DNA from: Minisyncoccota bacterium
GTDB lineage: Bacteria > Patescibacteriota > Minisyncoccia > Phycocordibacterales > GWA1-40-21
Direction of reading: 5' to 3'
DNA: 57,064 nt
Assembly: GCA_036171775.1 (NCBI GenBank)
Contig: JAVHRR010000003.1
Span: 1-57,064, forward strand
The notes beneath the pieces were generated by a model. The model had not been told where the DNA came from and made no database searches. It saw nothing but the letters and a program-made list of their open reading frames with translations. Of the stretch, positions 1 to 57,064 are shown one piece after another. Numbering within the stretch: position 1 is the stretch's first letter; the number at the start of each line of letters is the position of its first letter. Both the position numbers and the translations under genes were made by a program.

Positions 1-315
1 GCCTCCATCTAGGGGATGGTCCGGGCGGGGTTCTGGAAAAGAACAGAGGGGTTTCCGCAAAGCGGAAACCCCTCTGTTAGTTTGTCTCCTGCCACACTCC
101 TATACATAGGAGTGTGGAAATAATACTTCTTTTTTTCCCAGGAAGAACCTCCTCATGCATTTGAGGTTTTTTCTGGGAAAATCGTTTTGATTTGTTTTTG
201 CTTTTTCCCCATTTTTCAGCTACACTCATTTTCGTAACATTTAGAAACAAATTATTAATAAATTGGACTAGCCTTGCTTCCTAAGAAGCTAATCAGCTAC
301 TTCCTACAAGCTAAT

Positions 316-1371
316 ATGATAAAAATATACAAAATTAAAGACACAAAGAAGCTTCCAGACTGTGAGGTAGAGGTAACAGCAGAAATCACACTTGAGGCAT
401 TGGAAGATTATAAAGTAAAAGCACTTAAGAAAATTAAGGAGTTTGCTGAGATTCCTGGTTTTAGAAAAGGTCATGTTCCAGAAGCAAAACTAAAAGAAAA
501 GTTTGGTGAAATGGGCATACTTGAAGATGCAGGCGAAATGGCTATCAATGACAGTGCTATAGAAATATTAGTAGAATCAAAAATAAATTTCCTTGGAAGA
601 CCAGATGTTGCTATAAGCAAGATTGCTATTGGCGCACCTATTGAATTTAAAATAAAAGCTACCGTGATGCCAGAAATCAAGCTTCCTGACTACAAGAAAA
701 TAGCAAAAAAAGAAAATTCTGTTGAAGAAAAAATTGAAGAGGTTACAGAAAAACAAATGGAAGAGACCATTGAAGAAATTCGCAAGATGCATGCACATCA
801 AAACCACACTCATGCTCCAGGCGAAGTGCACGTTGATGGTGAAGAATTGCCACTCCCTGAAGTAAATGATGACTTTGTAAAAAAACTTGGAGATTTTAAA
901 GATGTCGCAGATTTTAAAGCAAAATTAAAAACAAACATTGCTAAGGAAAAAGAAATTCACGCAAAAGACAAAAAAAGAGGTAAGCTTTTGGAAAAGCTTG
1001 TGTCTGAAACCAAAGTAGAAATGCCGAAACTTGTCATAGTAAGTGAGTTAGATAAAATGGAAGGTCAGTTTAAAGGTGATATAGCTCAAATGGGACTTCA
1101 ACCAGAGGAATATTTAAAACATATTAAAAAAACTTGGGAAGACTTAAGAAAAGAATGGTATCCGGATGCAGAAAAAAGAGCTAAGACCCAGCTAATATTG
1201 CAAAAAATTTCATTGGAAGAAAAAATTGAACCGAACAAAGAAACTGTTGAAAAAGAAATTAAAAGTCTCCTTTCTCAACACAAAGGTGCCGACCCAGAAA
1301 GAGTAAAAGCCTATGTAGAGATGGTGCTTGTGAACGATGCTGTAATTAAGTTTTTAGAAGAGCAAAAATAA
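316..1371 (+). CDS. tig: trigger factor, short form without the FKBP/PPIase domain
   Basis: The GFRKGHVP ribosome-binding signature is present, and the N- and C-terminal TF-like regions are joined by a short His-rich linker. The track start at 274 is a TTG inside an intergenic repeat, so the ATG at 316 (MIKIYKIKD) is preferred. Confidence 0.8.
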   Translation: MIKIYKIKDTKKLPDCEVEVTAEITLEALEDYKVKALKKIKEFAEIPGFRKGHVPEAKLKEKFGEMGILEDAGEMAINDSAIEILVESKINFLGRPDVAISKIAIGAPIEFKIKATVMPEIKLPDYKKIAKKENSVEEKIEEVTEKQMEETIEEIRKMHAHQNHTHAPGEVHVDGEELPLPEVNDDFVKKLGDFKDVADFKAKLKTNIAKEKEIHAKDKKRGKLLEKLVSETKVEMPKLVIVSELDKMEGQFKGDIAQMGLQPEEYLKHIKKTWEDLRKEWYPDAEKRAKTQLILQKISLEEKIEPNKETVEKEIKSLLSQHKGADPERVKAYVEMVLVNDAVIKFLEEQK

Positions 1372-1374
1372 TAA

Positions 1375-1404
1375 AAAAATACCGGGCTGTCCCGGTATTT
1401 TTTT
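1375..1404 (+). terminator. rho-independent terminator after tig
   Basis: Hairpin aaaaataccggg/cccggtattttt followed by a T-run. Confidence 0.7.
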
Positions 1405-1453
1405 ATTTATTCCACTTCATTCTATGTTAGTAAGTCCTTTGTAAACAAGTGAC

Positions 1454-1669
1454 TTACACCGTTGGTTCATAGAGGGATGGAAATAAATGATAAAACCCTT
1501 TCATAAAAAGTGGTAAGTATCTTGGTCCAGAGACGGTTATACCAGGATATTCAGCTCTTAGTATCTTGTGGTTATCAACATCTGAAACAAAATTTGGATA
1601 ATTTACAACTTCAAACCCAAGCCAAATAACCACAATGATTAATAAAATTATTGTAATTGTTTTTTTCAT
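1454..1669 (-). CDS. small membrane protein, hypothetical
   Basis: 71-aa ORF with an N-terminal hydrophobic helix (ITIILLIIVVIWLGF). No family recognised. Confidence 0.45.
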   Translation of the reverse strand: MKKTITIILLIIVVIWLGFEVVNYPNFVSDVDNHKILRAEYPGITVSGPRYLPLFMKGFYHLFPSLYEPTV

Positions 1670-1808
1670 ATCAAAAGTATATCAGACTAGAACTTGAAAG
1701 TAAAAATCACGAGGTTTAACCTCGTGATTTTAAAACGCTTTCCACTCTTCGGGAGCCTTTTTTATATGTTAAATTAACATTACGCATAAACTAATATATA
1801 ATGAGTTT

Positions 1809-2939
1809 ATGAGGGAGATACAGAACGAAGAAAATAATAATGAATCCGAAATAAAAAAACTTCTTCTTAGCGGTGATAGCGAGATCGTTATTCACGGTGG
1901 GGTATTTTCAAAAAAAGAAGAAGCTATTCTTAATGAAGGGAGAAACAAAGTTGATTCTCTTAAAGAAGATTTGAAGGTTTTTAATCCAGAGTCAAAAAAA
2001 CAAGTTAAGATTGAACCGGATATTGATGGTAGAGCAGCTGTCTTTTTACTGGAAGAAGCTGGAATAAAATACAATAGATTAACCTTCGTAAAAAAAGGCG
2101 ATTGGGTGCCTGGAGGTATCAATATAGATACAGGTGAAAAATCGGGTATATTAGTTGAGAGAAATAATGCCGGTCTCCCCACTGTATTTATTGATCACCA
2201 CGGCCAAGAGCGCGGAGCTGCCCATTCAGCTACAAGGCTTGTGTATGATGTATTAAAATATGAAAAACTTTTAGATGATAGTCCGTGGCTAGACAGCTTA
2301 GTTAAATTTGTAGATGAAGTTGATGATGAAAATTATAAACTTGATAAGGATTTTTTTATAAATGGCTGGTCACAGTCATTTTATTGCCTTTATAAATTTC
2401 TTCCACTAGAAACAATGATTGAATATTTTAAGAAAGGCGCATCAGCGAGATCTCCATTTACTGATGAAGAATTTGAGTCTGGGACAATCAAGACAACAAA
2501 CGGTAGGACTAAACCGATAAAACTTCTTTGTGAAAAGCAACAAAACTCTGTTGATATGAACATAAGAGAGATGGCAAAAACAGAAAAGGAAATGTACAAA
2601 AGCGGAATCAAAACATTCGAAGAGACGTTTTTAAAAAAAGTGATAGTAAATTTATACACACTAAAAAAAGCTAGCGATGGTAGTATGAAAAAAATTGATA
2701 ATATTCCGTTAGGTTTTACTGCGGTTCGAGCACTCGGCTTTGATAGCTATGTTAAGTTAAACGATGATTCAGGAGGCTTTTTTATAACATCAAAAAATAC
2801 ACTTGATGGCGTGTTTAAAAAGATTAGTGAAAAATTTCCCGATGCAAAGCTTATAAGAGGAACGATGATTATTCGAAACCCAACTGGAGAAAATGTTGAT
2901 ATACGAGATTTTCTTGAAACATTAAATCTTCTTGAATAA
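1809..2939 (+). CDS. hypothetical protein, possible DHH-family phosphoesterase-like fold
   Basis: 376-aa ORF with PDIDGRAA and FIDHHG motifs reminiscent of DHH motifs I and III. The assignment is weak. Confidence 0.4.
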   Translation: MREIQNEENNNESEIKKLLLSGDSEIVIHGGVFSKKEEAILNEGRNKVDSLKEDLKVFNPESKKQVKIEPDIDGRAAVFLLEEAGIKYNRLTFVKKGDWVPGGINIDTGEKSGILVERNNAGLPTVFIDHHGQERGAAHSATRLVYDVLKYEKLLDDSPWLDSLVKFVDEVDDENYKLDKDFFINGWSQSFYCLYKFLPLETMIEYFKKGASARSPFTDEEFESGTIKTTNGRTKPIKLLCEKQQNSVDMNIREMAKTEKEMYKSGIKTFEETFLKKVIVNLYTLKKASDGSMKKIDNIPLGFTAVRALGFDSYVKLNDDSGGFFITSKNTLDGVFKKISEKFPDAKLIRGTMIIRNPTGENVDIRDFLETLNLLE

Positions 2940-2948
2940 TTGCGGCTA

Positions 2949-2997
2949 ACAAAAACTAAAAGGATTTTCACTTCGTGAAAATCCTTTTAGTTTTTGT
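2949..2997. terminator. bidirectional terminator between convergent genes
   Basis: A 23-bp perfect stem, acaaaaactaaaaggattttcac / gtgaaaatccttttagtttttgt, with A/T runs on both sides. Confidence 0.7.
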
Positions 2998-3026
2998 ATT
3001 TATGTATTCTCTAATAAGCTAAAAAG

Positions 3027-5495
3027 CTACAAGCTACTCCCTAGTTTCTCCATTCCCTTCCAATTCTTGCCTATAGATGCCTCGGCTTTAAGAGCTATTC
3101 CTTTCGTGTCTTTAAGAGACAGCAGTGACTCCATAATATTTTTTATCTTTGGTTCTACTTCTTTTGCTACTTTCTCATCTACTTCATATACGAGTTCATC
3201 ATGTACTTGAAGAGTAAGTCTTACTTTTTCTCCAAGTTTTTCTTTTGCGATAAATTCGTCTATTTTCACCATCGCGAGTTTTATAAGGTCCGCTTCAGTT
3301 CCTTGTATTGGCGCATTAATAGCCATTCTTTCCGCCATGGCACGTATAAATGGGATCTTTGACCTTAGTCCTTCAAAATATCTTCTTCTTCCAAAAAATG
3401 TTTCTGTGTATCCTCGCCCTTCTGTTTCTACTTTCACATTTTCTAAATATCTTGCGAGTCCATTAAATTTATTAAAATATTCGTCTAAATATTTTTGAGC
3501 TTCTTCTCTTGTTGCTTGCCCCGAGCCTGTCGAGGAGGGTCCAAGATTTACTTTCAATGAGCTGACTCCCATTCCGTACATTATTCCAAAGTTTATTACT
3601 TTTGCTTTTCTTCTCATTTCTTTATCAACGTCACTTTTGTCTACATTAAAAACTTCTGCGGCTACTGCGGTGTGCACATCTTCTCCGTTTTTAAAAATAT
3701 CTATAAGCTTTTTATCATCTGAAAGAAATGCAGCAATTCGAAGTTCTACTTGTGAATAATCAAAAGCTAAAAGCGTGTTGTTTTTTTCTGCAATAAATGC
3801 TGCTCTTATATTTTTCCCGAGCTCACTATGGTTTGGAATATTTTGCAAGTTTGGATCAGAAGAAGCCAAGCGCCCTGTCGTTGTACCAGCTTGTAAAAAC
3901 TTTGCATGAAGTCTTTCGTTGTTATCAAGTAAATTTGGAATAACATCAATATATGTTGAAAGAAGCTTTTGAAACTCTCTGTATTCAAAAACAAACGGAA
4001 TAATAGGGTGCATATCACGCATTTTTTCAAGTTCTGACTCTTTGGTAGATAAAGATCCTGAGCCTGTTTTCTTTTGATTCTTTGGCTTTAAACCGAGCTT
4101 AACAAAAAGTATTTCTCCAAGCTGTTTTGGTGAATTGATATTAAACTCACCGTGAGCTAGTTCCCATATTTTCTTTTCAAGAATAGACAATTTTTCGTGG
4201 TAGTTTTTTGATAATTTTTCTAATTCTTTTTTATCAATTTTGACACCAACATTTTGCATTTTTTGAATTATTGGGATAAGTGGTTTTTCTATTGTTTCCC
4301 AAACTTTTATTAATTCTCTTTTATTCAATTCAGCCATCAACACTTCTTCTGCCTTTTTCAAATCTTTTTCTTTGGTGAAATTAAAAATATCATCTATTGT
4401 TGGGTTTGTAAGATTTGAATTAATAAGCCAAAGGATTACAGAAAGCTCTTTAATCTTCTGTCCGTCTTCTTCACTTGCAAATAACCCTGTGTTAATGGTT
4501 TCTCCAGAACTTTTTTGCGCTTTTATAACAGCTTTTTCTTCTTGAGATTTTGGTACTAATATATCTTTTAGTCTTGCTCCTAGAGTTCTAAATTCTAAAT
4601 CGCTCCATACTGAAATAATTTTTTCTGCGTCAATATTTTCTTTCCATGTTTTTTCTGGAATAGAAAATTCTATTGGTGCATCGAGTCTGATGGTACCAAG
4701 CATTTTAGAAAATTTTGCTTCCTCTTCTCCTTCTTTAAGTAAGCCTATTATTCTTTCTTTTATTCCCGCCTTCAGGAAAATTTCTTTTCCTGTCTCGAGC
4801 TTTGTCGAGGGATTCAGTTTTTTATAAATATCTTCAATAGAACCAAATTTTTGAATTAGATTACTTGCAGTCACTTCCCCTATGCCTTTTATACCAATAA
4901 TGTTATCTGATGGATCTCCACGAAGACCTTTGTAATCTGGCAATAGCTTTGGTCCAAATCCATATCTTTCTATAACAGCTTTCTCATTATAAATAATTGT
5001 GTCTTTAATTCCCTTTTTTAAAGTATAGACTCTTACTTTGTCTCCTTCTACAAGCTGTAATGTATCCATATCTCCTGAAGCAATCACGATGTTCAAATCC
5101 TTATTTTTCTTATTCATTTCTACGATCGTTCCTATCATATCGTCAGCCTCGAATCCTTCTTTTGAATATACTGGGATGTTGAATGCGTGAAATATATCGT
5201 ATGACTTTTTAAGTTGAGAAATTAATTCTTCATCTGCTTTTGCTCTACCGGCTTTATAATCCTTGTATGCTTCGTGTCTGTATGTAGGTTTGGGCAAGTC
5301 GTAGCAAGCCGCAATATAATCTGGTTTTAAATCAGAAATAATTTTAAGAAGCATTGTAGAAAGGCCATAAAGTGCGCCGGTTGGCTCTCCTTTACTTGTA
5401 GCAAACTCGGGAAGCGCATGGTAAGCACGATGGATAATCGCGTGAACATCTAACAACACTAGAGTCTTCGATTGAGTTATATTTTTTGCAGCCAT
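3027..5495 (-). CDS. polA: DNA polymerase I
   Basis: 822 aa with an N-terminal 5'-3' exonuclease region (LLDVHAIIHRAYHA, GIKGIGEVTA) and family A polymerase motifs (DYSQVELRIAA, RRKAKVINFGIMYGM, QVHDELV). Confidence 0.95.
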   Translation of the reverse strand: MAAKNITQSKTLVLLDVHAIIHRAYHALPEFATSKGEPTGALYGLSTMLLKIISDLKPDYIAACYDLPKPTYRHEAYKDYKAGRAKADEELISQLKKSYDIFHAFNIPVYSKEGFEADDMIGTIVEMNKKNKDLNIVIASGDMDTLQLVEGDKVRVYTLKKGIKDTIIYNEKAVIERYGFGPKLLPDYKGLRGDPSDNIIGIKGIGEVTASNLIQKFGSIEDIYKKLNPSTKLETGKEIFLKAGIKERIIGLLKEGEEEAKFSKMLGTIRLDAPIEFSIPEKTWKENIDAEKIISVWSDLEFRTLGARLKDILVPKSQEEKAVIKAQKSSGETINTGLFASEEDGQKIKELSVILWLINSNLTNPTIDDIFNFTKEKDLKKAEEVLMAELNKRELIKVWETIEKPLIPIIQKMQNVGVKIDKKELEKLSKNYHEKLSILEKKIWELAHGEFNINSPKQLGEILFVKLGLKPKNQKKTGSGSLSTKESELEKMRDMHPIIPFVFEYREFQKLLSTYIDVIPNLLDNNERLHAKFLQAGTTTGRLASSDPNLQNIPNHSELGKNIRAAFIAEKNNTLLAFDYSQVELRIAAFLSDDKKLIDIFKNGEDVHTAVAAEVFNVDKSDVDKEMRRKAKVINFGIMYGMGVSSLKVNLGPSSTGSGQATREEAQKYLDEYFNKFNGLARYLENVKVETEGRGYTETFFGRRRYFEGLRSKIPFIRAMAERMAINAPIQGTEADLIKLAMVKIDEFIAKEKLGEKVRLTLQVHDELVYEVDEKVAKEVEPKIKNIMESLLSLKDTKGIALKAEASIGKNWKGMEKLGSSL

Positions 5496-5526
5496 TTTTT
5501 ATTTATATTATCATTATTTAAACTTT

Positions 5527-5605
5527 GAGCTTGTAGGAAGTAGCTTCTTAGCTTTTTAGAAATTGAAGTTCCTAATAAGCTACTGTTCTAAAAAGCTACA
5601 AGCTG
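5527..5605. repeat. intergenic imperfect palindrome, family A (AGCTACAAGCT / CTAAGAAGCT words)
   Basis: The arms gagcttgtaggaagtagcttcttagc and cctaataagctac...aaaagctacaagctg fill the whole polA-tsaE gap. Related copies lie at 18147-18239, 25937-26015 and 29505-29583, with half copies at 268-312, 3007-3040 and 44848-44885. Confidence 0.7.
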
Positions 5606-5606
5606 T

Positions 5607-6041
5607 TCAAATCTCTATTTCTCTCTCATTTTCGCCAATAAACTTGAAAAATATTTTTGCGTGATTTTTTGGCAATACTTCTATAACCCTTTCTGGCCAT
5701 TCTATAAAAATAATATTTCTTGGATCAACTAAAACTCTTTCCCATTCTATAGCTAAAAGTTCTTTTCCTGAATCTAAACGGTACGCATCTATATGTATAA
5801 GTTTTTTAAAATCTTTATGTTCTATATCGTATATCTTTTCGACAACATAAGTCGGACTAGTAACGTCCTCTTTAATATTAAATATTTTTGCTATGGCTTG
5901 TGTAAATGTTGTTTTTCCTGAACCAAGATCGCCGTAAAGCCCAACGACTAGAGCTGTATTAAAAATGCCCATTGATATCTTTTCGATAAAATCTTTTGCT
6001 ATCTTTTCTGTATCAGAAATACTTTTACTTACCACTTTCAT
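5607..6041 (-). CDS. tsaE: tRNA t6A37 biosynthesis ATPase TsaE
   Basis: P-loop GDLGSGKTTF with YVVEKIY and HIDAYRL motifs. The track start (6059, TTG) lies in a repeat, so the ATG at 6041 (MKVVSKS) is preferred. That ATG is itself the outer tip of the repeat. Confidence 0.85.
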   Translation of the reverse strand: MKVVSKSISDTEKIAKDFIEKISMGIFNTALVVGLYGDLGSGKTTFTQAIAKIFNIKEDVTSPTYVVEKIYDIEHKDFKKLIHIDAYRLDSGKELLAIEWERVLVDPRNIIFIEWPERVIEVLPKNHAKIFFKFIGENEREIEI

Positions 6042-6253
6042 CCGGTAGTGAAATTTCAAATTGTTTTTTTACCCTGTAGTAGAAAATGACATCGTTTTCA
6101 ACGCGCTGTTGCGCAATGTCATTTTTCACTACGGGGTTTATTACTAACAACTAAAAATTTAAATTAAAACTATTGATAAACAGACGACCTTATTTTAAAC
6201 CCATAGATAATAAAAACGAAAGTAATAATTTGAAATTCTACTACGGGATTCAT
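6037..6253. mobile_element. nested ORF-less inverted-repeat units (GTAG-core family)
   Basis: The outer pair is ttcatccggtagtgaaatttcaa (6037-6059) and ttgaaattctactacgggattcat (6230-6253). The inner pair is accctgtagtagaaaatgacat (6071-6092) and atgtcatttttcactacggggt (6116-6137). Confidence 0.7.
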
Positions 6254-6305
6254 AAGCCCATTTTATCATACTTTATGCAGGTCTCGAATGATTATTATAA
6301 ATTAA

Positions 6306-6353
6306 AAACGGCCGCATTTTTCTGCAATTTCACAGAAAAATGCAGCCGGTTTA
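6306..6353 (-). terminator. second of two tandem terminators downstream of the high-GC ORF
   Basis: Hairpin aaacggccgcatttttctg / cagaaaaatgcagccggttt, followed by a U-run on the minus strand. Confidence 0.55.
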
Positions 6354-6360
6354 ACAAAAT

Positions 6361-6392
6361 AAAAACTCCGCGAGCTTTTGGCTCGCGGAGTT
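6361..6392 (-). terminator. rho-independent terminator of the high-GC ORF
   Basis: A perfect 10-bp GC-rich stem ctccgcgagc / gctcgcggag (6366-6375 and 6381-6390), then a U5 run on the minus strand, starting 16 nt after the stop codon. Confidence 0.75.
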
Positions 6393-6408
6393 CAGGTTTT
6401 ACTAACCT

Positions 6409-6948
6409 TTACAACCTCCACTCGTCCTGGCTAGGACGCCGGTCTTTAAACTGGACCGTTATTTCATCCCACGTCCTCAGGATACCGGTGTGCTTCACGC
6501 GCAAACTTGCGAAGTCTGCGGCGAGGCTGACAGCCACGGTAAGGGTTGCCCCTCTGAGAATAACGATCTCATTCCCTGCCTTATCTTTGTAAGACACCCA
6601 CTTGCCGCTCGCAATACGGTGTTCGATGTTGAGATCGTGATCCGTACTGTTAGCGACTTTTATCAGGTGGGCAGGTATCATCTTTGCAGTCGGTGCCGGC
6701 GCTTCTGCCACGGGTTTAGGATCCGTAGCTTTGTGCTGAGGCGCCTTTTTGCTCGGACAGGCACACGCCGTTTCCTTGGGCGTCTGCACCGGCCCGCACT
6801 TCACAGTGTCTGACGAGACCTGCTGCGAGGCGTCCGCAACGGCTATGGATTCCTTCCCGCTTCCGGTAAAAAGAAACCATCCTATTATCAGACCGACTAA
6901 GCAACTGACCCCCAGCCACACCGCAGAAAAACCTTTTTTGTTTTCCAT
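6409..6948 (-). CDS. membrane-anchored hypothetical protein in a high-GC island
   Basis: 179 aa with an N-terminal TM (FSAVWLGVSCLVGLIIGWFLF), a Cys- and Pro/Ala-rich linker and an unrecognised C-terminal domain of about 90 aa. AGGAGG lies 7 nt upstream of the ATG. Several overlapping shadow ORFs on both strands are typical of GC-rich coding DNA. Confidence 0.7.
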   Translation of the reverse strand: MENKKGFSAVWLGVSCLVGLIIGWFLFTGSGKESIAVADASQQVSSDTVKCGPVQTPKETACACPSKKAPQHKATDPKPVAEAPAPTAKMIPAHLIKVANSTDHDLNIEHRIASGKWVSYKDKAGNEIVILRGATLTVAVSLAADFASLRVKHTGILRTWDEITVQFKDRRPSQDEWRL

Positions 6949-6983
6949 AACTTTTTCCTCCTGAGATTAGAACGTACTTATAC

Positions 6984-7012
6984 AGTGTACCTTAATATAA
7001 CTTTTCTGTCAA
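6984..7012 (-). promoter_or_regulatory. sigma70-like promoter for the high-GC ORF
   Basis: On the minus strand, TTGACA (7007-7012), a 17-nt spacer and TACACT (6984-6989) lie upstream of the SD and ATG at 6948. Confidence 0.5.
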
Positions 7013-7040
7013 TGGTCAGTAAACATTCATTTATCATTAC

Positions 7041-7065
7041 AAAACCACCTATTTTAGGTGGTTTT
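7041..7065 (-). terminator. terminator after the decapeptide-repeat protein gene
   Basis: Hairpin aaaaccacct / aggtggtttt located 19 nt after the stop at 7084. Confidence 0.65.
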
Positions 7066-7083
7066 GTGTTTGTTCTGTATTTA

Positions 7084-8295
7084 TTATTTTACTAATGCTT
7101 CTCCTATTGCTATCCACTCTCCTGTGGCAACACTTCTGATATATTCTGAAGCATTGATCTGTTTGTTTCTTGCAAGTTTCACTATTTTTATTGAAGCATC
7201 AGACGAAAGTAAAACTTTGTTCATTCTTGCATACTCCTCAACTTTGTTTATATCTGAACTGTCTGAAGTAATGTTGTTTAACAAATTTTCAGATACTGAC
7301 TTTTCTGTTTGAATTGCTTTGTTTGCGTCAACACAAACTTCTTTTAACACCATTTGTGATTGAATTTTTCTTTTCAAAACAATGTATGAGATTATCGCAC
7401 TCCAAGAAACAAGCATTGAAATAAATATTATTATTCCGTAATAATCATCAAAACCAGTGCTTGGAATATCACTCAAATAAATTGAGTCTAAGCTTGGACT
7501 TGTGTCTGTGTAAGCCAAAACTTGGTTTGATACTAAGGTTGGTTGTGCGTATGTATATGTTGGTTGCACATCATTAACGGGTTGGTTGTAATAGTAATAG
7601 TTTACTGGCTCAACATAACTTGGAGTAGGGTTCGATTGATAATAATAAGGTTGTGAATTGGTATAGTTTGTACCCGCTACATAATTACTTGCTGGTGCTA
7701 CATAAGCGCTTGGTCTGTAATATGCTGAAGAATAATTATAATTTGGTTGGTAATAAGAACCAGAAGATTGATAGTGACTTCCTTGAGATGGTGCGTAACT
7801 ATTTTGATATGTATAATTTGAACCGTAATTTAAACCTCTGTCATAAACAAAACTGTTGCTCAAACCTGAATCATACACAACTCCATTGTTCATACCTGAA
7901 TCATAAACAAATCCATTACTCATACCAGAATCAAACGCAAAACCGTTACTCAAACCTGGATCAAATGTTGTGTTGTTGCTCATTCCTGAATCATACACAA
8001 AACCATTACCCATTCCTGTATCAAATGTTGCTGAGCCACCCATACCAAAATCATATACTGTTTGGTCACTTAAACCAGAATCATACACTGGATAAGTTAA
8101 ACCCTGGTCAAATACAACGTTGTCATATAAACCTGAATCAAACTGAGCTGATGCAATCATTGGCACTGACAAAACAAGGGTTGCCATGAACAAAACAGCT
8201 AGTTTTGTTGGTGTGTATTTAATTGTATTTATAATGTTTTCCATAAATTTTGATTTTGTTTTATTGACCATAAAATACTGATAATACGTGGTCAT
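7084..8295 (-). CDS. secreted/anchored repeat protein (11 x [FY]DxG[LM] decapeptides, a Y/N/Q/S-rich tract, a TM and a C-terminal domain)
   Basis: A signal-like segment (LAVLFMATLVLSVPMIASA) is followed by tandem 10-aa repeats, a low-complexity region, a TM (IIIFISMLVSWSAIISYIVL) and a tail of about 85 aa. The true start may be an internal Met (8271 or 8244). Confidence 0.65.
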   Translation of the reverse strand: MTTYYQYFMVNKTKSKFMENIINTIKYTPTKLAVLFMATLVLSVPMIASAQFDSGLYDNVVFDQGLTYPVYDSGLSDQTVYDFGMGGSATFDTGMGNGFVYDSGMSNNTTFDPGLSNGFAFDSGMSNGFVYDSGMNNGVVYDSGLSNSFVYDRGLNYGSNYTYQNSYAPSQGSHYQSSGSYYQPNYNYSSAYYRPSAYVAPASNYVAGTNYTNSQPYYYQSNPTPSYVEPVNYYYYNQPVNDVQPTYTYAQPTLVSNQVLAYTDTSPSLDSIYLSDIPSTGFDDYYGIIIFISMLVSWSAIISYIVLKRKIQSQMVLKEVCVDANKAIQTEKSVSENLLNNITSDSSDINKVEEYARMNKVLLSSDASIKIVKLARNKQINASEYIRSVATGEWIAIGEALVK

Positions 8296-8394
8296 TTGTT
8301 ACTAGAGTATATTATATGCCATTATATAAAGAAAGTCAAGGGCTTTTAACAAGAACAAATAGTCAGTAAAACCTTGCAATTTATGGTTATTCTA

Positions 8395-8532
8395 TTCATC
8401 CGGTAGTGAAAAATGACATCGCTCTTCCGAGCTGGATATTTAAACTATGAAATATATTGTAAATAAGATCATTTTTAATAATTAATATGATCGATAAATT
8501 TGCTTAATGTTATTTTCTACTACGGGATTCAT
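8395..8532. mobile_element. ORF-less GTAG-core inverted-repeat unit
   Basis: Termini are ttcatccggtagtgaaaaatgacat (left) and tattttctactacgggattcat (right). Confidence 0.65.
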
Positions 8533-8675
8533 CGGGTAGTGAAATTTCAAGTTGTTTTTATGTTGACCATAGTACAACTTTGAAAATGTCGACCTGTGTT
8601 ACAAAAACGTCTTTGGTTACATCTACATTTTTTTAAAAACAAGTCAATGACTTGAAATTCTACTACCCGATTCAT
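8529..8675. mobile_element. ORF-less GTAG-core inverted-repeat unit, tandem to the previous one
   Basis: Termini are tcatcgggtagtgaaatttcaa (left) and ttgaaattctactacccgattcat (right). It shares the tetranucleotide tcat with the preceding unit. Confidence 0.65.
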
Positions 8676-8819
8676 TTATAGAAATTATAATGTTACAATA
8701 TTGCCATACTTGTCCCGTTGTAAATCACGAGATGACTACAGAAAAACAGAAAGTGTTAAATTATCAATAAAAACAAAAGTCGAAATAAACTTTAGAAGCA
8801 TATAAATTTTACAACTGGG

Positions 8820-10496
8820 ATGGTAGATTTTGATGAAATAAAACAAAACAAACGCCTAGAGGAAATGCGTAAAAATGAAGAAGAAGACGTCTCTAAAATT
8901 TTGGCAGCAAAATACGGTTATGAATATTTAGACCTTGGTGTCGTTCCAATCAACAGTGATGCTATAAGAATAGTGAACGAAGAAGATGCTAAGGCTTCAA
9001 ACGTAGCTGTATTCGGGATCGTTGGTAAAAAATTACAGGTGGCTATTATTTCCCCAAATGATGAAAAAACTATTGCTGTTATAAACAAACTTTCAACTGA
9101 AGGGTTCTTCCCTTCTGTTTATATGGTTTCAAAAAGAAGCTTGGAAAAAGCATGGAACAGATATAAAGATTTGTCTTACTCTTCAGAGAGCACAGCAGGT
9201 ACTTTTGATATCGCCGGAGAACAGATCCTCGTTATGATGGGCAAAGTTAAACACATAGCTGACGTGGAAAAACTCATTGTCGATCTTTTGGGTGTAAAAC
9301 AAACCTACAGAATTTCAAAAATAATGGAAATCATGCTTGCTGGTGCGTTGGCACTTGGTGCTTCTGACGTGCACATTGAGCCTGAAGAAACTGAAGTAAG
9401 AATGAGATTTAGAATTGACGGCGTTCTTCTTGATGTATTTAGATTTGATAAACCAACTTACACACTACTACTTTCAAGAATCAAACTCCTTTCTGGATTA
9501 AAATTAAATGTTAAGGATGAAGCTCAAGACGGACGTTTTAGTATTAAAATCAAAGACAACAATATAGAAATAAGAACTTCCCTTCTTCCGGGGGCATATA
9601 ACGAATCGATTGTTATGAGACTTTTGAATCCAAAATCAATTGCTGTTTCATTGGAAGAGCTTGGTATCGAAAAAAGAACTCTTGATGTTCTTCTAGAACA
9701 AATCAACAAACCAAATGGAATGCTTCTCATTACTGGACCAACTGGTAGCGGTAAGACGACGACACTTTATGCTTTTATTAAAAAAATATATGCTCCTGAT
9801 GTAAAAATTCTTACCATTGAGGATCCTATCGAATATCACTTGGACGGTATTGTTCAAACACAAGTTGAAGATGAGAAAGGTTACACTTTTCTTGCTGGAC
9901 TTCGCGCCGCAATGAGACAAGACCCTGATGTAATCATGGTGGGAGAAATTCGAGATGCCGAGACTGCGGGCACGGCCATTCAAGCTGCGCTCACTGGTCA
10001 CTTGGTTTTTTCAACACTTCACACCAACTCAGCCGCAGGTGCATATCCTAGACTTATAGATTTGAAAGTAAATCCAAAAACAATTCCTTCAGCCTTAAAT
10101 GCTGCTATGGCACAAAGGCTTCTTAGAAAACTTTGTCCTTTTTGTAAAAAAGAAAATGATCCTAGTGAAAAAGAGAAACTAATTATTAAAAATACTTTAG
10201 AGAGTATTCACGACAAATCTTATCTAGAAGGAATACAGACAACAAAAGTTTTTGCCGCTGTAGGTTGTGACAAGTGTAATGGTACAGGTTATAAAGGTAG
10301 AATTGCCATTGTTGAAGCGATACTTTCTACAAAAGAAATGGAAAAAGTTATAGAGACCAACTCGAGTGAAAGAGAAATAAAGAAAGCTGCTGAGTCACAA
10401 AACCTTCTTGATATGAAGCAAGACGGAATACTAAAAATATTAAAAGGAATAAGCTCTATTGATGAGCTTTCTCGTGTAATAGACCTAGACCAGTAG
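8820..10496 (+). CDS. pilB: type IV pilus / type II secretion assembly ATPase (GspE/PilB family)
   Basis: Walker A GPTGSGKTTT, Walker B/Asp box DPDVIMVGEIRD, His box GHLVFSTLHTN and a tetracysteine motif CPFC...CDKCNGTG. Confidence 0.9.
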   Translation: MVDFDEIKQNKRLEEMRKNEEEDVSKILAAKYGYEYLDLGVVPINSDAIRIVNEEDAKASNVAVFGIVGKKLQVAIISPNDEKTIAVINKLSTEGFFPSVYMVSKRSLEKAWNRYKDLSYSSESTAGTFDIAGEQILVMMGKVKHIADVEKLIVDLLGVKQTYRISKIMEIMLAGALALGASDVHIEPEETEVRMRFRIDGVLLDVFRFDKPTYTLLLSRIKLLSGLKLNVKDEAQDGRFSIKIKDNNIEIRTSLLPGAYNESIVMRLLNPKSIAVSLEELGIEKRTLDVLLEQINKPNGMLLITGPTGSGKTTTLYAFIKKIYAPDVKILTIEDPIEYHLDGIVQTQVEDEKGYTFLAGLRAAMRQDPDVIMVGEIRDAETAGTAIQAALTGHLVFSTLHTNSAAGAYPRLIDLKVNPKTIPSALNAAMAQRLLRKLCPFCKKENDPSEKEKLIIKNTLESIHDKSYLEGIQTTKVFAAVGCDKCNGTGYKGRIAIVEAILSTKEMEKVIETNSSEREIKKAAESQNLLDMKQDGILKILKGISSIDELSRVIDLDQ

Positions 10497-11141
10497 TAAG
10501 ATATTGGATTTTGATATCGTTTTTTAAATTTTCGTCAAAACTAAAGAGTTGCTTTGATTGTAAAATAGTTCATTTAAAAAATATACTAATAACTATACAA
10601 ACAAAAACAAAGTGCATCGCACATATCGGTCGCTTGAGCGACGCGACTTCACGAAGTCGATATCAAAATTCACTATCCTACTTGAACAACAAAATTAATT
10701 GTGTTTTAAAAATATTTTGAGCTTGCCCGGACACCTATTTTAAAAAATAATTTACGTTTATTAAAAAACGATTTCTCTTTGTGTATTTTTATTTGCCAAA
10801 TACAATAAAGTGATGTGGAAATAGGTGTGGGGGCTTGCAAAAGTCTTAAACAATAATAAGATACAGGACAAGAGGTGGTTTGAATACTATTCAACCAATG
10901 TTCAAAACATAAATCTCTAAACAATACTTTAAACCTGGCGGTAAAAAGTTAAATTAGTTTTTAAGGATAACTTCAGCGTTATTCCCGAAGAAATAAACCA
11001 AAATGTCCTTGAAAAAGAACCCGTATGATCTTGCGAACACAATTGTTTAGAGATTTATATTCAGAACTTCAAACAAATAAAAATGGGGAATAAAAAACGC
11101 CCCACATAGGCTCTGCAAAGAGTATATCATGGAATAACATT

Positions 11142-12182
11142 ATGTCAAGCAAAATTGATAAAAAAATTTCTAATTCTGAAAATACCAATGCAGATAGCGC
11201 TGTAAACACTGATGAGAAATTTTTAGACCAAACTTTACGACCCAACTCATGGGCAGAATACATCGGTCAGAAAAATATCAAAGACAATCTTAAAATTTTA
11301 CTTAAAGCTGCAGAACAAAGAAAACATCCTCCCGAACACTTACTTTTTTACGGTCCCCCAGGACTTGGAAAGACCACTTTAGCAAACCTTATTGCAAAAG
11401 AAACTCGTACTCAACTCAAATCAACTTCAGGACCCGCTATAGAAAAAGTTGGAGACCTTGCTTCAATACTCACAAACCTTTCACCAGGCGATATTCTTTT
11501 TATTGATGAGATTCACAGATTAAACAAAACTATTGAAGAAGTCCTCTACCCGGCGATGGAATCTGGCTCATTGGATATTATTATTGGCAAAGGTCCAAGT
11601 GCAAGAACAATACAACTCGACCTTCCACCATTTACTTTGATTGCGGCCACTACTAGAATAGCAATGTTGTCTGCTCCACTTCGTTCTAGATTTTCTGGAG
11701 GTGTGTTTAAGTTAGAATTTTACTCAGATGAAGAAATAGAAAAAATAATTGAACGTTCTGCCAAGATACTTGGAGTAGAAATAGAGTCAGCGGCTAAGTC
11801 TGAGATAGCTAAGAGAAGTAGAAGCACCCCAAGAACAGCAAACTATCTACTTAAAAGAGGACGTGACTTGGCCCAGGTTAGTGAAAAGAACTTAACGAAC
11901 GACATAGTAAAAGAAGCTCTAGGAATGCTAAATATCGATGAATTAGGTCTTAATTCTGAAGATAGGGCGATGCTTACAATAATAGAAGATAAGTTTAATG
12001 GCGGGCCTGTAGGACTTAATACTCTCGCAGCAGCGCTTTCAGAAGAACAGGCTACGATAGAAGATGTTTACGAACCCTATCTTCTAAAACTTGGTCTTAT
12101 AGAAAGAACGCCGAGAGGAAGAACGATAACGGATCGAGCAAGAAAGCATTTAGGAAGAAAAATAAAAAGTTTAGATTTATAA
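11142..12182 (+). CDS. ruvB: Holliday junction branch migration helicase RuvB
   Basis: LRPNSWAEYIGQ, Walker A GPPGLGKTT, Walker B ILFIDEIHRL and a C-terminal winged-helix region. Confidence 0.95.
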   Translation: MSSKIDKKISNSENTNADSAVNTDEKFLDQTLRPNSWAEYIGQKNIKDNLKILLKAAEQRKHPPEHLLFYGPPGLGKTTLANLIAKETRTQLKSTSGPAIEKVGDLASILTNLSPGDILFIDEIHRLNKTIEEVLYPAMESGSLDIIIGKGPSARTIQLDLPPFTLIAATTRIAMLSAPLRSRFSGGVFKLEFYSDEEIEKIIERSAKILGVEIESAAKSEIAKRSRSTPRTANYLLKRGRDLAQVSEKNLTNDIVKEALGMLNIDELGLNSEDRAMLTIIEDKFNGGPVGLNTLAAALSEEQATIEDVYEPYLLKLGLIERTPRGRTITDRARKHLGRKIKSLDL

Positions 12183-12197
12183 TAATAATTTAAAAAT

Positions 12198-12728
12198 ATG
12201 AGCGGACATAATAAATTTTCAAAAATAAAAAGATTAAAGGCAAAAACAGACGCACAAAAAAGTTCTGTGTTTACCAAGATGGCAAAAATGCTTCAAATGG
12301 AAGCGAAGAAGGCCAATGGTAATGTTACATCACCTGGTTTAAAATCTGCAATAGAAAAAGCAAAGTCAGTTGATATGCCGTTTGATAATATTGAAAGAGC
12401 TATCAAAAAAGCTGTAGGTGCTGGGGCAGAAGAAATGGAGGAGGTTACTTATGAAGCATACGGTCCTGGAGGAATTGCTATTATTATTGAAGGCCTTACG
12501 TCAAACAAAAACAGAGCTGCTGCAGAAATAAAACATATCTTATCTTTAAATAACACTTCCCTTGCAAGCTCTGGTAGTGCTAGTTGGGCGTTTGAAAGAA
12601 CAGTTGAAGGTTGGGTCCCAAAAACAACAATGCCTGTATCTGAGGAAGACACTCCTGGTTTAGAAAAACTTATTGAGGATTTAGAAAACAATGATGATGT
12701 TCAGGAAGTTTATACGAATGCGGAATAA
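12198..12728 (+). CDS. yebC: YebC/PmpR family protein, shortened
   Basis: MSGHNKFSKIKRLK, YEAYGPGGIAIIIE and DDVQEVYTN motifs. At 176 aa it lacks about 70 central residues relative to E. coli YebC. Confidence 0.8.
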   Translation: MSGHNKFSKIKRLKAKTDAQKSSVFTKMAKMLQMEAKKANGNVTSPGLKSAIEKAKSVDMPFDNIERAIKKAVGAGAEEMEEVTYEAYGPGGIAIIIEGLTSNKNRAAAEIKHILSLNNTSLASSGSASWAFERTVEGWVPKTTMPVSEEDTPGLEKLIEDLENNDDVQEVYTNAE

Positions 12729-12751
12729 ATAAATATAATATTTAAATACAA

Positions 12752-12790
12752 ACACAAGAGGAGTTTCGCTTTGCGAAACTCCTCTTGTGT
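12752..12790 (+). terminator. terminator after yebC
   Basis: Hairpin acacaagaggagtttcgc / gcgaaactcctcttgtgt followed by a T-run. Confidence 0.7.
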
Positions 12791-13047
12791 TTTCTTCTTA
12801 TACTTATACTGGTTGCTTGTGCTTGATATGTAGTATAAAAATTTATATAAGTATAAGGTGTAAAAAAAATACAATACAACCTGGATCCCCGCAGTGCGAG
12901 GATGCTCAAAATTTATAGTCGGCTTCGCTCTTTAAATTTTGGCACTTATCCACAGTTTTATACATTTGCTTTTTTCTGTAAATTTTGGAAAATGTATCTA
13001 TTAGTTCAAAATAGTTAGTATATTAAAAATAATCATTAAAAATTGTA

Positions 13048-13299
13048 ATGCCAAAGATTAAAAAAACAAAAAAAATAGCCACTTCAAAAGTAAAACCCGC
13101 AAAAGAAGTTGAGGAGGTGAAAAAAGTTGTTGGAGAAGAAGAACCTGAAAAAGAAGGTGGTACTTTGTCTGATGGTGTACTTGATGCTTTTGATGAACTT
13201 GCTCCTGTCGATGTTTTGTTGGAAGAGGAAGTGGTTATTGCCGAAGAAGATGATGACGAAATAGACTCAGGGGACTATAAACCTTTGGATGAGTGGTAG
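13048..13299 (+). CDS. small protein with a basic N-terminus and a strongly acidic C-terminus, hypothetical
   Basis: 83 aa, starting MPKIKKTKKIATSKVKPAK and ending EEDDDEIDSGDYKPLDEW. No family recognised. Confidence 0.45.
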   Translation: MPKIKKTKKIATSKVKPAKEVEEVKKVVGEEEPEKEGGTLSDGVLDAFDELAPVDVLLEEEVVIAEEDDDEIDSGDYKPLDEW

Positions 13300-13306
13300 G
13301 ACAATT

Positions 13307-13424
13307 AGTCGAAAGTTAAAAGTCTATAAAGTTTAAAGTATATATCAATACAAAAGACGAGTTCGCTTCGCGAACTCGTCTTTTGACTTTATGGACTTTA
13401 CAGACTTTAGACTTTGAACTTTTG
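13307..13424. repeat. family C palindrome (AAAGTC / GACTTTA words) enclosing a bidirectional terminator
   Basis: The arms agtcgaaagttaaaagtctataaagtttaaagt and gactttatggactttacagactttagactttgaactttt flank the hairpin aaaagacgagttcgc / gcgaactcgtctttt (13352-13384). The right arm encodes the last residues of RuvC. Confidence 0.7.
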
Positions 13425-13907
13425 CGTAGCAAAAAATGTCAGTCCTACGGCTATCGCATCGTATTCATCATCATATTTATTCTTGTTTACTTGTCCCGAA
13501 CTGTGTTGAGGGATTTCTATAAGTTTTTTAACCATAAACACGACTTGTTCTTTATCACTATTTCCATATCCTGTAACTGCTATTTTTATAGCCATTGGAG
13601 AAAACTCTTTTACTTCCAATCCAGCCACTGATGCAACAAATAACATCACTCCCCTAGCTTCTGAAACCTTCATTGCTGTTTTTTGATTGTTCTTAAAAAA
13701 GAGGGTTTCTATAGTCATACATTCTGGTTTATATTTTTTTATCAGATTTTCTATTTCTTCCCCGATGAGTTTGAGTCTTTCTTCGTGAGGTATTTTGGTT
13801 GAAGTTTTAAAACACTCTGAAAAAAGTAAGGTTTCTTTTCCTTTTATTTTTTCTATTACAGCCACCCCCATTCTTTCATATCCAGGATCGATTGCTATTA
13901 CTTTCAT
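13407..13907 (-). CDS. ruvC: crossover junction endodeoxyribonuclease RuvC
   Basis: MKVIAIDPGYERMGVAV, with the size and acidic catalytic pattern of RuvC. Confidence 0.9.
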   Translation of the reverse strand: MKVIAIDPGYERMGVAVIEKIKGKETLLFSECFKTSTKIPHEERLKLIGEEIENLIKKYKPECMTIETLFFKNNQKTAMKVSEARGVMLFVASVAGLEVKEFSPMAIKIAVTGYGNSDKEQVVFMVKKLIEIPQHSSGQVNKNKYDDEYDAIAVGLTFFATQKFKV

Positions 13908-13920
13908 AACATAATTTTAA

Positions 13921-13960
13921 CACAAAAGCGGGTTTTGCTCTGCAAAAACCCGCTTTTGTG
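13921..13960 (-). terminator. terminator (second of two) between tyrS and ruvC
   Basis: Hairpin cacaaaagcgggttttgc / gcaaaaacccgcttttgtg. Confidence 0.6.
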
Positions 13961-13981
13961 ATGTTTGATTTACTGTATATT

Positions 13982-14008
13982 AAAAACGGAGGGTTCCCCT
14001 CCGTTTTT
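13982..14008 (-). terminator. terminator directly after tyrS
   Basis: Hairpin aaaaacggaggg / ccctccgttttt, overlapping the tyrS stop codon. Confidence 0.6.
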
Positions 14009-15209
14009 ATAGGCTTATCTTTACAAACCTCTTTTTACCAACTTTAAGTGTTACTCCATCGTGAATTTTAAAATTTACATTTGTTATTTTGTCTCCTGAA
14101 ACTGCGTTACTTACTGCGCCTTCTGTTATAAGTCTTCTAAAATCACTTTTTGAAGAAACTATTTTGTTTTCTACAAGAAGCTCTGCTAAAGATTTACCAT
14201 TTTCTGTTTTTATTTCTTCTAAGTCTTCGGGCAACCCTCCTTTTTGAAAGGTTTTTATGAAGTTTTTCTCTGCACTCTCTGCTTTCTTTTTATCATGATA
14301 TACCGCCACAATCTCTTTTGCTAAAATAATTTTTATGTCTCTTGGGTTTACACCGCTCTCTAAATCTTTTTTATATTTTTCTATTTCTTCAACTGGAACA
14401 TTTGTGCATATATCAAAAGCTGGCAAAATCATGCCATCAGTCCAGCTCATAACTTTTCCAAACATTTCAAACTCATTATCAAGCAAGGAAATCGCATTGT
14501 TGTCTGTTTTTCCCATTTTCTTTCCTGAAGAATCTTCAAGGAGTTTCATTGTAATAACAAACTTTTCTTTATTTGACACTTCTTTCATTAAATTTCTTCC
14601 TGTGAGCATATTGAATGTTTGGTCGTTTCCTCCTATTTCTCCATCCACATTCATGGCAATTGAGTCATACCCTTGCATTAATGGATATAAAAACTCATGT
14701 ATATGTATTGGTTTGTTTTCTTTTAGTCTTTTTTGAAACATGTCTCTTTCAAGCATTTGTTGAACAGTCATTTTTGAAGCGAGAGAAACAACATCGCTAA
14801 ATTTCATTTTATCTAACCATTTTGAATTGTATTTCAATTTTGCACCCAAAAAACCAAAGTTTAGAAATTTTGATGCTTGTTTTTTATATACTTTACAATT
14901 ATTTAACACTTCCTTTCTTGTAAGTTGTTTTCTTGCAGCAGATTTGTCTGATGGATCTCCTATCATCGCAGTAAAGTCCCCTATCAAAAGAACGACTTCG
15001 TGACCGAGCTTTTGAAATTCACTTAGTTTTCTGATTGGTACAGCATGCCCCATGTGTAAGGTTGGACCTGTTGGGTCTACACCAAGATACATTTTAAGCT
15101 TTTTCCCGCTAAGTAATTGTTTTTTTACAAACTCTTTGTTTGGATAAATATTTTCAACACCCCTTGTTAAAAACTCTTCTATTTTCTTTGGATCTGTATT
15201 GATTTGCAT
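14007..15209 (-). CDS. tyrS: tyrosine--tRNA ligase
   Basis: YLGVDPTGPTLHMGH (HIGH region), KMGKT (KMSKS) and a C-terminal S4-like domain. Confidence 0.9.
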   Translation of the reverse strand: MQINTDPKKIEEFLTRGVENIYPNKEFVKKQLLSGKKLKMYLGVDPTGPTLHMGHAVPIRKLSEFQKLGHEVVLLIGDFTAMIGDPSDKSAARKQLTRKEVLNNCKVYKKQASKFLNFGFLGAKLKYNSKWLDKMKFSDVVSLASKMTVQQMLERDMFQKRLKENKPIHIHEFLYPLMQGYDSIAMNVDGEIGGNDQTFNMLTGRNLMKEVSNKEKFVITMKLLEDSSGKKMGKTDNNAISLLDNEFEMFGKVMSWTDGMILPAFDICTNVPVEEIEKYKKDLESGVNPRDIKIILAKEIVAVYHDKKKAESAEKNFIKTFQKGGLPEDLEEIKTENGKSLAELLVENKIVSSKSDFRRLITEGAVSNAVSGDKITNVNFKIHDGVTLKVGKKRFVKISL

Positions 15210-15270
15210 GTATCAAATCTATCACAATAATTAGTTTTTTTCTATTGGTTTAGGTGCTATAATTTTATTT

Positions 15271-17850
15271 ATGTTAAAAGACAATTATAAAGCATTGAGT
15301 CATCATATAAATCAAAATATTAAGCCTAAAGCTAAGAAAACTTTGTTTTTGGCTAACAAAAATAGAAAACAAATTTTTATTATTTCTATAGCTTTGTTTT
15401 TTGTTTTTTGTGGAATTATAGCTTTGTGGATTTCAACTTTTCAAATGCCCGACCTTCAGTCTTTTCAAACGAGAAAAGTTACTCAGTCTACAAAAATATA
15501 TGATCGCACAGGAAAAATTTTGCTTTATGATATTCATGAGAACACAAAAAGAATTGTTGTTCCTTTTGAAAATATTTCAAAAAATATAAAAAATGCTACT
15601 GTTGCTATTGAGGACGCGGAGTTTTATCAGCATGGTGGTATAAAAATCTCTTCTATTGTTCGTTCTGTTTTTTCTAACATTTTGTCTGGTAGTTTCAGCC
15701 AGGGTGGTTCTACTATTACACAACAGGTTATTAAAAATTCTTTACTTACTACTGAAAAAACAATATCTAGAAAACTAAAAGAATGGGTTCTTTCTATTGA
15801 GATTGAAAAGGTGATGACAAAAGAAGAAATACTTTCTGTATATTTGAATGCTAACCCTTATGGAGGTACAATTTATGGTGTTGAGGAAGCTAGCCAGGCT
15901 TTCTTTGGGAAAAAAGCCTCTGACGTTACTTTGGGTGAAGCTGCTTATCTTGCTGCAATACCAAAAGCACCTACATATTATTCTCCTTATGGACAAAACA
16001 AAACCCAACTCACAACAAGACAAAAACTTGTTCTTTTAAAAATGCTCGAAAACAAATTTATAACTCAGACGGAATATGATGAGGCCACAAAAGAAAAAGT
16101 TTCTTTTCTTCCACAAGAAAAATATGGTATAAGAGCGCCGCATTTTGTGGAGTTTATAAGACAGTATTTGGTAGAAAAGTATGGAGATGTTGCAGTAACA
16201 GAAAAAGGATTTAAAATCATCACAACGTTAGATTTTGACCTTCAGACTAAAGCTGAGGAAATCGTAAAAAGGAAAGCTTTGGAAAACGAAATTAATTTTA
16301 ATGCGGAAAACGCTTCTGTCGTGGCCATTGATCCTAAAACAGGACAAATATTAGCCATGGTTGGTTCTAGGGATTATTTTGATAAACAAATAGACGGCAA
16401 CTTTAACGTTGCCCTTGCCCACAGACAGCCCGGTTCTACATTTAAACCTTTTGTTTATGCAACCGCTTTCGAGAAAGGCTATACGCCAGACACTGTACTT
16501 TTTGACCTCCCTACAGAGTTTCAAACCACCTGCACACCTGATGGTAACCCGATAAATCCCGATGCAGTTATTTCTTCTTCTACCGCTTGTTATATGCCAG
16601 AAAATTATGATGGTAAATATTTGGGTCCTATTTCTCTACGAAATGCACTCGCTCAATCAAGAAACATTCCGGCCATAAAAACTTTATATCTTGCAGGAAT
16701 TAAAGACTCTATAGAAACAGCAAAATCTATGGGAATAAAAAGTCTTTCTGATGATCCAAATCAATATGGATTAACTTTGGTTATTGGGGGGGGTGAAGTT
16801 TCTTTACTTGATATGACCAGCGCTTATGGGGTGTTTGCAAATGATGGGGTAAGAAACCCTTACACAGGGATCATTTCAGTAGAAGATTTGCAGGGAAATG
16901 TTATTGAATCATTTAATCCAAATCCCCAAACTGTTCTTGTTCCAAACATCGCCGAAACAATTTCTGATGTTTTGTCTGATAATATGGCAAAAATACCCGC
17001 TTATGGATTAAACTCTCCTTTATTTTTTACTGGCAAACAAGTGGCTTCTAAAACAGGAACCACAAACAATTATAAAGATGTTTGGACTATTGGTTACACG
17101 CCTGAAATAGTTGTTGGTGCTTGGGCTGGAAACAACAACAACACCTCTATGGAAAAGAAAGTTGCGGGAACAATCATTGTTCCCCTATGGCATGAGGTAA
17201 TGGCTGTAGCACTTGCTAGCACAACTGGAGAAACTTTTGTAAAACCTGCCCCAATAGATCGCTCAATCAAACCTGTTCTTCGTGGTGTTTGGCAGGGTGA
17301 AGAAACTTATTTTATTGATAAAATTTCTGGCAAGCTTGCTACTGAACTGACGCCGGAAGAAACAAAACTTGAAGTTGTTATTCCAAATGTCCACTCAATC
17401 CTTTATTGGTTAAACAAAGAAGATCCTTTGGGTCCAGCACCAATATATCCCGCTGACGATTCTCAGTTTAGTTTCTGGGAGTACTCTGTCCAAAATTGGG
17501 TTACAGCCCACCCACAAGCCTCTACAACCAAACCAACCGCCCTTGATGATATTCACACCGAACAAAACAAACCAAGAGTTACAATCATTTCTCCTTTACT
17601 AAACAATGAGTATGACAAAGATGGTCGTATTGGTATTATGTTTTCAACCACTGCTAAATATCAGATTATTAAAGCGAATTTTTATCTAAATGAGGAGCTT
17701 GTTGGGTCTTCAGACGCCTTTCCTTTTATACTAAACTTTGTACCCTCTTCAACAAACTCTTTCTTTGTTGGAATTAATGATTTAAAAGTTGTTGTTTATG
17801 ATAGTGTTTATAACAAAGGGGAAGCTTCTATTGGAATAAAAATTAAGTAG
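15271..17850 (+). CDS. class A penicillin-binding protein (glycosyltransferase + transpeptidase) with a C-terminal extension
   Basis: An N-terminal TM, GT51 motifs (EDAEFYQHGG, GGSTITQQ), transpeptidase motifs STFKP and KTGTT, and about 200 extra C-terminal residues. Confidence 0.9.
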   Translation: MLKDNYKALSHHINQNIKPKAKKTLFLANKNRKQIFIISIALFFVFCGIIALWISTFQMPDLQSFQTRKVTQSTKIYDRTGKILLYDIHENTKRIVVPFENISKNIKNATVAIEDAEFYQHGGIKISSIVRSVFSNILSGSFSQGGSTITQQVIKNSLLTTEKTISRKLKEWVLSIEIEKVMTKEEILSVYLNANPYGGTIYGVEEASQAFFGKKASDVTLGEAAYLAAIPKAPTYYSPYGQNKTQLTTRQKLVLLKMLENKFITQTEYDEATKEKVSFLPQEKYGIRAPHFVEFIRQYLVEKYGDVAVTEKGFKIITTLDFDLQTKAEEIVKRKALENEINFNAENASVVAIDPKTGQILAMVGSRDYFDKQIDGNFNVALAHRQPGSTFKPFVYATAFEKGYTPDTVLFDLPTEFQTTCTPDGNPINPDAVISSSTACYMPENYDGKYLGPISLRNALAQSRNIPAIKTLYLAGIKDSIETAKSMGIKSLSDDPNQYGLTLVIGGGEVSLLDMTSAYGVFANDGVRNPYTGIISVEDLQGNVIESFNPNPQTVLVPNIAETISDVLSDNMAKIPAYGLNSPLFFTGKQVASKTGTTNNYKDVWTIGYTPEIVVGAWAGNNNNTSMEKKVAGTIIVPLWHEVMAVALASTTGETFVKPAPIDRSIKPVLRGVWQGEETYFIDKISGKLATELTPEETKLEVVIPNVHSILYWLNKEDPLGPAPIYPADDSQFSFWEYSVQNWVTAHPQASTTKPTALDDIHTEQNKPRVTIISPLLNNEYDKDGRIGIMFSTTAKYQIIKANFYLNEELVGSSDAFPFILNFVPSSTNSFFVGINDLKVVVYDSVYNKGEASIGIKIK

Positions 17851-17858
17851 CTTGTTTT

Positions 17859-17887
17859 AAAAAACACATATTATATATGTGTTTTTT
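17859..17887. terminator. bidirectional terminator between convergent genes
   Basis: Hairpin aaaaaacacatat / atatgtgtttttt. Confidence 0.6.
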
Positions 17888-18140
17888 AAACTATCTCACT
17901 TACTTTTCCTCCAGTTTTTTTGTTTAACAATTCAATTATTTTGCTTTTTTTTATAAATATTTGTGTTTTTACTATAGGTTTTTCGTTTATTCTTGCTGTG
18001 TAGTTTTTAACTTCTATTTTTGCTGGTTCTATTTCTATTCCACAAACTTCTTTTACTGCCTCTACTACTGAATTTCTTAAAAAAAACCTTGAATTGGATA
18101 ATATTTTAAATTTTTCTAGGTATTTTGCTATGTCAAACAT
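17886..18140 (-). CDS. small hypothetical protein downstream of dnaN (position and size reminiscent of DUF721/DciA-like proteins)
   Basis: An 84-aa ORF in the dnaA-dnaN operon context. The family assignment rests only on position and a vague sequence pattern. Confidence 0.35.
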   Translation of the reverse strand: MFDIAKYLEKFKILSNSRFFLRNSVVEAVKEVCGIEIEPAKIEVKNYTARINEKPIVKTQIFIKKSKIIELLNKKTGGKVSEIV

Positions 18141-18146
18141 TTTAAT

Positions 18147-18239
18147 AGGTTGTAGGTCGTAGCTTTTAGCTTATTAGTTTTTTAGAATAATTTATTTAAT
18201 TAAATTCTCTAAGAAGCCACTGAGCTACAAGCTAATTCC
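18147..18239. repeat. family A intergenic palindrome
   Basis: aggttgtaggtcgtagcttttagcttattag ... ctctaagaagccactgagctacaagctaattcc. Confidence 0.65.
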
Positions 18240-18242
18240 TGG

Positions 18243-19343
18243 TTAGCGGTTCATCGGCATTACTAAATATGTAAATGTTTTATCTGACACCCCTCTCAAG
18301 ACTAGTGGTTTATTTATTCCATTAAAAGAGAGTGAGACGCTGTCTGAATTTATTGATGACAAACAGTCTATTATGTATTTGTAGTTAAAATTTACCTCTA
18401 TGTCTTCCCCTTCTATGTTCGCTTCTATTTTATTTACACTTTCTCCTATGTTGTTGTTTTTTGTTTTTACTTTTATTGTTTTTTCTCCGTTTTTAACACT
18501 TATATTCATCTGGTTAAATGTATCGGAAAAAATATTTGATATTTTCAATGAGTTTATCAGGTCTTGTTTTAGCAAAACCACTTTCGTTTTCTCTTCTTTT
18601 GGTAATATTTGTTTGTAATCAGGAAAAACGCCGTCTATAACTCTTGAAATTAAATATATTCCGTTAAAAGTGAATGATATTTGGTTTTTTGTGGCATTAA
18701 TCTCTATATCGGTGTCTGTGTTGTCTATTATTTTAAGTATGTCTGCTGCGTTTTTAAAAGGAATTAAAACACTATTAATATCTATGTTTTTTCTTGTTTT
18801 GATTGTTTTTTCTGCAAGTCTGAAGGAGTCTGTGGCAACAAACACCAAGCTTTCTTCGTTTGAGTGTATATAAATACTAGCGAGCTCTGGTTTAACACTA
18901 GATAAAGATGCGCTATATATTACTGATTTAATACCTGTAATAAGGTCTTTTGAATTTATTTTGTAGTTTTTCTCATTATCTATCATTGGAACAGTTGGAA
19001 AATCTTCGTATGATTGTGTTTTTATGTTTACTTCGTTTGTTTGGGTATATATCTTTAATATCCCCTCTTTTGTTTCAAGGTTGATGTTTTTGTCGTCGTT
19101 TAGATTGTTTAAAAAACTACTTATGATGTTTGCTGGTACCGCAACCTTGCCTGGTTCCTCTACTTTCACAGGGATTAATATTTCTACCCCTAAATCTAGG
19201 TTCGTAGATCTTATAATAAGGGTGTTTCCTTTTGTTTCTAGTAGTAAGCACGATAAAACAGGCAGATTAATATTTTTAGTTACAATTTTTTCTGCTTTTG
19301 AAATCGCAATATGAAGTTTTTCTTTTAAACACTCTATTTTCAT
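18243..19343 (-). CDS. dnaN: DNA polymerase III beta sliding clamp
   Basis: 366 aa with a three-domain clamp pattern and the C-terminal LVMPMN motif, immediately downstream of dnaA. Confidence 0.9.
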   Translation of the reverse strand: MKIECLKEKLHIAISKAEKIVTKNINLPVLSCLLLETKGNTLIIRSTNLDLGVEILIPVKVEEPGKVAVPANIISSFLNNLNDDKNINLETKEGILKIYTQTNEVNIKTQSYEDFPTVPMIDNEKNYKINSKDLITGIKSVIYSASLSSVKPELASIYIHSNEESLVFVATDSFRLAEKTIKTRKNIDINSVLIPFKNAADILKIIDNTDTDIEINATKNQISFTFNGIYLISRVIDGVFPDYKQILPKEEKTKVVLLKQDLINSLKISNIFSDTFNQMNISVKNGEKTIKVKTKNNNIGESVNKIEANIEGEDIEVNFNYKYIIDCLSSINSDSVSLSFNGINKPLVLRGVSDKTFTYLVMPMNR

Positions 19344-19606
19344 TTTATTTTTTTATAATATCTATTAATTATTATTACAGATGTTTATATGTGTATAGTA
19401 ACCCTATCAATACCAGTAAGCTTATTTTAAAACCCAAAACAAACTTCATGTTATTTATTTGTTTCTATTTTTTTTATAAAAAACTTATAAAGAACTTATT
19501 AACAACTACTTAAACTTGTTATGAGAAACTTATCCATAACTTATCCATAGTTTTATTCACAACTCAAACAAAACATTTTCAAAATTCAATCATTAAACAA
19601 AACAAA
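19344..19606. other. candidate oriC segment (DnaA-box cluster plus AT-rich tract) between dnaA and dnaN
   Basis: TTATCCATA at 19530-19538 and 19541-19549, TTATTCACA at 19553-19561, and a very AT-rich stretch at 19344-19380. Confidence 0.5.
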
Positions 19607-20941
19607 CTACTTCAACATCGAACGAATCTGATCTATTTCTTGAACAAGCTCTGGGTCTGACTTTAAATCATTTTTAATTTTCTCATAAGAGTGTATGACT
19701 GTAGAATGGTCTCTGTTACCCACCTTGTCTCCTATTGATGGGAAAGAAATATCAAAATCCTCTCTTAAAAGATACATTATCACCTGTCTTGGTTTGATTA
19801 CTTCTTTTTTTCTACCCTTTTCAAAAATAGCTATCTCTTCAATACCATAAAAATCCGAAGTAACACGAATAACATCTTTAATAGAAACATTTTTCTTTGG
19901 TTTAGATGTGTTTTTAAGAAGTTCTTTTATTTCGTTTATGTTTAATTCCTTGTTTTTAAGGTCTGATTGGCACAAAATAAGGTTTAGAATACCCTCCAAC
20001 TCTCTAATGTTGCCCTCTACTGTAGAAGCCAAGAAATCAACGATATCATTTGATATATTAAGGTTCATAAGGGCGGACTTCTTTCTAAAAATCTGTATTC
20101 TGGACTCATAATCTGGCTTTTGTATTTCTACAATCATACCTGCATTAAACCTAGATTTAATACGCTCCTCAATATCTGTTATAAAGTTTGGATGCTTGTC
20201 TGAAGAGAAAATAAGTTGTTTTCCACCATCATGAAAACTGTTAAAAAGATGAAAGAACTCCTCTTGGGTTTTTGTTTTTGAAGATAAAAATTGAATATCA
20301 TCTATTATCAACAAATCATATTTTTTATATTTCTCTTTAAAAGTATTAATGTTTCCGCTATTTAAAGAGTTTAGATAATCATTAGCAAATTTTTCAGATG
20401 TCATATAAAAAATCTTCTTGCTAGGGTCAGCGGTTTTAAAATGGTTCCCCACCGCTTGTATAAGGTGTGTTTTTCCATGGCCAGTGCTACCAAAAATAAA
20501 CAAAGGATTATAAGCTGCGGTTTTTTTAAGTATTGCCTGTGAAGCTGCGTGTGCTAGCTCATTAAAAGGACCAATAACAAAAGTATCAAAAGTATATTTT
20601 GGATTTAGGTTGTCTTCTTTGTTTATATAAAAACTATTTAAAGGAAGCTCATTTGAACGATTTAGTCCTTCTTTTACAACAGTTTTGTTTTCTTCTTTAG
20701 AAACAACATATTCAACGTTTCTTATGTGTTCTCCAAAACTTCTTAAATTTTTCAAAATGTCTTTGTGATATTTGTTTAAAAGCCAATCTTTAACAAAAAC
20801 GTTTGGTACCCCTAAAAAAACAATACCGTCCTCCTGCTTAATGATGTATGTGTCTTTAAACCACATACTAAAATTTGCCTTAGAGATGCCAAGTTCTATT
20901 TGGGCGAGTACATTATTCCAAAGTGTTTTGTTTTCAATCAT
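19607..20941 (-). CDS. dnaA: chromosomal replication initiator DnaA
   Basis: Walker A GSTGHGKTHL, Walker B LLIIDDIQF, sensor motifs, and the C-terminal DNA-binding region with IGDKVGNRDHSTVIHS. Confidence 0.95.
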   Translation of the reverse strand: MIENKTLWNNVLAQIELGISKANFSMWFKDTYIIKQEDGIVFLGVPNVFVKDWLLNKYHKDILKNLRSFGEHIRNVEYVVSKEENKTVVKEGLNRSNELPLNSFYINKEDNLNPKYTFDTFVIGPFNELAHAASQAILKKTAAYNPLFIFGSTGHGKTHLIQAVGNHFKTADPSKKIFYMTSEKFANDYLNSLNSGNINTFKEKYKKYDLLIIDDIQFLSSKTKTQEEFFHLFNSFHDGGKQLIFSSDKHPNFITDIEERIKSRFNAGMIVEIQKPDYESRIQIFRKKSALMNLNISNDIVDFLASTVEGNIRELEGILNLILCQSDLKNKELNINEIKELLKNTSKPKKNVSIKDVIRVTSDFYGIEEIAIFEKGRKKEVIKPRQVIMYLLREDFDISFPSIGDKVGNRDHSTVIHSYEKIKNDLKSDPELVQEIDQIRSMLK

Positions 20942-21024
20942 TGGTGTAAATTATAAATTGATTTCCTGCTTAAAAGAAATTTTTTATTGTGAATAAGTTG
21001 TGTACAACTAGTGGACAAGGAAGT

Positions 21025-21194
21025 TAAAAAAGTAAAATGAAAAATGAAAAAATATAATCACAAACTATAAATAAAATTCATCAATCATTATAACCGAAAC
21101 AGAAGATAAAAAGACTTGTATTTTCTATCGATTTGGGTTATATTGCATTGTAAGTGAATGAGATTGTTTATTTTACTTTTTTCATTTTACTTTT
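21025..21194. repeat. family D inverted-repeat unit (AAAGTAAAATGAAAAATG termini), ORF-less
   Basis: The left arm is aaaaaagtaaaatgaaaaatgaaaaaat and the right arm is ttattttacttttttcattttactttt. The unit ends 5 nt before the rpmH ATG. Confidence 0.65.
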
Positions 21195-21199
21195 AAATT

Positions 21200-21334
21200 A
21201 TGTCATTCACATACAAACCAAAAAAAAGAAAGAGAGCAAAAACCCACGGTTTTCTTGTTAGAAGTAAGGGTAAATATGGTAAAAACACCATAAAAAGAAG
21301 AAGACAAAAAGGAAGAGCAAAACTATCTGTATAA
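21200..21334 (+). CDS. rpmH: 50S ribosomal protein L34
   Basis: Hand translation gives MSFTYKPKKRKRAKTHGFLVRSKGKYGKNTIKRRRQKGRAKLSV (44 aa, below the ORF-track cutoff). It sits in the canonical position divergent from dnaA and upstream of rnpA. Confidence 0.9.
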   Translation: MSFTYKPKKRKRAKTHGFLVRSKGKYGKNTIKRRRQKGRAKLSV

Positions 21335-21341
21335 ATTCACT

Positions 21342-21366
21342 AAAGGGCCATAATAGGCCCTTTTTT
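21342..21366 (+). terminator. terminator after rpmH
   Basis: Hairpin aaagggcc / ggcccttt followed by a T-run. Confidence 0.6.
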
Positions 21367-21394
21367 GTTGAAATAACACCAAATAAGTATATAA

Positions 21395-21535
21395 TTAACC
21401 CGTTAAAGTTTTTACAGACGTTATTGAAGGTTTTTCTGATAAACATTAATTTATATATTTAAATTTGTTTATAATTTAAAAAGAAGAGTTTTTAAAACAA
21501 TAACACCTTTATCAGTAAAAATTTTCTCGGGTAAA
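21395..21535 (+). mobile_element. family E MITE-like unit (TTAACCCGTTAAAG ... CTCGGGTAAA)
   Basis: Imperfect terminal inverted repeats ttaacccgttaaagttttt and aaaattttctcgggtaaa. Two more copies lie at 40849-40996 and 44583-44722. This copy ends 2 nt before the rnpA ATG. Confidence 0.7.
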
Positions 21536-21537
21536 CC

Positions 21538-21876
21538 ATGTTAAGTCGTAAGTATAGAGCAACAAGGATAAATATTGAAGAAACAACAAAAACAGGAATA
21601 TCAACTTTTGGAAAGTTTTTGTTTGCCAAAACATCAAAGAAAGAAACAGATAAGCCAGGTTTTGCTATAGTAATCTCTAAAAAAAATGAAAAAACCTCTG
21701 TCGGGAGACACAAAATAAAAAGGAAAATAAGTGGTTATATAGAACAAAACATACCAAAAGTCAACCCAAAATTTAAAAAAACAATAGTTTTTTTTATGAA
21801 AAAAGTAAATGAACCCCTAAATTATAAAGAAGTAGAAAAAGATGTAAAATTTGTTTTTGAAAAACTTGCAAACTAA
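21538..21876 (+). CDS. rnpA: ribonuclease P protein component
   Basis: 112 aa and basic, with a GRHKIKRKI (RNR-like) motif, positioned between rpmH and yidC. Confidence 0.8.
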   Translation: MLSRKYRATRINIEETTKTGISTFGKFLFAKTSKKETDKPGFAIVISKKNEKTSVGRHKIKRKISGYIEQNIPKVNPKFKKTIVFFMKKVNEPLNYKEVEKDVKFVFEKLAN

Positions 21877-21956
21877 GTATTTTTCTCCTCACAACCATGT
21901 TTTTGCCTTATAGTGTTCAATTTGTATATTTGGCTATTTTCGTATAGAATTGCTCC

Positions 21957-22706
21957 ATGTCATTTATATTTCACAATTTTTTTTACACCCCACTTTATAA
22001 TGGTTTAATCTTGTTTATAGACATAATCCCCTTCCACAATGTCGGTCTAGCCGTCATTCTTTTTACTTGTGTTATAAAAGTGATTATTTTCCCTCTTTCA
22101 CAGAAATCTATACGAACCCAATTCGAAATGAAGCAGATTGAACCTGAATTGAATGAGATAAAACTAAAACACAAAGACGATAAAAAAGTTCAAGCGGAAA
22201 AAACAATGCAGTTGTATAAAGACAGGGGCATAAACCCATTTGCTGGTATTTTTTTAATGCTGATACAACTCCCAGTTCTTATTGCTTTATATTGGGTTTT
22301 TCTTAAAGGAGGGTTACCACAGATAGACCAAGAAACAATATATTCGTTCACAAAAATACCAGAAATTATAAATATGAACTTTTTAGGAATAAGCGTTGCT
22401 GATAAAAGTATATTTTTTGCAGTGTTAGTTGCCGTTTCTCAATTTCTTCAAATGCAGATTACTATTCCTACACCTAAAAAAGTGGAGAAGAAGGATGACA
22501 AAACCCCAGCTTTCAGTGATGAATTGGCAAAGAGCATGAATATGCAGATGAAGTACGTAATGCCAGTTATTATGTTTTTTATAGCCAAAAACTTCCCTTT
22601 AGTTGTGTCTTTATACTTGATAACAAGTAGTTTATTTGCAATAGGACAGGAGCTATATATAAGAAGTAAATACAAAAACAATACTAAACAAGTGGTAAAA
22701 AAGTAA
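21957..22706 (+). CDS. yidC: membrane protein insertase YidC (short form)
   Basis: 249 aa and polytopic, with the conserved PLSQKS...MQLYKDRGINP and LPVLIALY pattern. Confidence 0.85.
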   Translation: MSFIFHNFFYTPLYNGLILFIDIIPFHNVGLAVILFTCVIKVIIFPLSQKSIRTQFEMKQIEPELNEIKLKHKDDKKVQAEKTMQLYKDRGINPFAGIFLMLIQLPVLIALYWVFLKGGLPQIDQETIYSFTKIPEIINMNFLGISVADKSIFFAVLVAVSQFLQMQITIPTPKKVEKKDDKTPAFSDELAKSMNMQMKYVMPVIMFFIAKNFPLVVSLYLITSSLFAIGQELYIRSKYKNNTKQVVKK

Positions 22707-22727
22707 AATATTTGCTATAAACAACAT

Positions 22728-23186
22728 ATGAATAATGAAAAAAACACAAAAAAACTAATAGAAGACATCCTTAATAATATGGGGGTTAGATATGATATTG
22801 TGGAGGAATCAGAAGATGCCCTATCACAAAAGAAACTATATAGAATAAAAAGCCCAGAATCGGGACTGCTTATAGGAGACAATGGCGAAACATTCCAAGC
22901 CCTATCGCACCTAATAAGAAGAATCGCCAGTAAGGGTTTAGAAGAGGTTGCTGACTTCTCAATAGATGTAAATGACTACAGATCTTCAATGATAGACAAA
23001 CTTAAAATGACTGCAGGAATACTTGCAAATAGGGCAAGAGACATGAAGACAGACGTTGAGATGGACCCAATGTCGTCTTATGAAAGACTTATCATACACG
23101 GTACCCTTTCAGGCCAACCAAACATAAAAACAGAATCAATAGGAGAAGGAAGAGAAAGAAGATTGATCATAAAATACGTTAAATAA
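22728..23186 (+). CDS. jag: Jag/KhpB-like RNA-binding protein (KH + R3H)
   Basis: Located downstream of yidC, with an R3H-like YERLIIHGTLS motif. Confidence 0.7.
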   Translation: MNNEKNTKKLIEDILNNMGVRYDIVEESEDALSQKKLYRIKSPESGLLIGDNGETFQALSHLIRRIASKGLEEVADFSIDVNDYRSSMIDKLKMTAGILANRARDMKTDVEMDPMSSYERLIIHGTLSGQPNIKTESIGEGRERRLIIKYVK

Positions 23187-23193
23187 ACAAACA

Positions 23194-23226
23194 ATACAAA
23201 AGAAGCGCCCCCCCCTTCTTTTGTAT
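23194..23226. terminator. bidirectional terminator between jag and the secretion locus
   Basis: Stem atacaaaagaag / cttcttttgtat with a C-rich loop. Confidence 0.55.
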
Positions 23227-23248
23227 TCCTAAAACTAATTATTACAAG

Positions 23249-24496
23249 CTACTGAACGAGTTTTAACAACCACAAACTTAAGTCTGATTTGTTTGAAAAG
23301 GACAAGTATTGGTCATCCAGACTTATTTTTAAATCGAAAGCATCTATAGTCACACTTTTATTTGATCCGATTTTGTATATTTCCTCCATAGCACCAGTCT
23401 CTGTGTTTATTTTCCAAATATTATCACTAAACGATACTAAACCTTGGTACCAAACATCAGGATAATTACCTGTCAAAACTGTTTGTGGTATTGCACAATA
23501 CAAAACCTTGCTATTACTATTTCCCCACACACATTTATCTGCCAAGGTTGTTATGTTCAAACCAGAGCTTATTTTGTTTATCGCACTGTAAACATCAAGA
23601 GAAAAAGATCCATTAATACTAGAAGAATATGCCACAAGACTCGCATCTTTGTTTGTTACGGTAGATAAACCGGTTATATTTCCAAGAATTCTATCAAAAG
23701 CATAGTTTTGTGTGTTAAAGAAATACAACAAACCCGCGTCCATATAACTAGGTTTTGTTGTGAAAGTTACAATATTATCTTTTGGCCATGAAATGTTCCA
23801 ATAAGAAATCGGAGAATCAAAAATTGTTTTTTTACTACTACCATCTAGGTTTGTGGTGTAGCCATATGTTCCAGACTTATCACTTTTATCTACGATAGAA
23901 AAAACTTTATCCCCTTTTGGATTTATAGCTAGTTGTTTGGTATTTAATGACAAGAATGAGCCTGTTAACTCCTGGGGTACGTTTAATATAGTTTGATCAA
24001 GTAATATTTTTGCAGAAAAACTACTTATATTGTCGGTGTTATTTTCTAAATATCTTAAAACTAGATTATCACCAGTATTTGACCAAACAGCCTCTTGTAT
24101 TTTGGGAACAGTTGTATTTGTAATTCTTTTTGGTGATCCTGTGAGACTTTCTGTTTCGTATTCATATGTATGGCCAACTGCTCTATCTGTAAACCTAATA
24201 ATGTTTTGACCACTACCATTTAAAAAGAAAACAGATCCAGAAGTTGGACTTCTATAAAGCTGAACAAGTTCTGAAAGATTTTTTGTCTCCGCAGGGATCT
24301 CTCCAGTCGGTGTTGTTTGTGTGCCGGTCGTAGGGGGAGGTTTGTTTCCAGAAGCGGTTCCAAAAGGGCTTGTCGTCGACGTAGTAACTGGCGGAGCGGT
24401 TGTAGTTTTACCTGAAAACAAATAGAAAAATAATAAACCACCTATTATAAGTGCTACAGATACTAATATTATAATAATTATATTTTTTCTAGACAT
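23249..24496 (-). CDS. membrane-anchored hypothetical protein, last gene of the T4SS-like locus
   Basis: 415 aa with an N-terminal TM (IIIIILVSVALIIGGLLFFYLF), a Thr/Pro-rich linker and a beta-rich ectodomain. No family recognised. Confidence 0.55.
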   Translation of the reverse strand: MSRKNIIIIILVSVALIIGGLLFFYLFSGKTTTAPPVTTSTTSPFGTASGNKPPPTTGTQTTPTGEIPAETKNLSELVQLYRSPTSGSVFFLNGSGQNIIRFTDRAVGHTYEYETESLTGSPKRITNTTVPKIQEAVWSNTGDNLVLRYLENNTDNISSFSAKILLDQTILNVPQELTGSFLSLNTKQLAINPKGDKVFSIVDKSDKSGTYGYTTNLDGSSKKTIFDSPISYWNISWPKDNIVTFTTKPSYMDAGLLYFFNTQNYAFDRILGNITGLSTVTNKDASLVAYSSSINGSFSLDVYSAINKISSGLNITTLADKCVWGNSNSKVLYCAIPQTVLTGNYPDVWYQGLVSFSDNIWKINTETGAMEEIYKIGSNKSVTIDAFDLKISLDDQYLSFSNKSDLSLWLLKLVQ

Positions 24497-24503
24497 TTTT
24501 ATA

Positions 24504-24890
24504 CTAGTTTAATAGAGTATTGTTTGAAAAATCAACCAACGCAGGATTTATTGTATAAAGTATTAACCAAGATATAAGGGCTATTCCCAAACCTTCTAAT
24601 GCACTTAATATTTTAGTCTTACCCTCGTCCTTCCCCATCCAAGAATCGGTTGTCATGTACAATACACCACCCCAAATTATCATCACCAAAGATAGAGCAA
24701 CAGCAACCGCAATACCAAAACTAAAAATATAGCTCAAATATACAGTAAGGGATGAAGGAGACACAGTTACTCCCGGAAAAGCGTTTCCCTCCAAAGGAAC
24801 ATATTGAACAGCAAGTGCTGACGTTGCAAATAACATAATAAACATTGATAAACTCACAGCTAATATTTTTTTAAAGTTTGATTTTTTCAT
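24504..24890 (-). CDS. small two-helix membrane protein, VirB2/TrbC pilin-like
   Basis: 128 aa with a signal peptide (MFIMLFATSALA) and two long hydrophobic helices. Its size and locus context fit a T4SS pilin. Confidence 0.5.
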   Translation of the reverse strand: MKKSNFKKILAVSLSMFIMLFATSALAVQYVPLEGNAFPGVTVSPSSLTVYLSYIFSFGIAVAVALSLVMIIWGGVLYMTTDSWMGKDEGKTKILSALEGLGIALISWLILYTINPALVDFSNNTLLN

Positions 24891-24904
24891 AAAATTTTAA
24901 TATA

Positions 24905-25912
24905 TTATTCACCAAATAGTACACTGAAACCACCACTTGCATATTGATTTATTTTATTAATGTTTTTTAAATCAAGTGATATAGACGCAATTCCTTTTTG
25001 TGTGGTTGTCGCTTGTCTCATTATTATTTCATTTGTTTTTCCTGCTGGCGATACATAACCGTCATTTACATACCAGGAATAATCAGAATTTTGAGATGAG
25101 TCTGTAAGAAAATCAAAAGAAAAAGGTTTTGCAACAATACTTAACTCCTCTTTATTCCCAAGGAAATAGTCTCCAAAAATAGCTTTGTTGTACAATATAC
25201 CGTACAAAGGACTGTTTTCAAAAAACAATATTTTCGGATCATTTTTTACAATTAATTTAGATGTCTCTACCAAGATGTTGCCAGACTCATCTGTAATTTG
25301 GACAGCAACATTGATATCTCTTATAGGAATAATACTATTTACAACAATCGAGTTTTGTCCTTTCCCGGAATTATCAGCTAAAACATTATTATCTCTAGAC
25401 CAAGTAAAATTTAAATTCTTAGCGGGTATTTTTATACCACTAACCATTATATCTGGTAGAGCGATGATTTTAACTTTACCTTCAGCCACAAAATACGGTT
25501 TGCCTTTATAAAAAGGAAGAGTATAAGACATCGGCTCTATTACAAGGTCTATTCCAGCTAAAGACAGATCTTTAGATGTTTCTTTTATTATTCCATCTGA
25601 AGTTCCAACAACAACCCTAACATTTATCTTTTCATCAGTGTTTTTTGTTTTTATTACGATACTCTTACTCGTACTTTCTCTTCTAACGACACCATCTACA
25701 TACCAAACAATTTTTGACGAGCTTAAATCTAATAATTCACTTGAAACAGTAAAAACAACACTATCGCCAGCTCGTGGAGAGGATGGTGAAAAGCTCAAAT
25801 TAACTGATGAAATAGAATTAGAAACAGATTCTTGGGCCACAACAACACCAATAGAATAAAAAGCTATTAGTATCAGAGAGAGCTGAATTGATTTTTTTAA
25901 TAAACCTGACAT
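24905..25912 (-). CDS. secreted hypothetical protein in the T4SS-like locus
   Basis: 335 aa with a signal/anchor segment and a beta-rich sequence. No family recognised. Confidence 0.5.
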   Translation of the reverse strand: MSGLLKKSIQLSLILIAFYSIGVVVAQESVSNSISSVNLSFSPSSPRAGDSVVFTVSSELLDLSSSKIVWYVDGVVRRESTSKSIVIKTKNTDEKINVRVVVGTSDGIIKETSKDLSLAGIDLVIEPMSYTLPFYKGKPYFVAEGKVKIIALPDIMVSGIKIPAKNLNFTWSRDNNVLADNSGKGQNSIVVNSIIPIRDINVAVQITDESGNILVETSKLIVKNDPKILFFENSPLYGILYNKAIFGDYFLGNKEELSIVAKPFSFDFLTDSSQNSDYSWYVNDGYVSPAGKTNEIIMRQATTTQKGIASISLDLKNINKINQYASGGFSVLFGE

Positions 25913-25936
25913 CTTGATATAAATTATAACATAACT

Positions 25937-26015
25937 AGGTTGTAGTCGGTAGCTTCTTGGCTTCTTAGAAAATTAATACTTTATTTTAGTTCCTAAAAAG
26001 CTACAAACTACCTCC
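25937..26015. repeat. family A intergenic palindrome inside the T4SS-like locus
   Basis: aggttgtagtcggtagcttcttggcttcttagaa ... ttcctaaaaagctacaaactacctcc. Confidence 0.65.
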
Positions 26016-26026
26016 TACCACCTGTG

Positions 26027-27844
26027 TTACAGTCCCTGCGTCATTTTTAACTCCTCTTTTGCTTTTTTAATATTAAACAATTGTGATGGATCTGAAGTAA
26101 TAATCTGGTCTTCCGTATATGAGGCAATGATTTTGATAGCCACGTGTTTTAAACCCACAAAGAACATTCCCTCCCCCACATTTGATTCCAAAAGAAGGTA
26201 TTTTTCTTCATCAGTTAGGTTGAATACTTTTTGAAGATTATCAACAACGGTTGGAGACTGCTTCAAGAGTATCAACATTGAAGAGTTTGTAACGATAGGA
26301 AGTCCATAAGGAGATTTTAAGAAGTCCTCCACATCTTGAGTAATCGTGGAAAGGCCCAAGAAGTATTTTCGTCCCCTTTTTGCCATTGAGAACAAGAAAG
26401 AAGCAGCGTCATCTGACTTCATCATAATCCAAGCCTCATCCACCACCAAAAGTCTCTTCTTTTTATTTCTTTTTACAGCATTCCATATATAGTGGGTGAT
26501 AATATACATCGCAACTGTTTTTAACTCCTCTTCCATATCACGAATTGAAAATACAATAAATTTGTAGTTAATATTTATGTTTGTTGGTTTGTTTAGGAAA
26601 CCCGCCCAAGTACCTCTTGTATATTTTGAAAGTCTTTGGACGATAGACTCTGCCCCTTTCATTCCCGCAAGAACAAGTTCAAAGTCAGAAAGTAGAGGCG
26701 GTTCAACATTTGAAAAATCTGAGTCTGGAGTAATGTCTTTAAGTGCATAAGTCTCAGAAATAGCACGATCTATAATCGCATCTTCCTCAGGGGTAAGTCC
26801 ACCAAGCATGATTCTGAAAAGACCCACAAGGTTTATAATATTGCTTCTTAAAACATCCGCAGGTGACTCATCTTCTCCTGGCACAGGAAGATCGAAAGGA
26901 TTGATGTGGCTCGTTGAGTTTAGAGAAATATTGAAAGACTTCCCTCCTGTCGCCTCTGCTAACGCAGCGTATTCATTTTCAGGGTCAATAACCATAACGT
27001 CAATATCAAACATAAGGCTTCTTAGGATTTCTAGTTTTGTACAATAAGATTTACCAGAACCAGCCTTTGCAAAAGTAACCGAACTGTAATTTTCTAAAGA
27101 AAATCTATCAAAAATGACCAAGCTGGCATTGTGTCTGTTTATACCGTAAAGAATACCTTTGTCAGATGTAAGGTCAAAAGAAACAAAAGGAAAAATACTA
27201 GACAATGGTGAAGAGTTGAGCTTAGAGTGTACTTCCAAAAGGTCCGTTTCTATAGGAAGAATGCTCTTGAAACCTTGTTCTTGTTGGAAAAGAGCTGGTT
27301 TTACATATATCATTTTAGACTCTAGGATTGATTTGATTTCTGACTCTATTTTGTCCAACTCATTTTCAGTGTCGCCATATAAAGTGATATAAAGACCGAC
27401 ATCAAACAGCTTTTCTTGGGCTTGCATTAGACTGTCGCGCAAAGATTCTAGGTCTTGAGATGCGGTATCAAGCATCGGATCTCTCACGAGCCCTTTCTTT
27501 GTTCTTTCATTTATTTGGCTTTGTACTTCAGCTACCTTTTTTTGAAATTGTTTTAAAACCTTAGCTGTATCTACAGGGTGTATAAATATTGAAATATTAA
27601 AAACTTTATCAAGGTTTATTACAGGAGAAAACCAACTTTCTGTTAAATAACGAGGGTATGAAATAACAAAAAACGTTCTAACAATTTTTTCTCCAAGATT
27701 TAGCTGCTTGGGTGATATTTTTAATGCAGATGGCGCAATAATATCTTGCAACTCCAAAACACCAGCCTCATATATTTCTTGTGGCAAGAATGATGTAAGT
27801 TGTTCCTCTTTCTTTTTTGGTTTTAAAAAATCCAGTAATGACAT
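26027..27844 (-). CDS. VirB4/TrbE-like type IV secretion ATPase
   Basis: 605 aa with Walker A FAKAGSGKSY and Walker B RLLVVDEAW. The overall layout is a VirB4-type N-domain plus a C-terminal ATPase. Confidence 0.8.
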   Translation of the reverse strand: MSLLDFLKPKKKEEQLTSFLPQEIYEAGVLELQDIIAPSALKISPKQLNLGEKIVRTFFVISYPRYLTESWFSPVINLDKVFNISIFIHPVDTAKVLKQFQKKVAEVQSQINERTKKGLVRDPMLDTASQDLESLRDSLMQAQEKLFDVGLYITLYGDTENELDKIESEIKSILESKMIYVKPALFQQEQGFKSILPIETDLLEVHSKLNSSPLSSIFPFVSFDLTSDKGILYGINRHNASLVIFDRFSLENYSSVTFAKAGSGKSYCTKLEILRSLMFDIDVMVIDPENEYAALAEATGGKSFNISLNSTSHINPFDLPVPGEDESPADVLRSNIINLVGLFRIMLGGLTPEEDAIIDRAISETYALKDITPDSDFSNVEPPLLSDFELVLAGMKGAESIVQRLSKYTRGTWAGFLNKPTNININYKFIVFSIRDMEEELKTVAMYIITHYIWNAVKRNKKKRLLVVDEAWIMMKSDDAASFLFSMAKRGRKYFLGLSTITQDVEDFLKSPYGLPIVTNSSMLILLKQSPTVVDNLQKVFNLTDEEKYLLLESNVGEGMFFVGLKHVAIKIIASYTEDQIITSDPSQLFNIKKAKEELKMTQGL

Positions 27845-27858
27845 AATGTTATAAATTT

Positions 27859-27955
27859 AAAGATAAAAATGAAAAATGTAAAATTATAAACGCATTCTTT
27901 TGAATTAAATTTTCTATTTTGAATTTTATTTTTGATCTTTTCATTTTACTTTTTT
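27859..27955. repeat. family D inverted-repeat unit, ORF-less
   Basis: The arms are aaagataaaaatgaaaaatgtaaaatt and aattttatttttgatcttttcattttactttttt. The right arm overlaps the stop codon of the 27954-28586 ORF. Confidence 0.65.
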
Positions 27956-28586
27956 AATTTGGAATAATTGGTTTCTCCATATCTCCAGGGTTAAATATTT
28001 TATAGAATAATTCTACAATTTCCTCTGTTCCAAGCTGTGCCGTTCTAATACCACATCTAGATAAACCTTGTGAAATTGTGCCAATTCTCTGCTCCATTTG
28101 CGTTCTATTTTCATCAAAATGGTTTTTGTTTCCCGTGTTTACTTGAGGTGATCCACCTAATAGTTGACCAAAAGCACTTGAAGATTGCGAACCTGAGGTT
28201 GATGGAGAAAATGGTATTACTATAAAAAATGTTTTAGTCATTATACTTGTTTGCTCAACAAAGTTTTTCACAAACTGAATGTATTCTTTAATTTGTATTT
28301 TCATAAGATCCCCTACCTCATTTTTGTATCTTCCCTCCAACGTAGCCAAATATGGGCGAATATCTAATTCTCTAGATTGAATAGATATTTGAATAGAAAA
28401 ATCCAAACCGTTCAAGAAATTTTGGAACTGCATTATAATACCCTGCTGTTCATCTACAGACTTTAAAGCAAAGTTTACAGAAGAAGCCATAACAACAGAT
28501 CTCATTGAGCCGTCTTTTAATATGACAATTCCGTCACGTATTTCTTTTATTGGAACAAATTCTTGTGTGGCTTTAGATATGGGCAT
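27954..28586 (-). CDS. hypothetical protein in the T4SS-like locus
   Basis: A 210-aa ORF immediately upstream of the VirB4-like gene on the same strand. No family recognised. Confidence 0.5.
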   Translation of the reverse strand: MPISKATQEFVPIKEIRDGIVILKDGSMRSVVMASSVNFALKSVDEQQGIIMQFQNFLNGLDFSIQISIQSRELDIRPYLATLEGRYKNEVGDLMKIQIKEYIQFVKNFVEQTSIMTKTFFIVIPFSPSTSGSQSSSAFGQLLGGSPQVNTGNKNHFDENRTQMEQRIGTISQGLSRCGIRTAQLGTEEIVELFYKIFNPGDMEKPIIPN

Positions 28587-28591
28587 AATTC

Positions 28592-29062
28592 AAATGTAAA
28601 AAGTAAAGAGAAAAGTGAAAAAATAAAATTATAAAATTAAAAATAACAAATCACCTCTTCCCTCTCAGTGTAATTATACTAGATCCAAGGATATTTGCTA
28701 ATTCCACAGCTTCTTTTCTTAGTGAATCGACATCCTGACCTGCAGCTTTACCAGAATCAATCAATATCCCAAGCCAAAAAACTGTTTCATTTGCTGACTT
28801 TAAAGCGTGACTTATAAAATTTGTAAAATCTTTTTTACTGCTTCCTGCTTGTGCTTCTATGATATTAGCTCCAATACTAGTCGCGCTTCTTATTAGTTGT
28901 TTAGCTATTACTTCCGAAGACAAACCGTTTTTTATTATTATATCTATAAGTTTTATAATATTTAAGGCAAAAAAATAACTTCTTTTTTTGATATCATGTT
29001 TGTTAATATTATTTATCATTTATTTTTTAACTTTAAACTTTATTTTTACTTTTTACTCTTTT
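28592..29062. mobile_element. family D inverted repeats carrying a four-helix-bundle gene
   Basis: The left arm is aaatgtaaaaagtaaagagaaaagtgaaaaaataaaatt and the right arm is ttaaactttatttttactttttactctttt. The single ORF 28651-29019 lies between them. Confidence 0.6.
28651..29019 (-). CDS. four-helix-bundle protein (23S rRNA intervening-sequence protein / Avd-like family)
   Basis: 122 aa with the family pattern LIRSATSIGANIIEAQAGSSKKDF...ALKSANETVFWL. Confidence 0.75.
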   Translation of the reverse strand: MINNINKHDIKKRSYFFALNIIKLIDIIIKNGLSSEVIAKQLIRSATSIGANIIEAQAGSSKKDFTNFISHALKSANETVFWLGILIDSGKAAGQDVDSLRKEAVELANILGSSIITLRGKR

Positions 29063-29495
29063 ATTTTTGATCTTCCCTTGTTAGTGGATTTAAACTTTCT
29101 TTTATGTCCAAACTCCAAGTCAAATCCTTCAGCTTACTCCCTGACATTTTAGGAACCGAAACCAAAGATTTTGCCTTTTGTAGTTGATCAACAAGCTCGG
29201 TGGCAGGTTTCTTTTCTGTTTTTTTCCACAAATACAACTTATCGCCCAACATGTAGTAAAAAAAGGCTTGAACCACATCCACAAAGGGTTTATCATTTAT
29301 TCTGTAGAAAGTAAGTGCCAATGAAAAAGCGACAATTGGAATTATAATAAGTATTGCAATAAATTTATATGGAATATACATATAAAGAGCTATTGCTGCA
29401 CCCGCACCACCAGCCATATATAAAAACTGTTTCAAGGTAAATGGCCCGAAAATCTTATCCTCGACTTCTATAAATTGTGGTACTTGGAATTGCAT
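29061..29495 (-). CDS. PrgI family (VirB3-like) membrane protein
   Basis: The N-terminus MQFQVPQFIEVEDKIFGPFTLKQFLY is followed by two TM helices. I recall this as the hallmark of PrgI-family T4SS proteins. Confidence 0.6.
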   Translation of the reverse strand: MQFQVPQFIEVEDKIFGPFTLKQFLYMAGGAGAAIALYMYIPYKFIAILIIIPIVAFSLALTFYRINDKPFVDVVQAFFYYMLGDKLYLWKKTEKKPATELVDQLQKAKSLVSVPKMSGSKLKDLTWSLDIKESLNPLTREDQK

Positions 29496-29504
29496 ATTTT
29501 TAAC

Positions 29505-29583
29505 AGGTTATAGGCCGTAGCTTTTTAGCTTTTTAGGAAATGCATTAATTGTATTTCCTAAGAAGCTAATAAGCTACAAGCTA
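29505..29583. repeat. family A intergenic palindrome inside the T4SS-like locus
   Basis: aggttataggccgtagctttttagctttttaggaa ... ttcctaagaagctaataagctacaagctag. Confidence 0.65.
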
Positions 29584-29587
29584 GTTT

Positions 29588-30343
29588 TTAAATTACCGCT
29601 TCTCTATATGGATCACCTGAAAGTTTGTTCTTTTCAGGTAATTTTGTATCCATTTTAATCACTACTGTTTCTTTTGGTAATACTACAGGGGTGTTTAGTT
29701 TGTCTGTCACACTGCTAACGGGTGAAATATTCTTGTGAAAATAAGGTGGCTTTGGAACCACGGACGAAACTACAGGTAAGATTGCTGCAGGATTGATTTG
29801 TTCAGGAAGAATATCAGGCCTTACTTCAACTATACTATTTGAGGTAAACTTCGGCATTTCTATGCCAACATTGTTTGATTTTAAAGAACTAATAGAAATA
29901 GATTGCTCATTTTCTTTTATATTTTCTGGGTGTTCTATTCCCTCGAGGACCTCTTCTTTCGTAGGCTCCTTTTCAAAAGCTTGGACTTTTTCTGTTTCAG
30001 CAATAATTTTATCTTCTTCTAGTATTTGGTCATTTATTTGCTTCAAAGCTTCTCTGATGTTTTTGAATATCAATTCATTTACATCATGAGCTACTAATGA
30101 TGCCTGTGCGCTTGATAAGCCAACATTTACCACAAGATTTCCTAAATATTTGTTCATGGGTTCTATCCCAGCCATTACCAATGTTGTTTCGGCCTCAAGC
30201 TTCCCTGCTTGGTCTATCATCAACTTGTTGTTTTTTACAACTTCCTGCAATTTCTTAGGATAGTCAATAGAATAGATAGCCTGTTTTAATTCAGGTGGTA
30301 GTGTTTCTATATAATCTTTGAAATCTTTGTCGTTGTCTTGCAT
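29588..30343 (-). CDS. hypothetical protein in the T4SS-like locus
   Basis: 251 aa with no signal peptide, a helical N-half and a Pro/Val-rich C-half. Confidence 0.5.
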   Translation of the reverse strand: MQDNDKDFKDYIETLPPELKQAIYSIDYPKKLQEVVKNNKLMIDQAGKLEAETTLVMAGIEPMNKYLGNLVVNVGLSSAQASLVAHDVNELIFKNIREALKQINDQILEEDKIIAETEKVQAFEKEPTKEEVLEGIEHPENIKENEQSISISSLKSNNVGIEMPKFTSNSIVEVRPDILPEQINPAAILPVVSSVVPKPPYFHKNISPVSSVTDKLNTPVVLPKETVVIKMDTKLPEKNKLSGDPYREAVI

Positions 30344-30360
30344 AATTTTAATAATCTATG

Positions 30361-33249
30361 TTATTTGCTGTCTTCTTTCATTTGCTTAGCCACCTTTTTT
30401 GCTAATTCATCGGCAGCTTTTTCTTCCTTGGCTTTATCCTTGTCTGATTGGCTTGTACCCATTTCGGCAGCCCGTGCAATCTCGGCGTTTTCTGGTGTAA
30501 AGTTAGCACTAAGGAATTTATTTCTTATATATTTAGCATAGTTCGCTTTGGTATTCTTGCTTTCTTGAATTGTTTCTATTGTTGAACTAGATAATCCCCC
30601 CCTTAGGTTTGGTCTAACATAACCAAAAGTTGCTTTGTTTACCGCTCCAGATATTCCACCTCCAACAAAATCAGCCATCTTATCAAGTCCTTCCAAAGCA
30701 AAATTTTTCTTACTTAAATCATCTTTTATTTTACTAAGTTTATTGTCTAATTCTTTTATATCATTATTTATTTCAGCTGCTTTTGTCTGTTCTTCAGTTT
30801 TTGTTTTTATGTCGTCATCTAATTTTGCAGATTCTTTTCTGGCGATAACAAGTTCTTTTTCAATTTTATCTTTTTCAAATGTTGTTAGTGCCTTTTGCTT
30901 ATCAGCTTCAAGTTTTTGTTGCAGAGCTATATTTGCCAATTTATCAGCTTCAAGTTTTTTCTTCTCATTGTCGAGCTTCTGCATATTTTTATCAGATTCC
31001 TTGAAATTTTCTCCAGTGCCAGCAGCCTGAAGTTTCTTCATTGCCTCTTTTGGATTGTTTTGAAGAGTTTGTCTTTGTGATTTAATTGCATCCAATTTCT
31101 TTGACAAAGTTTTGGCTTCGGTGACCTCACCATTTCTTGTTGCATCCTCAATTTGCTTTTCTAATTTTATTTCTTCTTGTTTAAATCTTTCCACTATTTC
31201 TCTATCAACAACTCTCTTTTCATAATCACCCGCCGCACCTTCAAAAGCCTCAGCTTGTTTAACAGCATCTTTTTTCTGCTTATCCATCAAGCCAGAGAAC
31301 CCTGTTTGTCCTTTCCCGTATTCTCCACTCGCTTTCAAGTAACTCTTGTCTATGATACCACCACCAATACCGCTAATTGTTCCTGCCTGTCCGAGCACCT
31401 CTTTCAAAGCGGTTGTATTTCTCATATCAAATGTGCCAGTCGATGCGCTCTTTAGTGTTCCAAGTGTTGCTTTTGCTATATTGCCGCCGATAAAGCTTCC
31501 TGAAGCAGCAGCGTTGCTGAGCCTTTGTCCATATTTGCTGTTTGCGAGTGCGTTTGCTCCTCTTCCTGCTACCTGTCTTGCAACAAGAGCTGTTCCTCCA
31601 GTAGCCGCGCCAAGAGCTAGACCTGTTCCTACCTGCGCTATTTTGTCTACAAAGTTGCCCATAGGACCACTCAAACTCTTTGTTAGACTGACTGATTTTA
31701 GAAGAAGATAAACAACAAGGAAGAAATTAAAGAATACCATCATAGGACCAGTCGATGCTTGCTTAGCAAGAATTTGAGAAAGTCGGATAGTTAACAACAT
31801 AAAAAACATAATAGCTGGAGCAATCAAAACTTGATCCTGAAGGCTTTTACGCCAAGCTGTAGAAAATGTACCGATTCCAGGAATAACTTCACCAACAAAA
31901 CCAATAGGAGAAGTGGCCATAAGCACCACCAACATCACAAACCTACCTATAAGAAGTGCAGAAAGGGCGAAAAATACAAAAGTGGTTATTAAAAACAAAA
32001 CCAACCTAGTAAATGCGTTTAATAAGCCAGAGACACCAACAATACTTGCTGCTGAAGTGGCGGTGTTGTTGTTTTTAGTACTATCATAAATAGTTGTAAG
32101 ATTTAAACCATCCATAATCATTCCGCTCAAATCAATATTTGTGATTGCCCCAGAAGAACCTCCAACGGCTTTTAATAAGCCTTGTGTTTTAGAAGTAGAT
32201 TCGTCAGTTACCGTTTGTATCTGATTGTATATTGAAGTTGCTACAAGATTGCTAGCGTCTATGACAACTCTAGTTATAAAAAAACTAAAATTAATTAGAA
32301 CAGCAGAAATAATTATGGACATCAAAATCTTTTGTGCCGCCACCCCAGTAACTATCTGCTTAATGGCAGCATATAGAAGTATGAAAATAAATGTAATGTT
32401 TGCTGTGTCTCTAAGTAAAACCCAAACGGTTTGAATAGAACCATTTAAATCTTTAGTAAAGCCAGTACCAAAAATAGTGAACTGCACAGAAAAATCCAAA
32501 ATACTACCCGCAACAGCCAAAAGAAATGAGGCGATTGGTATTGTAATGAACTCGAGAACGAAGGCTATAACACCGCCAGCTTGGTCAGCAGCAAATTGTG
32601 CAATCGAACCCACAGTACCAGCCAAACCTCCCCAAATAATATCCCACACAGTTGTTTGATTAACCTTTTCTCTTCCAATGGATGCATTGTATTCTTGAAG
32701 AGCGGTGTCATACTGGACGGCCAAAGCAGCAATATTTGCAGGCATACCCATTGAGGTAACTTCAGCTTGTGTATAGTTTGGAATATCTGTAGCAATATTA
32801 CCATGCTGATATTGCTTGTTATTTTCTGTTCCTGGCATAAATGCGTTATTATACCAAAGACCATCACCTTTATAGGTAAAATCACCCGTGCTTATCGTCC
32901 CAGTTAAATCTTCTTTGTATTTAACTGACCAAGTGGGTGGAATCGGTGCTTTTGACGCTTGAGATATTGAACATTGGCGAGTTAAAGAGGTCAAAGGAAC
33001 AACAGTACATCCAGCAGGTACTGTAGACAATACAGCACAGTTTGCGAAGCTTGAGCCACCCGGACTAGTGTTACATGTCGTACTCCAACTTGCGCAACCG
33101 CACGATGCAGCTTGAACGACAGAGATATTAAAGGAGAAAAAACCAACCAATATAATTATGGTAGATAAAATAAATGCAACAGATTTTTTTGTAAAAAATC
33201 TTTTCGTCCTGTAGTGAAATTTTGACTTGTTAAATTTTTTGTTTTCCAT
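30361..33249 (-). CDS. VirB6/TrbL-like polytopic membrane protein with a Cys-rich ectodomain and a long K/E-rich coiled-coil tail
   Basis: 962 aa with an N-terminal anchor, a Cys-rich segment (ASCGCASWSTTCNT...), at least 6 TM helices in residues ~215-540, a Gly/Ala-rich tract and a charged tail of about 330 aa. The first 15 codons lie inside the GIY-YIG element. Confidence 0.6.
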   Translation of the reverse strand: MENKKFNKSKFHYRTKRFFTKKSVAFILSTIIILVGFFSFNISVVQAASCGCASWSTTCNTSPGGSSFANCAVLSTVPAGCTVVPLTSLTRQCSISQASKAPIPPTWSVKYKEDLTGTISTGDFTYKGDGLWYNNAFMPGTENNKQYQHGNIATDIPNYTQAEVTSMGMPANIAALAVQYDTALQEYNASIGREKVNQTTVWDIIWGGLAGTVGSIAQFAADQAGGVIAFVLEFITIPIASFLLAVAGSILDFSVQFTIFGTGFTKDLNGSIQTVWVLLRDTANITFIFILLYAAIKQIVTGVAAQKILMSIIISAVLINFSFFITRVVIDASNLVATSIYNQIQTVTDESTSKTQGLLKAVGGSSGAITNIDLSGMIMDGLNLTTIYDSTKNNNTATSAASIVGVSGLLNAFTRLVLFLITTFVFFALSALLIGRFVMLVVLMATSPIGFVGEVIPGIGTFSTAWRKSLQDQVLIAPAIMFFMLLTIRLSQILAKQASTGPMMVFFNFFLVVYLLLKSVSLTKSLSGPMGNFVDKIAQVGTGLALGAATGGTALVARQVAGRGANALANSKYGQRLSNAAASGSFIGGNIAKATLGTLKSASTGTFDMRNTTALKEVLGQAGTISGIGGGIIDKSYLKASGEYGKGQTGFSGLMDKQKKDAVKQAEAFEGAAGDYEKRVVDREIVERFKQEEIKLEKQIEDATRNGEVTEAKTLSKKLDAIKSQRQTLQNNPKEAMKKLQAAGTGENFKESDKNMQKLDNEKKKLEADKLANIALQQKLEADKQKALTTFEKDKIEKELVIARKESAKLDDDIKTKTEEQTKAAEINNDIKELDNKLSKIKDDLSKKNFALEGLDKMADFVGGGISGAVNKATFGYVRPNLRGGLSSSTIETIQESKNTKANYAKYIRNKFLSANFTPENAEIARAAEMGTSQSDKDKAKEEKAADELAKKVAKQMKEDSK

Positions 33250-33527
33250 ATAGATAACACCGCAACCTCCTCTTTAACAATCTACCTCCCTATGTTGTTT
33301 TTAAATATCGCTCGCGTCTTACAGCGTCTTCTTTATTTAAGCAACTTTCGTAATATATTATTTTCCAAGGTTTGTACCGTTTTGTGGAAAAATTTAAACC
33401 AAGATTATGTTCTTTAAAGCGTTTTTTGAGATCTGACGTAAAACCTGTGTACAACTCATTATTCTTCACACTTTGTAATATATAGTTGTAGAACATAATC
33501 GAGTCAAAATTCTACTACGGGATTCAT
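33203..33527 (-). mobile_element. GTAG-core inverted-repeat unit carrying a GIY-YIG nuclease ORF
   Basis: Termini are ttcgtcctgtagtgaaattttgactt (33203-33228) and agtcaaaattctactacgggattcat (33502-33527). The interior is filled almost entirely by the GIY-YIG reading frame. Confidence 0.7.
33230..33496 (-). pseudogene. GIY-YIG nuclease family (COG2827/UPF0213-like) ORF with an in-frame TAG
   Basis: The 68-aa ORF contains FYNYIL, LYTGFTSDLKKRFKEHN and RRERYLKTT. After the TAG at 33290-33292 the same frame continues as GGRLLKRRLRCYLYGKQKI to a TAA at 33230-33232. That restores the usual family length of about 88 aa and the YLKTxxGxxxLKxRL tail. Confidence 0.7.
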
Positions 33528-33640
33528 TAGACTAACAAATTATAACACTTGCAATAAATTAAATAAAGGCAAATGGGTGTTTATTATTATATTTTTGTAA
33601 TGTCTCTAAAATTGTAAAAAAAATAAATGAACAAACTAAA

Positions 33641-33675
33641 AAAGAAGGGTTTTCGCTCTGCGAAAACCCTTCTTT
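33641..33675 (-). terminator. terminator after the 837-aa repeat protein gene
   Basis: Hairpin aaagaagggttttcg / cgaaaacccttcttt. It splits the secretion locus into at least two transcription units. Confidence 0.65.
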
Positions 33676-33708
33676 CTTAGTTTGTTTTAAGACTCCTTCC
33701 CCACTATC

Positions 33709-36222
33709 TTAGTAAGAAGTACTTGCTGGTGTAGATATTTGCAACACTTTAGTCAAATCTATCGGACAAATAAGAGAATTGTATATGTTTTGTACACCAG
33801 TAAACCAAGTTTTGATGTTTGAAACGGTTTTTGCTTGGACATCTATGTTGAATGAAGTTGAATTTACCTGAATCATCGCATCTTTTACTGCAGATATTGT
33901 ACTTGCAGCAGTAACAGCGCTTGCGGCTTTATTTAATATTAGGATATCTGCATTAGATTTATCCAAACCAAGCTGTAGTATCTTTAAGTTCCAAGGAATT
34001 GAAGCCAAAGTTCTTTCTGAGCTTGGTACTCCATCTATATTTGTAATAACATTTGCTCTTATAAGAAGAGATCTTAATGTTGCGTCATTTCTATTGTAAT
34101 TCATATTACAAACACTCGTTGAAGCAAAAACATTTCTACCCTGAGTAATCATATTTTGAGCAATTTTGTAATTGTTCTGATATGTAAGCTCGGATTTTAG
34201 CAAAGATCTTATAAGAGTATTTGCATTATTTTTGGCTTGACCAAGTGCATCAAATCCACCTCCAGAAACTGTTCCAGTAGTAGGAGCGGTAACATTATAT
34301 GTCCATGTGTTAGAAGTATTTGAATTATAACTCCACAAACTTGATGAATAAGGATTGTAAGTCCAAGCCGTTGGGAAGCCAGCGTTGTATTCCCATGATT
34401 TTGAAGTGGAATTGTAGCTCCATGGGGAAGAAGCGGAGCTAGGACCATAAACCCAAGGTGTATTTGTAGGCGAGGTTGGACTGTAATCATTAGGTGTCAA
34501 TTTTGAATTTACATCAAACACCCAAGGAGCATCAACAGCGTATGGAGCAGTTGAATTGCCAGGGTTGAAATTCCAAGTAGAAATCTTTTCAGCATTGTAT
34601 ACCCATGATTTTGTAGCCGCATCATAAGTCCATGGAGAAGATGTAGAGCTAGGGCCATAAATCCAAGGAGTATTGGTAGGAGAACTTAAATTATAATCCC
34701 ATGGTGTCAATTTAGAATTTGGATCATAAGTCCATGGCTCGGTATTTGTGTAAGGTGCCGTTGGATTTACTGGATTGTATGTCCATGGAGAAGAAGTGGA
34801 GTTTGGACCATATACCCATGCTGTAGCTATAGAAGAACCAGGATTATAATTCCAAGGAGTAAGTGAAGATGTCGGATCAAAAACCCAGGGAGTTGAAGGA
34901 GAATATGGTGCAGGAACATAAGAAGTGAATGAAGAGTTCCAGTCCCAATTTGTAGATCCGTATTTTATGGTTGGAAGGGTTGGAAGAGTAATTTTTGGAA
35001 AAGTTGTTGTTGGGTTACTCCAGTCTGTGTTATTCCAAGTTGCTTGTTCGTTATATATAGATGATAAGTCTGTGTTGGCATTATACATGGCCCCTGTCCA
35101 TGCTTCATCTAGAGAAGAAGTGTAAGCTGCATGGTCAGCAGGATTATTATCTAGCACACCTTTTTTTAGGTTATTTAATACTGTAGTCATTAATGCGTTT
35201 AGTACAGCATCTATACCATCAGACAAAGAAGCGCTCAGGGTTCCTTGTTTTATGCTCGTAACGGATTGCTCAGTGAGCATGCCGGTAATGGTGGAACCAG
35301 GAGTTTTTACAACACAGTTTTGTTTAGAAGTTATACCATCTTGATCAATTTGTTCTCTTGTAAATGGATATGGCGGTCTACTCCCAGGAGTGTCTGTATA
35401 TTCTGGAGATTTATCACCAGTCGGATTACCACTTGCATCATAATATGTATCTACACACCTGGTAAAAGTAAGTGCACCTTGACCAAAGTCCAACAATTTT
35501 AATTTTTCACCTGAGGCGGTAACGATACTGGCGTCTAGCTCACCTTTTGCAATAAGATATGCGCCGTTAGCAGTATTTTCAGGGCGAATAGTGTTTACAA
35601 GCCAAGCATTCCAACCTCCCCTGCTATTAAAATCGCTTCCATTTCTACTAAGTACGTTTATACCACCCAGAGAAACATTGGCGGTATCTACGGCGGTATT
35701 AAAGTTTCGTCCTATTGTACTGAGAGTACAACCAATTTTTTGTTTCAAACCAGCACCATAACCTAGTTGAAGCGCAAGCTTCACTTGAAGTTGGAAAGGC
35801 TCACAAAGAAAGTTTAGTCCATTGTCTGCAAAAAACTCTCCGAAGGCTTGGTCACCAACACCACCTGGACCTGTTAGGAACTTACCTATATTACTTACGT
35901 ATGCAGGATTACCATTCATACCACCTTTTATCCAAGACACAGTTGCTTGTGTTACATTATCTATAAATTTCTTTGCCAACATTCTTGCAGTGACTTTTGC
36001 ACTAGCCACAGCGAGCACTTGCAATTTATCCCATACTGTTTTTCCAACAGTTGCTGATGTGTGTGCCGGGTCGGTAACGAGTTGAGGTTTAACTGCATTT
36101 AGTAGAGAGTCAACTAGGGCACTTGTTATTTGGGGAGCAGAAAAAAACATCGAACTAAATAATAAAGCAAAAATAATTAGTATCAGCGGTATCTTTTGTA
36201 TGTGATTTTTTTGAAAATTCAT
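33709..36222 (-). CDS. large secreted protein with a Trp/Tyr/Asn/Pro/Ser-rich tandem-repeat region
   Basis: 837 aa with a signal/anchor (IPLILIIFALLFSSMFFSA). Residues ~395-645 carry about 20 PW[TVI]Y[ND]-type motifs arranged in a higher-order repeat of about 60 aa. Confidence 0.6.
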   Translation of the reverse strand: MNFQKNHIQKIPLILIIFALLFSSMFFSAPQITSALVDSLLNAVKPQLVTDPAHTSATVGKTVWDKLQVLAVASAKVTARMLAKKFIDNVTQATVSWIKGGMNGNPAYVSNIGKFLTGPGGVGDQAFGEFFADNGLNFLCEPFQLQVKLALQLGYGAGLKQKIGCTLSTIGRNFNTAVDTANVSLGGINVLSRNGSDFNSRGGWNAWLVNTIRPENTANGAYLIAKGELDASIVTASGEKLKLLDFGQGALTFTRCVDTYYDASGNPTGDKSPEYTDTPGSRPPYPFTREQIDQDGITSKQNCVVKTPGSTITGMLTEQSVTSIKQGTLSASLSDGIDAVLNALMTTVLNNLKKGVLDNNPADHAAYTSSLDEAWTGAMYNANTDLSSIYNEQATWNNTDWSNPTTTFPKITLPTLPTIKYGSTNWDWNSSFTSYVPAPYSPSTPWVFDPTSSLTPWNYNPGSSIATAWVYGPNSTSSPWTYNPVNPTAPYTNTEPWTYDPNSKLTPWDYNLSSPTNTPWIYGPSSTSSPWTYDAATKSWVYNAEKISTWNFNPGNSTAPYAVDAPWVFDVNSKLTPNDYSPTSPTNTPWVYGPSSASSPWSYNSTSKSWEYNAGFPTAWTYNPYSSSLWSYNSNTSNTWTYNVTAPTTGTVSGGGFDALGQAKNNANTLIRSLLKSELTYQNNYKIAQNMITQGRNVFASTSVCNMNYNRNDATLRSLLIRANVITNIDGVPSSERTLASIPWNLKILQLGLDKSNADILILNKAASAVTAASTISAVKDAMIQVNSTSFNIDVQAKTVSNIKTWFTGVQNIYNSLICPIDLTKVLQISTPASTSY

Positions 36223-36283
36223 TTTTTTTGTTTATTTGAAATCAAATCTCTTCTGTAGAGTCATTCTTACTTTTATTATATAA

Positions 36284-37261
36284 CTATCTTTGTATATTTA
36301 AAACACCATCAATTACAGATAAATTTGAAAGAAGGGTTTGAGTAGTATCATTGTATAATGTTAAGTTCGAAAAAAGTCCCAATGAATCTGGGCCAGAATT
36401 TACTATATCTTTCTCGATAGCTATTATTATTTCTAAATCATTTATAACCGATAAATGATAATTTATATCATAATAACCTATTGCAACGGGAACTGGCATT
36501 TTTATTAGGTTATTTACTATTGCTTGATACTTATCAATAAATTTTAAAATTTCTGTTTTTGCTGTTGCGCTACCGTCAATAAATGAATTGATTGCGTTTA
36601 AATCAGCCCCTATTATATTTGGAAGCTTACCTGTTTCCATGGAGTAGCTTCTTACATAATCAGTCATATTCTTATTTAAGTTTGTGTTGTCAGTCTTCAA
36701 CAAGTTCAAATCGGTACTTTTTGTTATTCCAGAATAGGCTCTGTTTGGTATTTCGCCCATGGCTTTTGAAATAACTAAATCTTGGCTACTTTGGTCCATA
36801 GTGCCACCCACTGGCTGAGAAGCAATAATATTAGACATCAAATTTCGTGAAAATTTTTCTATTTCATTTAATCTCTCGTATTCTTCTAGGGCTTTTTTAT
36901 TTTCTTCTATAATCGCTAGATCTATTTTGTCATTTGGCTCACCATTAGAAGTAGTGTTTGCTTTTAATGGATCTCTGTTTAAAGAAATTTCGTCGAAGTC
37001 AGATGTTCCGTCTCCATCAGTGTCTGTTTTTTTTGGGTCAGTACCATAAAGGCCTTCTTTCCAGTCTGGAAGACCGTCTTTATCAGAATCTATATTTATA
37101 AATGCAGGAACAGTGTCTGTAGCAGAAGCCAAATCATTATTTATATATTTTGTAGTACTTGGTTTCCAGTAGTTGAGCAGTATTGTCAAAAGAACAATTA
37201 CAATGGCTATAGCCAACGCATATAAAAAATTATTAGACGGAAAATATTTTCTATCTATCAT
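36284..37261 (-). CDS. membrane-anchored protein with thrombospondin type 3-like Ca-binding repeats; first gene of the locus
   Basis: 325 aa with an N-terminal TM and DSDKDGLPDWKEGLYGTDPKKTDTDGDGTSDFDE repeats. Confidence 0.55.
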   Translation of the reverse strand: MIDRKYFPSNNFLYALAIAIVIVLLTILLNYWKPSTTKYINNDLASATDTVPAFINIDSDKDGLPDWKEGLYGTDPKKTDTDGDGTSDFDEISLNRDPLKANTTSNGEPNDKIDLAIIEENKKALEEYERLNEIEKFSRNLMSNIIASQPVGGTMDQSSQDLVISKAMGEIPNRAYSGITKSTDLNLLKTDNTNLNKNMTDYVRSYSMETGKLPNIIGADLNAINSFIDGSATAKTEILKFIDKYQAIVNNLIKMPVPVAIGYYDINYHLSVINDLEIIIAIEKDIVNSGPDSLGLFSNLTLYNDTTQTLLSNLSVIDGVLNIQR

Positions 37262-37329
37262 GTTTGTGAATTATATCACATTTATTATTACTATTACTAG
37301 TAAAATATTAAAAAATAATACCAAATAGT

Positions 37330-38124
37330 TTATAACGACAACCTTTCTACAAGATGTTTCCAATCAGCAAGCTTTAAGTCTTCAGATCTTGATTTTGCAG
37401 GTATTTTTAAGTCGAGAAACACTTTTGGCAAATCATCTGTTCCATATTTTTCCTTTAAGTTTGCAATTAACATTTTTCTTTTGTGTGCAAAACCAATTTT
37501 TATCACTTCAAAAAACATTTCTTCCGTGATTTCTTGAAAAAAGTCTTTAGATATATTATCTATAAGCAAAATGGCAGAATCTACTTTTGGTTTTGGACTA
37601 AAATTTTCTTTGTCCACTTTCATTATCTTTTTTGCTATTCCATAAGCCTTCACACTAAGAGAAAGCAGACTTTCTTTTTCGTCACGGGCAATTATCCTGT
37701 CTGCAATTTCTTTTTGCACCATAATTACAAGTTTAGATGGCTGAATATGGCCAGACAAGAATTTTCTAAAAATTAGGCCTGTTATATAGTATGGAATGTT
37801 TGCTATCAGCTTATATTCTCCAGTTTTTAGGTTATTCCAAGCTAGGTCCAACTCTAAAATATCGCCATGAATAAGGTTAAATTTGCCACTTTCAACCTCT
37901 TTTGAGAACTTCTCATTTAGTAAGGCAATAAGACGGTCATCCTTTTCCACGGCCAAGACTTTTGAACCAGTTTCTAGTAGCTTTTCTGTAAGGGCGCCTT
38001 GTCCAGGACCAATTTCAAGAACCAAATCTTTTTCATTGATGTCCCCCGCTTTGATCATGGCCAAAAGAGCCGTTTTAGACTTTAAAAAGTTCTGCCCCAA
38101 TGATTTTTTTGCATGTATTTCCAT
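37330..38124 (-). CDS. rsmA: 16S rRNA (adenine1518/1519-N6)-dimethyltransferase
   Basis: KSLGQNFL and the SAM-binding EIGPGQGALT motif, with a PYYIT motif. Confidence 0.9.
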   Translation of the reverse strand: MEIHAKKSLGQNFLKSKTALLAMIKAGDINEKDLVLEIGPGQGALTEKLLETGSKVLAVEKDDRLIALLNEKFSKEVESGKFNLIHGDILELDLAWNNLKTGEYKLIANIPYYITGLIFRKFLSGHIQPSKLVIMVQKEIADRIIARDEKESLLSLSVKAYGIAKKIMKVDKENFSPKPKVDSAILLIDNISKDFFQEITEEMFFEVIKIGFAHKRKMLIANLKEKYGTDDLPKVFLDLKIPAKSRSEDLKLADWKHLVERLSL

Positions 38125-38142
38125 ATTTAAAACACAGGTAGA

Positions 38143-38703
38143 TTATTTTTTATCAACCAACTTTATACCCGTCTCATTCTCGATATATTTGGGAATTTCA
38201 TCTGCACGAATAATGTTTTTATCAGGGTATAACTTTTTAAGCTCATCTAAGATTGGATAATATGCACAGCTAATAACATATGCTCCAATATCAGAGACAA
38301 GCCCAATTTCATTCATGATATATTCTCTTTCTGTTTCTAATTTTCTTAAAAACAGTGGTTTTTTAAAATGTGAAAGTATAAAAATTCTTCCCTGGGTATA
38401 AGATCCATAACCACCGGCGAGCGGTGCGCTACTACCCTTGATTGTACTGTTATCTAATATATTAATAAAAGAAGCCAGATTCCCCAAACCAGCCCCCCTA
38501 GTGATGCCATGACCTATAAATTCTTTCTGGATTTCCTTAGGAATTAAGTCCAAAAATTTATCGATATTTGAGTTACCAAAATTTTCAAACGATGCCTCCA
38601 TTAATTCGTCGTGATATTTTTTATATAATTCTGTAGCTAGAGCAAGTGATTGTTCATACGGAACAAGGTGTTTTTCAGGTTCAATTTTAGACAAGTTTTC
38701 CAT
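38143..38703 (-). CDS. hypothetical protein
   Basis: A 186-aa ORF with good coding appearance. No family recognised. Confidence 0.5.
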   Translation of the reverse strand: MENLSKIEPEKHLVPYEQSLALATELYKKYHDELMEASFENFGNSNIDKFLDLIPKEIQKEFIGHGITRGAGLGNLASFINILDNSTIKGSSAPLAGGYGSYTQGRIFILSHFKKPLFLRKLETEREYIMNEIGLVSDIGAYVISCAYYPILDELKKLYPDKNIIRADEIPKYIENETGIKLVDKK

Positions 38704-38811
38704 TTAGAAAGCATATCACCCTACATTCAAAAAGTCTAAGTAGTAAATTGTTTTTTCACCAGCGAGCGAGGTTGTAGATTTTCAAAATATTGCGCAGACT
38801 GTCGAGCTGAG

Positions 38812-38843
38812 CATAGTAAATTTTCATCAGAAAATTATATGTG
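38812..38843 (+). repeat. family F core (AAATTTTCAnnAGAAAATTATATGTG)
   Basis: catagtaaattttcatcagaaaattatatgtg. Related cores lie at 49104-49145 (+) and 56701-56743 (-). Confidence 0.55.
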
Positions 38844-38871
38844 TTTTGAAAAGAGATAACCGAGTGAGCCT

Positions 38872-40845
38872 CTACCACTCGAGGTAAACAATCTTCTCTC
38901 TGTATTCAAAATTTTCTTCCTCAAGATGTCCGTTATCAAACTCACCAAGAAATATTGAAGGAAGATTCATTTGCTGAGAACCATAAATCGTTCTCATTTC
39001 CGCATATGTTAATAATAGCTTAATTCTTGCGCGAGTCAAAGCCACATAAAACAATCTTCTCTCCTCTTCCATTTCTTCTGGTGTTTTTGATTCAGTCCCC
39101 ATTCCTTGATGTGGAAATAAATCTTGTTCAAGTCCTGTAATAAAAACGTAATCAAACTCCAAACCTTTCGATGCGTGCACGGTCATAAGCTTTACTGCAT
39201 TTTCATTTTTCTCAAGTGTGTCTTGATCTGAGGCCAATGAAGATTCCTCCAAAAGTTTTTCTATACCTTCTGGTTTTGAAAGATGATCATATTTAATCGC
39301 AAGAGTTGCAAGCTCACGCATGTTTTCTAATCTTTCTTTGTCTTCATCATTCCCTCTTTGCAGTTCGAGCTCAAGTCCGGATTCTTTTATAATATATTTT
39401 ATAACTTCAGAAGGTTTAAGTTTTTCTGTTTCATTTTTTATTTTTGCAAGTAAGTTGAAAAAAGTATTTACCTTTTCTTTAATTCCTTCAGGAAGTTTTT
39501 CTATCCCTACCTCTCTCCCTGCGGGAGATCCATCTAACGACGAAAAGATTTTTAAAATAGTTACTTTACCTATTCCCCTCGCAGGAACATTTATAATTCT
39601 TTTTAAATCGCTCAAACTTTCAGGATTTAAGCTGGCTCGAAGAAAAGCCAAAACATCTTTTACCTCCTTTCTATCGAAAAATTTTGTACCCAAAACTTGG
39701 TACGGAACATTCTCAGTCAAAAAAGCCTCTTCTAGCACACGAGACTGAAAGTTAGCCCTATAAAGCACGGCTATTTCACGAGCGCTAACACCTTTTGATA
39801 TCAATTCTTGTGACTTTCTGGCTATAAATCTTGCCTCTTCCATCTCGTTTAAGGCTTTCAAAAACGAAACCTTTTCTCCGACAATATTTTTTGTGAAAAG
39901 GTTTTTCTCCCTTCTTAATTTGTTCTTTTTTATAACTTCATTCGCAACAGATAATATGGTTTGGGTTGAACGATAATTTTCTTCTAGCAAGATTACTTTT
40001 GCCTCAGGATAATCTTCTTCAAAACTTAAAATATTTTGTATATCAGCACCTCTCCAACTATAAATACTTTGATCTATGTCACCCACAACACAAATATTTC
40101 TATTTTTCTCAGCAAGAAGTTTTGCTGTCATGTATTGAACTTTATTTGTGTCTTGATATTCATCAATGTGAATATATTTCCAAAGATTTTGATATTTTTC
40201 TAAAACATCTTTGTGATTTTTTAAAATATTATATGTTTTAAGAAGAAGGTCATCAAAATCCAAAGCTTTTTCTTTCGCAAGCTTTTGTTCATACAATGGC
40301 CAAACTTTTGCGGTGACAGATTTTAAAGTGTATCCACCTTCTGCACCAACAGAATAATTTTCCGGAGTGTTTAAGTCTCCCTTTTCACGAGATATTATAT
40401 TTAAAATTTTGTTTGGCTCAAATTGTTTTGGGTCTATGTCTAAATTTTTCAAACACTCTTTTACAAGCTTAGAAGAGTCACTCCTATCCATAATGCTGAA
40501 GTTTTTTATAAGACCTATCAAACCACTATTTTCTTTTATAATGCTAACACCAAGAGAGTGAAACGTACTTATAAAAGGTTTGTAATGATAGCTAAGCGGT
40601 ATGTTTAGAGTCTTGTCTTCTGCAATAATTTTCTCTACCCTCTCTCTCATCTCCTTTGAAGCCTTGTTTGTAAAAGTTATAGCCAGAATATTTTCTGGAT
40701 GAACTCCATTTTTGATCAAATGTAAGATCCTATGTGCCAAAGTTTTGGTTTTTCCAGCCCCAGCCCCAGCTATTATCAAAATGGGTCCGTCTTTTTGTAA
40801 AACGGCCTCTTTTTGTCTATCGTTTAGTCCTAAAAGGTGGGTCAT
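38872..40845 (-). CDS. pcrA: UvrD/PcrA family ATP-dependent DNA helicase
   Basis: Walker A AGAGAGKT, motif II HIDEYQDT and further SF1 helicase motifs (VGDIDQSIYSWRGA, TVHASKGLEF). Confidence 0.9.
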   Translation of the reverse strand: MTHLLGLNDRQKEAVLQKDGPILIIAGAGAGKTKTLAHRILHLIKNGVHPENILAITFTNKASKEMRERVEKIIAEDKTLNIPLSYHYKPFISTFHSLGVSIIKENSGLIGLIKNFSIMDRSDSSKLVKECLKNLDIDPKQFEPNKILNIISREKGDLNTPENYSVGAEGGYTLKSVTAKVWPLYEQKLAKEKALDFDDLLLKTYNILKNHKDVLEKYQNLWKYIHIDEYQDTNKVQYMTAKLLAEKNRNICVVGDIDQSIYSWRGADIQNILSFEEDYPEAKVILLEENYRSTQTILSVANEVIKKNKLRREKNLFTKNIVGEKVSFLKALNEMEEARFIARKSQELISKGVSAREIAVLYRANFQSRVLEEAFLTENVPYQVLGTKFFDRKEVKDVLAFLRASLNPESLSDLKRIINVPARGIGKVTILKIFSSLDGSPAGREVGIEKLPEGIKEKVNTFFNLLAKIKNETEKLKPSEVIKYIIKESGLELELQRGNDEDKERLENMRELATLAIKYDHLSKPEGIEKLLEESSLASDQDTLEKNENAVKLMTVHASKGLEFDYVFITGLEQDLFPHQGMGTESKTPEEMEEERRLFYVALTRARIKLLLTYAEMRTIYGSQQMNLPSIFLGEFDNGHLEEENFEYREKIVYLEW

Positions 40846-40848
40846 TGG

Positions 40849-40996
40849 ATAAACCCGTTAAAGTTTTTGCTAATATTGTTATTGAAAATGCTCATATAAC
40901 ACATCATATACTTAAAAAGGTTTATAACCAAATTTAGGAGTATATTTATCCAGTAAACAACAACATTTTCGTTAGCAAAAATTTTTCTCGGGTAAA
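40849..40996 (+). mobile_element. family E MITE-like unit
   Basis: ataaacccgttaaagtttttgctaa ... ttagcaaaaatttttctcgggtaaa. The conserved terminus begins 5 nt beyond the helicase ATG (40843-40845). Confidence 0.65.
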
Positions 40997-41215
40997 TATA
41001 ACATAACTATGTAGTATGAAGTAATTTTTCAGTAGTTTTTTTAAAAAACCTAATATTTACAACGAATTTTTACAAGCCAGTAACCGTCAAAATGTCTTTT
41101 TTCGGAAAGATATCAACTAGTAATAAACATTTTGGGTGTGGATAAGTAGGTTGACTACCACCCCCCAAGTAGTATCATTAATCTTGCACCGTGAACGACG
41201 TTTGAATTCTGAAAT

Positions 41216-42385
41216 ATGGCTCAACAGAGCCAGTTGCATTCAGAAGCTACCGAAATACCCTTAAAAAATCGGCTTATTTTAGAAAAAATTACTATAAATG
41301 ACTCTAAGAGTGGAACAAACACCAAGGGTCAATCAATAAAATCTATATTTTTAGCCATTTATACCAAATGGTTTTTGGTTTTTTTGTTTGTTTTTAATAT
41401 GATTTCTATGTTTCCAGCTACCGCAAACGCTGGATTCTTTTCTTTTTTATTTTCTGGCGGTACAACTTCAACTTCTGAAGTTCAAAACCAAGATACAAAT
41501 TCACAAAATGTTCAACTTCTTACTAGCACCCCAAACTTTGATTCTAATGCAGCAGTCGGAGGTGGAGACATTATGATAACAGATGATAACGAAGCTTTAG
41601 TATCAGAAAGTGGTCCATCAGGAACACTTGCAGACATTAGCGATACTGTTAGCACTGGTCAGATTAGTAAATATACCGTAAGAAAGGGAGATAGTTTGGC
41701 GTCCATTGCAAAAATGTATGGAGTTACTCCAAATACAATCATTTGGGCCAACAATGTTACCGCTTCAAGCATAAAAGAAGGTCAATCTTTGGTTATTTTG
41801 CCAGTTTCTGGAACACTTCACACTGTTGCCAAGGGTGACACATTACAATCGATTGCTAAAAAGTACAAAGCAGACTCAGGAGAAATTTCTCAATTTAACG
41901 ATTTAAATTCAGAATCTGAATTGGCGATTGGAGACATCATAGTAATACCTGACGGTGAAGGAGTTGTAAAAGCAAGTGCATCAAAAAAGTCTTTTGCAAA
42001 AAATACATTAAAATCTGGATTTAGTGGACCTGAATATGCCGGTTATTATATAAGACCTTTAATTGGAGGACATAAAACTCAAGGTTTACACGGATACAAT
42101 TCAGTTGACTATGGAACACCAGTCGGAACGACATTATACGCAGCAGCATTTGGTCAGGTCATAATTGCTAAAAACTCAGGATATAACGGGGGCTATGGAA
42201 AGTATGTGGTTATTTCACACGACAATGGAACACAAACTGTTTACGGACACATGAGCCAAGTGATTGTGAATGCCGGTGATATCGTTGGCCAAGGACAAAT
42301 GATTGGACTTTCTGGTAACACAGGCCATTCTACAGGGCCACACTTGCACTTCGAGGTGCGCGGAGCTAAGAATTATATGAACTAG
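41216..42385 (+). CDS. LysM-domain M23 family metallopeptidase
   Basis: An N-terminal TM, two LysM repeats (YTVRKGDSLASIAKMYG and HTVAKGDTLQSIAKKY) and M23 motifs HGYNSVDYG and GHSTGPHLHFEVR. Confidence 0.9.
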   Translation: MAQQSQLHSEATEIPLKNRLILEKITINDSKSGTNTKGQSIKSIFLAIYTKWFLVFLFVFNMISMFPATANAGFFSFLFSGGTTSTSEVQNQDTNSQNVQLLTSTPNFDSNAAVGGGDIMITDDNEALVSESGPSGTLADISDTVSTGQISKYTVRKGDSLASIAKMYGVTPNTIIWANNVTASSIKEGQSLVILPVSGTLHTVAKGDTLQSIAKKYKADSGEISQFNDLNSESELAIGDIIVIPDGEGVVKASASKKSFAKNTLKSGFSGPEYAGYYIRPLIGGHKTQGLHGYNSVDYGTPVGTTLYAAAFGQVIIAKNSGYNGGYGKYVVISHDNGTQTVYGHMSQVIVNAGDIVGQGQMIGLSGNTGHSTGPHLHFEVRGAKNYMN

Positions 42386-42387
42386 CT

Positions 42388-42512
42388 GGACTAGTCTAAA
42401 GTTGAAAGTCAAAAGTCTATAAAGTAAATACAAAACAAAAAGGAATTTTCACAGAGCGAAAATTCCTTTTTGTTTTTGAATTACTTTCGACTTTATGGAC
42501 TTTACAGACTTT
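42388..42512. repeat. family C palindrome enclosing a bidirectional terminator
   Basis: The arms ggactagtctaaagttgaaagtcaaaagtctataaagt and ctttcgactttatggactttacagacttt flank the hairpin acaaaaaggaattttc / gaaaattcctttttgt (42435-42473). Confidence 0.7.
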
Positions 42513-44075
42513 TTACTGACTACGCTTAGGTCTATACTGCAACGCCTCAAGAATATGTGAAGAATTTATTGTCTTACTTCCATCAAGATCCGCAATTGTT
42601 CTTCCAAGTTTTATTATTCTGTGATATGCACGAGCTGACAGATCAAGTTTTTTTGCTGAAGTGTTTAATATTTCCATCGCACTTTTTTCTAAACCGGCAA
42701 TCTTATTAATATCTTTCGCTGACATTTCACTATTTGTTTTTATTTTTCTGTTTGCTTTCGTGAATCTTTCTTTTTGTAAGTTTCTTGCTTTAATTACCCT
42801 TTCTTTTATTTCGGCAGTTTCCTTTTTTGCCGAGTTATCCTCGCTCAATTTTTCATAATTAATTTGTGAAACTTCTACCCACATATCTATTCTATCTATG
42901 ATCGGACCAGAAATTTTTCTTTGATATCTTAAAAGATCTGTCGGTTTGCAAATACATTCTTTTGTTTTTGATCCAAAATTTCCGCAAGGACATGGATTCA
43001 TAGCAGCAATTAAAATAAAGTTGGCTGGAAATGTTACGGTCCCTCTTGATCTTGAAATGCTTATTTCACTTTCTTCAAGTGGTTCACGAAGTGTATCGAT
43101 TACTTTTCTATCAAATTCAGGAAACTCATCTAAAAATAATACACCGCGATGAGCAAGGGTTATTTCACCAGGTTTTGGAATTGAACCTCCTCCAACAATA
43201 GAAACATAAGATGCAGTATGGTGAGGTGATCTGACAGGAGATTTGGTAATGATATCTTTTTTTAATACTCCAGCTACAGAATGAATAGAAGTAATTTCAA
43301 GTATCTCATCAAAAGAAAGAGTTGGCAGTATGTGTGCAAAAGCCTTTGCCAGCATTGTTTTACCAGTTCCTGGAGGTCCGTACATAGCGATATTGTGTCC
43401 ACCAGCAGCTGCTATCTCCAAACCCCTTTTTGCAGTTTCCTGGCCTTTTATTTCACTAAAATCTATAAGCAATTCATCATCTTCCACCACTATCTCTGTT
43501 TGGGGTTGCTGGGTGATTTTTACTCCAGGTTTTATTTCAGATTTTTTATTTACTTGTTTTGTATTTAAATGTTCAATTATTTCTTTCAAAGTGTTTGCGC
43601 CATATATTTTTATATCTGAAACAAGGGCTGCTTCCTTCGCATTGTCTTTGGGCAAAAACACTTCAAGATATCCACGGTTTTTTGCTTCAGCAACAATAGG
43701 AAGAACACCATTTACCCTTCGAAGATTACCATCAAGTGAAAGTTCACCAAGAAATAATATTTTTTTGGCATCAAATTTTACTTCTTCACTTGCAAGTAGA
43801 TAAGCAAGAGATATTGCAACATCAAAAATAGGTCCTTCTTTTTTAATATCGGCAGGGGCAAGAGAAACGACAACTTTTTGATTTAAACTTTTAGGAGAAA
43901 CAAAACCGCTATTTTTAATAGAAGCTGATACTCGGTCACGTGATTCTTCAACACCTTTGTCTGGTAGACCAACTATTGTAAAAGAATGCAGGCCTTTTGA
44001 AAGATCAATTTCTACATCTATTATTTTCGCGCCAAGACCTATTGTCTGTGCGCTCGAGGTTTTTGCAAATGACAT
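42513..44075 (-). CDS. comM: YifB/ComM family Mg-chelatase-like ATPase
   Basis: 520 aa with an N-terminal Lon-protease-like domain, Walker A GPPGTGKT, Walker B VLFLDEFPEF and the C-terminal Mg_chelatase_C pattern. Confidence 0.9.
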   Translation of the reverse strand: MSFAKTSSAQTIGLGAKIIDVEIDLSKGLHSFTIVGLPDKGVEESRDRVSASIKNSGFVSPKSLNQKVVVSLAPADIKKEGPIFDVAISLAYLLASEEVKFDAKKILFLGELSLDGNLRRVNGVLPIVAEAKNRGYLEVFLPKDNAKEAALVSDIKIYGANTLKEIIEHLNTKQVNKKSEIKPGVKITQQPQTEIVVEDDELLIDFSEIKGQETAKRGLEIAAAGGHNIAMYGPPGTGKTMLAKAFAHILPTLSFDEILEITSIHSVAGVLKKDIITKSPVRSPHHTASYVSIVGGGSIPKPGEITLAHRGVLFLDEFPEFDRKVIDTLREPLEESEISISRSRGTVTFPANFILIAAMNPCPCGNFGSKTKECICKPTDLLRYQRKISGPIIDRIDMWVEVSQINYEKLSEDNSAKKETAEIKERVIKARNLQKERFTKANRKIKTNSEMSAKDINKIAGLEKSAMEILNTSAKKLDLSARAYHRIIKLGRTIADLDGSKTINSSHILEALQYRPKRSQ

Positions 44076-44078
44076 AAG

Positions 44079-44118
44079 ATACGAATGTTATGCGAATTTT
44101 ACGAATGTTTACGAATAA
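44079..44118 (+). repeat. family B repeat (TACGAAT words), direct copy 1
   Basis: atacgaatgttatgcgaattttacgaatgtttacgaataa. It is a near-identical direct repeat of 44758-44797. Confidence 0.65.
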
Positions 44119-44157
44119 TTCTGAATTCATTATACATTATTTAAATTAATAACATAC

Positions 44158-44191
44158 AAAAAAGAATTTTCGCGGAGCAAAATCCTTTTTT
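44158..44191 (-). terminator. imperfect terminator hairpin after the DksA/TraR-like gene
   Basis: aaagaattttcgc / gcaaaatccttt with flanking A/T runs and one mismatch. Confidence 0.45.
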
Positions 44192-44219
44192 ACTTTATAA
44201 CTTTCAACTTTCTAACTTT

Positions 44220-44579
44220 TTACTTACCCTTGGAGTGCTCCATACAAGTTTTCGCAGAAGGATTTGCTTCAAGTCTGTGTTCGGGAATATCTTCTCCACC
44301 GACATCACACTTTCCGTATGTTCCTTTCTTTATTTTTTCTAATGCAATTTTTATGTCGTTAAATCTGGCCTCAAGTCTTGCAAGTATACCCGCATTGTCT
44401 CCAAAACTTTCCATTTCGCTAGCAACATCATTGCCATCTGATGGATCAGAACTCATATCGGTTTCTACTGGTTCCCAGTCTTTTGGATTTGAAGGATTAA
44501 CACGTCCGATATCACTCATCTCTTTTTCTACTAATTTTAGTTCATTTTCTAACTTGCCTTTAAATTTGTTTGTATTCAT
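44220..44579 (-). CDS. DksA/TraR family C4-type zinc-finger protein
   Basis: 119 aa with a coiled-coil N-part and a C-terminal CDVGGEDIPEHRLEANPSAKTC pattern. Confidence 0.7.
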   Translation of the reverse strand: MNTNKFKGKLENELKLVEKEMSDIGRVNPSNPKDWEPVETDMSSDPSDGNDVASEMESFGDNAGILARLEARFNDIKIALEKIKKGTYGKCDVGGEDIPEHRLEANPSAKTCMEHSKGK

Positions 44580-44582
44580 ATG

Positions 44583-44722
44583 TTTACCCGAGAAAATTTT
44601 TATTGATAAAAATGTTATTGTTTTATATGCTTTATTTTCTAAAATTTAACCAGATTTATTATATAAATACGGTTAAAATATAAACATTTTCAATAACGTC
44701 AATAAAAACTTTAACGGGTTAA
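44583..44722 (-). mobile_element. family E MITE-like unit
   Basis: The reverse complement reads aattaacccgttaaagtttttattgac ... tcaataaaaattttctcgggtaaa. It ends 3 nt before the DksA/TraR-like ATG. Confidence 0.65.
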
Positions 44723-44757
44723 TTGTAACAAACTTCATTGATTAAACAAGCACACGA

Positions 44758-44797
44758 TACGAAAATTGTGCGAATGTTACGAATGGTTACGAATAAT
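44758..44797 (+). repeat. family B repeat, direct copy 2
   Basis: atacgaaaattgtgcgaatgttacgaatggttacgaataa. Confidence 0.65.
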
Positions 44798-44884
44798 ACA
44801 AATACAAAAAATGAGTCGCTACTTTACAGAAACTTATTTTTTTGTATTTTCTAAGAAGCTAATAAGCTACAAGCTAAAAAGCTG

Positions 44885-45967
44885 TTATTGGGTAATGGTC
44901 CTAGATTTACTTATTCTATTCATAATCTCTCTCAAAGTATCAGTACTCGTTGTTATAACTATAGTATTTTGATCTATTATTGAATACAAGAATATAATAT
45001 TTCCAGACTGATCTTTTACTACTCGGCAATCCTTATTGTTAAATGTTGCGTCTTGAAATTTTTTGATTTCTATAGAAAAAGTGTTTCCAGAACTTGAATT
45101 ATCGGTTTGTAGACCGAACAGTTCTTTAAAGTCTTGCCAAAGCGTTGTCTCCCAGGTAAACATTCCTGAAAACGTTGTATCATACGAACCCACTTTTAAA
45201 ACAACAAACCTTTGGTTGCCGTTATAATTGTACAGTCCAAACATGTATGGAGCTTTAAGTGTTCTTTGTATTGATGCGGGTACGCTTGCCCCTATAAGTT
45301 GTAGAAACTTACTTGCAGTAATTAACTTTTCATTGACCCCCTCACCCTCAGTAAGGTATATATTTTTAATTTGTCCAAGTTTTGTAGCTGACTCATCAAC
45401 CCTGTCTTTTAGTGTAGTACTTATTCTGTTTAGGTTTATATCTTTTAAATTTATTTTGTCCTGCAAATCAACAGTTATTATAGGTTCTGAAGAGACGGTT
45501 TCTACCGGAGCTGCTTTTTCTCCGTATTTTAATTGAATCAATAATTGTGGAATAAAAAAGATTAATAAACCACCAAAAACTAACACCAAACTTACTATAA
45601 GAATAATTTTGTTAAGTTTAGATTTTTTTACCTCAATGTCAGCAAATCGAGCCTGCCCCAGCATCTTTCTGTTTTCGGCCATCGCGATATTTATAGAAGA
45701 TAAATGACCTGTTTGGATAGTACCCTCAACATCGCTTTTGTATGTTCTTATTATAGGTCTGGTTTGTTTCTCTGGTTCAGTTTGAGCAGGTATATCGCTA
45801 ATTTTTATTAAAGGCTCTGGTCTAGGAATAGATGAAGTCTCAGAAACATTAGTATCACCACTATTTGGAATTTTAATAGGGTTAATGTAAGAATTAAGTT
45901 GCATTTCTGCAGCACGTTTTGCTTCTAATTCAGCAGTATTTAGTTCAATTTTTCTATCTTCATCCAT
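44885..45967 (-). CDS. hypothetical membrane protein
   Basis: 360 aa with a single central TM (IILIVSLVLVFGGLLIFFIP). No family recognised. Confidence 0.5.
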   Translation of the reverse strand: MDEDRKIELNTAELEAKRAAEMQLNSYINPIKIPNSGDTNVSETSSIPRPEPLIKISDIPAQTEPEKQTRPIIRTYKSDVEGTIQTGHLSSINIAMAENRKMLGQARFADIEVKKSKLNKIILIVSLVLVFGGLLIFFIPQLLIQLKYGEKAAPVETVSSEPIITVDLQDKINLKDINLNRISTTLKDRVDESATKLGQIKNIYLTEGEGVNEKLITASKFLQLIGASVPASIQRTLKAPYMFGLYNYNGNQRFVVLKVGSYDTTFSGMFTWETTLWQDFKELFGLQTDNSSSGNTFSIEIKKFQDATFNNKDCRVVKDQSGNIIFLYSIIDQNTIVITTSTDTLREIMNRISKSRTITQ

Positions 45968-46042
45968 AAAAAGTTTTTTATAGAATTAGTATACTAAAAA
46001 ACACCGATTTTGTCTCGGTGTTTTTTAGTATACAGGTCCAGA

Positions 46043-48196
46043 TTAAATTTTTGCTGGTCCAGCTGGTGGCACTGTCCCTGCTGGTGGAGCTTTTCTTTTA
46101 ATAAAGTCAGGAGAAGTTGCTTTTATAGACAAAGCTATTCTTCCTCTTTCGTCGACTTCTTTCACAACTACTGGAACCTTGTCTCCTATTTTTAAATATT
46201 CACCAACATTATCAATTCTAAATGGAGCTATCTCAGAAACGTGTACAAGTCCGTCTGTGTCTGGAGCAATGTTTACAAAAGCACCAAAAGCCTCAACGCG
46301 AACTACTGTTCCTTGAAATTTTTCTCCAGATTTATATTCGTGAGTCATACTCTCGACTATATCTCGTGCCTTTTCAGCAGCACCATTTTTTCCGGTAAGA
46401 TAAACTGTTCCATCGTCATCAATATCTATCTCGGCACCAGACTTTTCTTTTATTGCTTTTATAGTTTTTCCACCTGAGCCGATTATTCCTCCTATTTGGT
46501 CTGGATTAATTTTGATAACTAATATTTTTGGAGCATGAGCAGAAATATCGCTTCTTGTTTGTGGAATAGCAGCTTTTATAACATCCAATATTTGTAATCT
46601 AGCAGCTTTTGCTTTTTGGAATGCAATTTCAAGTACTGGTATTGGAATACCGCTTACTTTTACATCCATTTGTATTGCAGTGACTCCTTCTGTAGTACCA
46701 GCAACTTTAAAATCCATATCCCCGTAATGATCTTCCGGCCCTTGAATATCTGTAAGAACTTTGTAAGTTCCCTTTCCGTCTGACATAAGTCCAGATGCGA
46801 TTCCAGCTACAGGTCTTTTCATAGGAACTCCTCCATCTAGAAGTGCGAGAGTTGATCCGCAAACAGATCCCATTGAAGTTGATCCGTTTGAAGAAAGTGC
46901 TTCAGAAACAAGTCTTATTGTGTAAGGAAAATCTGCGTTTTTTGGAATCATTGGAAGTAATGCCTTTTCTGCCAAGTTTCCATGACCAATCATTCTTCTG
47001 TTTGTACCGCCCATTCTACCTGTTTCTCCAACAGAATATGGTGGGAAGTTGTAATGGTGCATAAATCTTTTTCCTTCTGATTTTTCTTCCATACCTTCTA
47101 TAACTTGAGCATCACCAGGACCTCCAAGTGTAAGAACTGAAAGAACGTGTGTTCCTCCTCTGTAAAATATTCCAGAACCGTGAAGCATTGGAGAAACTCC
47201 TCCAGCTTGTGCAAACAAAGGTCTTAGTTCGTCTATCCCTCTTCCGTCAGCTCTTTTGTTATTCTTCAAAACCTGGTCGTGTATAAGTTCATCAAGCTTT
47301 TCTTCTACATATTTATCTGCAAATTTATAGTCGTCTTCTGAGAGAGTTTCTTTTGCAACTTTCATCCACTCTTCTGTGATTTCGTCTATTTTTGAATGTC
47401 CAGGAATTCCGCTCATCACCGTTGAAGCAAATTTACTTACAATTTTATCTGCAAAAAGTTTTTTTACTGTTTCTGGCATAACTGGAGCAACTAAAACTTT
47501 TTTTGCTACGCCGATTTTTGCAATAACTTCTTTCTGCCAAGCATTAATTTTTTCTATTTCTGCAGACGCAAGTTTTAAGGCCTCAACAATTGTTGGTTCC
47601 TGAGCTTCTTCTCCACCAAGTTCAATCATGTTTATGTTTCCATCTTTTCCGCAAGCTAGAAGGTCGAGTTCATATATTTCATTTTCTCTTTCAACATAAG
47701 TTGGGTTTACTTGGAAACCGTCTGTCTTGTGTTTTGTTATTCTAATTGAGCTCACTGGACCGTTGAAAGGAATATCTGATACTCCAAGAGCAAGTGAAGC
47801 TGCAATAACTCCCAATACATCTGGATCGTCCTGGTCTAGTGAAAGAACGGTAATAACAACTTGAATATCATTTCTTATCCATTGTTGAAAAAGAGGACGG
47901 ATAGTTCTGTCTGTAATTCTTCCACAAAGTATTGCTTCATCAGAAGGTCTGCCTTCTCTTCTTGTGTATCTTGAACCCAAAATTTGTCCTGTAGCATAAA
48001 ACTTTTCCTCATAATCAATTGTCAAAGGGAAAAAGCCCGCGCCTTCCTTCTGTTTTTTGGACATAACAGCTGTTACGAGAATAGCTGTTGCGCCGTATCT
48101 TAATATTACCGAACCATTGGCATTTTCTACCAAATCATTGAACTCTGCGCTAAGTGTTTTACCACCAAGCTCCATTGAGAACGATTGTGTTTTCAT
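46043..48196 (-). CDS. pnp: polyribonucleotide nucleotidyltransferase (PNPase)
   Basis: Two RNase PH domains, a KH domain (GSGGKTIKAI) and an S1 domain (GTVVRVEAFGAFV). The ATG at 48196 (MKTQSFSMELGGK) is preferred over the track start at 48280. Confidence 0.95.
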   Translation of the reverse strand: MKTQSFSMELGGKTLSAEFNDLVENANGSVILRYGATAILVTAVMSKKQKEGAGFFPLTIDYEEKFYATGQILGSRYTRREGRPSDEAILCGRITDRTIRPLFQQWIRNDIQVVITVLSLDQDDPDVLGVIAASLALGVSDIPFNGPVSSIRITKHKTDGFQVNPTYVERENEIYELDLLACGKDGNINMIELGGEEAQEPTIVEALKLASAEIEKINAWQKEVIAKIGVAKKVLVAPVMPETVKKLFADKIVSKFASTVMSGIPGHSKIDEITEEWMKVAKETLSEDDYKFADKYVEEKLDELIHDQVLKNNKRADGRGIDELRPLFAQAGGVSPMLHGSGIFYRGGTHVLSVLTLGGPGDAQVIEGMEEKSEGKRFMHHYNFPPYSVGETGRMGGTNRRMIGHGNLAEKALLPMIPKNADFPYTIRLVSEALSSNGSTSMGSVCGSTLALLDGGVPMKRPVAGIASGLMSDGKGTYKVLTDIQGPEDHYGDMDFKVAGTTEGVTAIQMDVKVSGIPIPVLEIAFQKAKAARLQILDVIKAAIPQTRSDISAHAPKILVIKINPDQIGGIIGSGGKTIKAIKEKSGAEIDIDDDGTVYLTGKNGAAEKARDIVESMTHEYKSGEKFQGTVVRVEAFGAFVNIAPDTDGLVHVSEIAPFRIDNVGEYLKIGDKVPVVVKEVDERGRIALSIKATSPDFIKRKAPPAGTVPPAGPAKI

Positions 48197-48342
48197 TTTC
48201 TTTAGCTTATCAGTAAATTTCAGATTATCCCGACTTTTTGGAGGGACAAACTGCTTATTTACTGACAAACAAATTAGCAACTAATAAAAACCTTTTTAAG
48301 GTTGGTTTTATATTAGCATAAATATTAATTTTTAAAATACAT

Positions 48343-48383
48343 AACACAAAAGGCGGTTTCCGAAGAAAACCGCCTTTTGTGTT
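48343..48383 (-). terminator. terminator after the NYN-domain gene
   Basis: Hairpin aacacaaaaggcggtttc / gaaaaccgccttttgtgtt. Confidence 0.65.
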
Positions 48384-48420
48384 AAATATATTTTTGACTT
48401 TATGGATTTTAGGCTTTCAA

Positions 48421-48942
48421 CTAGCGTCTCTTTCCTCCCCCAACCATATATTTATAAGGGTTTGTGTCTAAATCCATAAAATCATCTACAACCTCTGTGA
48501 GTTTTTGTGAAGTTGATTTGCCGAAAGAAACCAATTCTACCTGACAACCTTGGGTTATTTTCAAATATTCAACAAGTGGTATAAAGTCACCATCCCCTGT
48601 TACTAAAATAACCGCATCAAGCTTTGATGAAAGCGAAATTGCGTCTATTGCCATTGCTACATCCCAATCCCCTTTCTTTGAACCTCCAGCAAAAATCTGA
48701 AGATTTTTTGTTTTTATTGTGATTCCAACTTTACCTAATGCTTCAAAAAAACTTTTTTCATCACCAGATTCTGTCGTGATAACGTACGCTGTTGCTCTTA
48801 TTAAAACTCTTCCATCCAATGCATCTTTTACTACTTGTCCAAAATTTACCTTAGCACTATATAAATTCTTTGCAGAATGATAAATATTTTGTGTATCTAT
48901 AAAAATTCCTACCCTTTGTCCTTTGTGTTTAATTACGCTCAT
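48421..48942 (-). CDS. NYN/LabA-like domain protein
   Basis: 173 aa with VGIFIDTQNIYHS and ILVTGDGDFIPLV motifs typical of NYN (LabA-like) nucleases. Confidence 0.7.
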   Translation of the reverse strand: MSVIKHKGQRVGIFIDTQNIYHSAKNLYSAKVNFGQVVKDALDGRVLIRATAYVITTESGDEKSFFEALGKVGITIKTKNLQIFAGGSKKGDWDVAMAIDAISLSSKLDAVILVTGDGDFIPLVEYLKITQGCQVELVSFGKSTSQKLTEVVDDFMDLDTNPYKYMVGGGKRR

Positions 48943-49036
48943 ATATATAAATTAAATTCTTTTATTAAAATACTTGCCCGAAGAAAATTTTTAATAAAAT
49001 TTTGACGGGTCGACTTCCCTAATTGTATCACGAATT

Positions 49037-49156
49037 CGTCTTTGCGAGCGAAGTGTTGAAAAGCGAATACGTGTAGCTTTTCAAAGACGGAGGCTGGCAA
49101 GCCGAGTCGGGATCGCATAAATTTTCAGTAGAAAATTATATGTGATGCAACCCAGG
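49037..49156 (+). repeat. composite repeat: a family G unit (GTCTTTGCGAG ... GCAAYCCAGG) interrupted by a family F core
   Basis: cgtctttgcgagcgaag, an insert of about 90 nt containing gagtcgggatcgcataaattttcagtagaaaattatatgtga, then gcaacccagg. The uninterrupted G unit is seen at 55142-55172. Confidence 0.5.
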
Positions 49157-49235
49157 TTGAACGAATTTTTTGGAAGAAAGACTTCCAAAAGGCGAAAAGG
49201 AAGACTAACTTCCAAAGAATTCGCGAACAGTGAAT

Positions 49236-49270
49236 AAACAAAAAATCGCCCGAAAGCGATTTTTTGTTTA
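49236..49270 (-). terminator. terminator after rpsO
   Basis: Hairpin aaacaaaaaatcgc / gcgattttttgttt. Confidence 0.7.
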
Positions 49271-49275
49271 AGTGA

Positions 49276-49539
49276 CTATTTTAATCCTACTGTTTTCATT
49301 ATTGAATCGTATCTTTTTTGAGATGTTTTTTGCAAATATTTCAAATGCTTTCTTCTATCAGCAACCATTCCTAGAAGACCTCTTCTTGAGTGATTATCTT
49401 TAGCATTTTTCTTCAAGTGTTTTGTTAATTCTTCAATTCTCTTAGAAAGCATAGCAACTTGAACCTCTGGAGATCCAGTATCTGTGGCGTGTATTGCTAC
49501 TTCTTTTATAACTTTTAATTTTTTGGTCTTTGTTAACAT
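49276..49539 (-). CDS. rpsO: 30S ribosomal protein S15
   Basis: MLTKTKKLKVIKE...GSPEVQVAMLSKRIEELTKHLKKNAKDNHSRRGLLGMV. The ATG at 49539 is preferred because the track start (49581) lies in a repeat. Confidence 0.9.
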   Translation of the reverse strand: MLTKTKKLKVIKEVAIHATDTGSPEVQVAMLSKRIEELTKHLKKNAKDNHSRRGLLGMVADRRKHLKYLQKTSQKRYDSIMKTVGLK

Positions 49540-49579
49540 GTTCCATAAGATATCACATTTATCTCCAAAATGCAATAAC

Positions 49580-49677
49580 ATACGAATAATACCCGAATAT
49601 TACGAATGGGCTACAAATAAGAAACTGGAATTACATTAATTCGTAGTTCATTCGTAATATTCGCATAACATTCGTAT
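49580..49677. repeat. family B palindrome (TACGAAT words)
   Basis: The left arm is atacgaataatacccgaatattacgaatgg and the right arm is ttcgtagttcattcgtaatattcgcataacattcgtat. Confidence 0.65.
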
Positions 49678-49685
49678 CTTATACG

Positions 49686-51548
49686 TTAGTAGACGATTTT
49701 CTTGCTTGGAAGAGTGAACTCTACAGCCGTTGTCGTGGCTTTAGTTGAGATATTCATTATATAGACGTTCTTTATGCCACCTGTTTCTATAATAAGACCA
49801 GTGCCAGGTAGTGGCAATCTTGGGCAGATTTCATAATCAGGCTCAGTGCAACCCATTTGAAATGGTGGAACGGTAAATTGTATAGAAGCGCCTGTTTTAG
49901 AAACAATTAAGTTATCTGCAACCTTAAATCCGCCAAATAAGACGATCGAATCTGTTGAAAAGCCTGAGCCGGATATTGTAACGATATCTCCGCGATTCCC
50001 TGTTGTTGGTTTTATAGAAGTTATGGCAAGTTTTGGCGGTGTGTAGTTAACGATAACAGAAACACCTGGAATCGTTACTTTTTCGTAAGGAAGTGTAAAA
50101 GCAGAATCATTACTATAACCGTTTGTGTTTGATACTTGTATGTTTTTCTGTCCGCCAGTTTCTACTACTGTATCAACTGTTGGAGGTAAACAACTTACAG
50201 ACAAACAAGCTTTATATTGAGGTATTCTGAATGATATTGTTGAACTGCTTTGAGATATTATAAGACCGCTATCTATTTTTGTGCCATCAAAAAATATTGA
50301 GTTAGAAGAAAGAAAACCAGAACCTTTTATGTTAACGATATCTCCCCTTTTTCCTGACGATGGGCTAACAGAAATTATTGCAGGCGCTTGCGTGTATGCC
50401 TTCTGAGCTGCAATTATTTTTGTCGGGTCTATAACCTCAACAAATATTTTTTTACTTCCTGGAATACCATATTTGTTATAACAAACTACCGAATATGTCG
50501 TTGAAGTCTTTATTGGTCCGGTAGACTTTGCACCTGAAGAATCTATTGTGCTACCCAACGTTACTCCCAAAGAGTCTCGTGAAGCTATATTACATTTACC
50601 CGTTATATTAGTCGCCTTCCATTCCAAAGTGGTCGCTTCCCCTATTGATACTTGGGCAGGGTTTGCCATTAGAGTGATAATTGGAGCCGCAGAATCACTT
50701 TTGTTGGCGATAGAAAGAGTTGTAGGAGCAACAGATACTGTTTTCATGTAATCTAAAACCCCCGTTGTAGACACAACAGCAGAGCTAACACTTGTTGTGG
50801 CACTTGTCGTTTGTATATTATTTAAAATATTATTTAAAATATAATTAAGCTTTGTTCTTGTCATTGGGCCAACCTGTCCATATCCAGCAGAGACAAAAGT
50901 CGCGATTTTATATTTTTCTTGAAACTTTTTTACTGCAGATAATGTATCTAAGTCAAAAACATTACTTAAATCAGCAGATGTCGAAACGACTTTTGTATCT
51001 TCATCAGAATTTAAAACTATTTTTAGTAATGAAACATCATCACCATAAGATCCAAACTTTAAGTTGGTTGAAAAAGTGTTTCTAACCTGAGTGTCTGTAG
51101 AAACAGAAGTCTTAGCAGAAACAGGAAGAACAAAATCACTCAATTTTATTTTAAATTTTATTACAAGCTGGTTAAGTTTTTTTCTTGTTGCTGGTCCTAC
51201 AGTACCTGTTCCAGCGGTTAAATTGTTTGGTGTAAGAATTTCTGCAGCATATTTTTCTTGTAGTCTATTTACATCGTTTACCGTATCTGTAGTAAAAGTT
51301 GGTGAAGTGTCTGGAACTTCAACAAATTCATAACTAATTATTTTTTTAAGAGCCATAACATCTTTCCCATAAGAGCCAGCAGTTAGATACCTTGTAAAAA
51401 TAAGTGGAGATACAGTTGCTGGGATGGTAGTTACTGCCGATGTCGTTGCTTTTACAGTCGTTGGACTTAAAATTATTTCAGCTGAAATAGCGGCCTGCGA
51501 TAGAGTTAGCAGTAAAAATATTATAAAAAAAGATATAATTTTATTCAT
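49686..51548 (-). CDS. secreted protein with peptidoglycan-binding-like repeats and IPT/TIG-like domains
   Basis: 620 aa with a signal peptide, two PG_binding_1-like segments (GSYGKDVMALKKII...LQEKY and GSYGDDVSLLKIVL...VKKFQEKY) and two segments with the pattern SxxPxxGxRGDIVxIxGSGF. Confidence 0.55.
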   Translation of the reverse strand: MNKIISFFIIFLLLTLSQAAISAEIILSPTTVKATTSAVTTIPATVSPLIFTRYLTAGSYGKDVMALKKIISYEFVEVPDTSPTFTTDTVNDVNRLQEKYAAEILTPNNLTAGTGTVGPATRKKLNQLVIKFKIKLSDFVLPVSAKTSVSTDTQVRNTFSTNLKFGSYGDDVSLLKIVLNSDEDTKVVSTSADLSNVFDLDTLSAVKKFQEKYKIATFVSAGYGQVGPMTRTKLNYILNNILNNIQTTSATTSVSSAVVSTTGVLDYMKTVSVAPTTLSIANKSDSAAPIITLMANPAQVSIGEATTLEWKATNITGKCNIASRDSLGVTLGSTIDSSGAKSTGPIKTSTTYSVVCYNKYGIPGSKKIFVEVIDPTKIIAAQKAYTQAPAIISVSPSSGKRGDIVNIKGSGFLSSNSIFFDGTKIDSGLIISQSSSTISFRIPQYKACLSVSCLPPTVDTVVETGGQKNIQVSNTNGYSNDSAFTLPYEKVTIPGVSVIVNYTPPKLAITSIKPTTGNRGDIVTISGSGFSTDSIVLFGGFKVADNLIVSKTGASIQFTVPPFQMGCTEPDYEICPRLPLPGTGLIIETGGIKNVYIMNISTKATTTAVEFTLPSKKIVY

Positions 51549-51676
51549 TAAAATGGGCAGATTAGAGTCTAATAAAAGTAATAAATCAAATATGATTTAA
51601 CTGCACACAATTATAATGCGTCAAGGATACGTTTGCAATGATATGGTTTTTTATAAACATGTAAAATATTTGGCGA

Positions 51677-51719
51677 CCCCAGTAGTAAAACCTCAAATGA
51701 ATCTCGGTTTACTACGGGG
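51677..51719. repeat. GTAG-core hairpin flanked by 13-nt direct repeats
   Basis: ccccagtagtaaaacc / ggtttactacgggg. AAATATTTGGCGA occurs on both sides, at 51664-51676 and 51737-51749. Confidence 0.6.
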
Positions 51720-51768
51720 CAGGCATGGTATATAGAAATATTTGGCGACATGTTAGAATATATAGCGT

Positions 51769-52722
51769 ATGGTGTTATCTGAATTAAAAAAACAATTTCT
51801 CGAGTATATAGAAATAGAAAAAGGGCGCGCTTTGCGTACAGTAGAAAACTACGACCATTATCTGACCGTATTTTTGGAACAAACGAAAGTTAAGGACCCA
51901 AAAGATATTACCAACGAGAAAGTTCGAGATTTTCGCATGTGGCTCAACAGACAAGCCGCAGGAAACAATCGTGCCACAGGTGACACAATGAAAAAGAAAA
52001 CACAAAACTATTATTTGATTGCACTTAGGACATTTTTAAAATTTCTAACTAAGCGTGGTATCACTTCCCTTCAAGCAGATCAGATAGAGCTTGCAAAAGT
52101 CGGTGAAAGATCCATTGATGTTATATCAAAAGAAGAGCTCGAAAGACTTTTAAAAGCCCCAGACTCTGAAGAAAACCCAGAAAAAAGGGCTCGTGGACAT
52201 GCTATTTTGGAATTGTTGTTTTCAACTGGCCTTCGTGTTTCTGAGCTTTGCTCTTTAACGAACGATTTGGACACAAGACAAGACGAATTTTCTATTCGTG
52301 GAAAAGGTGGAAAAGTGCGCGTAGTTTTTCTTTCGCCGGAGGCAAAGACTGCTGTAAAAGAATATTTAAAATTAAGAAAAGATATGTCTGATGCACTTTT
52401 TGTAAAAATCGGAGATGAGGCAGTAATACCAAAAGGTTTTGTCAAAAATGGAAAGAATAATTCAAAGGACGAAGGACTAACACGCAGATCAATAGAAAGA
52501 ATAGTAAAACATTATGCAATTATTGCTGGAATAACTAAAAAAGTTACTCCACACGTCATTAGACACTGTTTTGCGACCGACTTACTTTCAAACGGCGCAG
52601 ATATACGTAGTGTTCAAGCCATGCTTGGGCATGCAAACATAGCTACAACCCAGATATACACTCACGTTACAGACAAACATTTGCGAGATATTCATAAGAA
52701 TTTTCACAATAAGAAAAGTTAA
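51769..52722 (+). CDS. xerC: XerC/XerD-type tyrosine recombinase
   Basis: An N-terminal SAM-like domain and catalytic residues in ELLFSTGLRVSEL, HVIRHCFAT and LGHANIATTQIYTHV. Confidence 0.85.
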   Translation: MVLSELKKQFLEYIEIEKGRALRTVENYDHYLTVFLEQTKVKDPKDITNEKVRDFRMWLNRQAAGNNRATGDTMKKKTQNYYLIALRTFLKFLTKRGITSLQADQIELAKVGERSIDVISKEELERLLKAPDSEENPEKRARGHAILELLFSTGLRVSELCSLTNDLDTRQDEFSIRGKGGKVRVVFLSPEAKTAVKEYLKLRKDMSDALFVKIGDEAVIPKGFVKNGKNNSKDEGLTRRSIERIVKHYAIIAGITKKVTPHVIRHCFATDLLSNGADIRSVQAMLGHANIATTQIYTHVTDKHLRDIHKNFHNKKS

Positions 52723-52755
52723 AAATTCTGATAGGAAATTTTTAACACCACGCAC

Positions 52756-53046
52756 TTACTTAAATTTGGGTGTTTCTTGTATATTATCTTTAACCTTAGG
52801 CTCAGGTTTTTCTTTGAAGTGAGTAAAAAGAAAAAATAACCCCAGTAAAAATAAAATAGGACCAAATATTCCTCCATAAAAAAGATATGATAATAACGCT
52901 CTTATCGCTGAAAATAAACTCATTCCTTCTTTACCAGAACCATCTTCATGACCATATGTCATTGCAAGAGATAATATCGATAATAAGCTCAACGATATAG
53001 CGGTTAAGATTATAACCTTAAAAATTTTTGTAATTTTTTCATCCAT
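52756..53046 (-). CDS. small membrane protein, hypothetical
   Basis: 96 aa with two hydrophobic helices. Confidence 0.45.
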   Translation of the reverse strand: MDEKITKIFKVIILTAISLSLLSILSLAMTYGHEDGSGKEGMSLFSAIRALLSYLFYGGIFGPILFLLGLFFLFTHFKEKPEPKVKDNIQETPKFK

Positions 53047-53059
53047 ATTTTTTTATTCT

Positions 53060-53419
53060 TTATTTTTCCGCGTGCACTTTTGCAGTGTGTTTTGGTCTTT
53101 TTTCTACAAAATAGTATATAAGCGCGCCAACTACATGTGTAAAGATTATAACAAGCACCCAAACAATCTTCATTTTTTCAGGGGAATGTTTTATTGCATC
53201 AATAAGCATCATCAACCAAAAAATAAATACAGCAATTCCAACCACTATTCTGACTAAAGGAACAACGAACAGTGAGGGCAAAAACCACATTGAAGAATCA
53301 CATCCAAAAGCATTACTAGATCCCCCATTTCCAAAATTCATCATCCTATAACCATAGCTTTGGGCAAAAGTTACCGCTGGCAATAAAAACACTGACAAAA
53401 TTCCAAATATTTTTCTCAT
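53060..53419 (-). CDS. small membrane protein with a PLDc_N-like C-terminal motif
   Basis: 119 aa. MLIDAIKHSPEKMKIVWVLVIIFTHVVGALIYYFV resembles the short phospholipase-D-nuclease N-terminal membrane domain. Confidence 0.45.
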   Translation of the reverse strand: MRKIFGILSVFLLPAVTFAQSYGYRMMNFGNGGSSNAFGCDSSMWFLPSLFVVPLVRIVVGIAVFIFWLMMLIDAIKHSPEKMKIVWVLVIIFTHVVGALIYYFVEKRPKHTAKVHAEK

Positions 53420-53493
53420 ATTTTTGATTTGCGTCGCTCAACGTTCGTTGGATACGACGAAACTTATATTAAAACTAATAAATTACTTCGACA

Positions 53494-53829
53494 CTACTTA
53501 ATAAAATTAAACAACCCTCCTATTATAGGCAAAGGTTTCATTTCTTTTTTTAACACATTCATCACACCCATAACGAGACAAGTAAGCATTAAAACGCTGA
53601 ATATTTTTCCCGGGATTAGACCCATCCAGCCAGGTAATATTCCAAAACCAAACTGTCCTGCAAGAGAAATTATCAAAAGAATAATTGCTTGATTGATGTG
53701 GTAATTTAAAAAACTAGATCTTTTTTTTACAAGAATCATTGGTAATGGGAAAAAGAAATAGGCCACAGTTGCCCAAAGCTTGTCGTTGTCTATTTCTAAG
53801 TTTTTTGTATCTTTTTGCTCGTGTGGCAT
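53494..53829 (-). CDS. small membrane protein (DUF4870-like pattern)
   Basis: 111 aa with the pattern WATVAYFFFPLPMILVKKRSSFLNYHINQAIILLIISLAG. Confidence 0.45.
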   Translation of the reverse strand: MPHEQKDTKNLEIDNDKLWATVAYFFFPLPMILVKKRSSFLNYHINQAIILLIISLAGQFGFGILPGWMGLIPGKIFSVLMLTCLVMGVMNVLKKEMKPLPIIGGLFNFIK

Positions 53830-53897
53830 GGTTGTAGAATTATACCATAATCTTTTTTACAGTTAAAAGTCTTTTCTAGTATTTATAATATAGTATA

Positions 53898-54671
53898 ATG
53901 TTACACATGAAACTTTTGTCCTGGAATGTAAATGGTTTAAGAGCCGTCTTTAATAAAGGGGCTTTTAGCGCCATATTTGAAGCAGATCCAGATATTATCT
54001 GTCTACAAGAAACAAAAGCACATCCTGAGCAACTTCCAGAAGAGGCCAGATCTCCAGCCGGCTATCACTCATATTTTGACCACTCAAAACTCAAAAAAGG
54101 CTATAGCGGAGTGGCTATTTTCTCTAAAATAGAACCAGAAAAGGTAGAATATGGCATTGGAATACCCAAATTTGATGATGAAGGTCGCACTTTAGTGGCT
54201 TATTATAAGGATTTCGTACTTTTAAATGTATATTTCCCAAATGGAGGAGGTGGACCTGAAAGGCTTGCATATAAAATGCATTATTATGATGAATTCTTGA
54301 AATTTATAGATAGATTAACAAAAAAGGGCTTAAATGTTGTATTTTGTGGTGATGTAAATACTGCACATAATGAAATTGATCTATCTAGACCAAAAGAAAA
54401 TGAAAAACACACAGGTTTCCTTCCAATAGAGAGATCTTGGCTCGATAAAGTTATCTCACATGGATACATAGATACTTTTAGAAAGTTACATTCTGAAAAA
54501 ATACAATATAGCTGGTGGGATATGAAAACTTTTGCTAGAGATAGAAATGTTGGGTGGAGAATCGATTATTTTTTTGTTTCTGAAAGTTTAAAAAACAAAA
54601 TAAAAAAAGCGGAAATACTAGAAAATATATTTGGTTCCGACCATTGCCCCGTATATCTTGAGTTAAAATAA
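53898..54671 (+). CDS. xth: exodeoxyribonuclease III
   Basis: SWNVNGLRA, CLQETK, GDVNTAH and SDHCPV motifs. The alternative ATG at 53907 is equally possible. Confidence 0.9.
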   Translation: MLHMKLLSWNVNGLRAVFNKGAFSAIFEADPDIICLQETKAHPEQLPEEARSPAGYHSYFDHSKLKKGYSGVAIFSKIEPEKVEYGIGIPKFDDEGRTLVAYYKDFVLLNVYFPNGGGGPERLAYKMHYYDEFLKFIDRLTKKGLNVVFCGDVNTAHNEIDLSRPKENEKHTGFLPIERSWLDKVISHGYIDTFRKLHSEKIQYSWWDMKTFARDRNVGWRIDYFFVSESLKNKIKKAEILENIFGSDHCPVYLELK

Positions 54672-55141
54672 GCAAATCTTATCAAGTCAAGTTACAAATC
54701 CACCCATATTTAAAGCCATTTTTTTGGCATTCTTTTAAGGACAAATGCACTGTCAAGTTATCAACAGTTGTGTCCTTTACATATTTTCTATAGGACATAT
54801 AATACTAATCAGATTAGGTTTGGATATAAGACAAAGAAAATATGCAACTACTTTTTTTGTCCTCCTTTTATCTAAACACAGTATTGTTCTTTCAAAGAGG
54901 GTCTAGCTAACCTTCGACAAATCGATAAGGAATGTTTGGTAGACGTTTATTACCTTTCCTTTCCTAAAATAATTCTCAATTTTCATTTAAATAAAGTAAT
55001 TATTTGGAATAATGAATTTCTACGAAATATACCCTATATTCGTAACCGCTCTAAAGAAAACCGTGCTCAAAGGTTCTCCATGAGCGGTTTTTTTATGTTT
55101 TGAAATTCGTTAAGCCCTGCTCGTATCCATATTTGGAGTGT

Positions 55142-55227
55142 TGTCTTTGCGAGTACAACGAAGCAATCCAGGTTATATCTTTTGTAATTTTATGCAATTC
55201 TGGATTGCTTCGTACCTCGCAAAGACA
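55142..55227. repeat. family G inverted pair forming a long hairpin
   Basis: tgtctttgcgagtacaacgaagcaatccag / ctggattgcttcgtacctcgcaaagaca, separated by about 28 nt. Confidence 0.6.
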
Positions 55228-55317
55228 TACAAAAACATATTACCGCCTAATAAATAGGGCATTTTATGCCCTTTCACTAAAACAGCTAGTTTTCATATGA
55301 AACACATTTTGTTCAAT

Positions 55318-55360
55318 AAACAGGCCATTTGATTGAATTTTACACTAAAATGGCCTGTTT
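55318..55360 (-). terminator. terminator after yraN
   Basis: Hairpin aaacaggccatt / aatggcctgttt, with a large loop. Confidence 0.5.
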
Positions 55361-55393
55361 TGTGTTAATTCTCCAGTCAAGGACTCACCCTGA

Positions 55394-55819
55394 CTAGAGA
55401 ATAACATTTTCAATCATTAAAACCTTTGAAACTAGTCGTTTTTTATCTATGTACACTGTAATTACATCAAATATCCAAACTGTTTCGGGTGCCTGCCCGG
55501 CCAGGGAAACGTTCTTTTCGGCTAAATATACTTGTATTGTTCTAGCGAGTCTTTGAAGTTTCCATGGATGGAGATTGTCTTCTGGCCTATACTCACCATC
55601 ACCCACGGTTTCATGGGAAACGTTTGGTATTGTCTCACATGAAACAGACTTTACCTCAATAAACCTTAGTTTCCCATCCTTTTTAGCAATAATATCGATT
55701 TCTCCACATTTTTTTAAGTAATTCCTCTCAATAACCTCAAAACCGTGTTTCATGAGAAACCTACATGCCAGATCCTCGCCCAAGTTCCCTGTTTTTCGTT
55801 TTTCTGTTAGGTTTGCCAT
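55394..55819 (-). CDS. yraN: YraN (UPF0102) family endonuclease-like protein
   Basis: GNLGEDLACRFLMKHGFEVIERNY...GEIDIIAKKDGKLRFIEVKS, with an insertion of about 25 aa before the C-terminal strand. Confidence 0.75.
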   Translation of the reverse strand: MANLTEKRKTGNLGEDLACRFLMKHGFEVIERNYLKKCGEIDIIAKKDGKLRFIEVKSVSCETIPNVSHETVGDGEYRPEDNLHPWKLQRLARTIQVYLAEKNVSLAGQAPETVWIFDVITVYIDKKRLVSKVLMIENVIL

Positions 55820-55872
55820 TATTTTACTTATTATAGCAGATGTTTTAATAAACAGTTAAGTTTTTGCTTGCG

Positions 55873-55990
55873 TGTCTTTGCGAGGTGAGGAAGTGAAAGT
55901 CTTCACTTCCGCAAGACCTTGAACATTTTGTATTCAAAAGGTGAAAGGTGTACAGTTCCTGTAAGGAAAGAAGCGACAGGGCAATCCAGG
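55873..55990 (+). repeat. family G unit interrupted by an insert of about 85 nt
   Basis: tgtctttgcgagg, an insert containing the hairpin ggaagtgaa/ttcacttcc, then gaagcgacagggcaatccagg. Confidence 0.5.
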
Positions 55991-56443
55991 TTGAGTGAGT
56001 GTATTAATTTGCATGGATTTCTCGCCTACTATGACCCCTGAATGTTTCAGATGGAACTACTTAATCGAGATATTAAATGCAAAAGTGGTAGTTTTCACGC
56101 GAAACACCGAAAAAGTGTTACTTAGAAACACTTTATATTAGACATTTTGGGTTTTAAGGACGAATACGCCAGAATCTCTATATTTATAGCCATATGTCGT
56201 TTATGAGACGTAAATGGGCGATATCCTATAAGACCGCGAAATAGTGTCTTTAATTCACATATCCCCATAGTTATCCACAGTTTAGTCTAAAATAAGCTAT
56301 ATTTTAAAAGGTAAAATCACAAATATTGTTACTTTTTTGCCAAATTGTGTTGTTGTGTGTCCCATAAAATTTAATAGTGTCTTTTTAAATATAAATGATA
56401 GAATGTGTATATAATTTTATAAGAATAAATATTTTTGCAAAAA

Positions 56444-56641
56444 ATGAATTCATCTATTAAAAAAATTGCGATTGGACTTTTAATTCTTTCTATTGTTTTG
56501 GTTACGGCAGTGGTTTTACTTTCTTTGTGGAACATTATCGATGCTTATGTGTTATGGAGATCTATATTTACAATCATTGTAGTTGCCCTAGCTTCTTTGC
56601 TCGTGATTTATGTGAAAAAAGAAACTAGTGAAAAAAAATAG
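56444..56641 (+). CDS. small membrane protein, hypothetical
   Basis: Two hydrophobic helices (MNSSIKKIAIGLLILSIVLVTAVVLLSLW...). The track start at 56435 is a TTG. Confidence 0.4.
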   Translation: MNSSIKKIAIGLLILSIVLVTAVVLLSLWNIIDAYVLWRSIFTIIVVALASLLVIYVKKETSEKK

Positions 56642-56686
56642 GGGAGTCATTAATACTATCCAGCATTAAATTCTAGTACGACGACG

Positions 56687-56815
56687 GTATTTATTTCGGG
56701 TCACATATAATTTTCTACTGAAAATTTACGCCGACCCCGACTCCTCCACCTTCGTTCTGTCCGTCTTTGAAGTCGGGCACTTAATCCCGATTTCAACTTA
56801 TCCCGAAATAAATAC
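56687..56815 (-). repeat. family F element enclosed by a perfect 14-bp stem
   Basis: gtatttatttcggg (56687-56700) pairs with cccgaaataaatac (56802-56815). The interior reverse complement aligns with 49010-49145 at gtcgaMtttccct, ttcaaagacgga and gagtcgggNtcg..ataaattttcagtagaaaattatatgtga. Confidence 0.55.
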
Positions 56816-57008
56816 ACACACGAGGGAAATTCGACTTTTTAGTATGGGTCCCAACCCACATTAAAAAATACGACGACCGGGATCGTGAGTACACTTATCT
56901 TCCATTACATGGACGGTATACCTTCGTATTTCTTCAGATGATTACATCCTCATAAATATACTCAAGGTTTTTCGATTCCCGGACGAAAGCAAGTAAGTTT
57001 GCTTTCTC

Positions 57009-57064
57009 GCCCGCACAAATGAAAAAACACCCATAATTATAGGTGTTTTTTCATTTGTGTGGGC
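57009..57064. repeat. 23-bp stem hairpin at the window edge
   Basis: gcccgcacaaatgaaaaaacacc / ggtgttttttcatttgtgtgggc with a 10-nt loop and one G-T pair. Confidence 0.6.

Follow-up and report, generated by a model that had tools for sequence, protein, structure and literature searches.

Nested gene-less copies of a very small mobile family at the tsaE start codon of a Minisyncoccota bacterium, with a GIY-YIG nuclease as their likely mover

Introduction

The closest published system that we found to the elements described here is that of the Ssn nucleases and their NTS repeats, in which single-stranded DNA is cleaved by small GIY-YIG nucleases next to their cognate hairpin repeats (Chenal et al., 2025, Nat Commun, PMC11893778). 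As published, these enzymes act on single-stranded DNA alone; the authors note an IS-like architecture and a parallel with RAYT/REP, with mobility and an IS-like origin put forward solely as hypotheses (PMC11893778). In that system, as in the present elements, the gene of a small single-domain GIY-YIG protein lies between cognate inverted repeats that form hairpins, and many gene-less repeat copies are dispersed in the genome; the genome studied here (G000) also has classic NTS-flanked homologues (contigs C43, C34 and C9). However, each NTS is itself palindromic, whereas here the two ends pair across the whole unit, and the Ssn/NTS paper reports no target duplication, start-codon seat, rebuilt ATG, end-to-end pairing, or MITE-like, nested or tandem derivatives (PMC11893778). 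The protein of the present elements is 40% identical (E = 8e-14) to an NTS-flanked homologue of G000, and on the nuclease tree the NTS-flanked Ssn-like genes of this genome form a separate, fully supported clade, set apart by a long branch.

REP and REPIN sequences, which are mobilised by RAYT transposases, are likewise short hairpin-forming doublets amplified in a genome, with a GTAG-containing core and one small nuclease-type gene lying between copies of the repeat. They differ in the fold of the enzyme and in their expected insertion without duplication, whereas a perfect 4-bp direct repeat, a target duplication, flanks most copies here; furthermore, the REP is a palindrome of 20-40 nt with GT[AG]G at its 5′ foot, whereas the GTAGT of the present elements occupies positions 5-9 of a 21-bp stem in units of 65-320 bp. 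IS200/IS605 elements resemble them in the recognition, proposed for the present family, of single-stranded ends that fold with irregular base pairs and in insertion beside a short specific word, and differ in having separate subterminal hairpins and a Y1 transposase, with neither inverted-repeat ends nor a duplication; the present family has both inverted-repeat ends and a duplication, and the ends enclose no Y1 gene. The chemistry of Y1/RAYT and IS200/IS605 transposition makes no 4-bp target duplication.

The Correia (NEMIS/CREE) elements of Neisseria measure 100-160 bp, end in inverted repeats and duplicate a short target, TA; they lie near genes, are co-transcribed to give hairpins in mRNA, and occur as nested and tandem copies; we know of no autonomous partner for them. 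The present units share their size range, their inverted-repeat ends, their short duplication, their position near genes and their nested and tandem copies, and differ in sitting on the start codon itself, in restoring its ATG and in having a partner that codes for a GIY-YIG nuclease. Penelope-like retroelements are also mobile, with a GIY-YIG nuclease that opens the target and with short duplications, but they are eukaryotic, far larger, and need a reverse transcriptase, of which there is none here. As in MITEs, the units have inverted-repeat ends, a target duplication, no ORF and several copies; the only gene of their same-ended partner, however, is a GIY-YIG nuclease and not a recognised transposase.

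We analysed a window of 57,064 nucleotides, which is contig C3 of the source genome G000 (759 kb in 50 contigs, 35% GC, 92% complete). A first-pass annotation had noted, at the start of tsaE, two nested hairpin-forming units with a common core, and had likened them to REP elements. What this locus adds is a set of empty and half-filled sites at a single seat, a test of that seat against background, a leaderless-promoter context, an invariant irregularity of the stem, and an explicit test of the RAYT hypothesis.

Results and discussion

Two nested units at the start of tsaE

The nested units at the tsaE start were confirmed by coordinates and sequence, as were their common core and the complementary extensions that each unit has for itself. 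The outer unit, on the minus strand, is 208 bp long (6041-6248), has inverted-repeat ends and reads as devoid of any ORF; its left arm runs from 6041 (T CCGGTAGTGAAATTTCAAATTG...), its right arm ends at 6248 (...TAATTTGAAATTCTACTACGGG A), and its extension (TTTCAAATTG) places it in the subfamily that we call type 1. Inside it lies a 65-bp hairpin (6072-6136) with type-2 arms (CCCTGTAGTAGAAAATGACATCG and CAATGTCATTTTTCACTACGGGG; extension AAAATGACAT) and a short loop. The true repeat ends lie one base outside the core given in the first-pass annotation, and each unit is bordered by a 4-bp direct repeat that had been missed: TTCA at 6037-6040 and again at 6249-6252 for the outer unit, and TTTA at 6068-6071 and again at 6137-6140 for the inner one. 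On the plus strand, with slashes at the boundaries, the locus reads ...ccacT TTCA / T CCGGTAGTGAAATTTCAAATTGTTTT TTTA / C CCTGTAGTAGAAAATGACATCG...CAATGTCATTTTTCACTACGGG G / TTTA ttactaac ... TAATTTGAAATTCTACTACGGG A / TTCA / T aagccc.

The outer unit overlaps the start codon of tsaE, as had been proposed. This gene (5607-6041, minus strand) is intact, with 144 codons, and its start codon was rebuilt by the insertion: the ATG (6039-6041) consists of the terminal base of the outer element (6041) and the CA of the flanking TTCA, which on the gene strand is TGAA, nucleotides 2-5 of tsaE. The second TTCA, together with T6253, is the displaced original ATGAA of the gene.

When the inner unit and one copy of TTTA are subtracted, about 139 bp of the outer unit remain, and these align over their full length with five further type-1 copies in G000. 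The longest ORF inside the outer unit is at most 41 aa, which bears out the description of the units as ORF-less. The core CCNGTAGTRGAAA occurs seven times in the window with at most one mismatch, against an expectation of 0.43, and none of 100 shuffles reached this count. Folded as single-stranded DNA, the inner unit has a predicted energy of -19.2 kcal/mol (z -6.4) and an un-nested type-1 copy (8528-8675) one of -27.7 kcal/mol (z about -5.6 to -5.9). A scan of the window against Rfam at gathering thresholds gave zero matches and a scan for tRNA and tmRNA found none, so that a known RNA was rejected as the identity of the feature. As read from its sequence, the feature is two gene-less copies of one very small mobile family, one nested in the other.

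Copies in the genome and in related genomes

A first, loose motif scan gave 618 matches, mostly spurious, and stricter patterns and nhmmer were used instead. A genome-wide census then counted about 11 units of the family in G000. Type 1 comprises six copies, the outer unit among them, with 136-142 bp between terminal bases and the extension TTTCAA[A/G]TTG; their ends are near-identical and conserved, and their interiors far more diverged. Two copies of 129 bp form type 2 (extension AAAATG[A/G]CAT), and the remainder are the 65-bp mini, a 129-bp variant (C29), a solo end (C4) and a single 316-bp unit with a GIY-YIG gene (33207-33522). The window also holds a tandem pair on the minus strand, in which a TTCA-flanked type-2 copy of 129 bp without an ORF (8399-8527) is followed by an ORF-less type-1 copy of 139 bp (8532-8670), with the TTCA at 8528-8531 common to the two neighbours.

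The units are patchily distributed: 9 of 24 congeners have them, as do many families across the order. Among 41 related genomes, core matches numbered 17 in G000 and one to seven in each of nine congeners, with zero or one for a reversed-pattern control. The genome G261 has 70 core matches in about 500 kb, including tandem arrays with one common duplication, and its copies are 97.5-100% identical at different sites, each with its own duplication; these near-identical copies show what appears to be a recent spread of the family. A nested composite in G261, with type 1 inside type 2, recurs at several loci, and nested units can therefore move as one. G207, which is a single contig, has 55 core matches and about 27 units, including minis of 65-79 bp comparable to the inner unit. 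The copies of G207 and of G052 are old, no pair reaching 95% identity.

Target duplication and empty sites

At 33 loci, from congeners and from another family, the four flanking bases vary between copies and match within a copy; the duplications seen are TTCA, TACA, CTCA, AACA, TCCA, TGCA and TTTA. The flanking repeat is a real target duplication, and since its bases covary in this way there is no fixed cleavage word of the IS200/IS605 kind.

Orthologues of tsaE, 51-81% identical, are present in 23 of 25 congeners. In 20 of these 23 the site is empty, with a single ATGAA and no element, which does not agree with a conserved regulatory site at orthologous positions, the finding that the first-pass annotation had named as evidence against its own reading. 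Of the occupied sites, that of G015 matches the window in its nested composite, and that of G022 has the outer unit alone, with the empty site of the inner unit preserved as GTTTTCATTGCC. On a tree G000 groups with G015 (91/95) and G022 adjoins the element-free G002 (99/96), and this placement of G022 calls for at least two gains or losses at the tsaE seat. A second seat has also been reused: at a gene starting MKEKTKKILNKKW, G000 has a copy of type 2 and G022 one of type 1. These comparisons demonstrate insertion with target duplication at a start-codon seat, the order of nesting, and ends in common with the nuclease elements described below.

The start-codon seat

On the gene strand a typical insertion reads native A, TGNN, element, A, TGNN, and the host ATG is rebuilt from the last base of the element and the duplicated TG. 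The first-pass annotation had suggested a test of whether copies preferentially abut start codons, and about 25 of 35 distinct sites lie exactly on one (ATG or GTG at the boundary). These sites were curated by hand, the boundary ATG or GTG being required to open a long ORF with no earlier start. As background we used the 2846 ATGAA words of G000. Among these, 162 open an ORF of 100 codons or more as its first start, and 445 fall outside all ORFs of that length; were every start or non-coding ATGAA to serve alike, 27% of insertions would be expected on starts (162 starts against 445 others), and the binomial p is 6e-8, although this excess could partly reflect selection after insertion and not targeting. 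The genes concerned are unrelated, and include topA, ruvC, pth and a VirB6-like gene. A class of minis lies off start codons, namely the inner unit and the 65-79-bp minis of G207, with duplications TCAA, TTGA or TTTA.

In these insertions the target is A/T(G/A)NN, most often A/TGAA, of which four bases are duplicated; the last base of the element, A, restores an ATG for the host gene, and the original ATG moves with its promoter to the far end. At the present locus the outer copy came first, on the start of tsaE, and the 65-bp copy landed later, at an A/TAAA (or A/TGAA) site inside it. A seat on the start codon with exact repair of the ATG would be an unusual safe harbour in genomes with almost no spare DNA.

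Pairing of the element ends

Alignment of both arms of 38 different elements showed that the two ends pair as a 21-bp stem, which begins T/C-CC-N-GTAGT, continues with a two-base irregularity, and closes with an extension of 10-12 bases that varies by subfamily and is complementary between the two ends of each element. The terminal pair is T-A or C-G; within positions 2-9 (CC-N-GTAGT) only position 4 varies. At each of positions 13-20 between two and five pair types occur, and these positions covary, with 113 double changes against 54 +/- 6.6 in shuffles; over the stem, 85.7% of cells are paired, against at most 49% with a slid partner. At positions 10-11 all 38 elements combine one G.T with one A.C, in either polarity. 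Recognition of the inverted repeats as duplex DNA would also account for matching arms by themselves; the irregularity, which occurs in all copies regardless of arm, fits better with a folded single strand, we infer, than with a duplex.

Elements with a GIY-YIG nuclease

The 316-bp element of the window (33207-33522, minus strand) has the same core ends, with the extension TTTTGAC, and a GIY-YIG gene (PF01541, 63.9 bits) that is broken by TAG at about codon 70. An intact 88-aa orthologue is present in G007 (locus L020), at the start of the same VirB6-like gene; this small single-domain protein has as its best PDB relatives the UPF0213 proteins 1ZG2 and 1YWL. GIY-YIG genes between the same ends, with the same duplication and seat, occur in G000, G007, G036, G174, G175, G282, G084, G308 and G075, and the nuclease gene spans the whole 316 bp between such ends in at least 10 families. 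It is the only ORF carried between such ends (33207-33522, L020, L041 and L072-L079), in line with the earlier remark that the ORF associated with the repeats at 33.2-33.5 kb encodes a GIY-YIG nuclease and not a Y1 transposase.

Relatives of the nuclease at E <= 1e-12 occur in 130 of 301 sampled genomes of the order. The closest (63-75% identity, nine families) have TCC[CT]GTAGT... ends, TGNN duplications and a host ATG rebuilt downstream, and more distant relatives have TCCCGTTAGAG or other TCCCGT ends. On the nuclease tree, all 12 GTAGT-ended genes fall outside a sister group (89/82), none of whose 16 members has such ends, and the type of end thus tracks the phylogeny of the nuclease. At least eight core matches were found in 9 of 13 genomes with a close nuclease and in 14 of 288 without (odds ratio 44, p = 1e-8, a figure that kinship inflates). 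Taken from sequence comparisons, these data support a link between the ORF-less units and the GIY-YIG nuclease.

A frame of seven codons (M-x-P-V-V-E-F) begins at the displaced host ATG in most GTAGT elements and stops inside the end extension, 8 nt ahead of the nuclease ATG; the nuclease stop in turn lies 23 nt ahead of the rebuilt host ATG. This arrangement suggests that the nuclease is expressed by capture of host signals. Literature searches on GIY-YIG proteins with MITEs, inverted repeats or target duplications in prokaryotes, and on leaderless genes in Patescibacteria, found no description of such elements.

What moves the elements

We consider that the nested units are probably gene-less copies of a small mobile family whose likely mover is the ~88-aa GIY-YIG nuclease, acting in trans. 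Full-length members have one gene, for this nuclease, a relative of the Ssn single-strand nucleases; the gene would be transcribed from a captured host promoter, and its product would recognise the folded ends, act on folded single strands and so mobilise the gene-less copies. A fuller version of this proposal, which we put forward tentatively, is that of a self-contained class of transposon with an ~88-residue GIY-YIG nuclease as its sole protein: the ends would be read as one folded hairpin, marked by the conserved G.T/A.C irregularity; integration would occur at the first base of a start codon, with the codon rebuilt and the promoter and start signals of the host captured; and essential genes, tsaE among them, would stay expressed since the hairpin would hold the displaced AUG next to the rebuilt one. 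If the nuclease is the mover, these elements would be among the smallest self-contained transposons known, with a possible new chemistry of transposition by a GIY-YIG hydrolase on folded single strands, and the Ssn discovery of 2025 would be extended from a nuclease with repeats to a working mobile element.

The GIY-YIG enzymes are nucleases that act by hydrolysis, and no strand-transfer or joining activity is known for them. Together with inverted-repeat ends, a 4-bp duplication is the classic signature of a DDE transposase, and the duplication suggests a staggered double-strand cut followed by repair, which runs counter to the nuclease as mover. There are, moreover, unit-rich genomes without a cognate nuclease: none was found in G207 or G052, and in G261 (86% complete assembly) there is only a decayed copy. 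That the nuclease copy of the window is itself broken also counts against this mover. The best intact GIY-YIG genes of G261 and G207 were considered as the active nucleases and rejected, as they adjoin the 3′ end of 16S rRNA and a tRNA and have no GTAGT ends. The old copies in genomes where the nuclease gene is gone follow, loosely, the pattern of a nuclease-dependent family; G261 runs counter to it.

These points would be explained if the units were true mobile MITEs moved by another enzyme, be it an unrecognised transposase, a recombination or repair enzyme of the host, or a supply from a plasmid, phage or neighbouring cell, with the GIY-YIG protein as a passenger or homing-type nuclease that has the ends in common. 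We regard this as unlikely, since no gene but the nuclease ever lies between these ends, the nuclease phylogeny is tracked by end type, and the DDE transposase profiles PF01609, PF13358 and PF00665 gave no matches in G000. The sole IS256-like gene of the genome (PF00872, contig C44) was rejected as the mover, its ends being unrelated.

Mobilisation of REP/REPIN-like units by a RAYT-like Y1 transposase of G000 is highly improbable, although the GTAG core, the hairpin-forming doublets and the REPIN-like size of the inner unit all recall such a system. The first-pass annotation had proposed a search for a RAYT gene, and four RAYT-like Y1_Tnp genes do exist in G000, on C33, C42, C14 and C16 (30-35 bits, above the Pfam cut-off), one of which matches the NCBIfam model REP_Tyr_transpos at 43 bits, below its curated cut-off of 80. 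These genes do not explain the repeats, however: each is bracketed by its own, different palindromes, four in all and none with the CCSGTAGTRGAA core. Y1 genes, which are found in 175 of 301 genomes of the order, co-occur weakly with the units (18 of 23 unit-rich genomes against 157 of 278 others, p = 0.03), but G207, G052, G282, G258 and G011 are unit-rich and have no Y1 match. The REP/RAYT analogy also fails as a mechanism on the elements themselves, since single-strand transposition by Y1 enzymes does not yield a covarying 4-bp duplication and GTAG lies inside a 21-bp stem.

Promoter context and expression of tsaE

Shine-Dalgarno words are practically absent before the gene starts of G000, and a TAnnnT word peaks at -12 (69 of 529 starts against a background of about 23). 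In element-free relatives TGnTAAAAT-N6-ATG sits directly on tsaE, and these genes therefore look leaderless, with a transcript that would begin at the A of the ATG. In the window the native promoter-like site (6260-6287, minus strand) reads TCGAGA, 16 nt, TG-TAAAAT; its -10 box (6265-6260, preceded by TG) ends 6 nt ahead of the displaced ATG at 6253, so that the predicted transcript starts at the element boundary (6253) and reads into the element. Over the family, a -10-like box lies 5-8 nt upstream at 21 of 28 sites, against about 43% of all gene starts (p = 6e-4). Some seats in G207 have GGAG-like leaders instead, which makes the seat the start codon and not the transcription start as such. 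The seat bears on the initiation of transcription and translation in ultra-small Patescibacteria.

The leader predicted for tsaE, of 244 nt, forms nested hairpins (-60.3 kcal/mol, z -4.5), and in the predicted fold the 5′ AUGA lies unpaired on one side of the stem and the rebuilt AUG unpaired on the other. The outer element persists at tsaE in three species and is therefore tolerated; in the modelled structure, a compact hairpin would hold both AUGs single-stranded and adjacent, and tsaE would still be expressed. That the hairpins are non-mobile and form a conserved regulatory structure of tsaE, such as an attenuator or operator, is scarcely credible: the leader folds strongly and the ends are more conserved than the adjacent coding sequence in three orthologous copies, but the site is empty in most congeners, each unit has its own duplication, and the same units sit at unrelated genes and are spread patchily across families.

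Other routes to tsaE expression were considered and rejected. An outward promoter at the left end of the element, which would keep tsaE leaderless, has no -10-like hexamer at the right distance, and the promoter-like match inside the element is no better than those in shuffles; read-through from the displaced ATG into tsaE was set aside as the two ATGs are 212 nt apart and out of frame, with stops between them. For annotation, the units account for many odd hairpins at gene starts and can mislead the calling of start codons. As a separate observation, G000 has many leaderless genes.

GTAGT-end units seated off start codons

Some units of the GTAGT-end family of small mobile elements are seated at positions other than start codons. 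A tandem pair in the window (8399-8670), consisting of a type 2 unit followed by a type 1 unit with one TTCA common to both, sits on ATGAA, which is not a gene start, with TATAAT 8 nt upstream; the nearest following gene starts at 8295, ~100 nt further on. Comparable units occur in arrays of three in another genome, G261. In G007, a type 1 unit (C3:73541-73678, at locus L020) lies 17 nt within a VirB6-like ORF and directly adjoins an intact GIY-YIG element; its duplication is CAAA/TTTG and its seat is again not a start codon.

Initiation signals

Across the whole Minisyncoccota bacterium genome, practically no Shine-Dalgarno signal precedes start codons and TAnnnT peaks at exactly -12 from them; together these observations suggest that leaderless and Shine-Dalgarno-independent initiation is widespread in this lineage. 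Immediately upstream of the tsaE promoter, after the GC-rich gene at 6409-6948, are two strong terminator-like hairpins (6309-6393, minus strand).

Other repeats and mobile genes

The genome carries four RAYT-like Y1 genes outside the window (contigs C33:30264-30923, C42:1543-2208, C14:950-1666 and C16:18992-19636), encoding proteins 215-239 aa long. The palindrome that brackets them differs from gene to gene, for instance TCCCCAAGGTCCGACCTTGGGGA for the C42 gene and GTAGGGTTCCCCTCCGTA for that on C16, and the palindrome words have only 2-11 copies apiece genome-wide. Three Ssn-like GIY-YIG genes (C43:18053-18340, C34:3377-3661 and C9:1870-2130) are all flanked by TGTCATTCCCGCGCAGGCGGGAATCCAG. 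This sequence, from a member of the Patescibacteria, is consistent with the NTS/dRS3 consensus published for Neisseria.

Small GIY-YIG genes also occur without GTAGT ends in other genomes: one (L121, G261:C4:7660-7896) directly adjoins the 3' end of 16S rRNA, and another (L122, G207:C1:299098-299325) has tRNA-like sequences on either side. A loose motif scan returned the dispersed repeat CGCATAAATTTTCAGTAGAAAATTATATGTGA (window 49125-49139 and 56707-56721; also C35:2953 and C43:14871), which is unrelated to the GTAGT-end family. Contig C44 (1407 bp) is an IS256-family insertion sequence along its entire length (PF00872, 338 bits), with the ends GGGTGTGTAAATTAAACTGTGTCAA and GAGGCTGTAAAATAAACTGTGTCAA.

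Follow-up and report, generated by a model that had tools for sequence, protein, structure and literature searches.

Three elements of about 140 nt, grouped as family E, lie within a few nucleotides of three different start codons in the window, i.e. the whole stretch of DNA analysed (57,064 nt, contig JAVHRR010000003.1 of assembly GCA_036171775.1, from a Minisyncoccota bacterium), and raise the question whether they are a structured leader shared by the host's own genes or a mobile module inserted at start codons. The source genome (G000; the genomes compared are denoted by G numbers and contigs by C numbers) comprises 759 kb in 50 contigs at 35% G+C, the window being contig C3. The comparisons described below make it probable, in our judgement with good confidence, that family E consists of small mobile elements, not of a host regulatory leader, and that these land repeatedly between promoter and start codon. 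The features of the window on which the analysis was built are the following.

21398–21535, + strand: family E copy 1, a gene-less short form of 138 nt, predicted to be the entire rnpA leader (folding z = −3.9)
40853–40996, − strand as the uvrD leader, + strand by its end sequence: family E copy 2, 144 nt (z = −3.5)
44583–44719, − strand: family E copy 3, 137 nt, predicted to form the leader of the DksA/TraR-like gene (z = −5.4)
21368–21395, + strand: host promoter of rnpA, TTGAAA, 16 nt, TATAAT, with the −10 box at 21390–21395, 2 nt before the element
21342–21363, + strand: intrinsic terminator 3′ of rpmH
21538–21876, + strand: rnpA (RNase P protein, Pfam PF00825), ATG 2 nt past copy 1
40995–41003, − strand: host extended −10 box of uvrD, TGTTATATT on the − strand, the same at the sites of relatives without the element
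38872–40845, − strand: uvrD/pcrA-type helicase gene (Pfam PF00580, PF13361)
44722–44730, − strand: host extended −10 box of the dksA-like gene, TGTTACAAT on the − strand, 2 nt before copy 3
44220–44579, − strand: DksA/TraR-type zinc-finger gene (Pfam PF01258), ATG 3 nt past copy 3
48976–49011, − strand: mini hairpin of 36 nt with family-E-like ends, ACCCGTCAAAATTTT-ATTA-AAAATTTTCTTCGGGC

The three copies were found where the initial annotation had placed them, with limits refined to those listed, and the terminal inverted repeats described there are real in all three: the left end is ACCCGTTAAAGTTTTT and the right end AAA(A)TTTT(T)CTCGGGTAAA (AAATTTTCTCGGGTAAA). Each copy folds as one long hairpin, far more stable than its own shuffles (z values above). 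The short distances to the start codons hold as well, the ATG of rnpA being located at 21538 (2 nt), that of the DksA/TraR-like gene at 44579 (3 nt, CAT) and that of uvrD at 40845, which is 7 nt from ACCCG or 4–5 nt by the wider limit used initially; the proposed identities of the three genes agree with their Pfam profiles, and the terminator assumed to follow rpmH was located. Copy 2 is reversed at uvrD, with its CTCGGGTAAA end toward the promoter and its ACCCG end toward the uvrD ATG; the order on the − strand is TGTTATATT, TA, CCCGAG ... AACGGG, TTTATCCA, ATG, and no + strand gene start was found within 220 nt of this copy.

Two kinds of short sequence were seen in connection with the elements. 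The 36-nt mini hairpin of the window lies 33 nt upstream of the ATG of a 173-aa ORF (48421–48942, − strand), and a second one of the same length, also with family-E-like ends and without interior, lies at about position 2981 of contig C18 of the source genome; both may be a remnant (from excision) or a minimal relative of family E. Short repeat runs of the TTCGTAA / ATTCGTA type adjoin family E sites, in the window at 44750–44800 and upstream of rnpA in G015, where such a run occupies the interval from −10 box to ATG instead of a family E copy.

The initial annotation counted three copies, which is right for the window, and a search of the 759-kb source genome with both ends raised the total to about 40 paired copies; 29 of the 40 measure 135–145 nt and the rest 91–298 nt. 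The bias toward start codons turned out to be strong genome-wide: a start codon lies −1 to +7 nt from the right (CTCGGGTAAA) end in 31 of 40 copies, compared with 1.6% at random intergenic positions, most commonly in the arrangement CGGGTAAATG. At the other end, a TATAAT-like hexamer terminates exactly 2 nt before ACCCG in 25 of the 40 (background 0.9%), and 16 of these 25 in-register −10 boxes carry a TG extension; 5′ of the hexamer the copies have nothing in common. The orientation relative to the gene is the same in 37 copies, the other 3, including the uvrD copy, serving the gene via the opposite end. Among 41 further copies from other genomes (35 public contigs), an ATG was found no more than 8 nt from the right end in 31. 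The genes served have housekeeping functions and are unrelated to one another, among them rnpA, uvrD, pheS, murG, ftsW, dnaX, ychF and a gene of the rsmI type.

Two arrangements among these copies deserve separate description. At C25:20931–21292 of the source genome, two copies (136 and 227 nt) stand in direct tandem 5′ of a pilB/gspE-type ATPase gene, with an overlap between the right end of the first and the left end of the second (CTCGGGTGA|ACCCG). Two short copies with 90% identity (C47:472–608 and C48:4240–4377) are both followed by the same 12 nt, ATGGAAAACAAA (MENK), which are the first codons of two unrelated genes, one of them without a close orthologue in the genus; this shared stretch hints that first codons can travel with the element.

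The absence of Shine–Dalgarno sequences before the three window genes, remarked upon initially, is a genome-wide trait. Upstream of the start codons of the source genome, no peak of GGAG or GAGG was obtained, and the 3′ tail of the 16S rRNA past helix 45 reads GGAAUUUUUCAAAU / GGAATTTTTCAAATCG, without CCUCC (C34, − strand, first ~400 nt of the reverse complement). In the same genome, TATAAT-like hexamers peak sharply at −12 from the start codons, which points to leaderless mRNAs. A substitute Shine–Dalgarno pairing with the 16S tail was considered and discarded, as words complementary to GGAAUUUUUCAAAU formed no clean peak beyond A/T richness and the element copies themselves.

The initial annotation also held that the element probably supplies both promoter and leader to rnpA, and here the two parts fared differently. 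A host promoter (TTGAAA-16-TATAAT) lies outside the element, between the rpmH terminator and its left end, and relatives without the element have this −10 box and the sequence 5′ of it as well. Likewise, TACAAT of the dksA-like gene is kept at the orthologous sites that lack the element (termed empty below) in G011, G007, G002 and G017, and TGTTATATT followed by 6–7 nt and ATG is found at the empty uvrD sites of G004, G017, G002, G005 and G006. For all three window copies, the promoter belongs to the host and not to the element. The role as leader is probable: transcription usually starts 7 nt past a −10 box, and the host promoter would accordingly start it at about that distance, at the G of ACCCG, which would turn the entire element into a 5′ leader. 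Initiation independent of a Shine–Dalgarno sequence would use the host AUG, located immediately 3′ of the hairpin foot. Essential genes carry the element, which must therefore be compatible with their expression. A different situation may apply to the subfamily with TTTGTT arms, of which the window has no copy: an internal TGnTATAAT is conserved in at least 11 of its copies from several genomes, and in the source genome it precedes ftsW, a gene of the rsmI type and recG. This subfamily may be a portable promoter.

For the comparison of filled and empty sites, orthologues of six host genes were taken from all 26 genomes of the genus; five were usable, the sixth, a CDP-alcohol-transferase-like gene, having no close orthologue in the genus. 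The sites at rnpA, uvrD, the dksA-like gene, pheS and murG are empty in most of the 26 genomes, and for four of the five genes the empty sites are plain leaderless promoters (TATAAT, 6–8 nt, ATG). The rnpA site is empty in G004, G003, G007, G017, G022 and G002 (TATAAT, 6–7 nt, ATG), all of which agree with G000 in the sequence 5′ of the −10 box, and filled only in G000, by the short form, and in G008, by a form of roughly 230 nt. At uvrD, G017 reads TATATT-TATCCG-ATG, compared with TATATT-TA-element-TTTATCCA-ATG in G000. The site of the dksA-like gene is empty in most relatives and filled at the same point in G000 and G004 by different subfamilies. For pheS, empty sites (TGTATAAT, 7–8 nt, ATG) were found in G004, G017, G011, G007, G003, G002 and G018 and filled ones in G000 and G008 (298-nt copies) and G022 (139-nt copy); G003 and G002, the closest relatives of G008 and G022, have empty sites. 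Empty murG sites are operon-internal, consisting of the ftsW stop, 8–12 nt and the ATG with no promoter, so a leaderless promoter is not the sole target; here, G000, G007 and G002 hold one family E subfamily and G022 another. The mraY-like gene is a further locus at which filled and empty orthologous sites were seen. What these sites record is presence/absence polymorphism and repeated independent occupation of the same few nucleotides.

Elements other than family E were met at some of the same genes. The murG site of G004 holds an unrelated hairpin element, CCCTGTTAAATG...ATTTAACAGGG, between the same flanks, with AATAATTCA on the left and TAAATG on the right. Members of another family, with the ends CCCGTTAGAGAC...GTCTCTAACGGG, stand at or after the start codon of the dksA-like gene in G017 and of murG in G001; in the former the start codon is duplicated, with ATGGAT on both sides of the element. 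The ends of this family resemble CCCGTTAAAG of family E.

Of the two natures that the initial annotation had offered, a mobile module and a shared structured leader, the first was upheld, since filled and empty orthologous sites exist side by side and relatives do not carry the same sequence as a conserved vertical leader. The shared leader of a regulon was rejected, the genes downstream being unrelated housekeeping genes and their orthologous sites empty. Nor was the element recognised as a known RNA family: a search of the whole window against Rfam gave 0 matches at the gathering score, and at E < 1 copy 1 gave only a chance-level match to rivX.

Three copies in the source genome are 298 nt long (C33:28069–28366, C33:17487–17784 and C34:27972–28269), and each contains an intact ORF of 89 codons that starts 27 nt from the left end. 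The predicted 89-aa protein is a GIY-YIG domain (Pfam PF01541, 53.7 and 51.9 bits at a cut-off of 22.6, profile positions 2–74 of 78). Its signature residues are present (YLYII, MYTGCT, KARL, LHN, YYEAY, NREKY) and kept in the alignment with 1ZG2, the UPF0213 protein BH0048, which is the nearest PDB sequence (E = 0.002). The last codons (..SKNFLG) and the TAA stop are the conserved right end AAAAATTTTCTCGGGTAA, which abuts the host ATG, and in complete copies the resulting UAAAUG would permit termination–reinitiation after the nuclease frame. The complete element measures 298 bp, with terminal inverted repeats ACCCG...CGGGT extended by A/T runs and a single gene; no transposase (DDE, HUH, serine or tyrosine) was found in it, the GIY-YIG nuclease being the sole ORF. 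Among five intact nuclease copies from four genomes, dN/dS ranged from 0.08 to 0.27, and by these ratios the gene is judged to be under purifying selection. The two C33 copies, at the mraY-like gene and at pheS, are 100% identical over 298 nt with flanks that differ from position −1, and such identity at two loci speaks for recent activity.

The forms of 135–230 nt have both ends and the last ~45 nt in common with the 298-nt ORF form, and copies of 150–231 nt are decayed, keeping a hairpin from the start-codon region and the LLHNA codons. About 37 copies in the source genome are ORF-less. They are small, bear terminal inverted repeats and share their ends with a longer coding element, as is characteristic of MITEs, and the copies of 135–230 nt, all three of the window included, are best read as MITE-like internal-deletion derivatives. 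A small upstream ORF in the short copies was considered as well and dismissed, because the AUG in helix B (see below) is not conserved and the interior contains indels and stops.

Beyond the genus, homologues of 84–89 aa form >100 clusters, mostly from Patescibacteria MAGs and all carrying PF01541; of the genomes sampled in the class, 203 of 301 contain them, as do 160 of 221 genera. The layout recurs in distant members whose terminal repeats differ, the ORF again stopping inside the right repeat and adjacent to the host ATG. One such cassette, in G099, closes with ...GGCGGGTAA immediately 5′ of the ATG of a host ORF that starts MPTINQLIKKGR and was read as rpsL from the N-terminus alone. Two further GIY-YIG mini-genes of other families were noted in the source genome, one in the window (33242–33496, − strand), broken by a TAG stop, and one at C10:8910–9143; with 45–51% identity to the family E nuclease, they indicate that the genome hosts several families of such cassettes.

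The compensatory changes within copies that had been described initially were confirmed and extended. Column-wise counting was used for the outer stem only, and the inner helices were scored by a per-copy helix search with cross-copy controls; column-wise counts for the inner helices were abandoned, as the register of the MAFFT alignment is not constant across subfamilies. Helix P2 has four pairs with changes in both partners (82 cells), and the score obtained was matched by 0 of 500 shuffles. Inside P2, each of two helices, A:A′ and B:B′, can be formed by almost all copies, from numerous different complementary words (A:A′ as GTTATTG/CAATAAC, GTGTTGA/TCAACAC, TGTTTGTT/AACAAACA and TGCTTATT/AATAAGCA; B:B′ as GAAAATG/CATTTTC, TGAAGATG/CATCTTCA and TGAAAGTG/CACTTTCA), and they average 7.0 and 7.5 bp in native copies vs 4.7 and 6.0 bp when the arms are mixed across copies. 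Their order, A-B...A′-B′ without linkers, means that A:A′ and B:B′ cannot coexist, and the minimum-energy fold takes one or the other, differing between copies; in the long forms, pairing of these 3′ words is of the ordinary nested kind. A pseudoknot holding both inner helices was rejected on geometry, there being no linkers on either strand and P2 closing the wrong ends. In 71 vs 30 of 101 copies the sense strand has the better fold, by about 4 kcal/mol over the antisense strand; the evidence is weak, as common descent of the copies inflates the statistic. The best-conserved part of the element is the outermost ACCC/GGGU pairing. With transcription from the G of ACCCG this outermost helix cannot form in RNA, and its conservation therefore points to a DNA-level role of the termini.

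The junctions show how the element is fitted in. The left end lies 2–3 nt past the −10 box (exactly 2 in 25 of 40) and the right end a varying 0–7 nt before the ATG; the usual landing site is the 6–8-nt discriminator of a leaderless promoter. The window copies are compatible with plain insertion and a TA(A) duplication of 2–4 bp, and many other copies are without most of the old 6–7-nt spacer, as in rnpA of G008 compared with G003, where AAAGCAA is replaced by TAA...TAA, and in pheS of G000 and G008. Single target-duplication rules (TAA, TA, none, or TAA inside the element) were tried, and none fits all filled/empty pairs.

A scheme for the spread of family E can be proposed, in which the putative nuclease would, like the Ssn enzymes discussed below, recognise the hairpin or a terminal motif on single-stranded DNA and drive mobility. 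Spread would proceed either by direct insertion followed by trimming or by cut-and-repair, with a filled site as the template and crossovers located in the TATAAT and ATG common to both sites; the latter route would in addition account for the fixed register and for the exchange of subfamilies at a single site. The hairpin would be kept for mobilisation, to keep the interrupted essential gene expressible, or for both. A bolder version, which we regard as doubtful, would make the ~300-bp cassettes a new autonomous class of mobile element, possibly the smallest that encodes a protein, with a single-strand-specific nuclease that targets the 6–8-nt discriminator melted by RNA polymerase at leaderless promoters and with each copy acting as a two-state leader. 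A target of polymerase-melted DNA would explain why the left end lies 2–3 nt past the −10 box, and the two-state hairpin leader would keep the essential gene translatable by ribosomes without an anti-Shine–Dalgarno sequence.

The structural data bear on a competing explanation, namely that family E is mobile by origin and is now an expression module used by the host, be it a stabiliser of mRNA 5′ ends, a two-state switch or, in one subfamily, a portable promoter, so that host selection and not nuclease-driven spread accounts for abundance, orientation and covariation. We consider this unlikely. It is in line with the common orientation in 37 of 40 copies, the better folding of the sense strand (71 vs 30 copies, by about 4 kcal/mol), the retention of two mutually exclusive helices by compensatory change, the internal TGnTATAAT kept in at least 11 TTTGTT copies of several genomes and the tolerance of the element by essential genes. 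However, sister species have the same genes without the element, the genes served are without common function and the strand bias is inflated by common descent, while identical copies and nuclease genes under apparent purifying selection argue for ongoing selfish spread.

Very little probability is given to an ordinary MITE that is moved in trans by a conventional transposase, with the GIY-YIG gene a mere passenger in a few copies. The nuclease frame enters the right terminal repeat and stops at its TAA, the same design recurs in distant families with differing ends, with which a passenger would not co-vary, and the length of the nuclease is held at 84–89 aa across >100 clusters; these observations weigh against such an origin, although the terminal inverted repeats, the small size, the many gene-less copies and the possible TA(A) duplication at the window copies would suit it. 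Still more remote is a vertically inherited, non-mobile cis-regulatory RNA leader of a regulon, riboswitch-like or protein-binding, to which we attach hardly any credence: the fixed position from transcription start to ATG and the covarying stems would be expected of one, but most sister species have empty orthologous sites, Rfam yields no match, the genes are functionally unrelated and the full-length copies are protein-coding.

Among published systems, the Ssn nucleases with their NTS repeats are the closest. Ssn proteins are single-domain GIY-YIG enzymes of 94 aa that cut ssDNA beside their own NTS hairpin repeat (Chenal et al. 2025, PMC11893778). Genomes with Ssn have an IS-like NTS-ssnA-NTS layout, noted by the authors, and hundreds of gene-less repeats; the enzymes are reported to modulate transformation, and no insertion at promoters or start codons is described (PMC11893778). 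Common to both systems are a one-domain GIY-YIG protein of about 90 aa (SsnA 94, family E 89), a nuclease gene bracketed by its own hairpin-forming repeat and many gene-less repeat copies per genome. They differ in that the NTS hairpin (CGTCATTCCCGCG...CGCGGGAAT...) is compact, with 30 bp, and dispersed around genes, whereas the family E repeats are the two ends of a 135–300-bp unit that forms one long hairpin, the family E ORF enters the right repeat, and the unit sits between −10 box and ATG. The family E ends ACCCGTTAAAGTTTTT and AAATTTTCTCGGGTAAA, 100–270 nt apart, do not match the NTS/SRM consensus (CGTCATTCCCGCGMAVGCGGGAATCYRG-like).

Correia elements (CREE, NEMIS) of Neisseria are multicopy elements of 100–150 bp with terminal inverted repeats, which are co-transcribed with adjacent genes as hairpins and in some cases act as promoters. 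Family E resembles them in size, terminal inverted repeats, copy number, predicted hairpin co-transcription and the presence of promoters in some copies. No autonomous parent is known for Correia elements, whose insertions occur at TA in all parts of intergenic DNA; family E, in contrast, has a nuclease-encoding parent and a near-exclusive register with −10 box and start codon. The seg and mobE genes of T-even phages encode free-standing GIY-YIG homing endonucleases with a separate DNA-binding domain and one cognate site. They too are selfish GIY-YIG genes between host genes, and their cut-and-repair with co-conversion of flanks would fit the replaced spacers of family E, but the latter has the catalytic domain only, together with terminal repeats, dozens of sites in each genome and many derivatives without the gene. 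Finally, REP/BIME repeats with RAYT and the 'peel and paste' IS200/IS605 elements depend on HUH/Y1 transposases (cited in PMC11893778). They share with family E hairpin repeats tied to one small ssDNA nuclease and non-autonomous hairpin copies, and differ in that the nuclease is not of the GIY-YIG type and REPs lie mostly after genes. We know of nothing like the −10/ATG register in either. A search of full-text literature found no description of elements such as family E in Patescibacteria or elsewhere. Family E combines known kinds, namely GIY-YIG selfish genes with hairpin repeats and MITEs, with a target preference that is unusual and apparently unpublished.

For the biology of these bacteria, the finding concerns genomes with little room for such guests. 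Spare DNA is almost absent from ultra-small Patescibacteria. Nevertheless, about 5% of the genes of the source genome appear to carry the element as their entire 5′ leader, among them rnpA, pheS, murG, ftsW and dnaX, and two thirds of the genomes sampled in the class contain related nuclease mini-genes. Pairs of nuclease and hairpin may yield new site-specific single-strand nucleases of the Ssn kind. If the proposed interpretation is true, a transposon-like life cycle needs no enzyme other than a GIY-YIG nuclease, and the promoter-to-start junctions of leaderless genes would be a specific and reusable landing pad. Annotators and those who search for RNA motifs would keep taking such elements for regulatory leaders. 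Leaderless genes would gain long structured leaders, and sometimes new promoters, overnight, providing a ready source of expression variation.

Follow-up and report, generated by a model that had tools for sequence, protein, structure and literature searches.

Within the 57,064-nucleotide stretch of a Paceibacteria genome analysed here (the window), positions 23249-37261 hold 12 ORFs, every long one of them on the minus strand (Table 1). Ten form a block that lies, together with its neighbours, in the order uvrD-ksgA-(p325-p837-VirB6-p251-PrgI-TrsD-VirB4-p335-pilin-p415)-jag-yidC-rnpA-rpmH-dnaA, where the five proteins otherwise uncharacterised are designated by their length in residues. Housekeeping genes make up both flanks, ksgA on one side and jag-yidC-dnaA on the other, and the synteny comparison across Patescibacteria that a first-pass annotation had proposed returned the same block order in dozens of related Paceibacteria genomes, with the neighbours ksgA, uvrD, jag, yidC and dnaA likewise kept in dozens of species and conserved synteny across up to 80 species-level loci; presence counts out of 80 given below refer to the 80 best genome matches to the window VirB4. 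The G+C content of the block (0.33-0.39) resembles that of the window overall, and an Rfam scan of the window matched no families. The same annotation, made from the sequence alone, had counted eleven genes, all on the minus strand; the strand holds and the number becomes 12, ten conserved genes and two insertions. The locus is a chromosomal type IV secretion system (T4SS) of the kind typical of the ultrasmall Patescibacteria, situated beside the replication origin.

Table 1. Features of the locus and its flanks, in window coordinates.
Feature	Position	Strand	Remark
ksgA	37330-38124		flank on the p325 side
p325	36284..37261	-	first gene of the block; N-terminal anchor, TSP3 repeats (sub-cutoff), fast-evolving C-terminal part
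p837	33709..36222	-	secreted/anchored modular protein
Terminator-like hairpin	33636..33680	-	20-pair stem and T-rich tail
R1 palindromic repeat element	33203..33527	-	insertion; loop holds GIY-YIG ORF 33290-33496
VirB6/PrgH-like protein, 962 aa	30361..33249	-	assigned by remote homology
p251	29588..30343	-	probably cytoplasmic; no family match
PrgI/VirB3-like protein	29061..29495	-	PF12666 above cutoff
23S_rRNA_IVP ORF	28651..29019	-	insertion; PF05635
TrsD-like protein, 210 aa	27954..28586	-	predicted homologue of the VirB4 N-terminal domain
VirB4-type ATPase, 605 aa	26027..27844	-	NF045971 above cutoff
p335	24905..25912	-	predicted signal peptide/anchor; putative Ig-like domains
VirB2-like pilin, 128 aa	24504..24890	-	PF18895 sub-cutoff; orthologue above
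p415	23249..24496	-	anchor, Pro/Thr-rich linker, then a probable propeller-like domain
dnaA	19607-20941		flank on the jag-yidC side

The two ORFs outside the block are private insertions and no part of the secretion system. One, a 68-aa GIY-YIG ORF (PF01541, 2e-17), lies in the loop of the palindromic element R1, whose arms recur in copies at about 6030-6255 and 8395-8680 and one of whose arms runs into the start of the VirB6-like gene, over roughly its first 15 codons; it was not found at the same position in relatives. The other, a member of the four-helix bundle family PF05635 (2.6e-20), is flanked by A-rich repeats (R3, at 28586-28653 and 29019-29083) and was found in none of the 80 related loci. 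Three dispersed repeat families cross the locus in all, in agreement with the three kinds of invading repeat element noticed on first reading. Directly past p837 stands a hairpin with 7 GC pairs in its stem and arms of 27 nt that are 96% complementary, and this strong terminator-like structure suggests that p325-p837 may be transcribed apart from the remaining block.

The conserved secretion core

The VirB4 translation carries both Walker A (KAGSGKS) and Walker B (LLVVDEAW) motifs, matches PF19044 at 4.9e-22 and scores 379.6 bits against NF045971, the VirB4-like CD1110 family (cutoff 325), over profile positions 172-733 of 752; as read from its sequence, it is an ATPase without its N-terminal domain. 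Among the best 80 loci, nearly all labelled as Patescibacteria metagenome-assembled genomes, VirB4 identity is 75-93%, against at most 35.5% for the plasmid VirB4 proteins of Firmicutes and Actinobacteria. The PrgI ORF likewise exceeds its cutoff (PF12666, 39.1 bits against 27), aligns by hhalign to the PrgI proteins of pCF10 and pCDC3875 at E of about 5e-4, and is present in 77 of the 80 best loci with a median identity of 53%, so that the VirB4 and PrgI assignments of the first reading both stand above curated profile thresholds. The 210-aa protein, which had been thought unassignable and either secreted or anchored, has no hydrophobic segment and is TrsD-like: it matches NF045975 (1.9e-10), TrsD NF041427 (2.2e-6) and residues 2-117 of NF045971 (9.5e-7), all below curated cutoffs, and hhalign places its family on residues 22-198 of a CD1110 VirB4 with a probability of 89% (E 2.2e-6). 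On these alignments we take it to be homologous to the N-terminal domain of VirB4 but encoded as a separate protein, which probably acts jointly with the 605-aa ATPase, and it is found in all 80 of the best loci (median identity 61%).

The 962-aa protein has 7-8 hydrophobic segments by transmembrane scan, six Cys at aa 50-93 in an N-terminal region that is extracellular, and a tail (aa 641-962) in which 55 K, 36 E and 24 D among 322 residues give a composition that looks like a coiled coil of about 320 aa; the VirB6-like protein with a Cys-rich ectodomain and K/E-rich tail that the first-pass annotation had described is thus borne out, its family assignment resting on TrbL, PrgH and TrwI matches. 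The window protein itself has no direct Pfam or NCBIfam match, and the assignment comes through its relatives: 4 of 45 family members match TrbL (PF04610, best 1.6e-4) and 6 of 45 match channel proteins of monoderm ICEs and plasmids (Mbov_0396 at 8.8e-7, CD3337/EF1877 and pLS20_p028). By hhalign the family aligns to PrgH of pCF10 with a probability of 77.6% (E 1.9e-5) and weakly to the CD1112 VirB6 (E 0.026 in one run, probability 0.3% in another). An AlphaFold2 (AF2) model of aa 180-650 (pLDDT 75) returned R388 TrwI/VirB6 for the top six Foldseek matches in the PDB, at E 8e-3 and prob 1.0, with low TM-scores of 0.27/0.41. Four independent weak-to-moderate tests thus point to a VirB6/PrgH relative, at the level of remote homology. 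A precomputed PF19590 flag on 2 of 44 VirB6 homologues was absent when the search was rerun with hmmscan and was given no weight.

The 128-aa protein consists of a signal-like segment followed by two hydrophobic helices. It scores 19.6 bits against the T4SS_pilin family (PF18895), under the 26.6 cutoff, and 5.5e-6 against the Mbov_0395 pilin-like family (NF045849), while its orthologue in a related locus (L006) reaches 32.2 bits and passes the PF18895 cutoff; topology and this orthologue together identify the sub-threshold window protein as a probable VirB2-like pilin, as had been proposed from its two helices. It is present in 68 of the 80 best loci. Many relatives have a longer pilin-like protein, extended at its C terminus by a coiled coil of 150-350 aa, and such a tail is hard to square with a classical VirB2 pilus.

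Five accessory proteins

Five uncharacterised proteins accompany the core genes in fixed order. The first-pass annotation had regarded the 415-, 335-, 210-, 251-, 837- and 325-aa proteins as secreted or anchored and as unassignable to families. Export or anchoring is upheld for the four that have a hydrophobic segment, namely p415 (aa 6-24), p335 (aa 8-26), p837 and p325 (aa 11-29 in each, the only such segment in p325), and fails for the 210- and 251-aa proteins, which lack one and are therefore probably cytoplasmic; the family status changes for the TrsD-like protein, and p335, p415 and p325 gain fold-level hints only.

One of these hints concerns calcium binding in p325, which scores 22 bits against TSP3_bac (PF18884, cutoff 25), with repeats at about aa 57-102, and whose orthologue in another locus (L034) passes the cutoff at 30.4 bits. 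By BLAST p325 was recovered in 16 of 52 loci, and 33 more have, at the corresponding position, an ORF that is 150 aa or longer, mostly 270-410 aa. For p335, members of a 46-protein family match BiPBP_C (7 members, best 1e-5), Ig_3 (6) and PKD_3 (4), and Ig domains appear among PDB sequences only at E >0.02; tandem Ig-like beta-sandwich domains may be suggested at the level of fold for this protein, which occurs in 77 of the 80 best loci. The C-terminal domain of p415 (63 of the 80 best loci) is probably a beta-propeller: its family, also of 46 members, gives five weak matches among DPPIV_N, PD40, Peptidase_S9_N and DUF5050, and the PDB sequence match, to TolB (6pnv), is non-significant at E 0.063. 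In p251 conservation is limited to the first 110 or so residues, and the protein has no family match in Pfam or NCBIfam; a BLAST match or positional equivalent is nonetheless present in 65 of 66 loci.

The largest of the accessory proteins, p837, is modular. Behind its hydrophobic segment lies an N-terminal domain (about aa 80-400) that contains Cys and is conserved, with invariant-like columns at W97, C140, C165 and T307-P-G, then a variable centre in which a W-x-Y/F repeat of about 11 aa occurs 17 times (aa 444-645), and finally a helical bundle at the C terminus (aa 655-835), again conserved. In relatives the centre holds an F5/8 type C lectin domain (4 of 44) or an Ig-like domain (1 of 44), and the conserved N- and C-terminal domains gave no Pfam match in the window protein or in 43 relatives. 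The family is widespread, its profile collecting 5,627 clusters at 50% identity (E<=1e-3), and is present in 65 of the 80 best loci. AF2 models the C-terminal domain with pLDDT >94 (58.8 for the full protein), and all Foldseek matches of the model in the PDB had E >1; a VirB5-like reading of the C-terminal bundle was considered and has no support. Structure prediction, which had been recommended on first reading for the unassigned proteins, connected p837 to no PDB entry; that of the VirB6-like protein pointed to TrwI/VirB6, and profile searches of both families against PDB sequences gave coiled-coil noise or non-significant matches only.

Alignment by hhalign of the p335, p415, p251, p325 and p837 families to PrgB-PrgM, PcfA and PcfB of pCF10 and to the VirB4 neighbours of pCDC3875 gave probabilities below 6% throughout, so that no equivalent of VirB8, VirB1, PrgF or PrgG was identified among them. 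No protein of the block matched a VirB1-like hydrolase or VirB8-like family in Pfam or NCBIfam, and hhalign to PrgK, PrgL and the SLT protein gave no link with single-sequence templates of limited sensitivity. An M23/LysM peptidase gene, considered as a candidate VirB1 substitute, lies outside the block at 41216-42385; it was seen in 6 of 80 loci, most of the 80 having fetched flanks too short to reach it.

Relation to known systems and proposed function

Much of the bacterial diversity that is still uncultured belongs to the Patescibacteria, which grow attached to other microbes. In one of them, Southlakia epibionticum, the homologous genes SEML1_0006-0019 were found by Tn-seq to be essential for epibiotic growth; they include pilins and no recognisable coupling protein or relaxase, and these data come from a Saccharibacterium, of the class Saccharimonadia rather than Paceibacteria (Wang 2023; PMC10633639). 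According to a FEMS review, no T4SS before that of the Patescibacteria had been demonstrated to be essential to the bacterium carrying it (PMC12857230). In a survey of 3,035 genomes, the VirB4 proteins of 2,407 Patescibacteria genomes formed one clade inside MPF-FATA, with TrsD, PrgI, VirB6 and VirB2-like genes near virB4, relaxases rare (103 of 3,035 genomes), VirD4 homologues in most genomes but mostly distant from virB4, and, in Paceibacteria, dnaA and ksgA close by (Quinonero-Coronel 2025; PMC12102498). The kind of system found here was therefore already described for Patescibacteria in 2023-2025, including the absence of relaxases and the proximity of dnaA and ksgA, and the window offers a clean and complete Paceibacteria example of it rather than a new kind. 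It shares with that clade the MPF-FATA-type VirB4 with TrsD, PrgI/VirB3, VirB6 and VirB2-like pilin genes, the lack of relaxase and coupling protein in the cluster, and the chromosomal position near dnaA and, as in Paceibacteria, ksgA and rnpA. It differs in having one minimal pilin gene where the known systems have an array of 2-11 pilins, and in lacking within its block the peptidase and lysozyme genes that adjoin virB4 in S. epibionticum. The proteins p325, p837, p335, p415 and p251 are neither named nor characterised in PMC10633639 or PMC12102498, and what is new here are the fold hints (Ig-like for p335, propeller-like for p415, calcium-binding TSP3 for p325) and the modular build of p837 with its swappable centre.

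Among Gram-positive systems there is a close resemblance to the conjugative CTn2/pCF10 type (PrgH-PrgI-PrgJ; CD1112-PrgI-CD1110 on pCDC3875), with which the window shares the order VirB6 - VirB3 - (one gene) - VirB4, a VirB4 above the CD1110 model cutoff and a VirB6 family that aligns to PrgH. The window differs from it in having no detected T4CP (PcfC/CD1115), relaxase, PrgK/SLT hydrolase, PrgL/VirB8-like protein or LPXTG adhesins, in its split VirB4 with the N-domain as a separate TrsD-like protein, in its VirB2-like pilin, which that type lacks, and in a VirB6 about 3.5 times longer. Mycoplasma ICEs are mobile elements with their own DNA-processing genes; they too are monoderm systems with a pilin-like protein, and their models (Mbov_0395, Mbov_0396, Mbov_0397) are matched by the window pilin, members of the VirB6 family and VirB4/TrsD, all below curated cutoffs. 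A free-standing TrsD just upstream of the VirB4 ATPase is shared with the trs genes of pGO1/pSK41 (TrsC-TrsD-TrsE); the pGO1 subclass, compared here by description, has no recognisable VirB6 (PMC12102498) and serves plasmid conjugation, with T4CP and relaxase.

Our preferred reading, to which we give a probability of roughly 0.7, is that the locus encodes a T4SS derived from monoderm conjugation machinery (MPF-FATA), uncoupled from DNA-transfer genes and serving host contact and exchange. Its parts are a split VirB4, a PrgI/VirB3 protein, an extended VirB6/PrgH-like protein, a pilin and, specific to the lineage, five further proteins of which four are exported or anchored. A VirB4/TrsD hexamer would dock onto PrgI and VirB6 at the cytoplasmic membrane and, at the expense of ATP, could pull pilin from the membrane into a short pilus or conduit through the thin monoderm envelope. 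The extracellular part might be formed or decorated by the Ig-like p335, propeller-like p415, calcium-binding p325 and modular p837, which would attach to the host cell surface; we infer the roles of these four only from topology and weak fold hints. Such a machine would be used not for plasmid conjugation but, in epibiotic growth, for making contact with the host and exchanging proteins or material derived from it.

As the first-pass annotation had stated, no T4CP of the VirD4 type, relaxase, VirB11 or VirB8-10 is Pfam-detectable among all ORFs of at least 100 aa in the 57-kb window, and its view of the locus as something other than canonical conjugation genes, and as a possible machine serving a symbiont with a reduced genome, fits the gene content, the core-chromosome context and the published accounts (PMC10633639; PMC12102498). 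A T4CP may be encoded elsewhere in this genome, since most Patescibacteria genomes have VirD4 homologues, mostly distant from virB4. That the locus might still be an integrated conjugative element or its remnant, with relaxase, T4CP and oriT beyond the window, is suggested by a VirB4 of the CD1110 family, known on conjugative plasmids and ICEs, by the order VirB6-PrgI-(x)-VirB4 as in pCDC3875 and pCF10, by selfish ORFs within the block and by a tyrosine recombinase at 51769-52722. We consider this highly improbable. The absence of T4CP and relaxase from 57 kb, with housekeeping genes on both flanks, speaks against an integrated element, as do neighbours (ksgA, uvrD, jag, yidC, dnaA) that are constant in dozens of species, a G+C content that does not deviate, a VirB4 far closer within its lineage than to plasmid forms, and the scarcity of relaxases in Patescibacteria noted above; the recombinase, the only one, is XerC/D-like and lies 14 kb off, with core genes such as PNPase and S15 in between.

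The missing T4CP and relaxase would also suit a DNA or nucleotide uptake machine like Helicobacter ComB or archaeal Ced, through which host DNA would feed a genome unable to make nucleotides, an idea put forward in PMC11665869. ComM (42513-44075) and PilB (8820-10496) are indeed both in the window, as the first reading had pointed out, and VirB4 matches CedB weakly and partially (NF041017, 4.8e-9, 35 bits). However, that match is confined to the P-loop (about 70 residues) and falls far short of the 700-bit cutoff, and apart from it no CedA/CedB or ComB6-10 component was detected; CedA and equivalents of ComB7-10 were among those sought. ComM and PilB lie 15-17 kb away with housekeeping genes between, and their link to the block goes no further than co-occurrence. 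In S. epibionticum, moreover, competence is ComEC-dependent and dispensable whereas the T4SS is essential, and uptake thus seems to us an unlikely function. We are similarly doubtful that the block makes only a pilus or adhesion organelle, in which a VirB2-type filament and adhesins attach the cell and no substrate passes. The pilin gene within the block, surface proteins with Ig-like, lectin and calcium-binding modules and the lack of a substrate-recruiting T4CP nearby would all fit, but conservation of the extended VirB6 channel protein speaks against it, as do the long coiled-coil tails on the pilins of relatives, and adhesion in Patescibacteria is already supplied by type IV pili (PMC11623550; PMC12102498).

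Within the preferred reading of a T4SS for host contact and exchange, it is tempting to speculate that p325, p837, p335 and p415, together with the long VirB6 tail, form a previously undescribed extracellular host-contact structure that takes the place of the hydrolase, VirB8 and adhesins in Gram-positive T4SSs, and that p837 is a host-specificity determinant, since the module at its centre changes from lineage to lineage (W-x-Y repeats in the window, F5/8 lectin or Ig-like domains elsewhere); we offer this tentatively, as a proposal somewhat more likely to fail than to hold. The accessory proteins, and the widespread p837 family in particular, are the obvious candidates for host contact and make good targets for structure prediction and cryo-ET.

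Composition of the locus

Twelve ORFs of at least 68 aa, all on the minus strand, occupy positions 23249-37261, and overlapping plus-strand ORFs are all short and spurious-looking. The first-pass annotation had described a type IV secretion system (T4SS)-like locus of eleven genes, all on this strand; what it observed is confirmed, the strand included, and its interpretation is supported, with corrections to the gene count, to the assignment of a TrsD-like protein and to the location of two proteins that are probably cytoplasmic. The G+C content (0.33-0.39) is the same as in the remaining window, and a strong terminator-like hairpin lies at 33636-33680, 3' of the gene for p837 (p with a number denotes a locus protein by its length in aa).

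ORFs of the T4SS-like locus in order of transcription, and extended pilin-like ORFs at loci of related genomes (L numbers)
Feature	Position	Strand	Remark
p325	36284-37261	minus	first
p837	33709-36222	minus	second
GIY-YIG ORF, 68 aa	33290-33496	minus	third
p962	30361-33249	minus	fourth
p251	29588-30343	minus	fifth
PrgI-like, 144 aa	29061-29495	minus	sixth
23S-rRNA-IVP ORF, 122 aa	28651-29019	minus	seventh
p210	27954-28586	minus	eighth
VirB4, 605 aa	26027-27844	minus	ninth
p335	24905-25912	minus	tenth
Pilin-like, 128 aa	24504-24890	minus	eleventh
p415	23249-24496	minus	twelfth, last
Extended pilin-like ORF	L010:12884-14032		C-terminal extension
Extended pilin-like ORF	L029:13523-14956		C-terminal extension
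Extended pilin-like ORF	L055:13473-14771		C-terminal extension
Extended pilin-like ORF	L022:12843-13751		C-terminal extension

The VirB4-like ATPase recognized from its sequence scores above the curated NCBIfam cutoff for NF045971, the VirB4-like CD1110 family (379.6 against 325 bits), and its translation contains both KAGSGKS and LLVVDEAW. As the alignment, which spans profile positions 172-733, begins only at position 172, the protein lacks the N-terminal domain. The missing part is matched by p210, encoded just upstream, which aligns to CD1110 positions 2-117 and also matches the Mbov_0397 VirB4 model and the TrsD family; by hhalign, a profile of ~60 p210 orthologues aligned to residues 22-198 of clostridial CD1110 VirB4 with a probability of 89%. 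On the basis of these matches p210, previously considered unassignable, is a TrsD-type split-off VirB4 N-domain. The PrgI/VirB3-like assignment holds as well, at 39.1 bits against a Pfam cutoff of 27. The proposed VirB2-like two-helix protein is sub-threshold in the window (PF18895, 19.6 bits; NF045849, 5.5e-6), and its identification is upheld by an orthologue in a related genome that is above the PF18895 threshold (L006, 32.2 bits) and by a topology that fits a pilin in a hydropathy scan. Many relatives carry, after the pilin core, a coiled-coil-like C-terminal extension of 150-350 aa; the 128-aa window version is minimal.

The VirB6/TrbL-like character proposed for p962 has no direct Pfam or NCBIfam match behind it, and comparison of its family profile with PDB sequences returned nothing meaningful, but four independent weaker tests agree that it is a VirB6. 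PF04610 (TrbL/VirB6) is matched by 4 of 45 p962 relatives, and channel-type membrane proteins of monoderm ICEs and plasmids (Mbov_0396, CD3337/EF1877, pLS20_p028) by six of the 45. For an AlphaFold2 model of aa 180-650 (pLDDT 75), the six best Foldseek matches in the PDB were R388 TrwI/VirB6 chains (E 8e-3, probability 1.0), with low TM-scores, and hhalign paired the family profile with pCF10 PrgH (probability 77.6%, E 1.9e-5). Because it combines an N-terminal region rich in Cys (six at aa 50-93) with a 322-aa tail rich in K, E and D, both much as first described, p962 is what a FEMS review (PMC12857230) calls an "extended VirB6".

Conservation and the question of conjugation

The locus is flanked by core genes: dnaN, dnaA, rpmH, rnpA, yidC and jag on one side; ksgA, a 186-aa ORF, uvrD, an M23/LysM peptidase gene and comM on the other. 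With one genome taken per GTDB species, 544 loci encode a VirB4 relative. The best 80 of these (75-93% identity) are almost all labelled as Patescibacteria MAGs (Paceibacterota, Taylorbacteria, Campbellbacteria, Wolfebacteria, Parcubacteria and bins labelled "Saccharibacteria") and show the recurrent order uvrD-ksgA-p325-p837-p962-p251-prgI-trsD-virB4-p335-pilin-p415-(jag)-yidC-dnaA. TrsD is present in all 80, PrgI and p335 in 77 each, the pilin in 68, p962 in 67, p837 in 65 and p415 in 63, counts that include many loci cut by contig ends. Both p325 and p251 evolve fast, and an ORF stands at their positions in 49/52 and 65/66 informative loci, respectively. Since the 23S-rRNA-IVP ORF occurs in none of the 80 related loci and the GIY-YIG ORF in only two, at different positions, the conserved block consists of ten genes, with these two ORFs as private insertions in the window. 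The 186-aa ORF between ksgA and uvrD (38143-38703, minus strand), which matches no family and lacks a counterpart in all 80 related loci, is probably a further one.

The core order VirB6-PrgI-x-VirB4 is common to this locus, pCDC3875 and pCF10, and an ICE or ICE remnant might be read from it. Those two elements, however, encode VirD4, a relaxase and a large cell-wall hydrolase along with the core, and the window locus has none of the three. Pfam scans of all ORFs of at least 100 aa in the 57-kb window found no coupling protein, relaxase, VirB11, VirB8, VirB9 or VirB10, as had been noted by eye; the sole recombinase (51769-52722) is 14 kb away, beyond PNPase, S15 and other core genes, and the closest VirB4 proteins encoded on plasmids, those of Firmicutes and Actinobacteria, share no more than 35.5% identity with this one. 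Within the window the locus is thus not a conjugative element, in agreement with the first-pass annotation, and an ICE or ICE remnant is very improbable.

It is, rather, a member of a system already published for the phylum and class, matching its parts, its neighbours and its want of a coupling protein or relaxase nearby. In Southlakia epibionticum, SEML1_0006-0019 encode an apparent T4SS that is essential by Tn-seq, pilins included, and is nearest to Gram-positive conjugative systems; neither a coupling protein nor a relaxase can be recognised in it (Wang et al., 2023, PMC10633639). In a survey of 3,035 Patescibacteria genomes, VirB4 was found in 2,417 and fell almost always into a single clade within MPF-FATA; among the components associated with it TrsD was the most abundant, and PrgI/VirB3, VirB6 and VirB2-like pilins were nearby; relaxases occur in only 103 of these genomes, and Paceibacteria VirB4 neighbours include dnaA, dnaN, ksgA, rnpA and rpmH (Quinonero-Coronel et al., 2025, PMC12102498).

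Accessory proteins and a possible role

The unassigned proteins had all been taken as secreted or anchored. This holds for p325, p837, p335 and p415, each with a single N-terminal hydrophobic segment and therefore exported or anchored; p251 and p210 have no such segment in the hydropathy scan and are probably cytoplasmic. Relatives of p335 match Ig-type domains (BiPBP_C in 7/46, Ig_3 in six, PKD_3 in four), those of p415 give scattered, weak beta-propeller matches, and p325 has thrombospondin type-3 calcium-binding repeats that are above threshold in an orthologue. By hhalign, none of the p325, p837, p335, p415 and p251 families aligned to accessory proteins of pCF10 or pCDC3875.

The N-terminal domain of p837 is conserved, with Trp, Cys and Pro at invariant positions, and is followed by a centre of 17 W-x-Y/F repeats and a modelled C-terminal helical bundle (pLDDT >94); Foldseek found no structural match for the model in the PDB. 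The centre differs among relatives (an F5/8 type C galactose-binding domain in 4/44, an Ig-like domain in 1/44), which suggests a surface-exposed binding module exchanged between lineages. Outside it, the conserved terminal domains included, Pfam has no match in the window protein or 43 relatives, and none of 42 database homologues carries a precomputed Pfam domain. The family is large: among 1.84 billion representatives, its profile retrieved 5,627 clusters of 50% identity at E<=1e-3, and 2,832 at the stricter E<=1e-30.

The system's role is described in reviews as "completely unknown", with effector delivery and DNA or nucleotide uptake among the ideas mentioned (PMC11665869, PMC12857230). 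We favour a host-interaction machine not used for conjugation, with a probability of about 0.7, in keeping with the symbiont machine first envisaged and with the parts list, conservation, context and literature. An uptake machine for DNA or nucleotides, though among the published ideas, seems unlikely here. A pilus serving adhesion only, for which the pilin and the putative binding modules might speak, is also unlikely. In the host-interaction machine, parts list, conservation and context are what has been shown of the mechanism. By analogy with established T4SS biology, VirB4 would dock on VirB3 and VirB6 and drive pilin extraction and pilus assembly. A membrane platform made up of the split VirB4/TrsD ATPase, PrgI and the extended VirB6 would assemble a pilin-based structure, and the four exported proteins may build or decorate the outer, host-facing part. 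The coiled-coil extensions of many relatives sit uneasily with a classical pilus and are unusual for a polymerising T4SS pilin.

Repeat elements in and around the locus

A palindromic element with arms CCCGTAGTAGAATTTCAA / TTGAAATTTCACTACCGG occurs at 6030-6255, 8395-8680 and 33203-33527. The copy at 6036-6256 folds to a long hairpin (-60 kcal/mol, z = -5.6); the one upstream of the VirB6-like gene has the 68-aa GIY-YIG ORF in its loop, and one of its arms overlaps the first ~15 codons of that gene. This could be a small mobile element of which one copy is autonomous and several are non-autonomous. Copies lie in the 5' region of a 403-aa ORF without a Pfam match (7084-8295, minus strand) that adjoins PilB (8820-10496) and in which a 30-nt (10-aa) unit is repeated six times in tandem (7824-8023).

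A repeat of ~55 nt ending in TTCCTAAGAAGCTAATAAGCTACAAGCTA (252-306, 2982-3036, 18180-18234, 29529-29583 and 44822-44876; inverted at 25931-25973) lies 0-10 nt 3' of minus-strand stop codons (polA, dnaN, p251 and ORF 44885-45967). This possible 3'-end or terminator-like element includes a short hairpin and has no match in Rfam. A further repeat is A-rich (AAAAGTAAAATGAAAAATG and its inverse); it recurs between dnaA and rpmH on the oriC side, in the gap separating trsD from virB4, and to either side of the inserted 23S-rRNA-IVP ORF (21021-21062, 21162-21197, 27853-27960, 28586-28653 and 29019-29083). Finally, the rpmH-rnpA intergenic region (21390-21536) is repeated in inverted orientation at 44582-44727, upstream of a DksA/TraR-type zinc-finger ORF (44220-44579), with arms of 77 nt at 82% and 46 nt at 87% complementarity.

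Follow-up and report, generated by a model that had tools for sequence, protein, structure and literature searches.

Our analysis indicates that a gap in a T4SS-like operon probably holds an insertion cassette of about 480 nt built like an ORF-bearing intervening sequence (IVS) of 23S rRNA, that is, one PF05635 gene together with two inverted arms of tandem words, lying in the sense orientation of the operon. The window (the whole stretch of 57,064 nt that was analysed) belongs to contig C3 of a genome of 759 kb with 35% G+C, here called G000, the relatives of which are Patescibacteria. The T4SS-like locus is on the minus strand and encodes, in this order, a 962-aa polytopic protein, a 251-aa protein, a PrgI-family protein, the 122-aa product of the four-helix-bundle (4HB) ORF, a 210-aa protein and a VirB4/TraG-like ATPase (Table 1). 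According to the initial annotation, the cassette fills the gap between the PrgI-like and the 210-aa genes, starting 5 nt from the ATG of one and overlapping the stop codon of the other. The coordinates confirm this: the 5' arm includes the stop codon of the PrgI-like gene (29061-29063) and finishes at the ATG of the 4HB gene, and the 3' arm extends from just past the 4HB stop codon to 5 nt short of the ATG of the 210-aa gene (28586).

Table 1. The 4HB cassette, its host genes and ORF-less units of the window (shuffle values: number of shuffles, out of 1000, reaching the observed score).
Feature	Positions	Strand	Evidence or remark
ORF-less unit with arms of the family D type, in the dnaA-rpmH spacer	21021-21200	+	shuffle 1/1000
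VirB4/TraG-like ATPase gene	26027-27844	-	T4SS-like locus
ORF-less unit of an A-arm and a T-arm, filling the 210-aa/VirB4-like gap	27845-27957	-	weak by shuffle, 105/1000
210-aa host gene, downstream of the cassette	27954-28586	-	conserved in 57/61 relatives
Downstream (3') arm, T-rich in sense, complementary to the 5' arm	28592-28650	-	complementarity, folding, shuffles
122-aa 4HB gene, PF05635/TIGR02436, intact	28651-29019	-	profile and 2RLD match, dN/dS
Promoter-like TTAGCA-17-TATAAT inside the 3' end of the 4HB gene	28673-28701	-	consensus match only, function inferred
Upstream (5') arm, A/G-rich in sense, TAAAAAG/GTAAAAA-type words	29020-29068	-	complementarity, folding, shuffles
PrgI-family host gene, upstream of the cassette	29061-29495	-	T4SS-like locus
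ORF-less hairpin of TAGCTTN words, between the 251-aa gene and the PrgI-family gene	29508-29585	-	shuffle 0/1000

The profile matches place the 122-aa protein clearly in the PF05635/TIGR02436 family: it scores 73 bits against PF05635 (cut-off 33.8) over residues 7-112 of 122 and 82 bits against TIGR02436, "four helix bundle protein" (cut-off 24), and its sequence matches the solved Bacteroides structure PDB 2RLD with an E-value of 5.9e-18, on the strength of which we assign it the up-down four-helix-bundle fold. A single-sequence AF2 model features four long helices (residues 7-30, 36-58, 62-92 and 98-120), at low confidence (pLDDT 61). The crystals 2RLD and 2GSC contain five chains each, and a homopentameric ring of the family is inferred only from these; PMC4990558 cites Lin 2006 on homopentamers of the family. 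A PADLOC search yielded no defence-system match for the protein. The dN/dS ratios are 0.05-0.16 in eleven pairs of 4HB genes, which demonstrates purifying selection and implies that the protein is made and matters.

The initial annotation had further placed this ORF between A/T-rich inverted arms, and both parts of the statement are borne out, the ORF by the profiles and the 2RLD match, the arms by complementarity and shuffling. The aligned arms (28598-28646 and 29020-29068) are 76% complementary over 49 nt, and RNAfold predicts for the sense RNA that the whole 4HB ORF is closed by a terminal stem. Since A-rich sequences pair easily with T-rich ones, each arm was shuffled separately 1000 times, its dinucleotides and its A- or T-richness being kept. 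The inverted-repeat (IR) score of the arms is 48, compared with 32.1+-5.1 in the shuffles, and was reached in 9/1000 of them (z 3.1); the duplex dG is -24.9 kcal/mol, compared with -17.7 kcal/mol, a value reached in 20/1000. The arms are thus of low complexity but reflect more than composition; they are real, not the low-complexity coincidence that a shuffling test might have exposed, but stand only modestly above composition-matched shuffles. The word GTAAAAAGTAAA is present on both arms and occurs 10 times genome-wide, with about 0.5 occurrences expected by a rough estimate from base composition alone. An ORF together with a terminal-inverted-repeat stem of tandem heptamers is one of the criteria for an IVS, and the cassette of the 122-aa gene meets it.

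A census of PF05635 genes in G000 identified exactly two, both in operon gaps. The second paralogue (C17:14499-14888) lies between ftsZ and trxB and is tightly bracketed by inverted arms, the score of which was reached in 0/1000 shuffles. The expectation that each paralogue would be flanked by arms of the word type named family D in the initial annotation therefore holds for the presence of inverted arms and fails for the words, as the C17 arms consist of GATTYAA words. Since they are built from a different word, the feature shared by the two copies is the architecture and not the sequence.

Among the relatives the 4HB gene is distributed patchily, with 0-8 copies per genome; it was found in 29/61 relatives' genomes and in 14/25 genomes within the genus. 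We collected 51 copies with their flanks and scored the complementarity between the 110 nt before the start codon and the 140 nt after the stop codon. An IR score of at least 30 was observed for 62% of 47 full-length copies of the relatives; among 610 control ORFs from G000 the share was 4.3% (Mann-Whitney p 2e-19). A further 78 copies were drawn from numerous classes of Patescibacteria and from some additional labelled phyla; of these, 50% score at least 30 and 69% at least 25; copies with low scores still show word arrays, in a slipped register. The arms of the family consist of three to five tandem words of 7-8 nt each (for example, TAGTATN, GTAGTGA, AAAGTYN, GAATNAT and CTGGAAN). In the relatives, the 5' arm often runs up to and includes the ATG, and the stop codon is frequently where the 3' arm begins. 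Most 5'-arm words contain TAG or TAA, and a role of these as three-frame stops was considered but dropped as a rule, because several arm families are without stops.

Of the copies, 45/49 share the orientation of the upstream neighbour, nearly always that of the downstream one as well, and adjoin both. These neighbours are genes that we take to be housekeeping ones (rpsG>fusA, frr>rseP, ftsZ>trxB, a DHH-family gene>obg, a valS-like gene>tatD, dut, pyrG), and about 11/50 copies lie inside the T4SS-like locus. Mapped onto the protein tree, the types of arm word are distributed by clade, and one and the same clade can be found at many different sites; the clade with AAAGTY words occupies at least six. 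For cassettes at different sites, the similarity of arm 5-mers rises with protein identity (rho 0.285; 0/500 label permutations), the mean Jaccard index of the arms being about 0.20 at 55% protein identity or more and about 0.05 in the background. At the level of sequence comparison, this establishes that the 4HB gene and its arms travel together as one unit.

The correspondence between words and protein clades could also mean that the cassette's own product recognises and reads the arms. A toroidal 4HB oligomer would then sit on the tandem words of single-stranded RNA or DNA, regulating its own translation or acting in propagation, and the complementarity of the arms would be secondary; TRAP, which binds its own triplet repeats, provides an analogy for such a ring on tandem words. 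The number and length of the words, the 5' arm often ending in the start codon, the word type following the protein clade across sites, and the homopentamers in the 2RLD and 2GSC crystals are all compatible with this role. However, the words differ sharply between fairly close proteins, as do GATTYAA and ATCGAAT within one clade, and the correlation is just as well accounted for if arms and gene are inherited together. In the absence of binding data we regard such a role of the arms as unlikely; it does not exclude that they belong to an insertion cassette.

The insertion site was compared among relatives by taking the 210-aa gene with its flanks from 29 of them; 27 of these loci have both flanking genes. 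In 22/27 the gap between the PrgI and the 210-aa genes is 9-88 nt long. In the short-gap relatives the ATG of the 210-aa gene is usually preceded, at a distance of about 11 nt, by a conserved TGTGTATAAT (an extended -10 element), which is absent from all filled sites. G004 has an orthologous cassette in the gap (75% at the amino acid level), with shorter arms on both sides. G005, whose gap of 88 nt is among the 22, contains a remnant of 76-89 nt that is 79-80% identical to the 3' end of the 4HB ORF and the T-arm, and it retains the segment holding the promoter-like TTAGCA-17-TATAAT. In G015 and G017 the gap is occupied by a 4HB gene of a different clade, flanked by a near-perfect inverted pair of TAGCTTN words of 30-32 nt, and in G014 by an unrelated two-gene insert. 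Relatives without the insertion, which the initial annotation had suggested as a comparison, thus exist: most sites are empty, one holds an orthologue, one is decayed and two carry unrelated 4HB cassettes. The two genes of the G014 insert (L017 128-1500) overlap and encode 190 and 237 aa; the first has no Pfam match, and the layout resembles that of a toxin-antitoxin or Abi pair.

Neighbouring gaps show the same variety. In most relatives the 210-aa and VirB4-like genes are 1-14 nt apart or overlap slightly, and in G015 and G039 a 4HB cassette lies between them; in G015 this is a further cassette, at the place where G000 has only an ORF-less unit. A 4HB fragment of 51 aa was found in the gap before PrgI in G003. 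Altogether, five gaps (PrgI>210-aa, 210-aa>VirB4, 251-aa>PrgI, rpsG>fusA and frr>rseP) are taken by cassettes of different clades in different genomes. As far as can be reconstructed from these loci, they demonstrate that the cassette was gained in the PrgI/210-aa gap in the lineage leading to G000, G004 and G005 and is decaying in G005, and that other cassettes of the family settled independently in this gap and its neighbours.

The cassette and its flanks are equally diverged between G000 and G004, which fits vertical descent. Between G015 and G017, in contrast, 28% of the identical-residue codons differ in the cassette and 44% in the PrgI gene, the 210-aa gene and the VirB4 gene (Fisher p 0.0016), and 35% of four-fold sites differ in the cassette and 54% in the flanks (p 0.036). 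This suggests that the cassette is younger than the split of the hosts, although the lower synonymous divergence could partly reflect constraint. Two smaller observations concern individual copies. In the 210-aa/VirB4 gap of G039 (L082, C3), a direct repeat of 41 nt, comprising the start context with the ATG, precedes both the 4HB gene and the VirB4 gene; this repeat gives the impression that the cassette went in along with a duplicate of the host gene's start context. Broken 4HB copies were found at G035 C46:1595-1911, G053 C3:16944-17261 and G039 C4:92133-92366, one split in two frames and two with an internal TAA or TGA; one of the three sits upstream of the 210-aa gene. Such copies fit a turnover of cassettes.

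Direct signs of transposition were looked for in several ways. No near-identical cassettes were found at different sites among about 128, the best pair from different sites being 78% identical at the nucleotide level. Neither a target-site duplication nor a flanking direct repeat was found at the window copy, and only 5/49 cassettes have any direct repeat upstream and downstream, the 41-nt repeat of G039 being one of these. A domain search revealed no recombinase, nuclease or transposase domain in the cassette. Of the criteria for transposons and MITEs, terminal inverted repeats are therefore met, and target-site duplication and a transposase are not. RAYT-like genes are present elsewhere in G000, but their palindromes differ from the cassette arms: the IS200/RAYT-like proteins of about 220 aa (C14:1001-1666, C16:18998-19636 and C42:1543-2208) have REP-like palindromes on both sides. 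Neisserial Correia elements are short inverted-repeat MITEs in transcribed intergenic regions, and their stems are RNase III substrates. The cassette family resembles them in having many ORF-less copies and in being lineage-restricted and burst-like in number, and differs from them in lacking a transposase partner and target-site duplications and in having arms that are tandem word arrays and not unique terminal repeats. In summary, the initial description of the cassette as a self-contained insertion module is supported by the series of empty, filled and remnant sites and by the family-wide arms, with the mechanism of movement being inferred and not demonstrated.

G000 also holds dozens of ORF-less units with word arms. 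In comparison with third-order Markov simulations, word tracts of family D are found 19 times versus 5.8; for other word tracts, the observed and expected numbers are 122 and 26 (TAGCT-type), 23 and 0 (AAAGTY), and 11 and 1.8 (GATTYAA). Many of these tracts are arranged as inverted pairs separated by loops of 20-140 nt; in some cases a classical terminator or an entire promoter region lies within the pair. Two ORF-less units of the window had been described as bounded by arms of the same type as those of the cassette. For the unit at 21021-21200 this is upheld by shuffling (1/1000), and the two units share an exact 16-mer that has only three occurrences genome-wide (21028+, 21179- and 27938-), whereas the unit at 27845-27957 fails the shuffling test when taken alone (105/1000). 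More ORF-less word-arm hairpins of the window were found at 13316-13418, 42398-42512, 5542-5604, 18160-18234 and 25949-26017. Two units of AAAGTY words between convergent genes of the window enclose a classical GC-stem terminator in the loop; a 4HB gene with AAAGTY arms is absent from G000 and present in G006, G007 and G011.

The TAGCTTN hairpin next to the PrgI gene is 94% identical to a hairpin beside the G017 cassette and is built from the same word family as the G015 and G017 arms. Matches to this hairpin family number 37 in G000 (at about 18-20 loci), 40 in G004, 27 in G015 and 19 in G001; the hairpins occur in 10/23 genomes of the genus (G000 included), and none were found in 13 other genomes of the genus or outside it. 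This distribution suggests MITE-like behaviour. A present-day pairing of these hairpins with a 4HB gene is not supported, as G001 and G005 have the hairpins and no PF05635 gene, which means that TAGCTTN hairpins need no resident 4HB gene today. The ORF-less hairpins of the same word families may be either deletion derivatives or non-autonomous relatives of the cassette.

These numerous hairpins raise the question of whether the hairpin came first and the gene second, i.e. whether the hairpins are independent MITE-like or host structural elements and the 4HB genes are cargo that landed in or beside them. The dozens of ORF-less units in G000, some of which enclose terminators or promoters, the occurrence of TAGCTTN hairpins in two genomes without a 4HB gene, and the type-B layout of G015 and G017 (arm, ORF, second arm copy, loop, opposite arm), which amounts to an ORF beside a complete hairpin, could be explained in this way. 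Arm words that follow the protein tree across sites would be unexpected if genes landed in unrelated resident hairpins, however, and 4HB genes are armed about 15 times more often than other genes, so that we consider this order of events quite improbable. That the 122-aa gene is an ordinary resident gene, its flanks being complementary merely because leaders are A-rich and trailers T-rich in an AT-rich genome, is hardly tenable: the arms are indeed of low complexity and one ORF-less unit fails the shuffling test, but composition-preserving shuffles reach the observed score in so few cases (9/1000), the second paralogue and relatives' copies have arms that are not AT-biased (0/1000), the site is empty in most relatives, and 62% of the copies are armed against 4% of the controls.

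Finally, since Avd, the accessory protein of diversity-generating retroelements (DGRs), belongs to the same 4HB superfamily as PF05635 (PMC10053308), we searched G000 for other DGR components. The sole reverse transcriptase (RT) gene of the genome (in the region C21:19560-23132; L003 781-2436) encodes a protein of 551 aa that matches the defence classes UG14/Drt6 with an E-value of 7e-58. No TR/VR pair was found: the share of A- or T-biased mismatches is at most 62.5% in any repeat pair. The 122-aa protein has no match to the Avd equivalog model NF033474 (cut-off 80 bits). With a defence-type RT on another contig, no TR/VR-like pair and the Avd model not met, the candidate DGR was rejected, in accordance with the earlier proposal that the module lacks a reverse transcriptase; this applies to an assembly that is 92% complete and contains neither a DGR-type RT nor an adenine-biased pair. 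A protein of 243 aa without a family match adjoins the C21 RT. We give next to no credence to the remaining possibility that the 122-aa gene is an orphan Avd left from a DGR: PF05635 includes Avd-like proteins (PMC10053308) and the C17 paralogue matches the Avd model weakly (28 bits), but the window protein does not match it, neither an adjacent RT nor TR/VR is present, and dozens of the relatives' copies lie between housekeeping genes.

For the IVS-like cassette, the following course of events can be proposed. The cassette would rely on read-through transcription from the host operon, and in the transcript its arms would pair into a stem of about 45 bp enclosing the 4HB ORF. RNase III, which is encoded in G000 (C27:758-1150), would probably cut this stem, as shown for rRNA IVSs, and free the cassette RNA. 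A cut in the stem would leave the 5' end of the 210-aa mRNA only a few nucleotides from its AUG. Such an end would suit the genome, in which the starts of TATAAT peak sharply at -12 from the start codons (22 genes at -12; 56/629 at -17 to -12, whole G000) and SD-like motifs are rare, suggesting that leaderless or near-leaderless mRNAs are common in the lineage. The 210-aa gene, which lost its ancestral promoter to the cassette, may in addition be transcribed from a promoter-like element in the cassette's 3' end; TTAGCA-17-TATAAT is the best promoter-like match in the region, and its retention in the G005 remnant hints that the 210-aa gene now depends on this segment. The mismatches in 32 arm pairs comprise 28 that are G-U-compatible and 21 of the A-C type for sense RNA (p 0.39), and without a G-U bias these counts do not favour an RNA stem over a DNA hairpin.

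Knowledge of rRNA IVSs and of the S23p ORFs in them goes back to the early 1990s; to our knowledge, neither a function nor a mode of spread has been established for them. In the helix-45 IVS of the Coxiella burnetii 23S rRNA, the S23p ORF lies in the loop of a 28-bp terminal-inverted-repeat stem, tandem heptamers stand just before its ATG, RNase III cuts in the stem, and the ORF is decaying and apparently untranslated (PMC4990558). Like the 23S IVSs of Coxiella and Leptospira, the cassette has an ORF of the PF05635 family in the loop of an inverted-repeat stem, with tandem heptamer words directly 5' of the start; like rRNA IVSs, it is sporadic among relatives, and both are regarded as selfish. 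It differs in lying in an intergenic gap of a protein-coding operon and not in an rRNA helix, so that the criterion of insertion into rRNA is not met. Unlike the Coxiella ORF, that of the cassette is under purifying selection (dN/dS about 0.1), and RNase III processing of the cassette is only inferred.

Tsurumaki et al. 2024 (PMC11270868) described 23S_rRNA_IVP ORFs in insertions of CPR rRNA genes, scattered over several sites, with ORF-containing and ORF-less forms at the same site. These ORFs belong to the same protein family and are from the same bacterial radiation as the cassette, but lie inside 16S and 23S genes, and neither arms nor copies in operon gaps are reported (PMC11270868). Heptameric tandem repeats, often in convergent inverted pairs between co-oriented ORFs, were described in Xanthomonas and Nostoc by Rehm et al. 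2015 (PMC4692102). They resemble the cassette arms in being transcribed and in forming inverted pairs able to make stem-loops; in contrast to these arms, they are G-rich and are interpreted as quadruplex formers, with no enclosed gene and no mention of a link to 4HB proteins (PMC4692102). In the literature searched, we found no link of PF05635 genes in operon gaps to inverted word arms. The present analysis contributes the series of empty, filled and remnant sites, the repeated independent colonisation of gaps, the correlation of arms and protein across sites, and a cassette apparently younger than its flanks.

If the module is common in operons, under purifying selection and repeatedly gained and lost, the rRNA IVS would be a special case of a broader cassette, which would also explain part of the load of intergenic hairpins in the ultra-small genomes of Patescibacteria. 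For annotation, it would follow that short "hypothetical" 4HB genes within operons are insertions and not members of the operon. A more general view, possible but doubtful at present, is that 4HB cassettes are the gene-bearing form of a widespread IVS class able to settle wherever a spacer is transcribed, be it in an rRNA helix or in an operon gap. In this view, the tandem words of the arms would be recognised by the ring of the element's own protein, which would aid maintenance or spread without a known transposase, and the unexplained heptamer arrays and inverted heptamer pairs between genes of many bacteria (for example, Xanthomonas and Nostoc) would be ORF-less footprints of the class.

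Several other genes of G000 are bracketed by palindromes of different kinds. Two GIY-YIG nucleases of 94 aa (C43:18056-18340 and C34:3377-3661) lie between TGTCATTCCCGCG..GGAATCC hairpins, and proteins of about 130 aa that are Cas2-like or have a PaaX_M domain (C6:49054-49455, C41:20039-20431 and C27:4663-5052) are bracketed by other palindrome families. The highest IR score in the genome, 125, belongs to a flanking inverted repeat of 80 nt around C48:4417-5178, which we read from its sequence as a triosephosphate-isomerase-like gene; this repeat is made of a AAAACTTTAACGGGT-type element, family E of the initial annotation.

Follow-up and report, generated by a model that had tools for sequence, protein, structure and literature searches.

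In a 57,064-nucleotide stretch of contig JAVHRR010000003.1 from a Minisyncoccota bacterium (the window hereafter), the start of a VirB6-like gene is overlapped by a small GIY-YIG nuclease frame lying between inverted repeats, which raises the question of whether this segment is a mobile element and how it came to occupy a start codon. The original prediction had described a transposon-like unit with inverted termini around one small GIY-YIG frame, its ATG 5 nt inside the right repeat and its TAA 1 nt from the left one, and our sequence check confirmed this layout. One inverted-repeat pair with arms of ~22 nt encloses a single minus-strand GIY-YIG frame (window 33203-33527) that starts at 33496 and ends with a TAA at 33230-33232. 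The left arm reads ttcgtcctgtagtgaaattttgactt (33203-33228), and the reverse complement of the right arm (33502-33527) reads atgaatcccgtagtagaattttgact. The features of the locus are as follows.

Within 33203-33527: the element, 316 bp, a minus-strand GIY-YIG frame between hairpin-forming inverted repeats.
30361..33249, minus strand: 962-aa ORF of the VirB6-like membrane protein in its present reading, with 14 element-derived codons (MENKKFNKSKFHYR) at its start.
33203..33207, minus strand: downstream target copy, ATGAA changed to ACGAA, the ancestral VirB6-like start, inactivated; the related locus L159 has ATGAA there.
33207..33228, minus strand: gene-side inverted-repeat arm (AAGTCAAAATTTCACTACAGG-A), whose last base is base 1 of the rebuilt start codon.
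33230..33496, minus strand: GIY-YIG (Ssn-like) nuclease pseudogene of 88 codons, with a TAG at 33290-33292 (codon 69, CAG to TAG).
33502..33522, minus strand: promoter-side inverted-repeat arm (T-CCCGTAGTAGAATTTTGACT), placed by arm pairing and covariation over 36 units.
33523..33527, minus strand: upstream target copy ATGAA, the original start codon, which adjoins the promoter and now reads into the element.
33539..33547, minus strand: extended -10 box TGTTATAAT belonging to the promoter of the VirB6-like gene itself, 11 nt ahead of the original start codon.

The 88-aa, single-domain read-through product matched Pfam PF01541 (E=2.3e-17, 63.5 bits against a curated cutoff of 22.6), the profile against which the original prediction had proposed to check it. 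Catalytic residues are in place as expected of a GIY-YIG superfamily member: across 20 sequences Y16, R26, H30 and E62 do not vary, and Y5 hardly does. The earlier label 'UPF0213-like' holds only approximately, as solved UPF0213 structures gave a weaker match (26 bits) than SsnA of Neisseria (42 bits); the solved UPF0213 proteins belong to a different CDD family than cd10448 (GIY-YIG_unchar_3), the model to which Ssn nucleases are assigned. Two further claims, that the frame is read through its in-frame TAG and that this unit is the autonomous copy, did not survive. The codon-69 glutamine is nearly invariant among 19 homologues, and TAG terminates 13 of the 45 window genes. Read-through or reassignment of TAG was ruled out on these grounds, since TAG is a normal stop here and replaces a nearly invariant residue, and the same two facts disqualify this unit as an autonomous copy. 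The TAG is fixed in five contigs of the same population, and the window copy is, judged from its sequence, a pseudogene decayed by a CAG-to-TAG nonsense mutation.

GIY-YIG is a classic homing fold, and the product has a weak NCBIfam match to a group I intron endonuclease (E=0.001, far below that family's cutoff), as might be expected if this were a stand-alone homing endonuclease gene like those of phages or introns, with incidental inverted repeats. A gene of that type would spread by cleaving an allele that lacks it and being copied across during repair. We consider such an origin very improbable, as the 88-aa protein is a single domain without a DNA-binding domain and has no match in the PADLOC and PHROG libraries. 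A tblastn search of plasmids at E<=1e-5 returned no match. The relatives described below weigh against homing as well: their insertion sites are spread over many unrelated genes where homing would favour a single conserved target, units with these arms but no ORF have multiplied, and the arms covary with protein clade.

The VirB6-like ORF, whose neighbours match PrgI and TraC-like families, has its first codon at ATG 33249, within the element, and continues across the arm as ...SKFHYR-T(ACG)-KRFFTKKSVA, both as the original prediction had it, including the ACG at the outer tip of the left repeat. The ancestral start had been proposed to be MKRFFTKKS, and this is indeed the N-terminus of more than 25 VirB6-like orthologues. 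Because the rebuilt start has mutated to ACG, a change fixed in the window's population, the gene must now start at the ATG within the element. Element-derived residues containing KFHY open two VirB6-like proteins. Upstream, a terminator-like hairpin of the preceding gene lies at 33636-33680. An in-frame fusion of the upstream start copy to the nuclease gene was ruled out by the distance of 31 nt between them.

Orthologous loci in relatives provided the empty sites that the original prediction had suggested looking for. At two of them, L161 and L162, the same promoter is followed directly by ATGAAAAGATTT (MKRFF...) with a single ATGAA, the empty target being the promoter plus ATGAAAAG. The filled sites, the window and L159, carry an ATGAA copy on each side of the element, and the promoter block CCTTTATTTAATTTATTGCAAGTGTTATAAT is kept in both empty sites and in L159. 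The unit is thus present or absent at orthologous sites and flanked by a target-site duplication, as a transposable element should be. A 5-bp duplication (ATGNN) was considered and dropped in favour of a 4-bp duplication plus a terminal base of the element, which fits all three junction classes. The window and L159 elements are 83% identical, with differences at codon positions 1, 2 and 3 numbering 13, 5 and 33, a pattern that indicates purifying selection on the nuclease gene. L159 additionally bears a second unit inserted inside the gene with a CAAA duplication. Among contigs of the window's own population, none had an empty site: all either carry the element or stop 10-40 nt before it, so the data do not show recent movement there.

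The original prediction had also proposed ORF-less relatives with the same termini, including one in which the equivalent repeat tip is the tsaE start codon. Such units were found in the window and beyond it, and the tsaE ATG does occupy that position; the count of 'three other loci' was roughly right, with a single unit, a tandem pair and a small hairpin making up the following list.

6037..6252, minus strand: ORF-less unit (6040-6249) on the tsaE start codon (ATG 6041-6039).
6071-6137: nested 67-nt mini-unit with a TTTA duplication, a DNA hairpin with z=-7.6.
8395..8675, minus strand: two tandem ORF-less units, 8398-8528 and 8531-8671, with one shared TTCAT junction.
51680..51721, plus strand: 42-nt hairpin, the smallest relative, whose ends are again CCCnGTAG / CTACnGGG.

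The core ATCCSGTAGTRGAA occurs 10 times in the window at up to 2 mismatches, against 0.75 expected, and none of 100 shuffles reached 10; the arm stem of the window units reads CCnGTAGTrGAA. A core match at 50160, inside a coding region, was set aside as chance. The tandem units have a -10 box 8 nt upstream and only a 17-codon ORF downstream, and they fold as DNA hairpins with z=-2.9 and -5.8. An exact look-up of TsaE, sought for an empty site, returned no match, and no tRNA genes were found in the window.

Beyond the window, we collected 87 distinct related GIY-YIG units from metagenomes, with both arms found in 73. These 73, together with L071, L120, L128, L129 and L159, answer the earlier question of whether other GIY-YIG genes are flanked by the same arms, and intact copies also exist, the nuclease reading frame being intact in 78 of the 87. 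An exact 4-bp target duplication flanks 54 of the 73 units with both arms, in 8 different sequences, all of which overlap a start codon (TGAA, TGGA, TATG, ATGA and others). The suggestion that the unit inserts at, or contributes, start codons was borne out, since it both occupies and rebuilds them: 70 of the 73 abut the start codon of a same-strand gene, and the terminal pair is T:A in 39 and C:G in 33. The host genes are unrelated (tsaE, VirB6-like, RNase T, glycosyltransferase, tRNA-binding protein). A genome-collection scan with the 17-mer TTCTACTACSSGATTCA was used for its Patescibacteria loci only, about half of all loci being chance matches in unrelated phyla (~280 estimated in 596 Gb). 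Units are associated with contig breaks in Patescibacteria genome assemblies.

The ORF-less units of ~130 nt have the same arms and the same target as the gene-carrying ones. For 30 of 38, the ATGA beside the unit begins an ORF 100 aa or longer, which is true of 16% of the remaining ATGA sites (p=4e-17). Across the loci compared, members of the family in other Patescibacteria occur nearly exclusively at start codons, and their duplications differ according to the host gene. Mini-units of ~65-75 nt share the arm core and insert elsewhere at varied 4-bp duplications, so the start-codon bias could reflect selection after insertion rather than targeting. Most genes here lack a Shine-Dalgarno sequence, with TATAAT placed 7-10 nt upstream of the ATG, and a -10-like box precedes the upstream start copy by 5-12 nt in 39 of 84 units, compared with 12 of 84 at a control offset. 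For movement driven by the protein the evidence is association: the arms are present with all close homologues examined, and a distant, 48%-identical GIY-YIG gene bears different arms (CCCCGTGAGATA), so that protein and repeat vary together.

The original prediction knew of no described family of this kind, a statement now outdated. Chenal et al. (2025, Nat Commun; PMC11893778) described Ssn, a group of small single-domain GIY-YIG nucleases that act on single-strand DNA and have hairpin repeats on either side of their genes, and remarked on the insertion-sequence-like layout of gene and repeats. Neisseria SsnA cuts a few nucleotides upstream of the hairpin and does not cleave double-stranded DNA; the role assigned to Ssn with its repeat (NTS) in N. 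meningitidis is control of transformation rather than mobility, and the mobility of such nuclease-and-hairpin units, like their function in organisms other than Neisseria, was left open (PMC11893778). A word search of that text found no Patescibacteria, start codons, target duplications or empty sites, and transposition mentioned in passing (PMC11893778).

Our nuclease is homologous to the N. gonorrhoeae SsnA orthologue, a protein of 94 aa (BLASTP E=1e-11, 42% identity over 66 residues, 42 bits), although this E value, scaled to a whole-genome search, would probably miss that paper's E<1e-10 threshold. An hhalign comparison with the same NTS-flanked orthologue gave a probability of 97%. The similarity is limited to residues 5-66, the catalytic core, where Y5, Y16 and E62 correspond to SsnA Y6, Y17 and E64; the C-terminal tails differ. 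These three residues of the orthologue, and its length, agree with the published account of SsnA (PMC11893778). As in the Ssn systems, the gene is bracketed by inverted hairpin-forming repeats that have multiplied elsewhere, the N. gonorrhoeae orthologue likewise being bracketed by inverted NTS copies. Further likenesses are that gene-less repeats exist in many copies, that the repeat has polarity, that the junction bases agree (xTC-AT(T)CCCG...CGGGA(A)T-TC) and that repeats differ between protein clades. In contrast, the Neisseria repeat is a complete short hairpin (~28 nt), whereas here its halves lie ~100-300 nt apart and enclose a gene or spacer, and the published Ssn-related motif HGTCWYN(0-2)YYVSBRHN(0-5)WNVSBRGN(0-2)RNCYNB had 0 matches on either window strand. 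The element thus appears to be of the Ssn kind, but with repeats unlike the published motif and with start-codon targeting and target duplications that are absent there.

The arms themselves are strongly constrained: across 36 units they are 97% paired, with compensatory changes at 11 positions and a G.T plus A.C mismatch pair that never varies and lends them polarity, and the units fold as DNA hairpins with z from -1.9 to -7.6. Such covariation and stable folding, in units lying between a -10 box and a start codon, would also suit structured RNA leaders, in which a hairpin transcribed from the host promoter controls downstream translation or stability and the nuclease gene is a passenger. We find this improbable, because in 10 of the 36 units the variable position forms a T.G pair when read antisense to the host gene, which becomes a C.A mismatch on the transcribed strand, unit interiors are not conserved between subfamilies, and target duplications and nesting would go unexplained. 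Moreover, no Rfam family was matched in the whole window at gathering thresholds, and SsnA is inactive on RNA (PMC11893778).

An explanation that credits the units with a host function deserves more weight, though we still consider it unlikely. The units could belong to a domesticated system like that proposed in Neisseria, for example one that curbs recombination or the uptake of single-stranded DNA near particular genes, or serve as portable promoter and start modules, their spread being a by-product. Ssn with NTS modulates transformation in N. meningitidis (PMC11893778), and the nuclease here is under purifying selection and intact in most units. Some units do contribute to host genes: the in-gene unit of L159 supplies TAAAAT-7 nt-ATG and an in-frame start (P0139 N-terminus MSNIKNNLKFHYG), and the window's VirB6-like gene starts inside the element. 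On the other side, insertion events have left their marks in duplicated targets, nested and tandem units, empty sites and the decay of some copies, and the affected host genes are mutually unrelated. A generic promoter scan of the units, too, was not above shuffled expectation, and at this chance level we do not propose promoters as a general feature of the units.

Units bounded by inverted repeats are familiar from other bacteria. The Neisseria intergenic mosaic elements (RS units bounded by dRS3), Correia elements and Rickettsia palindromic elements are inverted-repeat-bounded sequences of ~50-150 bp, some of which supply promoters or join coding sequence. Like the units described here they are found in arrays sharing junctions, and N. 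gonorrhoeae locus L281 holds such a shared-junction array around ssnA; none is known to be start-codon-specific or to rebuild a start codon with its terminal base. REP/RAYT and IS200/IS605 systems offer a second parallel, with short palindromic units, a conserved GTAG, one small nuclease gene set between inverted copies, numerous copies that lack the gene, and a short fixed target beside the hairpin. Their HUH Y1 enzymes recognise hairpins in single-stranded DNA, and IS200/IS605 insertion makes no target duplication, unlike the 4-bp duplications of the units here. The enzyme fold is also unrelated, in that the element's only ORF encodes a GIY-YIG protein, which is hydrolytic and lacks a covalent tyrosine intermediate, and not an HUH Y1 transposase. 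Comparison with REP/RAYT and IS200/IS605 was also drawn for Ssn (PMC11893778).

Taken together, the window element is probably a decaying insertion-sequence-like copy, in which an Ssn-kind GIY-YIG gene lies in the loop of a split hairpin, inserted on the start of the VirB6-like gene. It entered the start codon between the -10 box and the coding sequence, duplicating 4 bp (TGAA), with its own terminal A rebuilding the ATG and the nuclease gene co-oriented with the host gene. The nuclease may recognise the arms paired in single-stranded DNA and nick beside them, behaviour demonstrated for the Neisseria and Wolbachia SsnA, after which host repair or replication would finish the move. DNA hydrolysis by GIY-YIG enzymes passes through no covalent intermediate, which leaves the joining step without a known catalyst, and a staggered 4-bp duplication is hard to explain given that SsnA cuts upstream of the hairpin rather than at the edge of a repeat and spares double-stranded DNA. 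Placement just downstream of a promoter whose transcription begins at the ATG or close to it would give the nuclease gene its expression, and the start-codon bias might arise from this promoter capture or from a preference for DNA opened at transcription starts.

More broadly, it is quite possible, if somewhat short of likely, that these units form a transposable family that targets the start codon, where transcription in these organisms often begins too, and that is driven by a hydrolytic GIY-YIG single-strand nuclease rather than a known transposase, each unit rebuilding the start with its last base (A or G), capturing the promoter and leaving the host gene usable. No mention of a start-codon preference was found in the literature searched. 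Sequence-level evidence of insertion for Ssn-like units comes from the empty sites, the duplicated targets, the nested units, and the copies that have decayed or lack an ORF, and the units alter the predicted N-termini of genes. If the preference for start codons is mechanistic, it would point to a mode of DNA insertion that needs no classical transposase, and to a connection of integration with the single-stranded DNA present where transcription starts.

Every gene involved at this element is read from the minus strand, and the parts follow one another closely in that direction:

33547-33539, minus strand: -10 box TGTTATAAT, then an 11-nt spacer and ATGAA
33527-33523, minus strand: upstream ATGAA, adjoining the promoter-side arm
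33522-33502, minus strand: promoter-side arm T-CCCGTAGTAGAATTTTGACT, then a 5-nt spacer and the nuclease ATG
33496 (ATG) to 33232-33230 (TAA), minus strand: GIY-YIG reading frame of 88 codons
33292-33290, minus strand: TAG, codon 69 of that frame
33228-33207, minus strand: gene-side arm AAGTCAAAATTTCACTACAGG-A, 1 nt from the nuclease TAA
following the gene-side arm, minus strand: CGAA-AAGATTTTTTACAAAAAAATCT, running on as ...KRFFTKKSVA of the 962-aa ORF

The positional statements of the original prediction were all correct on re-checking the sequence. The repeat core has 10 matches in the window against 0.75 expected, well above chance, and the read-through product, predicted to be a GIY-YIG protein, holds a clear GIY-YIG domain (PF01541, E=2.3e-17).

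The VirB6-like protein had been predicted to begin ancestrally with MKRFFTKKS, and MKRFFTKKSVA is indeed the N-terminus of over 25 orthologues of this 962-aa protein. We compared the window with three fetched orthologous loci and found the expected presence and absence of the element among relatives. In the empty sites, L161 and L162, the window's promoter block ...TTATTGCAAGTGTTATAAT is followed by 11 nt and then directly by ATGAAAAGATTTTTTAC, whereas in the filled sites, the window and L159, that promoter leads into ATGAA (in L159, ATGTA) and on through T-CCCGTAG...nuclease...CTACAGG to ACGAA (window) or ATGAA (L159) and AAGATTTTTTAC. The alignment thus shows a single copy of the start codon and its next two bases (ATGNN) at each empty site but two copies at each filled site. 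In the window the rebuilt start later became ACG by mutation; the sole in-frame ATG left there for the VirB6-like ORF (33249) lies within the element, and the protein's first 14 residues are therefore element-derived. L159 bears a second, ORF-less unit within codon 6 of its VirB6-like gene, with CAAA duplicated on both flanks, and the annotated start of its VirB6-like protein, P0139, falls inside that unit (MSNIKNNLKFHYG-AKKSVA). Five independent assemblies from the window's population (L137, L138, L140, L141 and L143) stop upstream of the promoter-side boundary, at a distance of 9-14 nt, and two more from the same population, L150 and L151, begin ~40 nt upstream of it; the element repeat, or a variant at that place, breaks assemblies.

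The window and L159 elements (325 nt each, upstream ATGAA through downstream ATGAA) are 83% identical, and their differences number 13, 5 and 33 at codon positions 1, 2 and 3, a bias indicating that purifying selection has acted on the nuclease gene. Judged from its sequence, the window copy is a pseudogene, not the autonomous copy originally proposed. At codon 69 nearly all of 19 aligned homologues (64-86% identity) have glutamine, so we read the window codon as a CAG-to-TAG change; the tail beyond it (GGRLLKRRL...) holds five residues invariant in this alignment, and all five other contigs of the window's population carry the same TAG. Reassignment of TAG in this genome was rejected because 13 of 45 ordinary window genes terminate on it.

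Intact copies do occur elsewhere. Scanning metagenome contigs for the arm-to-nuclease junction yielded 87 distinct units, with reading frames of 80-100 aa in 78 and truncated frames in 9. Both arms are recognisable in 73, mostly 300-320 nt long, so GIY-YIG ORFs bounded by such arms are found beyond the window. These 73 end as N-CCnGTAG...CTACnGG-N', the terminal pair being T:A in 39 and C:G in 33, and given these ends, an exact 4-bp direct repeat is present in 54 of them (TGAA 16, TGGA 13, TATG 12, ATGA 8, TGAG 2, TGTA 1, TGTG 1, TGAC 1). Every exact repeat overlaps a start codon, and the bases 3′ of TG differ by host gene, so it is target DNA that was duplicated, not part of the element. Where the repeat is of the TGnn class, the element's terminal base completes the downstream start codon, and we saw examples with terminal G in which the host gene now starts with GTG. 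A start codon adjoins the gene side in 70 of the 73 units, opening a long ORF in 54 of those 70, while nuclease and host genes are co-directional in all 54 units with an exact duplication. The unit was thus rightly suspected of inserting at, or contributing, start codons. The finding is real, and the empty and filled sites together with the 4-bp duplications bear out the transposon reading in its essentials.

ORF-less units sharing these termini had also been noted at three other loci in the window, where we found four, plus a 42-nt hairpin:

6040-6249: ORF-less unit on the tsaE start codon
6071-6137: mini-unit nested within unit 6040-6249
8398-8528 and 8531-8671: two ORF-less units in tandem
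51680-51721: 42-nt hairpin

The same arms enclose ORF-less units of ~125-145 nt in Patescibacteria genomes, which occur single, nested or in tandem with one common junction, and whose subfamilies differ in the interior and in the inner half of the arms. Of 38 ATGA sites beside such units, 30 open an ORF of at least 100 aa; among all other ATGA sites in these loci the share is 16% (Fisher p=4e-17). A second sample was taken without selection on flanking sequence. Its units of ~110-180 nt are again flanked by duplications of TTCA, TCAT or TCCA (on the other strand TGAA, ATGA and TGGA), and the host gene departs from the GTAGTG arm; its mini-units (65-75 nt, CCCC/GGGG ends) lie away from start codons, with TTGA, TCAA and TTTG among their duplications. 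Further mini-units have TTTA, CCAA and TAGA.

Several other repeat structures were observed. A 14-nt direct repeat, AAATATTTGGCGAC, flanks the 42-nt GTAG hairpin (window 51666-51750, 15 extra bases preceding the second copy); the gene that follows closely begins at 51769, and the repeat may be a scar left by repair after an insertion or excision. Another unit bounded by inverted repeats, ~190 nt long at 10490-10682, has other arms (CCAGTAGTAAGATATTGGATTTTGATATCG ... CGATATCAAAATTCACTATCCTACT); its first bases overlap the final codons of a gene that stops at 10496, and it could be a diverged relative. A pair of 49-nt A/T-rich inverted repeats (28598-29068, with 76% complementarity) encloses a small gene at 28651-29019 that matches PF05635 (23S_rRNA_IVP), and comparable AAAGT-rich pairs occur at 21028-21194 and 27853-27960. 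At positions 94-291 of another locus, L048, a 48%-identical GIY-YIG gene lies between different arms (CCCCGTGAGATA / TATCTCACGGGG), adjoined by GGAAAGTCCGAACAC, which may resemble the 5′ end of RNase P RNA.

In most window genes no Shine-Dalgarno sequence is present, and a TATAAT-like box precedes the ATG by 7-10 nt (for example 36284-37261, 53494-53829, 55394-55819 and 15271-17850), suggesting that transcripts start at or near the start codon and are leaderless or near-leaderless as a rule in this genome. Such a box lies 5-12 nt before the upstream start copy in 39/84 nuclease units versus 12/84 at a control offset, peaking at 6-11 nt, and in 25/59 of the first unit set versus 9/59, so about half of the insertions are wedged between a promoter and its first codon. 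Such an insertion would hand the nuclease gene a promoter. Either targeting or selection may have produced the start-codon bias: selection fits the mini-units, which demonstrate the use of other sites, but the bias is shared by ORF-less 130-nt units, to which expression brings no gain. Also upstream of starts, the motif AAGCTAAGAAGCTAC / AAAAGCTAAAAAGCTAC recurs 20-45 nt before several (window 3027-5495, 24905-25912, 29061-29495) and forms a palindrome at 29517-29577, while ATTCGTAA / ATTCGCATAACATTCGTAT recurs directly before two start codons (including 42513-44075) and is a 44-nt inverted repeat at 49575-49682.

The arms themselves covary. Across 36 different units the 21 proposed pairs are 97% complementary, with compensatory changes at eleven positions; the covariation score of 0.443 (0.130 in shuffles) was reached by none of 500 shuffles, and the signal is lost when the pairing register is slid. 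One genome can carry several arm variants together; in the variable half it is therefore probably structure, not sequence, that is read. Complementarity is absent at two positions in every unit, an invariant G.T adjoining an invariant A.C, which gives the stem polarity; at a third, 10 units show T.G when the strand antisense to the host gene is read. As single-stranded DNA the units fold more stably than shuffles (z -1.9 to -7.6).

No such family was thought to have been described, but this kind of system was published in 2025, and the window copy is dead. Ssn proteins are single-domain GIY-YIG nucleases of ~94 aa (CDD cd10448) that cleave only single-stranded DNA, beside a directional hairpin repeat called NTS in Neisseria and, in general form, the 'Ssn-related motif' (Chenal et al., 2025, PMC11893778). 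Among homologues, 42% have a repeat on each side of the gene, and the authors liken NTS-ssnA-NTS to an insertion sequence and to REP/RAYT; Patescibacteria and start codons go unmentioned, and transposition is touched on only in passing (PMC11893778). The N. gonorrhoeae ssnA orthologue (L281, NZ_CP119142.1 1880522-1883110; ~1192-1470 within the locus) has a frameshift near its 5′ end and inverted NTS copies on both sides, within an array of 11 dRS3/NTS repeats. This 2.17-Mb chromosome is filed as a plasmid in PLSDB. The reconstructed protein (Y6, Y17, E64, 94 aa) agrees with PMC11893778. It shares 42% identity with an intact Patescibacteria relative (E=1e-11, residues 5-66 only; hhalign probability 97%), a stronger match than that to the solved UPF0213 proteins. 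Resemblance extends to the bases at the foot of the stem (xTC-AT(T)CCCG...CGGGA(A)T-TC). Against membership of the Ssn family, the stem sequences are not those of NTS, and the published degenerate Ssn-related motif has 0 matches in the window. Moreover, two halves of one hairpin enclose the gene here, in place of two complete hairpins standing next to it. The nuclease family is large, at 50% identity comprising 8210 clusters with E<=0.001 and 1095 with E<=1e-10. Many cluster representatives (P0182-P0331) are 105-130 aa, the GIY-YIG domain beginning near residue 25-45; their long N-termini could be starts miscalled upstream of the arm, or real extensions.

What goes beyond the published description is insertion proven by sequence, the split-hairpin layout, a 4-bp duplication over the start codon together with the rebuilding of that codon by the terminal base of the element, and the strict co-orientation of the nuclease with its host gene.
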